Assembly (NCBI GenBank): GCA_900617105.1
Contig: UYFQ01000029.1
Span: 1-52,906 of the forward strand
Reading direction: 5' to 3'
Length of the DNA: 52,906 bases
Source: Hydrurus foetidus
Taxonomy: Eukaryota
Positions within the stretch are counted from its first letter, which is position 1; every line of letters begins with the position of its first letter. The position numbers were made by a program, and so were the translations under genes. Below the pieces are notes generated by a model. It did not search any database and was not told the origin of the DNA. It worked only from the letters and a program-made list of their open reading frames with translations. Below are positions 1-52,906 of this stretch, in pieces.

Positions 1-37
1 CGTCGTACGCTAGTCTGAGGATTTTATTTCTTTTCTA

Positions 38-3000
38 ATGATTCAAAAACTAAATGCTATGCATCTCTGTTATGAGTCTCTTAAAGCTATAACTGTTTGC
101 TCTGGTCTCGATGGCCATTGCTACATAAATAACGAAATTATTGATTTGACTCTCCAATTTCATTCTTATAATGGCGAATGTCACACAATCCCCTTAACCT
201 TGCGAGTTAATAGGAATACAGATATTGAACTTTTGTTAAGTCGCAAAACTGTAAATGAATATGATTTTATGTCATTAGCACCTTTTGCTTTTGGTATCTC
301 TCCTGAGCTCAGTGCGGAGAACAAAAAGAAAAGGGACACTCGTTGGCGCAAATTTGAAGAAAGGGAAGCGATAGCAAAGCTTGACCCGCTTCACTGGCAC
401 AAATACACTAGATGTATGATATCGGAGGGATATCAACCCGAAGAACCAGAGTTAGAGTCGATCACCCCAAGTTATGATATGTTGAAGGGAATCACAAAGA
501 CTGAACTCGCTCGTTAAAGAGAGCCATACGGTCTGTGTCCCAAGCCAACACCTAAGAAGACCATTTTGCACGCACCTTTACCCAAGGAAGTCGTGGGGTC
601 AGGTTGTCATGCAACGTTCACGTGTAGCGTTACCCAGGTTGGTTCCGAGGGAGTAGCTACCCAAAGTCCATGTGGTGATGTGGGTTGTGAGCGACTGGCT
701 AGTGTCACGACTAGACTCGCAAAACGTACGGGTGATACCCCGCACCTAGGTGGTGACTCGATTCCCACCCTCACACATACCTCTGGGGACACTGTTACAT
801 CAGACTATGACGTGGAAGCCGTATGGCCAAGCGGTGTCGCACTTTCCGTTGACGAGATTGACGATGACAACACTGGCACTTCTACACCTTTCTTGCGTGA
901 CAAGACGTGCCGAAATGTACCGCCCAATGGGCCGGATGATTTTTGTCACAAATCCATTTTGAGGGAGATGAAAGCCTTCAGAAGGATTTGGGACTCTCTG
1001 TTCAGAATTCGCTAATATTTTCAGTGATAATCTAGCCCCGCAAGCTGCACACCTCAAGCCGTTTGAGATCAAACTGCCTCGGCAGAAGTGGGAGGTTCCA
1101 TCGAACCGCACACCAGTGCGCCCACAATCCTCTAAAAAGGAACATTACCTCCGCACTCCAATCGAAGAAATGCTGGAGGATGGTGTGATCGAGAGGTCGA
1201 ACGCTGCATACTACAGTCATCCTGTAATGGTAAATAAGACAGCCGATACGTATCGAACCTGCATCGACTATCGCGCACTCAATGAATGCATTGAGCCGGC
1301 CTCCTTTCCCCTACCCAATATCAAACACCTCTTCGAGAGGATCGGTAATTGAAAACCGGATATTTACGGAGTGATGGATTTAACCGCGGGTTATCACCAA
1401 GCACCTCTGTACACACCCCACCGAATCTATACCGCATTTATATGTTTCATGGGGATGTTTCAGTTCACGAGATTGCCTTTTGGCCCTTGTCGAGCCCCCT
1501 CTTACTTTCAAGAGCAGATGGCCACAACGGTCCTTTACGGTCTTATATACAGCTGTTGCGAGATGTATCTCGATGACTGTATTGTATATGGCCGGGGCGA
1601 AGCAGAGTTTCTCAAGAATCTGCGCAGCGTCTTTGAAAGATTTCGACTTAAGAATCTTAAGCTCAAAGCAAGAAAATGCAGATTCGGTCTCAAGCGTATA
1701 GAATACGTGGGACGAGTCATAGACAAAGATGGGTTATCCATGTCTAAGGAGAAGATTGAGACAGTACTCAACTTCCACCTTCCTAAGCAAGTAACATCCC
1801 TTCGTGGATTTCTTGGCTTCGCCAACTATTTTCGTCAATTTGTACCGTTTCACTCGGACATTGTCAAACCACTTCAAATGATGGTGGACCCAAAGGCACT
1901 TAAACGTTCCCCCATATATTGGACCCCCGAGGGGACTCTAGCATTTAATGAGACCAAAATCGCAGTTTCGCGTTGTTCTTTAATGTACTTCATCAATGAT
2001 GATTCACCCATCAGATTATATACTGATGCATCCGACTATGGTATCGGTGGTGTACTCTTCCAAATTGTCAACACCGTGTGGAGACCAATTGCCTTTATAA
2101 GCAAATCTCTATCGACAACACAAATTAATTGGTCGACAATACAGAAAGAAGCTTATGCTATCTTTTTCTGTTGTCAACAACTCGATTATCTCATTCGAGA
2201 CCGAAAGTTCACTATTCATACTGACCATATGAATTTGACTTATATGAAACAAAACCCTACCTCAATGGTAGCACGGTGGTTCATTGCAATGCAAGAACTT
2301 GATTTTACCGTACACTTTGTCAAGGGGACAGATAATGAACTTGCCGATGCTCTGTCACGGTTATGTCCAAACCTTACCGAAATTGCTCTGCCTAAGACAA
2401 TCAGGTCCGATGGTGACACGTCATCATCATCTTCTTCATCGTCATCTTCTGCAGTTTCGGCTTTAACGGTTATTGAACCGCCGACAGATGAACAGAATGT
2501 TTACATTCAAATGTGCCACAATGCAATTGTTGGTCACAACGGTGTCGACCGTACCCTCACTCGACTCTTTAGTCTTAACCAAGTGTGGAAAAATATGAAA
2601 CAGCACGTACGCTCGTTCATACGAAACTGCCCATGCTGTCAAAATTGAGCGCAGTTGATGCGAAAATCAGCGCTGCTCATTTTTCAACTTCAACACATGA
2701 TGATATTGGCCCATTCCCTGATAAAGGGTATATTCTTGTCATAATCGACACCTTCTCCAGATGGACAGAAATGTTCTGGTGTAAGGATGCTACTGCTCAG
2801 TCTGCATGTGAATGCTTACTGACTCATTTTGGTCGATTCGGATCGCCAAACATGATTAGATCCGATCGAGGATCCCACTTCGCTAATGATCTCATTAAAG
2901 AGTTCTTAGACCTTACGGGGACACCCCATAATCTCACTTTGGCTTATTCCTCACAAGAGAATGCCATTGTAGAAAGGGTCAACAAAGAAGTGAATAGACA

Positions 3001-3721
3001 CTTACGCGGTCTCGTGTTTGATACACCATCTCTTGAACACTATGCTAAATGCATACTATTTGTTCAACGTATCATTAACAGTTCAATTAATCGACGAACA
3101 AATGCAAGTCCTGCTTCGATTTTATTCGGCAATAAACTTGATTTGAATCGGGGTATTTTAAAACCCCATCTATTACCAACGTTGATATCTTCGAATTCAA
3201 CGTACATCACGGATCTCATCGACATACAGGACAAGGTCCTCGATGCAGCAATCGGTTCTCTTCAGAAATGTGATGACAAACACAAAAAGTCCACACAAGG
3301 TGTGACAGTGTTCCCTATAGGGTCATATTTTCTTGTAAAACAGGAACACCCTCCTATTCGATTACACACCAAGTGGAAAGGTTCCATCCGTGTCGTCTCC
3401 CTTGAGGGATCCGAGTATGTTCTCGCGAACTTAATTACACATAAGCACAATAGTGTACATGTGAGGAATCTTAAGATTTTTAATTATGACCCATCGCTGG
3501 GCATACCTGCTGATACAGCACGTCGCGATTACATGGAGTATTTCGTTGAGAAAGTTCTTAGTCACACTGGTGATTCAAAGAAACCGACATCCATGTCGTT
3601 CCATGTTAAATGGCTCAACTATAATAACTCACATAATGCATGGGAGCCTTGGAAGAATCTCCGGCTCTGTGATGCACTCCATGTATACTTGAGGAATAAT
3701 AACATGTCCCAAGAATCTTGA
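38..3721 (+). pseudogene. pol: Gypsy pol (protease C-terminal part, RT, RNase H, integrase, chromodomain), disrupted
   Basis: RT motifs CIDYRALN, DLTAGYHQ, LPFG, YLDD. RNase H TDASDYGIG, EAYA, TDH, NELADALSR. IN H..GH..CPCCQ, IDTFSR, SDRGSHF, VERVN. Chromodomain YFVEKV..VKWLNY..WEPWKNL. In-frame stops at 515 and 1350; frameshifts near 1000 and 2645. Confidence 0.92.
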
Positions 3722-4083
3722 GGGATCGACCGATGAGGTTTGAGTTCGAACGTATTATCTTCTGAAGATTTTTTAGCCTAATTTTTTGCCCTTTTCGTGG
3801 GTTTTTTTAGTCAGTAAAAATCTGACATAATTACGTTTTCGACCCTCGTACAACAGTACTCTGCTGTTTTTGTACAACCCCACCTTATCTTTCGACATCG
3901 AACCCCTAATCTCTGCAACTTTTCTCATGTAAACATTTTTTTATGTTCACTTTGATTCTTATTTTTTCAAATTTTTAATTTTGTAAATTTGTCAATATTT
4001 TTTCTTTTTCATTTAAGTTGCATATTAAGTTTTGCAAAGAAACGGGGGTTTCGATTTAGTTTAGCTTTACCTTAGATTTTTTT

Positions 4084-4110
4084 AGAAAGAAAGAAAGATA
4101 AGTGGAGGTA
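4084..4110 (+). promoter_or_regulatory. Polypurine tract of the Gypsy element, preceding putative 3' LTR start (TG, 4112)
   Basis: agaaagaaagaaagataagtggaggta followed by a-TGTGATTG, about 360 bp downstream of pol. Confidence 0.7.
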
Positions 4111-4391
4111 ATGTGATTGTACCGGGTCCAGGGTCCCGATCCTACCGGGTACCGACTCTACCGGATCCTACCGGGTACTACTACTGTACACTACAGTGAG
4201 GCTGTCGTGTCGTCAAGGCCATCTGCAGCGTCCACTTAGAAGTTAACCTAGCTTCTAGCCTAGACACTGTAACTAAGCCAACCTACCCTCGACTTCCCTT
4301 TCTCCATCTGCCCGACCACATGCTTGAGGAACATTGCATGAAGCATATTGTACCCGCGCAGCTGTACAGCTGTACGGGTACAGGCGTACGT

Positions 4392-4434
4392 TCGGCTCGG
4401 CTCGGCTCGGCTCGGCTCGGCTCGGCTCGGCTCG
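4392..4434. repeat. (CTCGG)n pentanucleotide microsatellite, about 8 units
   Basis: Directly visible tandem ctcgg repeats. Confidence 0.95.
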
Positions 4435-4899
4435 AGGACGTTCCGATCCATCCGATTCATGACTTGCCTATCTCTGTTTTTATCTGTAAGCTAACCACAT
4501 CATTTAGTCAACAGCACCTGCACCATAGCTGCCTTTACTCTTGCCCTCGCGTCCTGTTCCTTCAGTCCACCGCTCAGCCCATAGTTAGGCCACACCGTCA
4601 ACTTGACAGCCTCCGAAACGTCCCCTTTCAAAAGTTTATTTTGATGACGTTTTCGCGAAATATCATCGATCTCTTCAGAAAACGTTGGCCGACGACAGAA
4701 AGTAACTTGCAGGCAAGTGAAAGCGACCCACATCGTTTCTGAACAAAACCTCCTACGTGCGCGCCCAACTTCGTAGCCTACGAAGCCGCCCAACGCTCCC
4801 TCCTTTCGACGCGATTTCCTCCCGATCCCCCTGTGTAAGACTATCTGATTCTATCAAGATATATCTGTAGTGATATAGTTGCAAATGTAGTTACAAATA

Positions 4900-5215
4900 T
4901 ATACATGTACTTTATGCGGCACGTACGTACGTTAGTACATAAGTAGGTATGCTAACATGCACACGCACACACGTACTTACACATGTTGGTACATGCTAAT
5001 GTATGCATACGTACGCACACGTACCCACACATGTACGTAAATAGTCAATATGTACGTACGTACGCACTCCTATAGCATAGCATACACCTGTATGGTCACG
5101 CACACACGTACACACGTACGTGCACATGTTAGTGCATACTAATATATGCATACGTACACACACGTACCTACACATGTACGTAGATAGTAAATATATACGT
5201 ATGTGCGATCGCCTG
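4900..5215. repeat. Low-complexity alternating purine/pyrimidine tract (tacg/taca/caca)
   Basis: Degenerate acgtac/acacac/gtacat repeats. Confidence 0.8.
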
Positions 5216-5517
5216 TAGCGTAGTACATAGATGTTGTAGCCGTCTGGGGTCCTAGGGACCTTGGACCCGATACCTAAACTCCGTAGACTTCTAGGTAGAC
5301 TGCTAGCCATGCTTCAGGATTTGTCCTAGCGTTTGCCAGTTCTTTTCCTATCGCACCTAACCCTAAGCAAGATCTTTTTCCATCCTAGCCTAGACCCTTT
5401 TAGGCCACAGTGACGTCACTCAGCCGTTCCATCGTAGTTATCACCGTCATTTCCGCAGTTGCCATCGTCCTTTTCATCCGTCGTCTCCCAGGAACTATCG
5501 TGTCTGTCCACTGGAGG

Positions 5518-5981
5518 TGCGAGTCAGACTGTGGAGTGACGCTAGCTACCTGTTGGCTGCGGAAGCGCAAAAGAAAGACTATGTGATTGAGCTGTTCTCG
5601 GAAGACGTGTTTGCTTACAACGATCAGGTAGTAAAACAACTGGCGATGATATCAGAGAAGATAACAATAAAAAAAGGCAAAGCATCCAGTGTGCATGACA
5701 TGCTATTCAAAGAAGTGCGAATATATTTATTTAGTTGGCGAGTTGGCGATTCATCAACGGTCGGGCCCCTCGCTGCTATGTGAATTTGGATGCTTAGTGA
5801 AAAACGGATGCTTGATGATGGCCCCAAAGGGGGATATCGCTAGAAGAACGATGAGCGTATGTACACAACAGTGTATGGCGGTGTTTTGGGTGAGGAAGCG
5901 CTACACTACTTGTGACATGTGAATGCTAATCTACAGATGAAACTATGCTAACAGATCATGCATGAATATGCTGGACTGACA
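5518..5981 (-). repeat. Copia A LTR, diverged copy
   Basis: tgcgagtcag...ggactgaca; homologous to 44727-45234 with substitutions and fewer internal repeats. Confidence 0.92.
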
Positions 5982-6872
5982 CTCCCCGTAGTGAAGATGT
6001 AGCTGAATGTGTTATTGAGAGTCGTTGAAATAAATAGTGTGTGTGTATATATACTCCCCGTAGTGAGGATGTACTCCCCGTACAGGAGATTTCGCAAAAG
6101 TATAAAAAGTTATTATTAATATATGTGTGCACTCAAAGATAGTAAAATTAGTAAAGATGTTGATATGAATTATTTGTGTTATTTAATATGATTTCGTAAA
6201 GTCTTGTCAACGAGCCTGTGCGTTAGGTATTCGAAAAATGGTAGTGGAACTCTTTTCGTACCTATATCTGAGTTGTTTTCGCTCGAAGGGACACAGGTAC
6301 CATCGGCGACTTTGTCCTTTCGCTCAGGTCAATGTGACGAAGGTTCTTGGTCATGTGTGTATGATTTGAAGCATCAACACAAGCAGAATTGTCTTCTTCT
6401 ATGACTGTAGGAGCTTGTGTCCATCCGATGTGGTTTAGCATGCCCCGGAGGGGAATGACATCGGATTTTAGTGCGTGATTAACGGCCTTGATTTCGGATT
6501 CCGCAGTTGATGATGAGATGCTGCCTTGGTCGGTACTCTTCCAGCAGATGACATTGTCGGCTAGGTAGCCAATGTAGGAGGTCTGGGAGTGACGGTTGTC
6601 TTTGTTACCGGCGAGGTCAGCGTCGCATTGGAACTTTAACTGCAGTAGACTGGTCATCGTCGCGATGTCGGTGGGACCGTCGTGAGTTGTGAACTTGAGT
6701 CGGTCAATCTTGGCGTATTTGACATATCGAAGTAAGTGCTTGAGGAACTTGATGTGTCGCGCACCTGGACTGTTACTATATCTTGATAGTATGTTGAGAG
6801 CGTACATGATTGTAATCAATGTGTGTACCATACCGTACATAAGCTGACCAACTACCCGTCGGTAGGGATACT
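5518..6872 (-). mobile_element. Ty1/Copia family A, 5'-truncated copy (RT end, RNase H, PPT, 3' LTR)
   Basis: Collinear with 44727-46155. ORF 6262-6840 has DADLAG, SSSTAESE, EDN. Similarity ends at about 6872; small deletions in RNase H. Confidence 0.93.
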
Positions 6873-7208
6873 AAATCATACATTAGATGCAAATATTTAA
6901 ATTAGATGCTAAATGAGATATTTGATGATAAAAATGAATTAGATGGTAAATTATTTTACTAGATGAAATTATTTTACAATTGTTTTTAATGCTGAAAGAC
7001 ATTTTATAAGAATAATTATACATCAATAATATTTGGCAATGCGTCCATTTGAAATATTAGTATATTATTATTAAGATGTATTATTATATTAAATATATTA
7101 TTTAGAGATTTTTACGAAGTGTTTTATCATTAACTTATAAGATAAGATAATGCAGTGAATAATTGTAAAAGTAAACACTTCGTACAAATATCAGCATTAT
7201 TATCCTTT

Positions 7209-8299
7209 AAGAGCTCCACTCAAAAGATAAATACTACGTCTAGCACAGAAGCAGAATTAGTAGCTATGACTGACGCAGGTAATCAGGTTTTATGGACTAG
7301 GAATTTCCCTATCCACCAAGAGTATAAAGTCAGCTATAATTTACCAAGAGAGTTCAATAGGTCAAATAGCGAAAGAACTAGACACATTGACATCAAGTTT
7401 TTCTTCGTGCATGATCGAGTTAAATCCGACCATATTATTGTAACCTATAAGAGTACTAAAAAAATGATTGCAGATTTGCTGACCAAGCCACTGCAGGGGA
7501 AGCTATTTCAAGTGCTCAATGTATAAAGAAATTCAGGGGAGTCATTTATTGATTTTGACTTATCCACGTACAACGTTTTTTTCAGTCAAATTACAAAATA
7601 AAAATAAAAATCTGATTTCGCTTTAAATCAATATTTGATTGATAGGACCACTGAGGACATCGATAGACCGCATCTGCGACACCGAATGTCCATGTTTTAG
7701 TGGATTTAAGGGCACCAACATCGGTTGGATCGAACTCGAGACCGGTCACCAGCTCATGCTTTTTTGACTGATTGGAAATGGTTTTTCTCGAGAAATACCC
7801 ATCCACTTATCCAACCACCCATGTTTTATTTCACACCACATCACGATGCAACTTGTCAATATTAAAAAATTCCGTGAAAAATATTATAAATTTACTGTTT
7901 ACCATACCCTAACACTAAGTTCCCTATCTGAATGATGTGTGGAATATAATGAACAATAACAACTAAGTATACAATACAAGCATAAGCTAATTAACATATT
8001 CACTTATTTAAACAATAACCATCATGGGGGTGTGTTGTGATATCTGGATTAGACTACGATCTTGTACCCTGTGTGATGTATGATTGTTTGCTGGCACATT
8101 CAGCGATAACATTGACCGCAACCCTCGCACTCATGTTATGCTACCTATATGTAATAGACAGCACGTCACTGCCGTTTAATCCAACTTACCGAATAGAACG
8201 TTGTCTTCTCTTTTGAGCAAGCGTTGCTAGCAGTCGGAAGTGCAGGGATCGTTTGGGAACTTGGAAGAAATTCCGTGTAAATCGCCCAGATTTCCAACA
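7209..8299 (+). mobile_element. Ty1/Copia family B, 5'-truncated copy (RNase H end, 3' UTR, PPT, 3' LTR)
   Basis: Reverse-complement homolog of 13631-14782. SSTEAEL..RTRHIDIKFFF..IADLLTKPL with internal deletions. Confidence 0.93.
8033..8299 (+). repeat. Copia B LTR (3' LTR of truncated copy)
   Basis: tgttgtgatatc...ttccaaca, preceded by catcatgggggtg. Confidence 0.9.
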
Positions 8300-8342
8300 A
8301 CATCTGACACGCGTACTTGATATCCCAACAGGTACCGTAAAC

Positions 8343-8544
8343 GTAGTATGTCGTGAGAATTAATCAAATAATTATTGGGATTATTCTCAAGCGGGTCCGA
8401 TTAACTAATTAATTTATTATTCGCAGGATTCTCACATGCCCTAAAACTTTAATTAATTGCTTGAGTTCTCTCTAACCAGTAATTTTCGGTAATTAATCCG
8501 TATTTCTAATAATTCTCACGAAAACCAGCCTCACGACATATTGC
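8343..8544. mobile_element. Probable degenerate MITE
   Basis: Imperfect terminal inverted repeats gtagtatgtcgtgag / ctcacgacatattgc, subterminal gagaat/attctc motifs, AT-rich interior. Confidence 0.5.
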
Positions 8545-8581
8545 ATCGGGGAAAAAAAAACAAAACAAAAACAAAACCTCA

Positions 8582-9592
8582 ACATACTCCTTATCGCGCC
8601 CCGAAATACGAGTTTTTTTGGACTCTCGTATCGAGGAACTCGTATTTTCACACCTTATCGCGCAAAATCTACGGGAAATAAACTCGTTTCCACGATTTTC
8701 ACATTTCTGGCGCGAGGAATGGAGTGGATTCTTGTCTGGATCCAGTGACACGTTTCCTCAAGACGAGTTTTCTGACAGCACTATCAAGTATTGTTATTTC
8801 TGACAGTATTGTTATTGCATCACAAATACCACGATTTATCATGTTTCAATTCCATGATATCAAGAGCTTCCAATATGCTTGTATTGTGAAGGCTGCTCTG
8901 GCAGTTTGTGCGGAACGCGAGATGTCAAAGGAGCAAATTGAGCGAGAAATCTTCGAGGAGTTCAAAATGGCAGTAGGCATTCTTGGATTATCCCCTGCAC
9001 TTCAAGGAATCAGCAGGGAAATCCTTCTATGATCGAAGAACTACGTCATCAAAGCCTGCAAAGTAGAAGACTACCACGATGGAGAATCGATTTTTGTCCG
9101 ATGGATCTTGAGCGCGTGGATTTGCCAGCATTTGCCCCCATGTTGATTGATCATAGTTAGGTCTTTTTTCGAATCTCCTTTAAGCGAAAATCCTCTTTTG
9201 TTTGACCGACAGCATTGATTAAACAACAGCTTCTTTAAACTGCGCTGTTATTTCAGCTCGGCGCTTTTTCAATGTTACATGATGACGGACGATGGCCTCA
9301 ATAAACTGCTTTTTAAAGTGCATCGTTGAAAGATTTCTAACGAAGCCAATGTGTTGAATTAGATATGTAAAGTGTGAATTAAACGATGCACAAAGAGCTA
9401 GCATTGCGTTCAGAAACAAATTTGGCAGACTCGTTCACAACCCTCACGATAAGGAGTGGAAATACGAGAAAAGATGGTTTTGTCGTACTCGCACCACGAT
9501 AAGGACGAAGTACACGAGAGAATGAGTCCTATTTTGGACTACGAGAAAACCTAAAACTCGTTCTCGTAAATGGGGCGCGATAAGGAATAGCC
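8582..9592. mobile_element. Non-autonomous TIR element of the TNA-target family
   Basis: TIRs acatactccttatcgcgcccc / ggggcgcgataaggaatagcc, flanked by TCA on both sides (8579-81, 9593-95). Confidence 0.7.
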
Positions 9593-9603
9593 TCAATCCT
9601 CGA

Positions 9604-9804
9604 ATCCTCAAAACACGGGTTTCCAAAATTTCTCAAATCGGTGAAACTGAATCAGCCACTTTTTCGTAATTTTGAGTTTCGAGGTTTTCAAATTCCTCGT
9701 TTTGAAGCCCTCAGATCGAGGACTTCAAAACGAGGAATCCAAAAAATACGAGGTCTTGGGTCCAAAAGGGCCGAGGATTTTTGGGAAACCCGTGTTTTGA
9801 GGAT
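9604..9804. repeat. Inverted repeat, probable MITE remnant
   Basis: Perfect 21-bp IR atcctcaaaacacgggtttcc (9604-9624) / ggaaacccgtgttttgaggat (9784-9804). Confidence 0.7.
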
Positions 9805-10917
9805 CTTTTATTTTGTATGTTTCGACTGTTACGGTACCAGTGCTCACGTAAACTCCGACGTGGGTGTAAACTCTGACGTATTTTTGATCCGGAGTCGGCA
9901 ACTTGTCCATACGAAAGTGACGAAACGGTACGTCGTAGCATTATCAAAAGATAGCACAACTCCTTCAATTTTTTCACTAGTTTCATGAACGGTGGCGCTA
10001 CTCACGCAGCAACTCATTGGCTTCTCAGCAGCATAGTGCTTTCTGCAACAGGTAAATCGGTCAAAAAGTGAGACAGATATATCAAGTTGTGAATTCTCTA
10101 CGGCTACATCAAGAAAATTGTTCCATTATCTATGGTCATACTGATGTCATGATGAGTTTCTGTCATTTCCTAGTTCGAAGATTTTACTAGTTAGTGAAAC
10201 CAGTTGAATTCCGATGCTGGTGCATGAAATTATGACCACACGCTGCAGCACCATAGTCGCATTCCTCAACTGTGGTTGAAAGATTATAATCGACAGAAAA
10301 TGATATAGCGGTGCTCTCACGTCACAATTACGACAGTGATGGTATTAACCATACCTCAAACCATCCGAAAATGCTGTCAGGTCGGAGCTGGCCTGATAAA
10401 TGAGGTGATTTCTTGTCGCGAGCGTTCCGCAGTAAAAAGCGTCGACGACGGAGTTATGATTGCAACCGCCCGAGTTGGCGACACGGGTGATAACGTCTCC
10501 ACAGCTGTCTGTGTCACTTTCTCTCGGTTGGGTGCGATGGAGTGTCTATAGCGACGCGAGTGATGGTCCAACAGTCTGTTCGCTATTCATGTCGTTGTCG
10601 ATGGTTTTACGTTTGTTGCGCGCGAGGTATTGATGGCGATGCAGTTGATAGTGTCATAGTCCTTTCAGTTGTCTGTGTCGTTGGCGATGTCTTGCTGTCG
10701 GTACCGCACTAGGCATCGATGGCAATCGAGATGATTTGATTATGACATCTTTGCTTACATACCACAGGTGAACATTAAATACAGCACAATCATATGAGTC
10801 AGTAAACATATCGATGATCAATTTACGTTAAATAAACCCTTGATACATGAAAAGCAACGGACCACATGAACAGTAAGCACTTTGATTCCCAAAAACATTA
10901 ATGCAGACACAGAATAC

Positions 10918-13132
10918 TTAATTATCACTTTCATTATATGCAGGGACTATTTCTACGGGAGCAGCGAATTGGGCTGCAACTTCAAGTGCGGCGCGTAATC
11001 TCTGCTCAGCCTCCAAGGTCTTGGCTACTTTTCTCTGTGCCATTTCTAACCTTTTAGCAGCATCCTCAATACTCCTGTCTGCTGCAGAGAGTGTGTTTCT
11101 TCTTTCTTTTTCTGCTGCTTTTTCTGCTACTTTATTGGCTTTCTCACGAATCACCTTCTCTGCTTTCTCTTGTGCAGCTGCTGCGCGCTGAATTACTTTC
11201 GCTGCCTGCTCTTGCAACTTTCTTTGCTGTTGGAGTGTTGGGTCGTTCCTCTCATTGCGCATGAGTAAGTAGTCTACAAACTTTTCCTTCGATGCAGCAT
11301 GACTCAGGACAAGTGCGTGCTGCCTCCACGTGACTAGGTCATCTCTATTGATGTGCATGTTGCCTTGAAGCTTGCATGTCCCCCATTCATCCAGTAAAAC
11401 ATCCTTGACACATCCCTCTGCTCTTATCATGTGAATCACTTCAGGAGCTTGATGGAACATGTGATTCATATCCTCTTCGGTAATGTGGGAGTAGCATTCC
11501 TCATCAATGTCTCTACGCAGACTGTCGACTCGGCGTAGCCGACGACAGTCCTCTTCGTGCTAGTGGTGGAAGGAACAACATGCTGTCCACAAACCTAGTT
11601 AGAGATAGTCTGAGAAGTAAGTATGAGAGAGAAACATGATGAATAATGATTCATCTCACCTTATAACTTTCCACATGCTTGCGTGCTTGTACGTATCCAT
11701 TCTTCTGTACAAATGTTAGCGTTTCAATCAATCTTTGATACGTTTCCACTCGATATAATAGTTAGTGGATATTGTCGTTTAATTCATAAATTACCTTTCT
11801 TACGTTTGCATCAAGTGAAGGGTTAGTACAGTCTGTTCCACATCTAGTCACTTTTGCCATGCCTGCTTTTGTATCTCGAAAGGCACTGTTGCGATGGTTG
11901 CCCTGGTGGATTCCTGTGGCAGACGGAGGGCCTTTGACGAAGTTTATGTTAGCCTGCTGGAACGTATCTTGAACGACCTCGGTCATGGCTGGGATAAGGA
12001 TCTCAGCCTCACCATCCTGACTGTAAAAACTTCTCATAAGAGAGCCATCAAAGTTCTGCATATTGTCATCCAAATTATTAGATTTGTCATGTTACATCAT
12101 GTTTGAATGTTGTAAGTAATTGATTCCTTGAGTTCAGCATACCTTATGTTTGTGGCAATCATATGAGAGTTGTATAGTTGGAACAGTAATGTTTAGATAG
12201 TAGTGAACCCACATCGTAGAGCATCCTCCTCTAGTCCTTGCGAAGTACACCCAACCTTTCTCACCGATTGCAGATGTTGATCCCATGCACAGGACTTGTG
12301 TTGCAAAGAAGGTATCCTCTTCCATGGGGGGGACTGCGAATATCAACACAAGAGGTCCCGCCTCCCCTCCTGCATTGTTCAGAGCGAACCATTTGACAAA
12401 GAGATTCAGATTGTCTGGAAGTGCTGAGGATGACATCAAATCTGTATTATCGTCGTCTTTGATCACGCAGACGTATTATCGCGTTCCCATCTCGCTTACG
12501 AATATAGTAGTTGCATCTGCATTCCATCTCTGCTCAGCGCGTAAGCTAGAGGAATATGCCATGCAAACACAGCCCCATATGTAAGATATTCTAGGGCGGC
12601 GGCAGGCTCTCAATCTCGCGTCAGTTAAGATTTGTGGCTTCACCTTGATTACTCTGCATAGCTTGAACAACTTATTCTGAGTCGTCGGACAAACAATCGA
12701 TATGGCTGCTGCGCTACGTTTTCCTACTTGCATTTTTGTTTCAGTAGCTCCTACTCTCAATAGTTCAACAGTCTTTGCAAATGGGACAGCGTTTCTGGCA
12801 TATCTACGCAATTCCAGAGTATTTTGAAATTTTTCAATGGCCTCTTCATCCATCGCACTTGGTCGGCCAATTTTGTTCGTTATTGGCAACGATCTTACAA
12901 CCTTATTCATCCATTCACGCACTGTTGAGATAGGGAGAGAGTGCCTTGTTGCTATCCTTCGGAGGACGGCTACTTTTTCTGCACCCCATGTCAGCAATGA
13001 AGTGATTCCTCCTGCTTCTGAGCCAATAAAACTTTTTTCATCGACAGTGAAGGAATGTTTCGAGAAATCTCGATACCGTTCTCTGTTTCTTAGATTAAGC
13101 GGCGCAAACACTTTAGGTACACTATCAGCCAT
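10918..13132 (-). pseudogene. pogo-like transposase, fragmented, probably intron-containing
   Basis: HTH-like LRRIATRHSLPISTVREW; WNADATT (first D); SQDGE (second D); PPSATGIHQGN where the third acidic residue appears lost. C-terminal coiled coil. GT-AG intron candidate at about 11595-11659. Confidence 0.65.
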
Positions 13133-13630
13133 ACTTCAGAAGTTCAAACGGCAAATTCTGCTCATGCAATGTAGAGATCTTGTGGCATCAATGACACAGG
13201 AAGTTGAGAATAGTGCAGCTTCATGGCATGAGGCTACAATTCACCGTGTCGATAGATTTTGATCATAGAATTTGACGATAGAATATTTCACGGTTTTCAA
13301 TTAATTCTATCGAATTTTGTTTTCGGCAGCCCTTTTTTTACTCGAACGGACTCGCGGAAATGATGGCAGCGGACAGAGTTTTGCTCGGCTGACGAAGAAA
13401 AGTTGGTCAGCTGGTAGCTACAGCAACGAAGGAGAAGTTGTGGGCTGCTGCTCAAATTTGGACATCAGGTTAGTTGGCTATATGTTGTGGTTGTGCTGGG
13501 AATAAACTGGTCGCGAGTATAACACCTGAAAATAGAAACGGTACGCGAGATTTTTTGGATCGACGTCCCTTAGGTCGGTCCATATGGTAAAACGAGATAC
13601 GAAATACAAATCAACTAAAAGTCCATTTTT

Positions 13631-13909
13631 TGTTGGAATTCTGGGCGATTTACACGGAATTTCTTCCGAGTTCCCAAACGATCCCTGCACTTCCGACTGC
13701 TAGCAACGCTCGCTCAAAAGAGAAGACAACGTTCTGTTCGGTAAGTTGGATTAAACGACAGTGACGTGCTCTCGATTACATCTAGGTAGCATAACATGAG
13801 TGCGAGGGTTGCGGTCAATGTTATCGCTGAATGTACGTACACCCGTGCATGAAAACAATCATACACCACACAGGGTACAAGATCGTAGTCTAATCCGGAT
13901 ATCCCAACA
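13631..13909 (-). repeat. Copia B 3' LTR
   Basis: Direct repeat of 18777-19055 with about 5 substitutions by eye; preceded on the minus strand by catcatggggtg (PPT). Confidence 0.96.
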
Positions 13910-14419
13910 CACCCCATGATGGTTATTGTTTGAATATGTGAATATGTTAATTAGTATATGCTTATATTGTATACTTATTGGTTATTGTTCATAATGTTTC
14001 ACACAACACTTAGATAGGGAACTTAGTGTTAGGGTATGGTAAACAGTAAATTTTCTTAAAAATATTTTTCACGGAATTTTTTAATATTGACAAGTTTCAT
14101 CGTGATATGGTGTAAAATAAAACATGGGTGGTTGGATTAGTGGATAGGTATTACTCGAGAAAAACTATTTCTAAACCGTCAAAAAAGCCTCAGCTGGTGA
14201 CCGGTCTCGAGTTCGATCCAACCGATGTTGGTGCCCTTAAATCCGCTAAAACGTCGACATTCGATGTCGCAAAAGCGGTGCATCGATGTCCCTCGCGGTC
14301 CTATCAAACAAATGTTGATTTAAAGCGAAATCAGATTTTTATTTTTATTTTGTAATTTATCTGGAAAAAGCGCTATAAGTGGGTAAGTCAAAATCAATAA
14401 ATAACTCCCCTGAATTTCT

Positions 14420-17400
14420 TTATACATTGAGCACTTGGTCACGTAGCTCTTGGAATAGCTTCCCCTGCAGTGGCTTGGTCAGCAAATCTGCAATCATTTC
14501 TTTAGTACTCTTGTAGGTTACAATAATATGGTCTGATTTAATTCGGTCATGCAGGAAGAAAAACTTGATGTCTATGTGTCTAGTTCTTTCACTGTTGGAC
14601 CTACCGTTCTTAACTAACTGAATTGTGGATAGGTTATCTTGGTAAATTAAAGCTGGACCTACCTCATACTCTTGATGGATAAGGAAATTCCTAGTCCATA
14701 AAACCTGATTACCTGCTTCAGTCATAGCTACTAGTTCTGCCTCTGTGCTAGACGTAGTATTTAATTTCTGAGTGGAACTCTTACCATATATTGCTCCCTT
14801 ACCTAGTGTTATAATACAGCCAGTGTGACTCTTCTTATCTGCATGTACAGCGTATGATGCATCTATATAGGCTATAACCTTAACCGGAGTATCTACCTCT
14901 AGGGTCAGCGGCGTAGCTCTAGTCTCTCTGATATACCGTATAGTATGCGCTAACTTATTCCAGTCGTCGGTTCTAGGTTCTAAGACTCTTTTAGTTAGAT
15001 ATGCTATACATGTCAGTATGTCTGGTCTGGTTCTCTTACTTAAATATAACAACTTAGCTGTTAGTGAGTGGAATCTCTCACGTTCTTTATCTTTCAATAA
15101 AGGACTGTTAAGATCGATCTTAAATAGATTATCGTCGGCAGGTGTTCTAGACACCCCCACAATCTCTATGCAATCGTCTAACAAGTCTTTTATGAAACCT
15201 TCCATGGATATGACAACTCTGCCTAACTGCTCAAAGTTAAAAGTCATACCTATATAATTCAACACTTGCCTCTACTCTTAGTCAGGCCTGGGTATAGTTT
15301 TCTATCTCTGAAATTATACTATCTATACGCTTCTCATCCCTACTGCTGATCATCATATCATCAACATGGATAACTAAAGTAGTCTGAGTGGAATCTAGCT
15401 CAGTCCTATTGAATACACATATGTCTGATGGATTTACCTTATAGCCTAACTGTGTTAAATCTGATGATATTTTATCATACCATAACTTAGCTGACTCTAC
15501 ACATCCATATAATGCTTTCTTAAGCTTAACTACTACTGTTCCTTTCTCATTTACATACTTCTGATAAGACTTGTCAATGCTAACTAATATGTTAGTCAAA
15601 TATTTATTCAGTCTCATCAGCACTGCATGGTCACCGTCTAGTGGCATATCACTGTTGAGGAATGCACCAGGAAAATCGATCGTAGCGACCGCTCGATTTT
15701 CACTAGCAGCAATTGCAGCAACAATAAATACGCTAGTGGTGCTAACAGTTGGTGATGAACCGTTATCATATATATTTCTATCTTGTAGATGACCTCCTGC
15801 TACAAGTCTAGATTTTAGCTTATCAAATTTACCATCTGCTGTATACTTATCTTTTAAAAACATACTGCTGGTTATGATACTTTTCCTCTGATTGTAACTA
15901 AGACTGTTGAGGTGAACTGCCTCCCACACATTCTTATCACACATCTGTTGTAACTCTTTTTTAATGGAATCTACGGCTATCTCGCCTAATTTCTGTACTC
16001 CTTCTGTTACGGTCATGTTCATCATGTACTTACACATAACTGAATCTTTGTAGCTAGGTATACTTAAACCTACTAATCTCTTATTCCATCTACCTGGCTG
16101 ATGGTTTCTAGCACTACGTCTGGGTTGTTTATCTAGAATTTCCTCTGACTTGCTATTTTCTGTGGTGGGGTATCTACCTCATCATCACTGTCTACACCAA
16201 ATATATCATTCATTAATGCATCGGGGTCAGTTGGTGTATCGTCATACACTACATCCTCTCCTTCATTAACGTATATATCATTTGGTATGTATTCTGTTAA
16301 TTGTTCGAACTCTGATTCGTAAGCTACATCAGAATTGCCATCGTATGAGTCAAAATTATTTGCTATCTCATGATGCACAAATTCGTCTTCTGTAGGATAA
16401 CTATACGGTGTTATCATGTCAGGTGTCTGCAACTCAAATTCATCGTTGGAGTAATCATTTCCATCGTCTTCGAGGATTTGATTACTCTGTTCGAAAATAG
16501 GTTGCTTGACATTCACTGACATATTCAATTTCCTCTCAGATGCTAACTTATCGAGGTAACTGATCACATCATCTGTCATTGGTAGGCGAGTAGCCTTTGT
16601 CCTCTTCACTACTTTTAAGTTAGCTAACAGCAGATAATACCATGACCCTTCTAGGTTGCCTGCACTAACTAATGCTATTGCTGCCTGTGATCTGGGTTTG
16701 TTTGAGTTATCCACGGTATCGGTGTGTACTTGTACGTAATCACCGAAACCGTGTTTCAACTCCTTATCTACGTTAATCTTTCTACCGTATAATTTCTCTC
16801 TGGGGCTGACGTAAGCTACACTGTTTCTAGTTGGTACTAAATTTAATCTGTTCACAACATATCTAAGTAACCAACTTTCTAGTAGCTCACTCAGTGAAAA
16901 AGGTACCGTGTTAATGATAGCACGAACACGTTCCTTGATCATTCTTGTAGCTGACATTTTTGTCTAAGTCGCATAGATATATGTTCGTAGACTGATCATG
17001 GACAAATCTATATACAGGTCCTGACTTAAGCATTTTAACTTTATAGCAGTCTTGGTAACTATCATAGCTAACTGACTCGCTCACGCTAACTATGTTGCCA
17101 AAACTTAAAATATTAGCTATTCAATTGCTGTCGAAATAAACTGTTCCGAAATCCGTCTCGCCACACTCCGTGATTATCAAGGGTTCCCCCTGAGGGTTCA
17201 CTCCATTAATAATCATCGGGGTAGCGGACGGCATAATACTATAAAATAAATCTCTACTACAAAATACTGACTCGGCTGCGCATGCATCTAATAACACTTG
17301 TCTGTCCGTGAATGTGGAGCAGTGTGTATATACATTCGCACTAAAAATCACAGGGTCACCCCCACAATTTTTACTGTTCAGTGGACAAAAATTCTCCAAG

Positions 17401-17535
17401 CTGCATGCTTTATCTAACAATGGCACAAACGCAGGGTAACCGGTCGACGTTGCAAATACGTCATGCAGTCCGGTTTCCCCACACGGAACATTTACATCCT
17501 TAGCTAGTGAATCAGGTAAAAAACATATAAGGGAC
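14420..17535 (-). pseudogene. pol: Copia B pol (PR, truncated IN, RT, RNase H)
   Basis: PR LLDACAAES; RT KSRLVAGG, DFPGAFL, KKALYG, HVDD; RH IDASYAVH, SSTEAEL, QDN, ADLLTKPL. Stop at 17121, integrase core missing, breaks at about 16130 and 15280. Confidence 0.93.
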
Positions 17536-18720
17536 TTACTTTTCCGAAGAAGGGTGACGCGCAGGTGCGTTCTTCCTCGGCGGCTTCTTACACTCGTACG
17601 CGTAATGGCCCTCCTCCCCGCAGTTGTTACACGCTCCGTAACGGGTACCGTACTCCTGTACGGCACCACCTCTCTCTCTCTGTGGGGTGGCCTCCCTATC
17701 CCTATAGGGAGTGCCTGCCCTCTTACTGCTCTCGCTGCCGGGGGTGTCGAATCCTCCCTTCTCAGCTCCGCTCTCTCCGCTGCCACGGCCTCTGCCGCCT
17801 CTCCCGGTTGAACCCGCTCTCCCACCCCGACTGGCCGCGAAAACGTTTCGCTTCTCCGAGTTCGGGGGAGCTCCTCCGTGGACGGGCCTTCCCATGAGGA
17901 AGTTGGCCGCGTCCTGGTTGGCATCGGCCATGGTCTGCGGCCATGACCGAACCTTATTTTTAAACGTATTGATATATTCTAAATAGTTTGAATTAAGTCC
18001 AGTTACAAATAATACAGCATGGAACTCATCTGTGTGAATGGGCTCTTCTTCGTCGGCGATCCTGTATGACTCGCTCTTGACAAACAGAAGCGTCCTACAC
18101 CTACTAAAATAAGCAGCTAGATCTTCGTTCTGGTACATTTTATTATTATAAAAGTTTCTAATAGCTGTAGTCATATTATATACATCTCCATACCTTTTGT
18201 TGTTCATGTGTGTTGCAACCACACATGTCAACACCTCCAAAGGATCGCAGTCCTCTATGGCTCTCTTGCCTGCCGGCATCTCGTTCACCCTTGTGATCGA
18301 GGCGTCCGACATCTGACCTAGTATTACACCATACAGTTTTGCGCAGTCTTTTTTATGTAATTCAATATTAGCAACATATTTCTTACTTGCTGTCTTCCAC
18401 CTCTCTATGGCCACCATGCCGGCGTTATCCGGCGGGTCGTCTGGCTCTACGAATTCTTCGTAATCTGAGAGGACCCCATCTATGCCAATAATTTCTTTAA
18501 TGGAAGATTCGTAAGTACTATACATATATACTCTTAAACATTCAAGCCATTTCAACACAGCTTCCGGATCTGCCGCTTGGCCTCGTGGCAGATCCAGGTA
18601 AGCACCTACCTCGGGCTTCCTACCTTTTACTATGGGTTTATGGGGCTCGCCTTGCCCCCTACCATATCGACCCCTGCCCCCGCCACGGGACTGGAATCTT
18701 CCATCGCCTCGTCCTCTCAT
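17536..18720 (-). CDS. gag: Copia B Gag (394 aa)
   Basis: Intact ORF 56 nt after the 5' LTR; RGG-rich N-terminus; CCHC knuckle CNNCGEEGHYAYEC; homologous to 33010-34128. Confidence 0.92.
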   Translation of the reverse strand: MRGRGDGRFQSRGGGRGRYGRGQGEPHKPIVKGRKPEVGAYLDLPRGQAADPEAVLKWLECLRVYMYSTYESSIKEIIGIDGVLSDYEEFVEPDDPPDNAGMVAIERWKTASKKYVANIELHKKDCAKLYGVILGQMSDASITRVNEMPAGKRAIEDCDPLEVLTCVVATHMNNKRYGDVYNMTTAIRNFYNNKMYQNEDLAAYFSRCRTLLFVKSESYRIADEEEPIHTDEFHAVLFVTGLNSNYLEYINTFKNKVRSWPQTMADANQDAANFLMGRPVHGGAPPNSEKRNVFAASRGGRAGSTGRGGRGRGSGESGAEKGGFDTPGSESSKRAGTPYRDREATPQRERGGAVQEYGTRYGACNNCGEEGHYAYECKKPPRKNAPARHPSSEK

Positions 18721-18765
18721 CCTTGCAATCTTTTTGCAACTTACTATCTAAGCTATCTAAGGATG

Positions 18766-18776
18766 ACTGTCGTTTA
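18766..18776 (-). promoter_or_regulatory. Non-tRNA primer-binding site of Copia B (TAAACGACAGT), complementary to LTR site 18898-18908
   Basis: Directly abuts LTR terminal CA; no TGG; perfect 11-nt reverse complement of ACTGTCGTTTA in the LTR sense strand. Confidence 0.8.
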
Positions 18777-19055
18777 TGTTGGAATTCTGGGCGATTTACA
18801 CGGAATTTCTTCCGAGTTCCCAAACGATCCCTGCACTTCCGACTGCTAGCAACGCTCGCTCAAAAGAGAAGAAGACGTTCTATTCGGTAAGTTGGATTAA
18901 ACGACAGTGACATGCTGTCGATTACATCTAGGTAGCATAACATGAGTGCGAGGGTTGCGGTCAATGTTATCGCTGAATGTACGTACACCCGTGCATGAAA
19001 ACAATCATACACCACACAGGGTACAAGATCGTAGTCTAATCCGGATATCCCAACA
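18777..19055 (-). repeat. Copia B 5' LTR
   Basis: tgttgggatatc...aattccaaca on the minus strand; direct repeat of 13631-13909. Confidence 0.96.
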
Positions 19056-19322
19056 TTTTTGTACTTCGTATTTCGTCCAACCGTATGGATTGACCTTATT
19101 GTGGCCTGAGGCCGGTCCTTATGTACACCGGAATTCATTTTAAACAGGAACAGGATTTCGGTTTTTAAATTCCTGCTCGGTCTCGAACGAGATTTCGGAC
19201 CATTTTTCCTGTTCGAACCGAGCTGGAAAAAAAATGGAGCAGGATTTCGAGAGAATTCATGGATCAAAATCAAGAGTTTCGCAAATCCTGTTCTTGTTCG
19301 GGGGAATTCCGGTGTACATAAG

Positions 19323-19702
19323 CTGCGTTCGCCCATAGGTATAGGGCCCTATGTAGGTTTTCTCGAAATAATTTATATAGGGCCCTAGGTTATTGGAATT
19401 TTCAACTTATACGGATCAATTAATAATTTGTTACTTAATGTGTTTATAGGAGTGTTTGTAGCTAAATATAAACATATACAATGAAGAAATAAGAAATCAT
19501 ATCTACTTCAAGTGTACGTACGCACAGCACATTTGAACATACTTACAGTACATTTTTTTCGTACGTACAGTGCGTTTGTGCGTAAGTGCAGTGCTTTTGT
19601 ACGTACGCATAGCCTATATAGGCCTATATAGGCTTTTGTGAAAAGTAGGGGCCTATATTATAGAGAATAGGGTTTCTCAAAATTACCTATGGGCGAACGC
19701 AG
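19323..19702. mobile_element. MITE with 8-bp TSD (hAT/P/Merlin-type duplication length)
   Basis: 19-bp TIR ctgcgttcgcccataggta / tacctatgggcgaacgcag; TACATAAG direct repeat at 19315-22 and 19703-10. Confidence 0.88.
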
Positions 19703-19709
19703 TACATAA

Positions 19710-19888
19710 GACCGTTTCTTACGCACCGAAAACTAAAACCAAAAACCCACGAGTTTTCATTTTCGGGAAGTTTCGGAATGAGAAAACTGGGAAAAAGGTC
19801 TGTTTTCCCAGTTTTCTCATTCCGAAACTTCCCGAAAATGAAAACTCGTGGGTTTTTGGTTTTAGTTTTCGGTGTGTAAGAAACGGTC
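19710..19888. mobile_element. Palindromic MITE, TAA TSD
   Basis: gaccgtttcttacgcaccgaaaactaaaaccaaaaacccacgagttttcattttcgggaagtttcggaatgagaaaactgggaaaa mirrored almost perfectly; TAA on both sides. Confidence 0.92.
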
Positions 19889-19891
19889 TAA

Positions 19892-21204
19892 GGCCGTTAC
19901 TTACAGCATCCATAATCCCGTCTAAAATCGGTAATTTTGGGCGGGTTTTACGGGAATGCATTCCTTACTGACCCTAAATTTTGCATCCACAATTTTTTTT
20001 GAATTTGAAGAAATCGATGCGAAAAATCATCCACAAATTGGACCAATATTCCGGCATGGTAGACGTCATGCCAGAATTTATAGTCATGCATTCAACGCCC
20101 GTAAGAGTCGAGCTACGTCTACATCGAGCTACGGAAAATGAAGACGAGGAAGATGCCGACGGACACAGCTACATCAGTGAAGGAACTTTACCTGCCTACT
20201 AGCGAAGGTCCTACTGATTCGGAGCATTTTTTTACCGACGAAAAAGGGAAGCGGGTGTCCAAGAAACCAGCGCGTAGATCTCATCAACGAGACGTCGAAT
20301 CAGTAGCTACAGCAGTTACCAAAATTTCCGTCGACAGTAATACCATGATGTCCCACCGACTTCTCCAAGTAGATCAAGAGCTGCAAATCGCAAGCAGCTC
20401 CCACAATTTGAGAATCATTCAGCTCCTTCAATCCAACGCTACATCTGAGGAGGAAAAAAGCTTAGTGGACGATTACTACAAAGAGTTCTTACTACATGAG
20501 GGGGATCTACTGAGAAAGAGACTAGCCGCCAACAAAACACCGCGCGAACAATCATCCAATGCTTCTAAACCATCTCAAGCTAATAATATCTCAACTCCGA
20601 TAGTGGCTGCAACTACCCTTAGTGTCAAACCTACTGATAGTAATCGAAATGCTAACCACCATGACAGTGACGAATTTAAGAATTTTGGTGAGTCATTTTT
20701 AGCACTTGATTCCTTCGAATCTGAGTCAACCTAAGTATAACCTTCTCTAAATATGTTAGTTCAAGCACTAGACGAGGTTTCTGAGGCACAAATTACAGTC
20801 ATTTCTGAATCTCAGTCATCAAACAGTCTCATGACACTCCGAGAGCAAATGACCTCCTCCAAGAGCCATTTCAAGGCCCTATCCACTGGGAAATCGGACA
20901 TTGGAGCTCCATGATGATGATATGTGGTTTAAATTGTGTTGAAAGACCAGAATAGGACAACCATGTTACTATTGACAACCATAAAATATTTGAAATTTGA
21001 AATTAGTTGAATCGATTCTAAGTTTTTAGATAAGATTCTGGCTCATACTGTAAGGCACAACATCCATAATGACCGATTTTGGGAGATTGATTCTGGATGC
21101 TATAAGAGACACCATCCAGAATTAAGAATCCAAAAAAATGTACAAATTCTAACCCAAAATTGCCGATTTTGGATGCAAGATTGTGGATGCTATAAGTAAC
21201 GGCC
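19892..21204. mobile_element. Non-autonomous TIR element, TAA TSD, carrying an unidentified 198-aa ORF (20138-20734)
   Basis: TIR ggccgttacttacagcatccataatc / gattgtggatgctataagtaacggcc; TAA at 19889-91 and 21205-07. Confidence 0.88.
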
Positions 21205-21219
21205 TAAGGACCGGCCTGA

Positions 21220-24200
21220 GACCGTTCCTTACGGCACGAGTTCAGGATCTGGGATTTCGTAAAATCACCCTATGGGGCGGAAAAAACGTGAATTTTTCCA
21301 GAACTCAAAAACTCAGAACTCGAGTTCTGGAAAAACAGGCAGGGGTTGCACGGTCGTGCGCACACGCGCACACTCACTGTTAACTTTATATATCGACTTC
21401 GTCGACGAACATACTCATCACTCGATAGCACCATCTCTCACAGATATACCCTGCAGAAAACTTTCGTCCTTTAAGCTGCCACTTCGCGACCTGACTAACT
21501 CGACCATGGTGAGTCTAGTGGTAGTATTTTTTTCCAATGAAATTCAACCGATCGACCAAAAACTGTCTTCTCCTGAAGATCGATTCATCGACAAAGGTTG
21601 CTTGCAGCCAGAATTCATCATCGGCAACAGTTGCGAGTGCTTTTCAAGATGATTTCAGTAGCTGTTAATAGCATCAACTAAACAATGATGTGAAAGTAGC
21701 TCATGCAACTACTTTTTCGATCTCCTTCTTCATGTATCAGGCACGCACAAGTTTGCACGGACTGGCATCTTAGCTATAATCTCTCTCTACCTGTGATTCT
21801 GTGCGCACCTCAATCCCTTTCATTGTGAGTCATGGCAGATATGAGTTACCAGCAAAATTTCTCGGAGAATGAGATCAAATCTCACCTCCTCTCTTACCGA
21901 ACTTGCCATTTTTGATGGATATCGTCAGATTGACAGTCTCTTCCGTCCATCAATGTACTGGATATCCCCGTAACAGCAATTTTCTTCGATAAGCTGTCAG
22001 ACATGAAGTGTAGAGGCACCTTTTTTTCGGATAACGTCACGCGTCCAGAGGTTGCAATGTTGATGGCAGATGTACACACTTATGTTGATGGCAGAATCGG
22101 AAAGAGAAAACATTAGCAGGCTGAAGTGGGCTAAGACAAACATCGTTAGCTGCTATTTAAGATTAAGAGACAGTACATACAGTATCATTTATAGATCATT
22201 AGTCATATCCTTTCTCAAAATTTCTAAACAATCATCTGCGATAGTGTATGCATTAAGTACCTGACTACCACCAATAACTTTATTATTCATACGACACACC
22301 AAATAATTTTCACGTGTAAGCTCATCATTATCAATTGGAATATATACATCTTGTATTGGTATTTTAATCTCTTTCGACTTGCTTGGAATATAATACACAT
22401 TTTCATTTACATTTTGACAGTACATTAGCTTTATAGTCATGCACCATGTACCCTTCTTGATTGTCTTTTTCATTCTTAAGCCATTAATCTCATATTCAAT
22501 TTCAGAATCTCGTATTGATTCTTTCATTTTTTTTGTCATGAGGCCCAACTGAAACGGCTCATCGTTAACGTCTTTTTTCTCGCTAGCAATAGCAATAACT
22601 ATATTTGTTTCGCTGCTTAGAGGTAGAGGCCCCTTAAAGAAATTGATCCTTTTTGTCTCATCGCACGATGTATTCTTCGGGAGCGCTGGCTCTTTGAACG
22701 GTAACTTTTTTACTTGTTCTTCCCTTAATGGTCCCGATGTTGGAGTATAATCACATCTGTGGAAATCATTTTTAATGCAACTGCTGCAGAAACACGAATG
22801 TTGTCGACTGAACAATTTAATTTGCCCTTGCTCTTTATAAGCTATTAAATTGAAGATTCCCTTGATTCCTTTCACTGGAGGCGCATCCCATCTTTCTCCT
22901 ATGTAGTCCGTGATTATAACATCTTTTTCTTTCGTCGCTCTTTCGATCATGTCAGGAGTTGCATCAACTTTATCCACAAGGAATCGATGGAATCTTCTTG
23001 TTATAGTCATAGGATTCCTTTGAGAATCTTCTACAACATCCGGAGCCATAGGGTACTTTGAGGTGAAGAGTTTGAATAGATCATAGGATGTAGGGCAACG
23101 TGTTCCTTCTTCTTCATCTCTCTCTAACTTCCTATAAAATGCTTTTGTAACATTTCCTTGACCATCCACCATTGTCTTGAATGATGCTGTGGGCGCATAA
23201 TTGTGAGTAACCACTACATTGAAGTCTTCAGCTAATGCTGCAACGAAGTACGCATTCCTTCGGCTTTTGTACTGCTCGGCACAACCATCTGTAAAGATGT
23301 TGATTCTGCTCAAATTAAGATCTTCTTACTCATTTACAATGTGTCTCGTCGACACACTGTGGTAGTAACTATTTGCTTCTAGAACTCCGCCTTGCGCTGA
23401 CCAAATATGCCAAACGTCATTATCCTGAATCCTCTTTAATGTTCCATTTTTTAGTACTATGGATCTTGGACTGTGGGTCGCCAGAAAAATACATTGGTTT
23501 GACCGACACGGTACGGCGGTGTTTAGCCTATCTTGTACATCGTGGTCTAGGACAGCTGAAAAATCAGTCATCAGTGTAAGAACTTCCGTTGATGAAGTGT
23601 TTACACATACTGTTCTTGCGTGTGCATTCCACTTTACATTCCACTCATGTGGTATGGCCAACTTCGCGCAGAGTATTAAGTGTTCTATGAGCTCATCTCC
23701 ATTCATCTTAACTTCAACAATTTCATACTGCATCCCACGCGACCTTCCAAGCACATTTTCATATTTGCGGACTATAACTTCAACATCCTTATTTCTTTCA
23801 ATATTGCACATATTTGTTTCATTAAAAAATCTGTCTATTCCGCACTCATTACACTGCTGATATGCACAATCTTTGTAATAGCATGCAAATAATGGACCCC
23901 ATGTTAATAAAGGAATGCTCTTTGGCTGCCTCGCTGATCCCTCTCTTTTTATATTTCTGTTTTTTTTTAATTTTCCAGTATTAGATGCTACTTCTTGTTT
24001 TAAGCGTGATGCTTCAACATTCATTTCTTCCTGTTTTTTAATACTGTCAGTTGGATTTGATTCTGAAGACAGAAGCGGATACTCTTTTTTCGGGCACAGG
24101 ACAGCGTCCATGAGAGCACTTAATGAAATATGACATTTTAAATAATTTTCGTTTCTGTGACCGTTACATAAGCAGCTTTTCATCGGAATCGATATTCCTT

Positions 24201-26173
24201 GATACCTTCGAAGGTTTGCAATAGCTTTGAGAGAATTGTAATAATTTATTTGTATGTGATTTGCACAATCTCTTTGCTTCTGATTCATGCAACATGGACA
24301 GAATGCGTTGGCAAATATTCTTAGTTTTATTGTCGGAATGATAGTACTTACTGTATTACCCTTTCTTTTAACTCTCAAATTTTCTTTCTGCCAATTATTG
24401 TATTCAGGTGACTTTTGAAATATATCATAATAACATTTGATGGATTGACTTCTTACATGGACCTGATGGTACGAGAATGTCCCGTCATAATTGTGTACGT
24501 ACACTTTAGCTGAGGCGAACGTATCAAGTCTACAAACATCGTGACAAAAATCTCGCACGACACCAAGGTCCAATTTATCATCCCTTATCTTCCTTTCCTT
24601 TGGCGACAATGCCGTATAGAAGATATTAGTCTTTGGCTTCCTAATTGAGTCAGAATTTCTATATTACTTTTCTGATCCAAACTTTCACTGTCATCATCTA
24701 AGTCCATCATATTGCAATAATGATTCTCTATGTCAGTAGATATTACATCAGCTCCTGACTCATCCGATGATTGCAATTCATTCAATGTATGGTATGTTTT
24801 AATCTCACTTTTCTCCTTTTCTATAAGTTGATCGAATACATTTCGTTTTATTTTTCCATTTGTTATTCTTCTTCTAGACACACCAAACAATTTTGATATT
24901 TCAACACTATTCGAATTTTCATATGATATTGCTGTGATAACATTTTCTATTGTGCTCTCCACTAGCGAGAACTTTCCACCGTATTCGCGGAGACCGTTAA
25001 AGTAATTTTTCAAAGAATTTATGATACTATTATTCGTTTCGTTATTTACTTCCTTATTTTCATTAACATTATACTGTTTCTTAATATTAATTATGATACC
25101 TTCCATAATTTGACATTTTTTAGATGGGCTAAACCCTACAGTGACTTCGTCCAGGACTTTATTAAGTTTCTCAAAAATCATTTTCACGCTTTGATTGATC
25201 GACGTTGCTCTGGCGTAGTCTTTTTTACCGGGACCCCTCTCACCCCACTTCAATTTTCTCTTTTCACCGACGTCTTCTCTTACATCATCATCGGATTTCT
25301 CATCTGGTTTCAACCAGTCCGTCGGCACGTGTGAACCTCTCCTACTCATCCCACCCGACACCGTGAAAACGATCATCTTCGTTTGGTAATCAGCTCTGCC
25401 CTCGAAGAAGAAATTCCCAGCATTCATGAGAATTTGAAATCCACTTTTGTTCTTCTTGCTGTAATCCATTAAACCTTGGTATATGAACGCATTCATCCCA
25501 AATGTCTCGCATTCTTTTGATAAGTAAAGACTAATTTGTCCAGTTGCTGGTGCAACAGTCCTTCGAAACACGCTCAAATCAGAATCTTTGTGATTGAAAT
25601 AGGAGTCCAGATCACTCAGAAATTGATTAAAGCGGCCCAATAAATCCTGGAGTCCATTCTCTTCCGATTCAACATTGCGGCCACCGATTTCCTAAAAACG
25701 AAGGGAGAGAGAATGGTTGCATGAGCTACTTTCACATCATTGTTTAGTTGATGCTATTAACAGCTACTGAAATCATCTTGAAAAGCACTCGCAACTGTTG
25801 CCGATGATGAATTCTGGCTGCAAGCAACCTTTGTCGATGAATCGATCTTCAGGAGAAGACAGTTTTTGGTCGATCGGTTGAATTTCATTGGAAAAAAATA
25901 CTACCACTAGACTCACCATGGTCGAGTTAGTCAGGTCGCGAAGTGGCAGCTTAAAGGACGAAAGTTTTCTGCAGGGTATATCTGTGAGAGATGGTGCTAT
26001 CGAGTGATGAGTATGTTCGTCGACGAAGTCGATTTATTAGTACAGAACGTGTGCGCACGACCGTGCAACCCCTGCAGGGCCATTTTTCCAGAACTCGAGT
26101 TCTGAGTTTTTGAGTTCTGGGAATTTTCAAATTCCAAGAACCCAGAACTCATGCCGTTTTAAAAGGAACGGTC
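21220..26173 (-). mobile_element. DNA transposon with long (about 460-490 bp) TIRs and a Sola-like transposase, TGA TSD
   Basis: Termini gaccgttcctt / aaggaacggtc; TGA flanks; 318-bp inner IR, apparently perfect, at 21392-21709 / 25716-26033. Confidence 0.88.
22189..25640 (-). pseudogene. Sola2-like DDD transposase (about 1150 aa) with one frameshift and one in-frame stop
   Basis: Motifs TDFSAVL, FTDGCAEQYK, APTASFKTMVDGQG resemble the DF..../SDGCxxQYK/HGKxxxDG pattern. Cys-rich segments (CPCC, C..C, SCFCSSC). ORFs 23326-24609 and 22189-23313 are in the same frame. Confidence 0.7.
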
Positions 26174-26390
26174 TGAGGCTCAGAAAATGAAAATGAAAAA
26201 TCAAAAATACGTCGGAGTTTACGCCCACGTCGGAGTTTATCTGAGCACTGGGTAAATATATTATGACGGAAGCGAAACCTCACGAGCATCGAGAGATGCT
26301 AATCACTAAGTCACTTCGTGAAGCTCTGCGCAGCTCTGAATGACTTGTTTCGTCTAAGGCGGTGTGCGATATTGTTGAGGTGGTCCTGAG

Positions 26391-27946
26391 ATGCAGAGAC
26401 CAACTTCACTGGAGAGCAAAACCCACAATGTTGAAGTGTTTTGTCACATGATACTTGAAGAGTTTATGACTACCAGGAACATGCAATCCACACTTCAAGC
26501 ATTCAGGAAAGAGTGGGATCGTCCGACTGAGGTAATTTTTATCGAAGATTAGTGCCACTTCTCAATCTCTTTGCTGATCTAAAGCTCATCATAATCTTCA
26601 CGGAATCTCCTCCATATAGGATGTCACTATATTTTCTTGGTACAACTTGATACTTAAACTTCAAATGTCAGAGCTGCTTCATGAGAATGTAAAAGATGAA
26701 AAATCTACAGTTTTAGAGTGTCTTGTGATGGCTCTTGCGAAAGGTAGAGTTTCAGTAGGTGTGCAGTAAAATTTCCAGCGGTAACAATTTTCTCTCACTC
26801 TTACAGAGTCCTCCATTCGCTCTCGGCGACCCCTGGATGCAACTATAAACAACATGGTCTCAATGCCGAAAGTCACATCTCTGCCATGCTTGTCAGATCC
26901 TAAGATAGTATCCCCAGCATTTGAGAATGAACCACGTCAGAGTCCAGTGAAAGAAAAGAAATCTGCTCCAAACACAGCGAAGATTACAAAAAACACTCCT
27001 CGGACCCAGATTAATCATGGAGGAGATGCAATTCTGATTCCATCGAAGTTGGATAGAGCCGATAAATTTAACTGTGGGAAAGCAATCAAGACATCAGCTG
27101 AAAATTGGTTACCTGACAGTTTTCGAATGAGATCACGTATGAGGGAACTCGCCATGGCACAGGAGACTCTAGACAGTATTATAGTTCGAGAGGGTGATCA
27201 ATTAAGACAACAAAAAAGATTGGCAGTACCAGTTTACGACAAAGCACTGAATGAAGAGAGCTTAGCGATGGTTAGAAAACATCCATGTGGCTGCTGCCTG
27301 CAGAAATATTTATACGTCAATTTGCCCCTTAAAGTATCACAAAAAGCCATAATTGATATTCGAGTGAAGTGGACTGGTATGTTGTTAAATTTATAGTCAA
27401 ACTGATAATGCCCAACCTATTGTATCTTGCACACCCTTCGCGACCTCTGACAATATTCTATCTACAGGAGGAATGACGTCTGCGAAAATATTCTTCGACA
27501 CAAGAGCTATGACAGCTGCTGCCACATTTGATGCTGGAATCAACACATCCATGCTATCTACGAGCATGTCCGAGACCTCCAAGTGCGCAACGAAAGCAGA
27601 CAAAAAGCCGTCTACTCCTCCATACCAGAACATGCATGTGTCCCGTAGCTCTATTAACGTGTACGATCAAGTGCTGGTATGTCTCTTCTGCTCTCAGTAC
27701 TTCCAGTCGCAGGAGGACTACAGACCATCCTTCGCGGACATGGTTCACAGTGAGAAGAGAGCGAATCACCTGGAGCTACTGGAGAGAGAGAGGCAGTATT
27801 GGGATCCGCTCATGATGGTGGAGAAGGACAAGAAAGAAGAAGAGGAGGAGAAGGAACGCATAGAGTATGAGGCATTGCTCGCTAAATCCCTAGGACACAT
27901 AGCAGAGGTCTATGCTGATGCCAATGATGCTCTTGAAGACGCTTAA
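26391..27946 (+). CDS. Host gene, 4 exons (26391-26531, 26620-26743, 26807-27376, 27468-27946); unknown protein with N-terminal LisH-like motif and split Cys pairs
   Basis: Three GT-AG introns join the exons in frame. CHMILEEFMTTRNMQSTLQAFRKEW is LisH-like. CGCC and CLFC pairs; acidic coiled-coil C-terminus. Confidence 0.8.
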
Positions 27947-28403
27947 TGATCTCTGTGCGTATTTCCAGTGTGCAGTGGAAGGGCGATGGACTTCCTGGAG
28001 CTGTCGCTCTATAATCTTTGGATCAATACTTCCCGAGAAGGTCATTATCATGTGATAGATGTCTGCTGTCAATTTGTCAAGTATTGTTTTACATATGGTG
28101 ATGTTCCATATCGTGCTCACTAGGCGAAAATAAAGCGGCCACATGTGTAATCTACTGACGCCGCAGATTTTCTTAACGCCGATGTACTAAGGATTTAGGG
28201 TGCGAATATGATACGTTTGTGATGTAGGTGGATGTGCCTCGACTGAATGGATAGTGGGCCATCAGCTTAAGAGCTGATTGATAGAAACATCAAATAAGTT
28301 CGGGGGAAAAAGGAGAGAGATAATGCAAATGTATGGATAGTGTTTGTGGTAAACGAGAGGAGACTGAGAGGGAAAGCAAACTCTTTTGAGGTTTACTTGT
28401 TCT

Positions 28404-31400
28404 TTAGCGTGCCGCCTTTCTTCTCATCAGGGCTGAGTCTTGGGGGCTGTTCAGCTGACCCATTATATCTGCCCTTGACAAAGGAGATGGTGAGGGCTGG
28501 TTGACTGCCGACACGTTCAGAGAGAATCGCGGTGGGGAGGCCATGTCGACAGCTACAGAGGGAGATAGGACGATGTAACATGTAGTCAAGATTATAATGG
28601 ATCGAGAAAAAAGTATTAAGGTGCTTTCAAAGAAACACGCTAGCAAGGCAGCCGAGGGTGAGTGCAAGGTTTTGATTGAATATCACCTATCACAGCTGGG
28701 GACTTGGCAGGGGATGGCGCGGTGTTGTAGGTGTACTGCTGATTAGTGCGCACAGTCACGTCCCCGCTGTTAGGGGTACTACCTCGTTGCAAATATTGGT
28801 GGTGGCAATTGAGATCGGTGGTAATGAAGTTAGCGGAGGAGAGATGAAGATTGAGTAAATTGCACAGATAAGTGGTAAACTGCAGTAATGCGGACGAAAT
28901 ACACAGAAGAAAAACTCGCCGCGGCACTCAACTGACATGCTGCGTCACCGCTACAGGAGCAATGCAGAATCTGTGTGTTGTGGAGCACGCAATAGAATGG
29001 CGATTACCTGTTGCTTGACGCGTCCTTGGTGCGGCGAAGGTTCAGGTTCCACGACTGCTGTGAACTCTTCAAGGCCATTACTTTCCGGAGATACTCTTCT
29101 TCAGCCGCTGCATCTGTCATCTCCTCTCCGTCGCTGTTATCGTTATCTTCCTCCTCCTCCTCGTCATCAGTGTCAGCGCGGTACGGAGGGCTACTTCTCG
29201 GATTCCGAACATGCAAGTTTTCGGGTTTTGTCCTAACTGAGAATGAGTCGATGTTCGCTTCATCCTCTGGATTGCTGAACTCATACGCCCTGTAATCGCC
29301 ATTGTCCTCCTCTTCCTGCTCCTCTTCTTCGTCTTGTTCCTCGTCTTCCTCCTCCTCCTCTTCCTCATCTTCCATCGCATCTTCATCGTCATCATCATCT
29401 TCTTCATCATCGCTCCCTTGCTCCCCTTTAAGGGACGAGTTCCGGCTCTAACAGCAGTCATCATAAAATCTCTTGACGTCAGCAATCTTCGCTAATTTTG
29501 CTGATAATATTTCAAACGAAAGGAAAGTGCATGTACCTGAATTTGTGCTTTTGAGCTGTCCTCCTCGTCATCATACTCAACCGAATCTGACGGCAAGATG
29601 TTCAGCTTTACCGGGCCTACAGGGGATCCATCTGCCGCGAGTCTCCTGTGTATGAATACTAATATTCATAGATTAATGCCGTGGGTGCACTGGGAGCGTC
29701 ATTACCATACACGTAGATTGACAAGCAGATTAACTCACCAGTTGCAGGCCCCCACGACATCTTGTACCGCTTTCTCTCCAGCAATTCAAAAGCTTTTCAT
29801 TGTTTCGAAAAAAGTGATAGTAACAGAGTGACTAAGCAAGCGGCTGAAGGTGTGCGTGAAGATTGAATATAAGAGAGAGAAGAAATCCATACATCCTTTG
29901 TCTATACGTCAAAATTCTATAGAGATCTAAAATGAGTCGCGCAATTTACTTTACATCTAGGTCAGCTGACTAGGTCAACTGACAGACTTCTATTCACAGG
30001 TGGTCAACAAAATTACAAATGATTGACTGAGGCACAACGAGGTAGATCGGTGAGTGTAGCCATCCATGTGAGAATAAGAGGGTAAGCGCAGACAGAGGTT
30101 GATATGAGGCTCACCAGGAGTAACAAGCCCCTTTGTGAAGGTCACAAAGATGGCACCAGGTTTAAGGCCCTCTGCCATCTTTGACATCTTTGACATGAGG
30201 GCGTCATCAAAGCAAGTGGAGTTTGCAAATAACACGTCACCATCCATCCAGTTGAGCTCGAGAATAGAGCCCTAATGCACAATATCAGTGAATTTAGAAT
30301 TGGGGGATAGTGTCATCAAGAATGAGACGGAGAGACGGCAAGAGATGGAGAGAAGAAAAGTAAGGTGCGGCAACAGAAAGTGTTACAATTAATGAGTGAT
30401 AATCGACGTATTATCACCAAAGTTGATGGGTTGGGTAGATGTAAGAGTTAAACTATAAAGAAGTTAGTAGGAGGGAGAATGTGGGGAGGAAGACAAGAAA
30501 TATGCGTTAGTGCGTGGCGAGGTGCTCGCTTGCCTGATATACGGAGGCGTGTTGGCTCTGACCGGAGCAGAGGACCTGTCGGTAGTCCTTGTTGTACCTG
30601 ACAGGAAGAAGAGATGGTGGAGGGGAAGATATTACTACAAAAGTTGCAACACATTCGACTGCTATATGAATGGGCGATGATATCAAATGACTAGAACCAT
30701 CATATTCTTGGTAGTACATTTAGCTTCAGATGTCATGTCGTGTCATGCCACAACGATGAATTATGCCACCGCATGTCAATACATGCGATGCCCTTGTCAT
30801 GTGATACCCTCAAATTAAATTGTATCCAACAATGCCAAGTAGTATCATATTGCGCCTTCTCATGTTGTGTCGAATCATCACATGCTGCGCCATACAATCA
30901 GATATTACGATAGATGCATAAAGCCATCGAAGAGATCAAGCCATCACTCTTTATGCAAAAAAGTCGAACATTTTGCCTCATCAGCAACTGCTCTGCTGAT
31001 CACACTGTCGAAGACCGCGCGATATTAAGTGTCGCGCCGTATTGAAACAACTCTGGGACACATCAGAGAGTGTTATGAAGGATCAAGCTGTATCGCAATA
31101 TAAGAACCTGTGTAATTCTTCATCACTGCCATATCGTCTTTCGACATGCCATGTCGTCGGACATCCTGTCAAGTCATCACATGGCGTCTCACAGTATGTA
31201 ATACCATATGCTGCATGCTACATTAAATTATATCACCGCGCGAAATGGAGATCAAAAGTGTCATAAAATCCTCACGAATCACCTGTTCACGATCTTCACT
31301 CCTTGATCATGAAGAGAGCTCAAGATTTCGATGCCCAGACACTTTCCAAAATCTTGAGTTAGACGCGCAACAAATACAGCCTGTTATGTAACGAGATATT

Positions 31401-32378
31401 AATACATGAGGTCATTTTGTGCTGCCGTTACGCAGAAATAGTCGGATTCGTCTTAATGGACGATGTCTCGTTACTGACAGATAGATCATGTCGGGATTCT
31501 CCGAAGAGCGAATTTCTCTACGACTATGACGCCATAAATTTCGAGCATACTAATCGCGCTTACGTGATTCTGGGCAGTAATGGAATATGATGTCTCAACA
31601 CATGCTTCGTAGACGTGGAAATAGATGACGGGGTAAGTTGCTACCTTTGATGTTCCGCTTCCTAAATCGTAAAATATCAGTCCCGGCTGCGGATTTATTT
31701 TTCTTAGGACTCTGTAGAAGGACATAAACTCGACTTCCCCGTAAATAAGTGACTGCAATTGTGTAGGGCAGTAAAATTATATGTTGTGACATTCTGATGC
31801 TCCGAAGACGTAATTAGGGTCAAGCAAAACTCACCTTCTCGTGATTCAAATTCTTCTCATCACGTTCTCCCTTGGAAAGAGTTTTCCCGACTTCTAAGGA
31901 AGTGTCTGAGAAAAGCTCGTTATATAATGCGAGGGCCTCGTCTTCTGTGAAGCGTTTCATTACAGCATATTGGCATAAGCTGAATCAAGTAAGAAATGAA
32001 GTTGCGACAAATCAACTCACGTATCAGTTCATGAATTTTCTCCAAGAACGCGGTGTCCCCTGCCTCTTTTGACTCAAACTTTTTTAGTAGTGCTGCCAAC
32101 CGAGGATCGCGACGTAGAATCAGCTCTGTATCGTAGATGTTGTCACATCAAAGACAGTGCTGAATATTTTGGCGCGGGTAATATTGAATTACTCTACCTT
32201 TCAGAAAAGACTTCGCATTATTAGAAATAATTCTGTCTTTTGCAAGCAGGGCCACCTTATTAATAGTCAATGACGACTATCATGAGGACAAAGACCGACA
32301 ATCAATACTTTTCGGAGTTGAATAATTTGAACTTACCAGAAGCAGCAATTTGGCTGGTTCTGTGAGGCTCTTGTTCAT
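28404..32378 (-). CDS. Host multi-exon gene, DOT1-like class I SAM-dependent methyltransferase with long acidic C-terminal region
   Basis: Exons splice in frame to give SLIYGEV, FYDLGSGTSKAVF, CLGIEIL, DVLFANSTCF, LKPGAIFVT, MSWG. Start MNKSLTEP at 32378. Acidic exon at about 29007-29640. Last exons less certain. Confidence 0.82.
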
Positions 32379-32607
32379 ATTTGTTGCTGTAAGTTACACG
32401 TTATTTGTAGTATTCTAACAACGAGCTCTGAAGAGTCGAAGTGCTCCTCCAGAGATATTCCTCAGCTGATCCGACTGCGTAGATTCAACAACAGAAATCT
32501 CTTACTGTCCTTAAGTTGTTGCAGTTCCTTCGCCCTTCTATCTCGATCTACAGTCTGATCAATAATTATCAATAGTCTGTATCCCATCGACTCTTCACGG
32601 TTGATAC

Positions 32608-32972
32608 TGTCGGAATAACTAATGAGCTAAGTAACCGTATAAGTTATTACGTATGTACATTTGATGACGTTTCGTACGTCGTGTGCCGTGTGGTGGTCGC
32701 TACTCCACCGGTCCAGGTTCCTTTAACCCAGGAACATCAAAAAGATGAAAGTGCACCATGTTTGACTGTGCGGGACAGCGCGATCTTTTCGCCTGTCTCC
32801 ATGAACGATGTAAGCGATGTTGCATCGTTAATTACCTTAATACTCACACCAGCAGAGCTTTTGCCTTGAGCCCGGGAAAGCTGCTAGCGCACGTGTTGAA
32901 CTTGCAGAAGGAGCGCGTACCCAGGAAGGATATAGTTTTCCATTCAGTGGAAACTGATCCTTAGTTACGACA
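32608..32972 (+). repeat. Copia C 5' LTR
   Basis: tgtcggaata...gttacgaca; direct repeat of 38624-38988. Confidence 0.97.
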
Positions 32973-32983
32973 TAATTAACGAT
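32973..32983 (+). promoter_or_regulatory. Non-tRNA primer-binding site of Copia C (TAATTAACGAT), complementary to LTR site 32824-32834
   Basis: Abuts LTR CA; no TGG; perfect 11-nt reverse complement of ATCGTTAATTA within the LTR. Confidence 0.82.
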
Positions 32984-33009
32984 TTGCTTTCGTTGCAACC
33001 AGTTGCAAC

Positions 33010-34128
33010 ATGAAAGGCAGAGGCCGAGGCAGAGATAACAATACCGCAGGCGGTCGAGCAAACCCTGCCAACGGTGGCAGAGGGAATGCTGGCCGCGGCG
33101 CGAAGCCTCCACCAAGAACAGGAACGGTAGCCGCGATCGGCGCATTCCTGGATCTAGGAAGGGAGATGAACCATGGCAGCGTAAGCGCATGGATGAGGAA
33201 GTTCCGCGAGTACACTCGCGCGAACTACAAGTCCGATATCTGCGAGATATTCGGCAATGAGGGCATACCGGGTAATTACCCGCAATATGTCGCTCCAGTT
33301 GACATAGCAGCAGATGCTGGCTTTATGGCGGCAACAAAGTGGAAGAGAGCGCTAGAGCTTTATGACAAGCTCATCCTGACTTTAAGGGAAGATAGAAAAC
33401 AGGTTTTCGGATTAATGCTAGGGCAAATAAGCGAACAGTCGAAATCGACAATTCGAGAAACCGAATCGGGTGCTACCGCCATGTTAGAGGAGGACCCACT
33501 ACTATTGCTGCGAGCAATAATATTGACTCATCTATCCGACCCGAGGCTAGGAGCAGACCAGAACCTTCTCAGAGTCCGCATGGCCTATGAAACAGTTAGG
33601 ATGGAACCTAACGACGTTTTGAAATTTTACTACCAACGGTTCAAGGCTTTGAAAGCCGGGTACGAGGATACTATGCGCGCATTAGGAGTAATGCCCGAAT
33701 TCAACGAAGCTATGACTGCGCACAATGAAGTGCTAACCGGCATGAAATTCATGAACGGGTTGAACTCCGGCTATCGACACTACGTCGAGTACTACGAGCA
33801 CAGGCTCAAGGACTGGCCGGATACGCTAGAGGAGGCGTACCTAGAAATGGCGAAAGTAACGCCGAAGAAACCAGCGGCCACAGCACCACCCAACCAGACC
33901 AACGTCTTCGCCACGAAGATGGCTGGAGGTGCAAAACAACCTGGGATGGACGATGGGAAAGGTAAGGCTAACGGGAACGGAGGTAGAGGGAAGGGTGGGC
34001 GTACGTCGTACGGCACCCGTCCCGGGAATTGTAACAAGTGTGGCGAACTAGGACATTACTCATACGAGTGTACGGCCAAGGATAGCCAAGCGGGTGCATC
34101 AGCACCCACAGGAAAATCGGTAAACTAA
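33010..34128 (+). CDS. gag: Copia C Gag (372 aa)
   Basis: RG-rich N-terminus; CCHC knuckle CNKCGELGHYSYEC; follows the 5' LTR. Confidence 0.94.
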   Translation: MKGRGRGRDNNTAGGRANPANGGRGNAGRGAKPPPRTGTVAAIGAFLDLGREMNHGSVSAWMRKFREYTRANYKSDICEIFGNEGIPGNYPQYVAPVDIAADAGFMAATKWKRALELYDKLILTLREDRKQVFGLMLGQISEQSKSTIRETESGATAMLEEDPLLLLRAIILTHLSDPRLGADQNLLRVRMAYETVRMEPNDVLKFYYQRFKALKAGYEDTMRALGVMPEFNEAMTAHNEVLTGMKFMNGLNSGYRHYVEYYEHRLKDWPDTLEEAYLEMAKVTPKKPAATAPPNQTNVFATKMAGGAKQPGMDDGKGKANGNGGRGKGGRTSYGTRPGNCNKCGELGHYSYECTAKDSQAGASAPTGKSVN

Positions 34129-37100
34129 GTAAGATACATTATTCCTCACCTGTACACTCACCCACACCTACACCTGTACATACACCCGCATTTACATCCA
34201 CACACACACCTATACATACACTCACCGATCCTCCATGTTTGGCTGATTCCACTAGCGGAATTGAAACATGTGATCATATTGTTTTTAGTGCTAACACATG
34301 CAATGTATATAACGCAATTAGAAAACGTCACATACTTCTTGACACATGTGCTGGTGAGTCGGTTTTCAACGACTCATCCCTGCTGTATAATGTTGAACAC
34401 GCACCCACACCCATGATTGTTAGCGGGGTGAATCCGAAAGGAAAACCGCTAATAATCAAGAAACGTGGGGTGTCGGCGTTCGGCAAAGTGTATTATAGCC
34501 CTGACTGTGCTGGTAACATATTGTCTTTTGGTAATGCTGTACGTGACTGTACTGATGTTAAGTACTTACACGACTATGACTGTTACATAGTGCAAGATGT
34601 CAGCGGAAAATATTTTTATAGATTCTCACGAGATGAGACTATGAATATATACCAATGCAATCTTGACACTATGGTAACTGAATGCATGCCAATGTTAGTT
34701 ACGACAGTCGAACAGAATAAGAAGAAGTATACAGTAAGAGAAGTTAGAGACGCGTCGTTAGCTAGAGACTATCAGCGTAGACTAGGATACGCTAGCGCAG
34801 CACAGACCATTAAGTTGATATCCCAAGGGAATTTGACTAATAGCAAAGTGACTGCGCGAGACGTACATAGAGCTATTGATATATGGGGACCGGATGTGGG
34901 ATCCCTTAAGGGGAAGACCACTAGTCACCAGGCCAAGTTAGAAGAAAAGTTACCATTGATAGGTATAGAGTACAAGACAGAACAAACCATGTACGTAGAT
35001 ATAATGTTCGTCAACCAGGTACCATATCTAGTATCAGTTGTTCAGCCCATCGAGTTTCTATACGTTAGTAAGTTAGCTAACAGAGAACACAAGAGCATAT
35101 GGAACAGTTTGAAGACTTCATTAGCAAGCATGGTAAAGTACAGATTCAGAGTTAAAATGATCCGAGTAGATGGCGAGGGTGCAATTAACACAGAATGGTT
35201 TCACAACAAAGTCGGTTTAAGAGGTATAGTATTAGACGTTACCGGAGCCGGAGAAGCCGTAGCCGTTGTCGAGCGTAAGATACGGCACATAAAGGAGAGA
35301 GTAAGATCAGTGATTAATTCTCTGCCATTCTCATTAAACGAGAAACTAGAAGTGTGGTTAGTTAAGTATGCAGTCAGTAGAATTGTATTAGCTCCCACAC
35401 GTAACTCACTCAACCACATCAGTCCGAGAGAAAAATTAACCGGAAGAAAGCTAGATGTAGACAAAGAGATTAAACATGGTTTTGGTGATTATGTTCAAGT
35501 ACATAACGATGTCATTGATAATTCTACCAAACCAAGAACAGCCGGGGCCATAGCACTTATGAGCTCCGGTAATCTAGAAGGTTCATGGTACTATATGCTG
35601 TTAGCTAACGAACGTATTGTAAAACGTACTAAAGCAACTGTACTACCTATGCCTGATGAAGTGATATTACACTTGAATGTATTAGCTTCAAAGAGAAAAA
35701 CTGCCAATGTTAAACAGCCTGTATTTGAGAATAGTAGTCACATTGTATTCGATGATGATGACGATGTTGAAGATGATAGTGCTTACATTGGTGATGTTGA
35801 ATATGAAACTGTCGATGAAAATGCTAACGCAGACTACACCGATGAGATCATTGAAGATAACGATCACAATGATAACGAAACACATCTTGAATCACAACTC
35901 GATATGTCTGATGAAAATCACCCACCCACATTAGATGAGTATGTAGATGACACACTATATGTAAATGACACTACATATGACAACGACGAACTATATTATG
36001 ATGACACACATGATGATACACATGTACCCCAACCTAAATATGATCAAGCACTGATAGATGACATATTTGGAATAAGTGATGATGAAGATGACTTCGCTGA
36101 TGTAACTGTACACCCTGAAGTATTCACTCCACCTGACACCATAATAGACACTGCATATGACCCACCTGTTATTAACTCACCCATACTGCGTAGAAGTGGT
36201 AGAAATCACCAACTTGGAAAATGGGATAAGAAATATGTTGGTAACCTGTTTTATAATCACACTCACCTGTATAAAATGACTGTTAATGAAGGTATTAATA
36301 AGTTAGGGGTGATAGCTGTTGACTCCATCACATCTGAACTCAAACAAATGTGTGATAAGAATGTTTGGGAAGGTGTAACTTATGAATCCCTCACCCCACA
36401 ACAAAAACGCACCATCATATCTAGTAGCATGTTTTTAAAAGAAAAGTACACTGCTGATGGTATGTTTGAAAAACTGAAATCTAGACTAGTAGCCGGTGGG
36501 CACTTACAAGATAGAGATGTTTATAACAATGGCGCCTCGCCTACTGCTAGCACATCTAGTGTATTCATACTGACTGCAATTGCTGCTAGACAGAAGCGTG
36601 CTGTCGCCACTGTTGACTTCCCCGGTGCATTCCTGAATAGTGATATGCCGCTGACCGGCGACCATGTAGTGTACATGCGTCTGAATAAACAACTGACTGC
36701 TGCACTAATCAAAATTGATGCAACATATAACAAATACATGAATAACAATGGAACATGTATTGTTAAACTCAAGAAAGCTCTATATGGATGCGTTGAATCT
36801 GCTAAGCTATGGTATGATAAGCTATCCAGTGATTTGATTAAATTCAACTATATTGCTAATGAATATGATATTTGCGTATTCAACCGAACTGAACCGGATA
36901 ACACACAAACCTCACTCGTAATTCACGTTGATGATATGATTATCACTGCTTCATCTGAATCTCGTGTGAACGATGTTATAACTCAAATTGAAACTTTATA
37001 TCCCGGTTTAACGAAACATAGAGGAAAAGTTTTGAACTACATAGGTATGACCTTTGACTTCAACAAGGAAGGAAAGGTCAAGATGACAATGGAGGGATTT

Positions 37101-37997
37101 GTACAAGATCTCATTGAGGGGTGCGGGGATATGCCGGGCACGGCTACCACACCCGCACGGCCAAACCTATTTACCCCACCTGTTGAATCTGACTCATACT
37201 TACCTGATAATTTGCGTGAGCGTTTCCACTCCATTACAGCGAAGCTACTCTACTTGAGTAAGCGGACGAGGCCAGATATTCTGACAGCCGTGGCGTTCCT
37301 AACCAAGAGAGTACTGAAGCCCCAGAGGGACGACTATGACAAGTTGACCCGCACGGTACAGTACGTACGGGGCACCCAACACATGGGTATAACTTTTGAA
37401 GTGTCTGAACCTATCCGTGTTATTGCATACATCGATGCATCTTTCGCTATACATCCCGATATGAAAAGTCACACAGGCTGCGTGATCACCCTGGGAAAGG
37501 GAGCAATCTATGCCAAGAGCGGAACCCAGCGGCTGATGACAAAGTCGAGCACGGAGGCAGAGTTGGTCGCACTCAGCGACGCCTCCAACCAAGTGCTGTG
37601 GACTAGGAACTTCCTAGAACGCCAGGGACACCCTCAACCCCCTGCACTCATATACCAGGACAATCAGTCCACCATACAACTAATGCGTAACGGTCGCTCA
37701 AATAGCGAACGGACTCGCCATGTCGACATTCGATACTTTTTCCTGCACGACAGGATCACCACGGGTGATATCGATATTGCGTATTTACCTACTACTGACA
37801 TGATTGCAGATATCCTAACTAAACCACTACAGGGGGAATTGTTTAAGAAGCTCAGGAAGGAGCTGCTCAACACTACACCACCTACCCTCACGTACGCAGA
37901 AGGCTGCAAGACTGAGGACCGTACGGACTCTGCGCCGACACCCGTACGAACAAAATTCAACCCACACTTTCCATACCCCACGTCCAAGAAGAACTAA
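34086..37997 (+). CDS. pol: Copia C Pol (PR-IN-RT-RNase H), -1 frame relative to gag; frame open from 34086
   Basis: PR LLDTCAGES; IN YVDIMFV, VDGEG, VERKIR; RT KSRLVAGG, HVDD; RH IDASFAIH, SSTEAEL, QDN, ADILTKPL. Confidence 0.95.
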   Translation, partial: PSGCISTHRKIGKLSKIHYSSPVHSPTPTPVHTPAFTSTHTPIHTLTDPPCLADSTSGIETCDHIVFSANTCNVYNAIRKRHILLDTCAGESVFNDSSLLYNVEHAPTPMIVSGVNPKGKPLIIKKRGVSAFGKVYYSPDCAGNILSFGNAVRDCTDVKYLHDYDCYIVQDVSGKYFYRFSRDETMNIYQCNLDTMVTECMPMLVTTVEQNKKKYTVREVRDASLARDYQRRLGYASAAQTIKLISQGNLTNSKVTARDVHRAIDIWGPDVGSLKGKTTSHQAKLEEKLPLIGIEYKTEQTMYVDIMFVNQVPYLVSVVQPIEFLYVSKLANREHKSIWNSLKTSLASMVKYRFRVKMIRVDGEGAINTEWFHNKVGLRGIVLDVTGAGEAVAVVERKIRHIKERVRSVINSLPFSLNEKLEVWLVKYAVSRIVLAPTRNSLNHISPREKLTGRKLDVDKEIKHGFGDYVQVHNDVIDNSTKPRTAGAIALMSSGNLEGSWYYMLLANERIVKRTKATVLPMPDEVILHLNVLASKRKTANVKQPVFENSSHIVFDDDDDVEDDSAYIGDVEYETVDENANADYTDEIIEDNDHNDNETHLESQLDMSDENHPPTLDEYVDDTLYVNDTTYDNDELYYDDTHDDTHVPQPKYDQALIDDIFGISDDEDDFADVTVHPEVFTPPDTIIDTAYDPPVINSPILRRSGRNHQLGKWDKKYVGNLFYNHTHLYKMTVNEGINKLGVIAVDSITSELKQMCDKNVWEGVTYESLTPQQKRTIISSSMFLKEKYTADGMFEKLKSRLVAGGHLQDRDVYNNGASPTASTSSVFILTAIAARQKRAVATVDFPGAFLNSDMPLTGDHVVYMRLNKQLTAALIKIDATYNKYMNNNGTCIVKLKKALYGCVESAKLWYDKLSSDLIKFNYIANEYDICVFNRTEPDNTQTSLVIHVDDMIITASSESRVNDVITQIETLYPGLTKHRGKVLNYIGMTFDFNKEGKVKMTMEGFVQDLIEGCGDMPGTATTPARPNLFTPPVESDSYLPDNLRERFHSITAKLLYLSKRTRPDILTAVAFLTKRVLKPQRDDYDKLTRTVQYVRGTQHMGITFEVSEPIRVIAYIDASFAIHPDMKSHTGCVITLGKGAIYAKSGTQRLMTKSSTEAELVALSDASNQVLWTRNFLERQGHPQPPALIYQDNQSTIQLMRNGRSNSERTRHVDIRYFFLHDRITTGDIDIAYLPTTDMIADILTKPLQGELFKKLRKELLNTTPPTLTYAEGCKTEDRTDSAPTPVRTKFNPHFPYPTSKKN

Positions 37998-38612
37998 TAC
38001 CTATCGACGAAGACTCCATCCGACATGCTACCCCCTCCATCTTACCCTTCTACAACGCCGCTGTCCGCTTCAGCTGAAGACTGAACACTCAAGACCCCAA
38101 GACTCCGTCATTCCTACTGCCCCCACATCCGACTCTACTACCCCATCAGCGCGCGTCATGACGAAGACTGACCACTCAAGACACCAAGACTCCATCATTC
38201 CTGCTGCCCCCCTCCATCACTTTTCTTCTACCCCATCAAGTGCGACTCAAGAAAACCCTGACAGAGACATAAAGAGCGAGGACCGTGGACCCAGACCCAA
38301 GACCCGATTCCGGAATCAGATAGTATAACAAGTCAGAAAATTATTTTAAGTGTAATCTTTTGCGTGTTACATAAAGTCTTTTTAGAATTGTTTAACTCTA
38401 TGCTCATTCGGATCAGTCAGACCTTATGATACTAATATTACCCTGCATGCAATAAATTATCTAACGTCACAATTAAGGTCAACCCCACCATTACCCTACT
38501 TCCCTACAATATAAAATCATGTTATGATACACCATTTGTGAAGCTTCAAGTAAACGAGCATTTTTGAATTCTATTGCGTTTTCATTCGCGTACACCAACC
38601 CGACGACTCACG

Positions 38613-38623
38613 CCATAGGGGTG
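38613..38623 (+). promoter_or_regulatory. Short PPT of Copia C (ccataggggtg)
   Basis: Directly precedes the 3' LTR; same GGGGTG end as in family B. Confidence 0.7.
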
Positions 38624-38988
38624 TGTCGGAATAACTAATGAGCTAAGTAACCGTATAAGTTATTACGTATGTACATTTGATGACGTTTCGTACGTCGTGT
38701 GCCGTGTGGTGGTCGCTACTCCACCGGTCCAGGTTCCTTTAACCCAGGAACATCAAAAAGATGAAAGTGCACCATGTTTGACTGTGCGGGACAGCGCGAT
38801 CTTTTCGCCTGTCTCCATGAACGATGTAAGCGATGTTGCATCGTTAATTACCTTAATACTCACACCAGCAGAGCTTTTGCCTTGAGCCCGGGAAAGCTGC
38901 TAGCGCACGTGTTGAACTTGCAGAAGGAGCGCGTACCCAGGAAGGATATAGTTTTCCATTCAGTGGAAACTGATCCTTAGTTACGACA
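38624..38988 (+). repeat. Copia C 3' LTR
   Basis: Direct repeat of 32608-32972. Confidence 0.97.
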
Positions 38989-39939
38989 GATACTATCAAG
39001 GGGGTATTCAAGAGAGAGGGGGCACTTCGAACCCTCCCCCTCACTGAGAATTTTCTCACCGCCGCCACACTCGACTCTCAAATACCCAACTTCGATCCTG
39101 AACAGTCTTCCCATTGAATCTGATGTCTCGATGTAGCTTCCTGTCTTTTACAGCTATCAAATAGAACCCCAATTTCTGAAAAGCTTGTTTCCGTGCTGAG
39201 TTTTTTTGATCGAATGTTTGAGGAACCTGAGGATGTGCAGTCTTTCATGTAAGCGCTAGTCAATCTGTTCACTATCTGTTTTCGTCGATTGATTCTGTGA
39301 ACCCCAAGAAATTTTTCTTATTTTGGTGAATTGTGAACGCCTGCTGCAGCAATTCAAAAAGTACATCCTCCAGACTGTCTAGATACCACCATAAAATTTT
39401 CTGCAGCAACGCTCGAGAGACTAATTTTTTTTACCTTCCTGAACATTTCTCGTGATCAGACCTTCACGTGACTGCTTCGATGGCTCTGAAATTCTGGGAA
39501 TACTCAGACTATGCCTGAAGAAACATTTCGCGATTGAAATGAGGACTGACAAATTCATCGCTGGCAGACCCGGCGAATCTATTCTTCGACATATTTTATA
39601 TTTACACTCCGGAATCACGGAGATAATTTATGATAGTATTCTAGATAGTTTGAGAAGGCTTTGTAGACTGGCCGCCGTCAGCAATATACTGTCTAATCAT
39701 GGGATTCTTTTGCTCGAGGCAATACATTGAAAGTTTCCTACCGGTACGGTGAGCTATTCGAATTGGAAGAGTTCTCGGCAAAACATTTAGCCTCCAAATT
39801 TGTCAAGAAACGTAACCATAAGAAGGTGCCAACAGAAAATCAGTGACTGATGTAATTGCCAGATCACATCATGTACTTCCATATCGTAACATTTCCACAA
39901 TATGTACTGTTAAACTAACTGCAGATGTCTGAGATAATA

Positions 39940-40937
39940 TCACCCCCCTTTGCGGGTTACCAGGCGGTCGTATCTCGCACTGCCTCTTCACATGGTGACC
40001 ATGAGGTACTAATGCAATGCATGAACATTGTATCTGCTCAATGTGACTTGTGTGAGTCATAGTATAGTCATGTTAATTCTCATGCACATGCACATACTAT
40101 ACTGCTATTAGCTGTTATTAGGGATGTCGTCACCCCCCTTTGGGGGTTACCAGGGGGTCGTATCTCGCTCTGCCTCCTCACATGGTGACCATGAGGTACT
40201 AATGCAATGCATGAACATTGTATCTGCTCAATGTGACTTGTGTGAGTCATAGTATAGTCATGTTAATTCTCATGCACATGCACATACTATACTGCTATTA
40301 GCTGTTATTAGGGATGTCGTCACCCCCCTTTGGGGGTTACCAGGGGGTCGTATCTCGCTCTGCCTCCTCACATGGTGACCATGAGGTACTAATGCAATGC
40401 ATGAACATTGTATCTGCTCAATGTGACTTGTGTGAGTCATAGTATAGTCATGTTAATTCTCATGCACATGCACATACTATACTGCTATTAGCTGTTATTA
40501 GGGATGTCGTCACCCCCCTTTGGGGGTTACCAGGGGGTCGTATCTCGCTCTGCCTCCTCACATGGTGACCATGAGGTACTAATGCAATGCATGAACATTG
40601 TATCTGCTCAATGTGACTTGTGTGAGTCATAGTATAGTCATGTTAATTCTCATGCACATGCACATACTATACTGCTATTAGCTGTTATTAGGGATGTCGT
40701 CACCCCCCTTTGGGGGTTACCAGGGGGTCGTATCTCGCTCTGCCTCCTCACATGGTGACCATGAGGTACTAATGCAATGCATGAACATTGTATCTGCTCA
40801 ATGTGACTTGTGTGAGTCATAGTATAGTCATGTTAATTCTCATGCACATGCACATACTATACTGCTATTAGCTGTTATTAGGGATGTCGTCACCCCCCTT
40901 TGGGGGTTACCAGGGGGTCGTATCTCGCTCTGCCTCC
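39940..40937. repeat. Tandem array, 190-bp unit, about 5.25 copies
   Basis: caccccc(c/t)tt recurs at 39941, 40131, 40321, 40511, 40701, 40891; units identical except the start of the first. Confidence 0.97.
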
Positions 40938-41968
40938 TTTGGCATGAACATGAATAAATCCATGAATCAGGAATCGATAAAGATATGAAATCGGATTCTC
41001 GTTTAAGGCTAAATTGAGATCAGAATTAAATTCATCTTTTAACGTAACACATGAGTTTTGAAAATAAAGCTGAACTTTTTTAGAATTTAGTATGACATTC
41101 TGTACGAGCTTCACAGGCTCATATGCATTAAATAGTATAAGAACATTAGTAGATAGCGACTGCATCCATATTGCTTGAATTAGTTTGATGAAATCTAAGT
41201 TAGCTTCTTTAGAGTAATACAATCCTTGAGAATGTTCGCGAAATAGAATGCATTCGGCGGGCAAACCTTGCATTAATGCAGTATGTCCGTCAGCTAAACG
41301 AGAATTTTTTTAATAATTTTGAAACGTGGTCACATATTCCGGTCGCAAACGATTTAAATGAAGCAGATTGTAAATTCTATGTCCACAAATATACCCGGTG
41401 ATATCGTATACCTTATGGAGCATAGTAGGAGAAAATTCAAATTCTTCATCGTTTATCCGCTCTTTGATGTAATCAGTAACATGCAGTTTCTTTGTCATAT
41501 GGAACCACTTCCAGAAATTTTTATAGAGGAAATCTTCCAAATAGAAAAAAATTAAACGACTCTGAGCAGAAACGCTGACAGATAGCTCCTCGTTTTGAGG
41601 TTCGTCAAATAGTTGTTGCAAAAGTGGGAAGTTCACAAACTTCTGAACACACAAAATGCGACTAGCATTTCTGTCGTTCTCAAAACTAATCTCATCGCTT
41701 TTCCGGATTTCATACGCTTATCGAGATCACCCACGGTAGAAGATACATGCTTTTTGTAAGATGACCGCAAATTTGATGCCAACTCAAACAGCACTTTCTG
41801 CAAAAATATGCTAGAGGTTTCTTCGGCCAAGAAACGCGTAAAGAAAAGCACGTGCAAGCTTTCACGCTTGAGGAAAAATATTTCGCAGTAAAAGAGATCC
41901 TCTATAGTTTTCTCGTAGATACCTCCGGACTGAAGAAAGCAGTCGGCGTCGAAATCGATTGATTCCAT
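40890..41968 (-). pseudogene. Broken ORF resembling the C-terminal region of P/THAP9-type transposases
   Basis: VYDITGYICG, REHSQGLYYS and LIHGFIHVHAK resemble the YIAGY..GGL..PS..YL.IR pattern; three pieces; no catalytic core recognised. Confidence 0.45.
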
Positions 41969-42199
41969 ATTGAATGAATTGTGCGAACTTGTCGCTGAAA
42001 CAAATCATCACCGTTTACAACAAGGGTCAGCCAACTACTCCAGTCTTCAGTGGGAAAGTACATGAAATGAAGAACGAAGTGAAGAGTTGGCCGCTCACCG
42101 CCGTTTGGGTATTTGTCTTTTGCAATTCCCAGGCGTAACGGGTGTGAGAATTTTTTGGGGTGGAGGAGTGCCCCCTCTCCTTTCTATACCCCCTTGATA

Positions 42200-44086
42200 C
42201 TATGGCGTGCCAAAGGTGTTTTTATTATTTTCACCGTTTTCCCGAGGATCCCGTACTTTTCTTTCTCCGCTCCTACCCTCGCATCTCCAAACTCCAAACC
42301 ATCATACTCCTCTCAACTCATAGCACTGTAGAAAATGCAGCTTCACTCCAGTTGGAAAAGTGAATCAGCAGTTCCTCGAGATGCCTATCATAGCAGCTAT
42401 AGCCGCTACTACTACCTTTGGAAATTTTCATCACGAGAGAAATCAAGCATCCCGAAGACTCATGAAAACAGGAGATTTCACCATCTCCAAACCATACAGA
42501 GTATCTGCGACAGCAGGTAAGACTCTTCTAACGCTTGATTCTTGCTTGAACATGCACAAAAATCTAGCTACTGAACTTTAATACGCCAAAGGCTGACGCC
42601 AAATGTTCCATTCCACCGAAAATTTTTGATGCCATTTTTGTCTAAAAAAATTAGTTCCTCTCTATTTTGCAACTGAGCCGCTCAGCTCAATTCACACGAA
42701 ATTCTGAGTGAAGTAGCAAAGTATATCTGTCATGATGCTTGCAAATTCTTAGCGTCTCATGTATTATGTGGCATTTGCTGTTATAGTTACAAGCGTTCAA
42801 AAACATCACCTCAATATCACCATCACTTTTGCATATATCTCGCGGATTATTGCTCTGCTGATAGAATAGAATATTGTGATCATTACATTACACACTGAAT
42901 AGAATGTCTCGAAGATTTCGCAGTAGAGCATAACAAATTGTAATTAAAAGCATTCTTATCCTGAGAAAAGTGCTCTTTCATGGACAGCTTTTGAAACTCC
43001 TGACTGCTTATGCAAAATGCCGCTTGTGAAACGGCGGTTCAAAGAACCAGTCTAGCTTTTCTTGAGGCTCGAGTGCAAGGGGCAATGGGCTTTTATCTCC
43101 TTGGACAATTCTGGGTCAGCAGCACGCTAAGCACAGAGAAATTGCTGATGTTTCTCTAGTAAATAGGCAGAGATGAAATAGCTCCGATTGCAACATCCTT
43201 TGAACAACTTCAAATAAGTGCACTGCTACCAGCGCTAGGAAACAATTTTATAATTCAGTTTCGCTGACAGCATTCTGCAGAAGCATATAGAAGATTCAAA
43301 AGCTGTCCATGAAAGAGCACTTTTCTCAGGATAAGAATGCTTTTAATTACAATTTGTTATGCTCTACTGCGAAATCTTCGAGACATTCTATTCAGTGTGT
43401 AATGTAATGATCACAATATTCTATTCTATCAGCAGAGCAATAATCCGCGAGATATATGCAAAAGTGATGGTGATATTGAGGTGATGTTTTTGAACGCTTA
43501 TAACTATAACAGCAAATGCCACATAATACATGAGACGCTAAGAATTTGCAAGCATCATGACAGATATACTTTGCTACTTCACTCAGAATTTCGTGTGAAT
43601 TGAGCTGAGCTCAGTTGCAAAATAGAGAGGAACTATTTTTTTAGACAAAAATGGCATCAAAAATTTTCGGTGGAATGGAACATTTGGCGTCAGCCTTTGG
43701 CGTATTAAAGTTCAGTAGCTAGATTTTTGTGCATGTTCAAGCAAGAATCAAGCGTTAGAAGAGTCTTACCTGCTGTCGCAGATACTCTGTATGGTTTGGA
43801 GATGGTGAAATCTCCTGTTTTCATGAGTCTTCGGGATGCTTGATTTCTCTCGTGATGAAAATTTCCAAAGGTAGTAGTAGCGGCTATAGCTGCTATGATA
43901 GGCATCTCGAGGAACTGCTGATTCACTTTTCCAACTGGAGTGAAGCTGCATTTTCTACAGTGCTATGAGTTGAGAGGAGTATGATGGTTTGGAGTTTGGA
44001 GATGCGAGGGTAGGAGCGGAGAAAGAAAAGTACGGGATCCTCGGGAAAACGGTGAAAATAATAAAAACACCTTTGGCACGCCATAG
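42200..44086. mobile_element. Foldback element with about 795-bp near-perfect inverted arms and a 299-bp spacer
   Basis: Arms at 42200-42995 and 43295-44086; termini ctatggcgtgcc / ggcacgccatag; ATA on both flanks; identical 73-aa and 61-aa ORFs on opposite strands. Confidence 0.9.
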
Positions 44087-44726
44087 ATACACACTGTAGT
44101 ATGTTCTATTCCCAAAAGCTTTCCACTACCGTCTGTTCCGAAAACGGTGAAAACACTTTCGTATCTCACTGGTAACTGGTGCAGTTAAAGATGAGTGTCG
44201 AAACCGGACAAAACACCGTACGGGTCTGGTGAAAAGTTCCATCTTTCGATCTCAACTTCATTGTCAACACAGCACAACTCATTATAATACAACTCACTAA
44301 CCAAAGAAGCTGTGAAGTTCTGCGCGAGTGCTCCATCTGCGCCGCAACAGAGGAAATCTGCTCCGCCAATTTTTGTGGTATCCGAGGAAGCTCCGGATTT
44401 TTTATATCCTTGTGAAGAGTTTGTTTGTTGCTTCATGCGGTCGCAACGAAATCAGCCGATAACTCCATCAAGGTAGTGACCAATTTCAAACCAAATCGTG
44501 CAATATGCTCGTCAAATGCTCTTAAAACAGATTCCATGTTGACTCGGATTATGAGACTGAAGCCTAAACTTTCATTTTACTCACAGTGAAAGGCTTCGAG
44601 CATGCGGTTGTAATATTTCGTGGTGCTCTTCCTTGAGGAGTTTCCATTACCTACGATCATCTTTGGTGCGATTTCCCGAGGACATCACAGAAAAAGAGAT
44701 TTGGGCTTCACATCTTGGGATTAAGG

Positions 44727-45234
44727 TGTGAGTCAGACTGTGGAGTGAAGCGAGCTACCTGTTGGCTGCGGAAGCGCAAAGGAAAGACTGGCTGATGGAA
44801 GTGGTCTCAGAAGACGTGTTTACTTACAACGATCAAGTAGTAAAACAACTGGCGATGATATCAGAGAAGACAACCATCAAAGAAGCAAAGCAAAGCATCC
44901 ATTGTGCATGAAATGGTGATCGCCGAAGTGGAAACATATTCAGCGAATATTCAAGTTGGCGATTGAGCAATGGGCGGAACCCTCGCTGCTCATGAAATCG
45001 GATGCTTGGTGGAAACCGGATACCTGGTGGAAATCCGGATGCTTGGTGGTGAAAAACCGGATGCTTGGTGATGGCCCCGAAGGGGGATATCGCTAGAAGA
45101 ACGATGAGCGTATGTACACAACAGTGTATGGCGGTGTTTTGGGTGAGGAAGCGCTACACTACTTGTGACATGTGAATGCTAATCTACAGATGAAACTATG
45201 CTAACAGATCATGCATGAATATGCTGGACTGACA
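44727..45234 (-). repeat. Copia A 3' LTR
   Basis: Direct repeat of 52068-52575; preceded on the minus strand by tacggggag (PPT). Confidence 0.96.
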
Positions 45235-45441
45235 CTCCCCGTAGTGAAGATGTAGCTGAACGTGTTATTGAGAGTATCGAAATGAATGATATGTGTATAT
45301 ATACTCCCCGTACTGAGGATGTACTCCCCGTACGAGAGATTTGGCAAAAAGTGTAAAAAGTTAGTTATAATATATGCGTGCACTCATATAAGATAGTAAA
45401 ATTAGTACGTATGTTAGAAATATGGATATTAAGTATTTATG

Positions 45442-48400
45442 TTATTTAATATTAGTTCGTAAAGACTTGTCAACGAGCCTGTGCGTTAGGTATTCGAAAA
45501 GTGGTAGTGGAACTCTTTTCGTACCTATGTCTGAGTTGTTTTCGCCCGAAGGGATTTTAACAATGACACAGGTACCATCGGCGACTTTGTCCTTAAAGTA
45601 GTTTTCGCTCAGGTCAATGTGACGAAGGTTCTTGGTCATGTGTGTATGATTTGAAGCATCAACACAAGCAGAATTGTCTTCTTCGATGACTGTAGGAGCT
45701 TGTGTCCATCCCATGTGGTTTAGTATGCCCCGGAGGGGAATGACATCGGATTTTAGTGCGTGATTAACTGCCTTGATTTCGGATTCCGCAGTTGATGATG
45801 AGATGCTGCCTTGGTCGGTACTCTTCCAGCAGATGACATTGTCGGCGAGGTAGCCAATGTAGGAGGTCTGGGAGTGACGGTTGTCTTTGTTACCGGCGAG
45901 GTCGGCGTCGCATTGGAACTTCAACTGCAGTAGACTGGTCATCGTAGCGATGTCGGTGGGACCGTCGTGTGTGGTGAATTTCAGTCTATCCATCTTGGCG
46001 TACTTGACATATCGAAGTAAGTGCTTAAGAAACTTGATGTGTCGTGCACCTGGACTGTTACTATATCTGATAGTATGTTGAGAGCGTACATGATTGTGAT
46101 CAATGTGTGTACCATTCCGTACATAAGTTGACCAACTACCCGTCGGTAGGGATACTTATTATACATGTGCCTATCGAGATCGGTAGAGTTGTCCGCCTTG
46201 GACAGACTCTCACCAGAAGGTGGATATGGTAGATGCTCATCGGCGGCGCCAGCAAGGTTGGCCTCCGATACGATGGATGTGATCATGCGTGACTGATCCA
46301 TGTAGTAGTTGAAGTGTTCATCGCATGTAATGCGGATGCCGACGAACTCTTTGGAGGTCGCGTCGGTGACTTCATACTTGTGGGAGTTGAATGTAGCGAT
46401 GAGGAGATCCCATTCGCTAATGAGTGCAAGTGGTCCGAACCATCTGAAGTCGTCTGAGTGTGCTATCAGTATCAGGGGTTGACCTTGGACCCACTTAAAG
46501 AAGAACTTTAAGTCCCACGGTGTGTTTTCGTATCCACATTCGCGTACACATTTGTCGAATTCCTTTGAGAAATTCTGGCCTGCTGGTGGAAAACCGTAGA
46601 GGTTGCCAATGGCTTGAAAGCATGTGCCAAAAGGTGTGGTGTAACCTTGAGGTGTCTTGATGTGAACGGGAAAGTCGGGGTTAGCGAGTGTGATTAAGTA
46701 GGCGCCTACTAAATCTCCTCCCCGCATGGATAATTTGTAGGTTGCGGCTATGACGAGTGCAATCTTGATCGATGACGCATTGACATTACCGCAGTATACT
46801 GCGTAGGGGTCGAAGTCGACCCAGGGTATCATGAGATCACCACGACCTACGAGGCGGGCCTTCTTGGTGCCGTCAGTCTTGATACTGAAGAGCCACATCA
46901 TTGGTACGAGGTGCTGGCCGGTGAAGGGGACAGACCGGAAGCAGTTGTTGACTTCAAACTTAGTGCGCTCAGTGTTGATGGCCTGTTCCCACTCTGGGTA
47001 CTGCATTGCGGTCCAGAAGTCTTTGGGGATGTAGGGATCCTTGATTTGGACTGCTATGTTGTAGTGCAGGACACGGAAGAGGTGAACAGGGAAGCATGTG
47101 GAAGAACTGGTGTAGGTGGACCAGTATATCATGTCATCGTTGACTGAGTGCTCTGTCTCAGGTACAGGGGTTATATAGTCGGGGTCGATAAGGGGTGCAG
47201 GTGAGGGGAGGCCGGGTAGGTCGACTCGCTCAGGCACCACAATAGGGTCATTATCATTATCAGTATAGTAGAGGGACGGGATGAGGGCGAAGGCCTCGTC
47301 GGTAGGGAAGTGTGCATCTGAGTCATGCTTGAAGTTGTTGTGCATGTCGAAGATGACATCCTTACTGACTCGAACAGTACCGTAGGTGTTCTTGGGTAGT
47401 ATTTCTAATACTAAATATTGTGGTATTAGTATAGATGTAAAACTATAACCAACGAACCGAGCACGGTAGGCACGAGGTGACCCAACTTTACTTTTCTGAT
47501 CTTTGGGTGCGTGCTTGACATAGCAGGGTGCCCAGAATGGTCGAAGCATCCTGATGTCCACGTGTTGCCCAGAAGTGAAGTGATACGGAGAAGTACCAAT
47601 ACGCTTGTTAAGGTTAAAGGAATGAGTAACACATGCATAGGACATTGCAAGGTCCCAGAACTTCATTGGCACATGCGGAACAGGGGTTATCATGGCAACG
47701 TTGGTCTTGAGAGCTACAATGCCGACTGCTCGCTCAGCGATGCCGTTGGCATGTTTGTCACGAGGTGCAGTGTGCTCAAGTCGGTATCGGTATCGGGCGC
47801 AAAGCGCAGTAAATTCTTCAGATCGGTAGTTGGCCTCTGGGTCATGCCGGATGAAGCGATCAACCCCAGGGGTATTGTGGTTCCATTGGGGGTTAGGTCG
47901 AAGAAGGCTGCAATGCGGGCACAGAGTTCAGAGGCGGACCGGTCTTTTGTATATACAGGATAGTATTGTCCCGACGCGAGGTCGGTGAGGATGTGAGTGT
48001 AACGGTAGTTACGGAATGATGGAGTCGAGTGGGTATAGGCATCCAAGGAGAACTGCTGGCCGACGAGGGTAGTTGTGTCTCTGTGAATGCGACGATAGTC
48101 TGTGGATGCTTGACGCATTGCGCCATGGGCGCATCCAGGACAGACCGGACGGGAGGTGTGTGCATCTTTGGTGGTGAAGCGAGCATTGAGGGAATGATCG
48201 CGGTGCCATGCCATGCCTGGAAGACCGGGGTGGCCTGTGGCTTGATGCACGTGGTCGTACAGTGAAGCGGGAGTATAGTGTGTGACCAAAAGACTCTCCC
48301 GAGTGGTTGGTCAGTAGGGAGTCTCCACGTAGAGGCCGTCTTGGACGGTTCCACGGGTGACCTCCTTTCCATGCTGAGCTACCAGTGCAATGTAGGGAAG

Positions 48401-51400
48401 GGCTGATGCAGTCTCATAGAAGCGGAAGTCTTTATGAGTGAAGATGCCGATGAAGTGGTCGTTGGTGACACCGCCAGCGCAGAACTGGGAGACAGAGACA
48501 AGGGTGCTGTCGCCTAGTGCAGGGAGAAGGAGGGTGCTAAGCTCCAACGGTCCGAGGCTGCCTTGGTGTGTTGGTGTCATGGACGGACCGAATGCAGGGG
48601 TGACTGTGACGGATGTGCTGACAGGTTCAATGCTGGTAAGACGTTGGGAGCGGCCGGTGCCAGAGCGTGAAGCACCAGAGTCGAAGATGACCTTGTCGGG
48701 GACGTGGAACGAGTTGAGTCTCTCATGTTGGGACTTGACGACGAATGTGTTGAGCTTGGAGTCGGAGGTACCGCCGGATGGTGCAGGAGGGCGAGCTGAT
48801 GCAAGCGGAGGGCGAGTACTGTTGAAGGCATGTCGGACATTTGTCGAGCGTTGAGATCCGACTGGTGGAGTCATTCGGTGGCGCTGGGCACGAGGCATAG
48901 TGAAAGGCGAGTCGGATGCAAGTGGTTGCGCGGCTTGCCAACGTTTGAGTGACCCGGTAAGAGGGTCAGAGGGTGTCGATGGAACAGGTGGTAACGGAGT
49001 ATTGAACTCCGGAAGCGTAGTGGGAATCGATGCAGAAGGTGAGGCGGAAGAGGATGCTGACGAGGACGAGGTAGTGTCTTGACGCTTAGTGTCCCCTTGA
49101 GCCTGGTCTTTCTGGAATGCGATGCCGCGCTTCCTGGCGTTGTACCGCTGAAGTTCCATGGATGCGTCCGGTGGTACCCATGGGGATGCGTCTGATGGAG
49201 GGACCATGAGACGTGTGACGGCTCCATGTAGGTAGTTGACATAAGAGAGGGCGCATCGAGGGCCACTGATGTTATGTGTTGGACAGGACATGTTGTACGG
49301 GAGGAAACAGATGGAGTCTTCGACAGAGGACTCTGAATCGCTCTCATAGTTCCGCAAAGTGTATCTTTGGCGTATGTTCTGTGGGGCTGTAGATGCTGCG
49401 AGGTCCCTGGCGAGAGATACTGTGCGGTAGTGTGACTCGGTGGGTTCAACAGGATCAGGTCCGACGAAGAGGCTGTTGGGTGTAACATGAAATGCATCGG
49501 GTAGGACATGCTGGATTACGACTCGAATAGCTTGGATGAATGACTCGTTCGATCCAGTTCGTGTCATAAGACCGTCAACGTGCGCATCAACTTCCGTGAG
49601 CATGAGTATGCGAAGAGTGGGAATGTTGTGCCAGGAGTTGCCGGGTGCATTGGCATATCGGGCAAGCTGTGCTGCGACCCAGGAGGCACAGTCATAGATG
49701 AGGACACTTTCAAATATCGCCATGTGGTCTGGACTGATCTGGTCGTCGAGGTACAGAGCAGTGTGGACGAGGAAGTAAAAGAAAATGTTCCCGACTGTGG
49801 ACTGATAGGTGGTGATGTCTTCAATCAAGGTTGGATTGAAGGTGCGGTAGTGCCCTGGGTCATACTCAAGATTGGGTGGAGTCGGCGGCTCAGTGTTGGC
49901 GAGCAGCAGGTTGCGAGCAATCTTGTGGATGAGGTTCATATACCGAGAGTATCCGTCTCTGACATCAGCGCGGCAGTTGCTGAGGGTGGTTGGGGATACC
50001 CAGCCGAAAATAGCGAGGTATATATGAGGCGCCGGTGTAGGGGATCCAGGCAAGGCGGGACGGTTCACATAGATGATGAAGTCATTTGCTGAGAGGGGCT
50101 GCTGATGAATGCGGTGGTGGACCACAGTGTAGTACTGAAGGATGTACGTGGAGCATTGTCGGCAGATACCCTGGAAGACAGTGGAGGAGGTGACTTCGTC
50201 ATTGGTGAGGAAGGCCCAGGTACGTGTGAAGGCATCGACTTCTTCTTGCATTGGGGTCCCATATGTTGGCGAGGAGATGTTCTGATGGCGCGGCGTGTCC
50301 CATGCTGTAGCATTCTCTGGGGCGACAGGAGTCGGGGGGTACCCAGGAGTACTGGGGTAGATGCTGGTTGAGTATGTTCGGAACGTACGTACGGTCGGAG
50401 CATTAAGGGAGAGGCGGCATTAGAAGATGGACGAGTTGGAGATCGCAGTGGTGAGTGTCCTGATGGAGGGAGTCCTGGCGGAAGTGCTAACTCGAGAGGA
50501 GGATTAGACGGTGTATCCGGAGGAGGTGCTGGGTCAGTGTCGGTGACTCGGAACATGTTGAGGGAGAAGCGCACATACCCGGAGGGTTCGGCGTTATCCA
50601 AAAGCGTGTTGTTCTGCCATCCGTCCTCAGGGTTGATGTTGGGTCCGTTGGTAAGAAGCTTCATGGGGATGTTGCTCTTGAGGTAAGGGACGCGGCCATC
50701 GATACTCGTCACTGGGAAGGTCTGCTTGGGAGGGTACTTGCCCTTGGCTTTGATCCGGTTCTTGTCCGTGACTGGAGCGGATCCAGGTGGGGCAGGAGGA
50801 TGTGCTTTGCCAGAGGGAGGTGTCGCTGCCGGTGGCTTAGCAGGAGCATGATAGTACTTGCACTTGTTACCGAGAAGGCAGGTACCAGCGAGGAACTTGC
50901 GGCAGGCTTCAGGGGTAGTGGACAAGGCAGCTATCTTGACCGGCTTGTCTTGGAGGAGGGCATACTCGGAATAGACAACAGCTCTCTCCAAAGTTTGGTG
51001 ATAGGTGAGCATGTTGCTATGGCAGGACATAAAGTAGGATTTGGTGTTGGGGCGGTGGTCGTTCATGAAGGCGTTGTGAAGGAATTGAAGGCGCTCCTGC
51101 TCGGTGCTCGGTCTGGCCTGGGCGTACTCGAATTCTGTCATTAACGTTGTAAACCTCACTAAATCCTCTTGAAAACAAGTAGCCGTGGAGCCCTTGAAGT
51201 TTTGTAGAAGCCGCCTAAGTCGGTTGATGTCTGCTTCAGTATGTCCGTAGTAGTGCTTGTGCATACGTTTATAAATAGCGATCCCATCGCGAGAGGTAAA
51301 GGAATCGGCACATAGATAGTGGGTAGACTCGCTGAAAGCGTTCAACATGACGTTGTATAGACGTTTCTTGTCGTGGGCCCATCGTGTAACATCGTCGGCG

Positions 51401-51977
51401 GGTACATAATTGAAGGTGCCGTCAAATTCTCCGACGTTGTAGGCTCCGAGTATCCTGATGGGTTAAGTCTCGTTGGGATTGGCTCGCGACGCGTGCCCAT
51501 CGCCATTGGGTAGAGTCCAACGACATGGAGCATGTTGTCGAGAGCTTTGAAGCGCTTGTTAGATCCCACAGTCGTTGTGGTGATCTGGTTTTGCTTGATG
51601 CTATCCATTTCTGAAGAGGTCGTCAGAACGAGATCGAGTTTTAGCCGTTTTAGCTCCAAAACGGATTCCAAAGCGGCATTATATGATAGCCCATGTGCTG
51701 AAACTTCTGCCGAAGTTTGGCGCGGTGGCGTGGCTTCCTCTGCATGGGAGCCTCGTCGAGGTCGGTTTGGTGTCGAAGGATTTTGACGATTTGCCGTCGA
51801 GCTGGTGACCAAATTTTGAGTTTGGGCTCTTATGGCCTCGGCGACACGTTGATCGAACTCTGCGAGGGTCATGGAGAGCATGCGCGGCAGCTGGGCGCGG
51901 CTGGGAGTCTCTAGCCCAGTTGGGTCATGGTATTCCTCGTTGTTTTGGTCTGTGTTGTCGGACGATCGTAGCATCAT
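45442..51977 (-). pseudogene. Copia A gag-pol polyprotein, broken into six ORFs
   Basis: Gag with CCCH finger; PR IFDSGASRS; IN H..GH..CPGC, SLDAY; RT KARLVGRG, NLYG, HSDD; RH DADLAG, STAESE, EDN, SDIGTK. Confidence 0.9.
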
Positions 51978-52053
51978 GGCCGACTTGAGATATCTGTTGT
52001 GATGAGATACCGTTGATATATTGATACTATATCGATGATTGCTGAACTTTCTA

Positions 52054-52067
52054 TGCAATCGCTACCA
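52054..52067 (-). promoter_or_regulatory. Canonical tRNA-type PBS of Copia A (TGGTAGCGATTGCA)
   Basis: Starts with TGG (complement of tRNA CCA) right after the LTR CA; TGGTAGC start resembles initiator-Met PBSs; tRNA not identified. Confidence 0.8.
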
Positions 52068-52575
52068 TGTGAGTCAGACTGTGGAGTGAAGCGAGCTACC
52101 TGTTGGCTGCGGAAGCGCAAAGGAAAGACTGGCTGATGGAAGTGGTCTCGGAAGACGTGTTTACTTACAACGATCAAGTAGTAAAACAACTGGCGATGAT
52201 ATCAGAGAAGACAACCATCAAAGAAGCAAAGCAAAGCATCCATTGTGCATGAAATGGTGATCGCCGAAGTGGAAACATATTCAGCGAATATTCAAGTTGG
52301 CGATTGAGCAATGGGCGGAACCCTCGCTGCTCATGAAATCGGATGCTTGGTGGAAACCGGATACCTGGTGGAAATCCGGATGCTTGGTGGTGAAAAACCG
52401 GATGCTTGGTGATGGCCCCAAAGGGGGATATCGCTAGAAGAACGATGAGCGTATGTACACAACAGTGTATGGCGGTGTTTTGGGTGAGGAAGCGCTACAC
52501 TACTTGTGACATGTGAATGCTAATCTACAGATGAAACTATGCTAACAGATCATACATGAATATGCTGGACTGACA
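52068..52575 (-). repeat. Copia A 5' LTR
   Basis: tgtcagtccag...ctgactcaca on the minus strand. Confidence 0.96.
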
Positions 52576-52906
52576 TAGGGACGTCAAAAGTGTTAAAAAT
52601 CACGACCGCGTCAGTGTTATCCATTTTTTTGAGGTTGATTACATTCTATCTCAGGGAGATTCAAAGTCACTGGTTTTTAATTCCATTTCTCGGAGTGAAG
52701 TAACTCAATATCAAATCAGTAACACGGGTTCGTCTAGTCTTACTGCTCCTCCAAGACCTGCGGCAACTTCAAAAGATGTGAAGGAATCAGCCCTCTACAA
52801 CCGAGAAAATATTAAGTACATTGACTATATGGAGCAGAGGAAATCATTGAAAATCGCAGCAGCATCTGGTGGCTCTACGAGGAAGAGAAGAACACCGTGT
52901 CCTCCT

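Follow-up and report, generated by a model that had tools for sequence, protein, structure and literature searches.

A putative self-priming site in the LTR of a Ty1/copia retrotransposon and in its metagenomic relatives

How might a Ty1/copia retrotransposon prime reverse transcription when the sequence that follows its LTR lacks the TGG of an ordinary primer-binding site (PBS) and is complementary to the LTR itself? The question is raised by element B, a Ty1/copia LTR retrotransposon on the minus strand of the window (the whole stretch of DNA analysed here, 52,906 nt), and we approached it through the structure of B, a comparison with two further copia elements of the window and a survey of metagenomic relatives.

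Element B and the pairing between its PBS and its LTR

The 5' LTR of B (18777..19055, minus strand; 279 nt, TGTTG...CAACA) is repeated directly, with 274 of 279 positions identical, in the 3' LTR (13631..13909, minus strand), and the target-site duplication (TSD) is AAAAA. Between the LTRs, on the same strand, lie a gag ORF (17536..18747; 394 aa from ATG) with a CCHC zinc knuckle and a pol region (14420..17978) that is broken into several ORFs, making B a defective copy. Pol follows the order PR-IN-RT-RH, with an RVT_2 match in 15282-16178, and the HVDD motif of RT and the acidic motifs of RNase H are recognisable in its translations. A short purine-rich tract resembling a polypurine tract (PPT), GGGGTG, stands before the 3' LTR (13910..13917, minus strand), as the same motif does in most relatives. 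The marks of Ty1/copia elements, namely TG...CA LTRs, a 5-bp TSD and a PPT, are thus present in B and likewise in its sister element C, whose TSD is GATAC. Both also carry a copia-type RT (RVT_2) with the integrase upstream of it; the integrase was called by reading motifs in the translation, Pfam rve having given no match in B or C. An intron joining gag to pol was rejected, because it would be in frame solely in the broken B copy. A small inverted-repeat element, possibly MITE-like, adjoins B at ~19115-19330 (arms ~19118-19136 and 19305-19323). B was present mostly in metagenome sets from freshwater, biofilms, sediments and glaciers.

The PBS of B, TAAACGACAGT (18766..18776, minus strand), begins at offset 0 from the CA of the LTR and is without TGG. 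Positions 18776-18766 pair over exactly 11 bp with positions 18908-18898, that is, with the LTR segment ACTGTCGTTTA (18898..18908, minus strand), the exact complement of the PBS and the predicted self-primer. The pairing is bounded by the LTR CA and, at its far end, by TCA: the LTR segment stands in the initiator-like context TC-A-CT, starts 132 nt from the LTR end and is the predicted 5' end of the transcript. The 121 nt inside the duplex, the R-U5 loop (18777..18897, minus strand), fold into two predicted hairpins. The same 11-nt site recurs in the 3' LTR at 13762-13752, and a decayed 3' fragment of family B (7208..8299, plus strand), which has no PBS, carries the LTR site at ~8168-8178 with one mismatch inside it. 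A first-pass annotation, made from the letters of this DNA, had given the coordinates, the PBS, the 11-nt complement, its TC-A-CT context and the distance of 132 nt for B, and all of these hold on recomputation.

We compared this pairing with several measures of chance. When the LTR of B was subjected to 20,000 dinucleotide shuffles, a complement of at least 11 nt never arose at offset 0 and arose 21 times at any offset from 0 to 5. As a background for the window, 234 of 105,132 positions (0.2%) were preceded within 300 nt by an 11-nt complement. The predicted folds of the leaders of B and C are closed by the PBS-LTR duplex, which is contained in the minimum free energy (MFE) structure with 10 of 11 bp in B (z -3.1) and with 11 of 11 bp in C (z -2.3). 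Further, a list of family B variants was drawn from contigs of four runs, with differences near contig ends filtered out; 31 places at 18730-18950 vary, of which 30 lie in the 121-nt loop and none in the 22 arm bases (Fisher p 0.004 for loop versus arm).

Element C (32608..38988, plus strand) has identical 365-nt LTRs and open gag and pol, and its predicted primer (32824-32834) and PBS (32973-32983, both plus strand) form an 11-nt complement that was reached in 4 of 20,000 shuffles. Consistent with the first-pass annotation, the LTRs of B and C give no alignment (blastn E 1.8 at best) while their Gag and Pol are homologous, with identities of 29% in Gag and 66% in RT-RNase H. The two elements had also been presented as independent cases of the pairing, and this was not borne out. 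B and C are sisters on the RT tree (support 0.994), and their PBSs, read from the LTR end, are the same at 6 of 11 positions and differ with compensation at the other 5, so we count a single origin with five compensated positions. The ends said to be common to the two predicted primers (A at the start, TTA at the end) are indeed present in both but represent a clade-wide bias, not covariation, PBS positions 1-4 being mostly T/C-A-A-T across the clade. Similarly, a length of exactly 11 nt is correct for B and C but is no constant of the family, in which relatives have 9-21 nt.

Copia A (44727-52575, minus strand) had been proposed as an internal control. It has a TGG PBS, with TGGTAGCGATTG after the LTR, and its own LTR offers a complement of at most 4 nt at offset 0, or 7 nt if any offset is allowed. 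However, within copia A stands very far from B and C (blastp E 0.03 at best against the Pol of C, with an RT very distant from those of B and C) and is therefore not a strong control; it shows no more than that not every element triggers a match in the search. A also contains a CCCH zinc finger, the names of its long homologues are uninformative, and part of a second copy is found at 5515-6883. In C (34086-34128) and in two relatives, L001 and L003, gag is separate and pol is read in the -1 frame relative to it; near the gag stop of L001 and of L003 stands a slippery-like heptamer, G GGA AAG, and many distant relatives are single-ORF. This arrangement suggests -1 frameshifting between gag and pol in the B/C sub-lineage.

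The pairing across metagenomic relatives

The first-pass annotation had proposed that PBS and LTR complement be tabulated for the clade and mapped onto an RT phylogeny. With an alignment of the Pol of C and 43 of the 120 listed homologues as query, we retrieved 77 metagenome loci (from the best 80 of 324 confirmed); a scan for relatives in viral contigs found none. Under a blind rule, which took the LTR end from nothing but the terminal inverted repeat located upstream of gag, 52 loci were scored together with B and C, and one further locus gave no candidate. A complement of 9 nt or more was found in 28 of the 52 loci, in each case matched by at most 2 of 300 shuffles. In 19 of the 24 failures of the rule the junction had been called wrongly and a clear complement was visible by eye; the others were L016, L018, L044, L056 (needed DNA absent) and L059, the last of which has an incomplete LTR sequence and no complement of 9 nt or more. 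Five positives (L021, L035, L049, L058 and L039) came from outside the blind table. Overall, the 77 loci comprise 52 positives (28 blind and 24 called by eye with the complement in view), one undecided locus (L059) and 24 that were not judgeable; the duplexes of L042, L058 and L076, among the by-eye positives, are imperfect.

The curated table has 53 rows and 50 distinct PBS 11-mers, with a mean identity of 40%; one of its loci, L015, has a 15-nt complement that is underscored there because the search span was too short, and was omitted from the folding runs. The complement of the PBS 9-mer was found in the element's own LTR in 46 of 50 cases, compared with 9 of 2,450 for the LTR of another element. 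TGG occurs within the first 6 nt of the PBS in 1 of the 53 rows, and that row has a 14-nt complement in its own LTR. Across the lineage duplex length has modes near 10-11 and 14-16 nt; the duplexes of B's nearest relatives are 9-11 nt long, except for one of 14, and in a distant, well-supported clade most consist of 14 bp and an unpaired A. Loop sizes are 48-215 nt. In L001 and L012, which are close to B and C, 9 perfect pairs are followed by a one-base bulge, after which pairing seems, by eye, to resume.

Positives occur throughout the unrooted RT tree, in elements with as little as 33% identity to C. As A did not align, the tree lacks an outgroup, and for this reason we claim no origin or order of events. 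Tabulated in this way, the pairing is kept in 52 of the 77 relatives, over the whole tree, and the earlier view of the duplex as functional and covarying is supported, far more by the relatives than by the comparison of B with C. Taken as sequence evidence, these results indicate that the PBS-LTR duplex is real, lineage-wide and probably functional.

We next consider the far edge of the duplex. Among 50 distinct PBS types, 41 have this edge at a CA that resembles an initiator, against a background of 10.3% (p 4e-32, with relatedness among elements ignored); the edge is the A of the CA in 24 and the base after it in 17. The flanks that lie outside the CA rule are also biased among the 41, with T at -2 in 32, C/T at +2 in 37 and A/T at +3 in 39, and the resulting consensus, T-C-A-Y-W, agrees with the initiator-like motif TCAHW of diatoms. 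Because +1 in the diatom motif is the base after the A, according to the sections of PMC4686930 that were consulted, the start of B could be 18908 or 18907. In the near-identical L028 and L029, which have the same primer site, the first PBS difference stands opposite the A of the CA. Folding was set aside as a weak locator of the transcription start site (TSS). The duplex reaches a probability of at least 0.5 in 40 of 45 leaders, falls below this value in the other 5, and still forms in 26 of 42 when 100 nt of extra upstream RNA is added; B loses it only with the whole U3 and C with 25 nt extra, and most relatives keep it. Since the duplex mostly survives longer upstream RNA, folding does not fix the TSS.

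Probable self-priming and the alternatives to it

We consider it likely, from the arrangement of the sequence, that the B lineage primes reverse transcription from its own LTR site by Tf1-like self-priming. Transcription of B would start at 18908 or 18907, and the first 11 nt of the RNA would fold back onto the PBS across the 121-nt loop. By analogy with Tf1, the element's RNase H would cut after nucleotide 11, the last paired base, and the freed 3' end would be extended by reverse transcriptase into U5-R strong-stop DNA. Plus-strand synthesis would then copy the primer back into the PBS. In retroelements the primer is copied into the PBS during plus-strand synthesis; by this route both arms could drift together, which would explain the 50 different PBS sequences.

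The same duplex geometry and length as in B are reported for Tf1/Tf2 of Schizosaccharomyces pombe. In the consulted parts of PMC7175516, Tf1 has an 11-nt PBS beside the LTR CA that is the complement of the transcript's first 11 bases, and RNase H cuts between bases 11 and 12. Like the Tf1/sushi group, B has a PBS complementary to its own 5' LTR. Tf1/sushi elements, however, are Ty3/gypsy chromoviruses (RT-RH-IN, chromodomain), whereas B is a copia element with IN before RT and RVT_2, and gave no match to a chromodomain; the Tf1 duplex is 11 nt and that of the B lineage 9 to 21 nt; and the mechanism has been shown for Tf1, whereas for the B lineage we infer it. In its working, element B probably resembles Tf1, without belonging to Tf1/sushi. 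Tf1 also requires a three-duplex 'pretzel', as stated in the excerpts consulted of PMC10085805, and the corresponding side duplexes were not enriched in the B lineage (3/44 and 2/44 at p<=0.05, medians ~0.5), the U5 stem of B being borderline (p 0.055).

Self-priming in copia is not unprecedented, as it has been predicted for the plant Ty1/copia TAR elements (Houba, Osr-1), namely for 89% of 203 elements in the sections consulted of Neumann et al. 2019 (PMC6317226), and B has the feature described there, a complement of 10 bp or more that starts 0-5 bp past the LTR. By the same partial account TAR elements mostly have one ORF, whereas in B and C gag and pol are separate and overlap; TAR hosts are plants, whereas the host here is likely a chrysophyte. 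The CoDi elements of diatoms are, like B, stramenopile copia elements, and no priming mechanism was found described for them in the consulted sections of Maumus et al. 2009 (PMC2806351). Fungal GalEa resembles B in being a copia element that lacks a tRNA PBS. In the consulted text of Donnart et al. 2017 (PMC5445492), GalEa has a Conserved Hairpin Site (CHS) after the LTR, and no complement to it was detected in the LTR by the authors; the CHS is a local hairpin that is conserved, whereas the PBS of the B lineage is variable and pairs with the LTR. In the literature searched, which left most subscription journals outside, we found no report of self-priming in a stramenopile copia element.

The duplex might instead be a conserved long-range RNA structure that acts in packaging, dimerisation or control of leader translation, with another primer in use. 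Such a role would fit the missing Tf1-type side duplexes, the variation of duplex length from 9 to 21 nt and the formation of the duplex in longer RNAs as well. We nevertheless think it unlikely, because in nearly all cases the pairing begins at the first base past the LTR CA and ends at the initiator-like site, which is the geometry that a primer needs, and because an alternative PBS is not visible. Somewhat less probable again is priming by the same sequence in trans or without cleavage, be it as a short capped RNA, a dimer partner or the 3' R copy: although the site is found in both LTRs and, with no pretzel, the cleavage signal lacks an explanation, folding strongly favours the cis duplex, and a 3' R copy serving as primer would presumably block strand transfer and require an unpolyadenylated end.

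Priming by an internal or half tRNA, with the LTR site as a decoy or relic copy, has a precedent in the copia lineages Osser, Bryco and Bianca (PMC6317226, in the part consulted). For the elements studied here it is very improbable, as the 50 PBS 11-mers with their mean identity of 40%, each matched by the LTR of its own element, would need as many different tRNA fragments; no tRNA genes were found in the 52,906-nt window. Chance or a non-functional copying artefact, to which the calling of part of the positives by eye gives some room, is scarcely credible in view of the shuffles, the cross-element control and the spread over the whole RT tree, and is contradicted by the blind set.

Self-priming from the LTR site thus remains our preferred reading for the B lineage. 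We are evenly divided on a broader proposal, in which a widespread copia lineage of aquatic protists, among them chrysophytes and diatoms, would have evolved its tRNA-free priming separately from both Tf1/sushi and plant TAR, through a simpler substrate of one duplex without a pretzel, with a primer length (~10-11 or 14-16 nt) heritable by sub-lineage and a PBS rewritten from the primer in each replication cycle.

The host and the meaning of the pairing

A probable host gene, to which no function was assigned, lies at 26785-27946, and for its part at 26785-27396 the best match, and the only one that names an organism, is to Ochromonas (62%). This match of one gene suggests that the host is likely a chrysophyte. 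The window also holds the remnant of a Ty3/gypsy chromovirus (1-3721, plus strand) with RT, RNase H, integrase and chromodomain, whose 5' LTR and PBS fall outside the window. At 21289-26129, terminal inverted repeats of ~420 nt (94%) flank three long minus-strand ORFs, for which no convincing Pfam family was found; this is likely a DNA transposon. Also observed were a tandem array at 39940-40938, with ~5 copies of 190 nt (99%), and, at 42200-44086, an inverted repeat of 821 nt (98.5%).

Self-priming is experimental for gypsy Tf1 and, within copia, merely predicted for plant TAR in the sources as consulted, and what is likely new is such a trait in a likely chrysophyte host. In practical terms, LTR finders that demand a tRNA PBS will under-call such elements, and the LTR complement would predict the transcription start of each element. 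If the proposed mechanism is true, the lineage would offer a minimal substrate for studying the recognition and cleavage of an RNA-RNA duplex by RNase H, with L001 and L012 as natural imperfect substrates and with C, which is intact and has identical LTRs, as a ready test case. Overall, if self-priming is true here, a large protist copia lineage would do so without a pretzel, and the switch away from tRNA would have arisen repeatedly.

Follow-up and report, generated by a model that had tools for sequence, protein, structure and literature searches.

The family C element and its surroundings

The window, by which we mean the whole 52,906-nt stretch of Hydrurus foetidus DNA that was analysed, contains on its forward strand a Ty1/Copia LTR retrotransposon of family C (32608-38988, +), flanked by the target-site duplication GATAC on the left (32603-32607, +) and on the right (38989-38993, +). 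Its 5′ LTR is 365 bp long, has TG...CA ends (32608-32972, +) and matches the 3′ LTR (38624-38988, +) at 365/365 positions; a short purine-rich tract (PPT; 38615-38623, +) lies ahead of the latter. The gag ORF (33010-34128, +) encodes 372 aa with a CCHC zinc knuckle and is overlapped in the -1 frame by a pol frame that is open for 1303 codons (34086-37997, +). Motifs of protease (34335), integrase (34989-35265), RT (36609-36921) and RNase H (37425-37803) follow one another in pol on the same strand. The RT corresponds to Pfam RVT_2 (E 1e-20, 75 bits), while Pfam gave no protease and no integrase match in family C pol, both of which were assigned from motifs by eye; a PDB sequence search returned 0 matches. 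The motif order PR-IN-RT-RH with a Copia-type RT is that of Ty1/Copia elements, as are the TG...CA LTRs, the 5-bp target-site duplication and the PPT. An earlier sequence-only reading had described the element as intact, and the identical LTRs, the open gag and pol frames and the presence of all four enzyme motifs bear this out. Judged from these sequence features, it is a Ty1/Copia LTR retrotransposon that is both young and intact.

A slippery-looking heptamer stands immediately 5′ of the gag stop, within the gag/pol overlap (34086-34128), and marks a candidate -1 frameshift site (34119-34128, +). Among 28 relatives with a C-terminal knuckle, gag ends in Asn-stop in 18 (including family C), in KGK-stop in 9 and in another form in 1, a pattern suggesting that a -1 frameshift at this stop has been conserved. 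Such a frameshift is unusual for Copia elements. No strong structure was found downstream of the family C site (-3.3 kcal/mol). Two TTGCAA palindromes, which form a small hairpin, lie immediately 5′ of the gag ATG (32993-33008, +), and the same pair precedes the gag ATG of a second Copia family in the window, family B (18723-18739), the two leaders being otherwise unlike. This pair is a possible dimerisation or packaging signal.

Other mobile and repeated sequences are also present in the window. A Copia element of family D (44727-52575, -), very distant from family C, has 508-bp LTRs with 99.4% identity and a TGG-type PBS, and a further partial copy of it lies at 5515-6883. Inverted repeats of ~420 bp (94%) at 21289-26129 enclose three ORFs of 303-327 aa with no Pfam match, and the whole is probably a DNA transposon. 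A Ty3/Gypsy chromovirus remnant with RT, RNase H, integrase and chromodomain is found at 1-3721. Finally, ~five near-identical units of 190 bp form a tandem array at 39940-40938, and a pair of inverted repeats, each of 820 bp and with 98.5% identity, lies at 42200-44086.

Complementarity between the PBS and the LTR

The PBS position of family C (32973-32983, +) abuts the CA of the 5′ LTR with zero spacer and is the exact reverse complement of 11 nt inside the same LTR (32824-32834, +), which recur in the 3′ LTR at 38840-38850. The sequence-only reading had noticed this complement, and we could reproduce its further statements that the match ends at exactly 11 nt and that the LTR site begins at an A, 149 nt from the LTR end. 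Its comparison of this A with an initiator needs a small correction: the A does follow a C, but in the context TGCA, which fits an initiator less well than does the TCA seen in most relatives. As that reading had also held, the site is not of the TGG type that pairs with a full tRNA 3′ end, since it starts with TAATT. In half-tRNA-primed Copia elements (Osser, Bryco, Bianca, copia), the PBS is complementary to the tRNA anticodon arm; the complement of the first 16 PBS bases of family C contains no Y-T-N-N-N-R anticodon-loop pattern. No tRNA genes were found within the 52,906-nt window.

When the family C LTR was shuffled with its dinucleotides preserved, 1/5000 shuffles gave 11 nt, close to the chance of about 1e-4 estimated previously. 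As a window-wide control, 7418 CA sites on both strands were compared with the 500 nt upstream, and matches of at least 11 nt were obtained at 4 sites outside two long inverted-repeat regions. Of these four, two correspond to the PBS of family C and to that of family B.

The family B element (13631-19055, -) is decayed, has 279-bp LTRs and is related to family C, with 63-69% amino-acid identity in RT-RH, whereas its LTR has no BLAST similarity to that of family C. Its PBS (18766-18776, -) abuts the LTR's CA and is the exact complement of a predicted 11-nt self-primer (18898-18908, -), which starts at the A of TCA. The 11-mer differs from that of family C, and the match to the family's own LTR likewise ends at 11. 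A third, partial family B copy lies at 7208-8300; the predicted primer site in its LTR differs at one position, and no PBS follows.

Further relatives came from two sources, contigs of metagenomes and contigs of eukaryote type found within MAGs. The metagenome scan confirmed 5 loci of 625 candidate stretches, a sample limited by the use of integrase alone as the query. Two scans of genome contigs gave 0 and 22 loci, respectively; three scans of viral contigs yielded no relatives, and gag searches were negative (0/19 and 0/1 genomes). Of 7988 scored sequences, 1711 were relatives at E 1e-30, and no named TAR protein (TAR being a plant Copia lineage, see below) stood among the 120 listed. Eukaryote-type Copia contigs in prokaryote MAGs (L006-L027, L040-L045), including 9 matches in G001, probably reflect binning contamination. 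The relatives of family C come from aquatic metagenomes, and the family C element itself was found in 7 runs, all as assembled contigs, glacier and freshwater samples among them. The contigs of 5 of these runs, aligned with the element, reveal no point at which molecules start, a feature that assembled contigs are unable to reveal.

A quick tree of 43 rows grouped C, B, L003, L005, L008, L010, L042, L043 and L006 in a single clade of 30 rows (97% support). This tree included 15 of 120 listed proteins and was built without named reference elements (L013 was dropped as too short); its root serves for drawing only, and the place of family D is unsure. L038 is linked to the clade through L006, whose 3′ LTR is 96% identical to L038. 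Nine elements have a readable LTR-PBS junction, 8 of them placed in the one RT clade and L038 outside the tree. This count leaves aside the clade members L009, L011, L033, L040, L041 and L007, the loci L001, L002, L004 and L037, and the sister clade L014-L027 (~21% RT identity), in which the 5′ end of L020 is cut within the LTR. The 5′ LTR of L005 is cut and was replaced by the 3′ LTR on its contig, and the LTR start is uncertain in L010 and L038.

The PBS-LTR covariation that the earlier reading had proposed to look for among related elements is present: in 8 of the 9 elements open to this test, the PBS pairs with the element's own LTR over 9-15 nt. The paired length is 11 nt in C and B, 15 in L005 and L008, 14 in L038 and L043, 10 in L010 and 9 in L042, and the numbers of 5000 shuffles that reach the element's own length are 1 for each of C, B and L005, 0 for each of L008, L038 and L043, 4 for L010 and 15 for L042. 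Two of the pairings are weak, that of L042 and that of L010, which can be extended only if a bulge is allowed. When each PBS is set against the LTRs of other elements, the match averages 4.4 nt and never exceeds 9 nt (n=90 cross-pairings); the 9-nt match is that of L005 with L008, whose PBS starts agree, and these two, with 9 PBS bases in common, are not independent. Family D, with its TGG PBS in the same window, pairs with its own LTR over 4 nt. In 8/8 pairing families the duplex begins exactly at the first base past the LTR, the PBS sequences vary between families, and the LTRs of the 8 pairing elements show no mutual alignment apart from one 18-nt match. The exception is L003, a member of the same RT clade, in which no PBS-LTR pairing was found (3 nt). 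It has instead a hairpin across the LTR end (L003:940-960), reminiscent of the fungal GalEa hairpin site. With different families each pairing the PBS with their own LTR, self-priming is well supported by covariation.

In 6/8 elements (C, B, L005, L008, L038, L043), the first base of the match, counted from its 5′ side, is either the A of a CA or the base that follows this A. Given a background mean of 0.12 per position, the probability of this by chance is 5.7e-5, or 3.7e-4 with L005 and L008 taken as one, for a criterion that was chosen after seeing the data. The context is TCA in 5 of the 6; family C reads GCA. A CA at the edge of the paired stretch is as would be expected for a transcript start, to which it points indirectly. 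The TCA edges resemble the stramenopile initiator, whose commonest form in Phytophthora is given as TCATTCT in a study according to which an initiator is seemingly present in a diatom too (PMC3599244).

When the RNA was folded from the predicted start, the PBS-LTR duplex was dominant in 6/6 families folded. In the family C RNA (start at 32824), the pair probability is 0.69-1.0 per base for nt 1-11 and zero beyond. Contigs covering 32740-33060 have one variable site in the 11-mer (32826 C>T), compared with three in each near flank. This variant, carried by a subfamily, accounts for ~9% of summed depth in X4 and would give a U-G pair with the PBS; among 40 of 41 contig rows there are no PBS substitutions, so those rows hold no compensating change. 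In X4, the depths of the contigs add up to tens of thousands over the element and to 124 at the flank, but these sums are not a copy number.

Proposed self-priming and the alternatives

We consider it likely that in family C, as in Tf1, the first 11 nt of the element's RNA serve as primer for the minus DNA strand, because its PBS pairs exactly with 11 nt of its own LTR and most testable relatives do the same with different letters. Transcription would begin at A32824, and nt 1-11 would fold onto the PBS across the remaining 138 nt of R-U5. The RNA would then be cut behind nt 11, in all likelihood by the RNase H of the element, as happens in Tf1; this would leave a 3′-OH exactly at the LTR end, from which RT would extend the primer into a strong-stop product of ~138 nt DNA plus the 11-nt RNA primer. 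During plus-strand synthesis the primer would be copied into the new PBS, whereby PBS and LTR site would stay matched while the sequence drifts. Sequence motifs of the RT and RNase H that these steps call for are present in family C pol. Flanking duplexes of the Tf1 'pretzel' type were not found above chance in any of 6 families (best 39/300 shuffles), in a crude test with fixed 12- and 20-nt windows that could miss short helices. The earlier inference of a self-primed Copia lineage is strengthened by own-LTR covariation in 8/9 elements and tempered by the unpaired L003 and by flanking duplexes that do not exceed chance.

The pairing could also prime from a different molecule: the primer would be the RNA 3′ end (the 38840-38850 copy) or a short or cut transcript provided by a dimer partner or another copy, and priming would still be tRNA-independent. 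The LTRs being identical, DNA cannot show which copy provides the 11-mer; the lack of Tf1-like flanking duplexes in the 6 families counts for such a 3′-end or trans primer, and the would-be primers end in TTA in 5/8 and TTG in 2/8 elements, endings that could signal processing or termination. However, a 3′-end primer gives no reason for the initiator-like CA at the start of the match in 6/8, and its poly(A) tail would first have to be removed. We judge this alternative unlikely.

A second possibility, which we regard as quite unlikely, is that the duplex is an RNA structure serving packaging, dimerisation or translation, with priming by a host RNA (a tRNA fragment or other) or by another route. 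Such a possibility has been left open for fungal GalEa elements, which have a conserved hairpin of unknown function in place of a PBS (PMC5445492), and the LTR end of L003 is spanned by a hairpin, with no match to its LTR. Against this, the duplex starts in 8/8 pairing families at the first base after the LTR, precisely the point at which any primer has to end, and the PBS would thereby be masked from a host RNA; moreover, PBS sequences differ among families, unlike tRNA sites, and that of family C lacks the anticodon-loop pattern mentioned above. Chance complementarity of an A+T-rich, partly palindromic 11-mer is extremely improbable for family C, even though its PBS opens with the palindrome TAATTA and 2/7418 window CA sites reach 11 nt away from any PBS, and for the group it is refuted by 8/9 testable elements matching their own LTR and not those of others.

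With self-priming from the RNA 5′ end as the preferred reading for family C, we lean, with less confidence, towards a wider one: that a widespread protist Copia clade, separate from TAR and Tf1/sushi, evolved tRNA-independent self-priming itself, with primers of 11-16 nt and without the flanking duplexes of Tf1, and that family C is the first Copia element in which this could be directly demonstrated. The family C copy can be tested because it is intact and has identical LTRs. If the wider reading is true, a protist clade with PBS-LTR covariation would represent a further, probably independent origin of self-priming and would bear on which mode of priming, by tRNA or by the element itself, is the ancestral one, a question raised before (PMC3601003). 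The known activities of these enzymes would likewise be widened by a Copia RNase H able to cut an RNA-RNA duplex that lacks the pretzel of Tf1, and annotation tools that require a tRNA PBS would misjudge the clade.

Comparison with known systems

To our knowledge, self-priming has been proven only in Ty3/Gypsy, and in Copia it has been predicted from sequence for one plant lineage. Family C has the arrangement of Tf1/Tf2 of S. pombe and of Tf1/sushi elements, in which the PBS follows the LTR's CA without a gap and finds its complement inside the LTR (PMC4600332). According to a review, the first 11 bases of Tf1 are paired to the PBS and are severed from base 12 by RNase H (PMC7175516), and the family C duplex is of the same length (PMC7175516, PMC4600332). 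Tf1 is described as requiring two flanking duplexes, the 'pretzel' (PMC10085805); unlike in Tf1, no three-duplex pretzel was found in family C, and the mechanism, proven for Tf1, is here predicted from sequence. Tf1/sushi elements are Ty3/Gypsy chromoviruses, whereas family C has the order PR-IN-RT-RH, an RVT_2-type RT and no chromodomain match. Membership of family C in Tf1/sushi was rejected, as it has neither the Ty3/Gypsy domain order nor a chromodomain.

Among Copia elements, the sequence-only reading knew of no self-primed lineage, and on this point it is wrong: self-priming was predicted for 89% of 203 elements of the plant Ty1/Copia lineage TAR (Neumann et al. 2019, PMC6317226), and the same paper cites an earlier proposal for Houba and Osr-1 (Capy 2005). 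Self-primed Copia elements are thus in print as a prediction, through the TAR, Houba and Osr-1 proposals (PMC6317226). Family C shares with TAR, as characterised there, the Copia superfamily, a 5-bp target-site duplication, a length of 6.4 kb that falls within the 5.2-10.9 kb of TAR, and PBS-LTR complementarity. It differs in that TAR is a plant lineage in which a single gag-pol ORF prevails (79%, not a strict criterion; PMC6317226), whereas gag and pol of family C lie in overlapping frames. Its score on RVT_2 is only 75 bits, and its relatives are from aquatic metagenomes, the nearest Atlas clusters being mostly diatom among their few labelled members. An origin separate from TAR is likely.

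A possible likeness to the diatom CoDi elements (CoDiI, CoDiII) is suggested by the Atlas clusters nearest to the family C RT (score 0.97), whose commonest label is Bacillariophyta, from 3 labelled members each. The pol motifs of family C presumably resemble CoDiII-type proteins. CoDiI and CoDiII were defined by Maumus et al. 2009, whose main text nowhere deals with primer binding, tRNA or priming (PMC2806351), and Vitte 2007 has no passage on priming (PMC1940013). Our search of openly accessible papers found no description of self-priming in diatom-like or other protist Copia elements; the proposed self-priming protist lineage is probably separate from TAR.

The fungal GalEa elements with their Conserved Hairpin Site are, like family C, Copia elements without a tRNA PBS; the authors report finding no complement of that site in the LTR, whereas the complement in family C sits in the LTR (PMC5445492). 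The mechanism proposed for family C and its relatives is known already and was predicted before in another Copia lineage; what these elements, which are very probably self-priming, add to it is the covariation and an intact copy.
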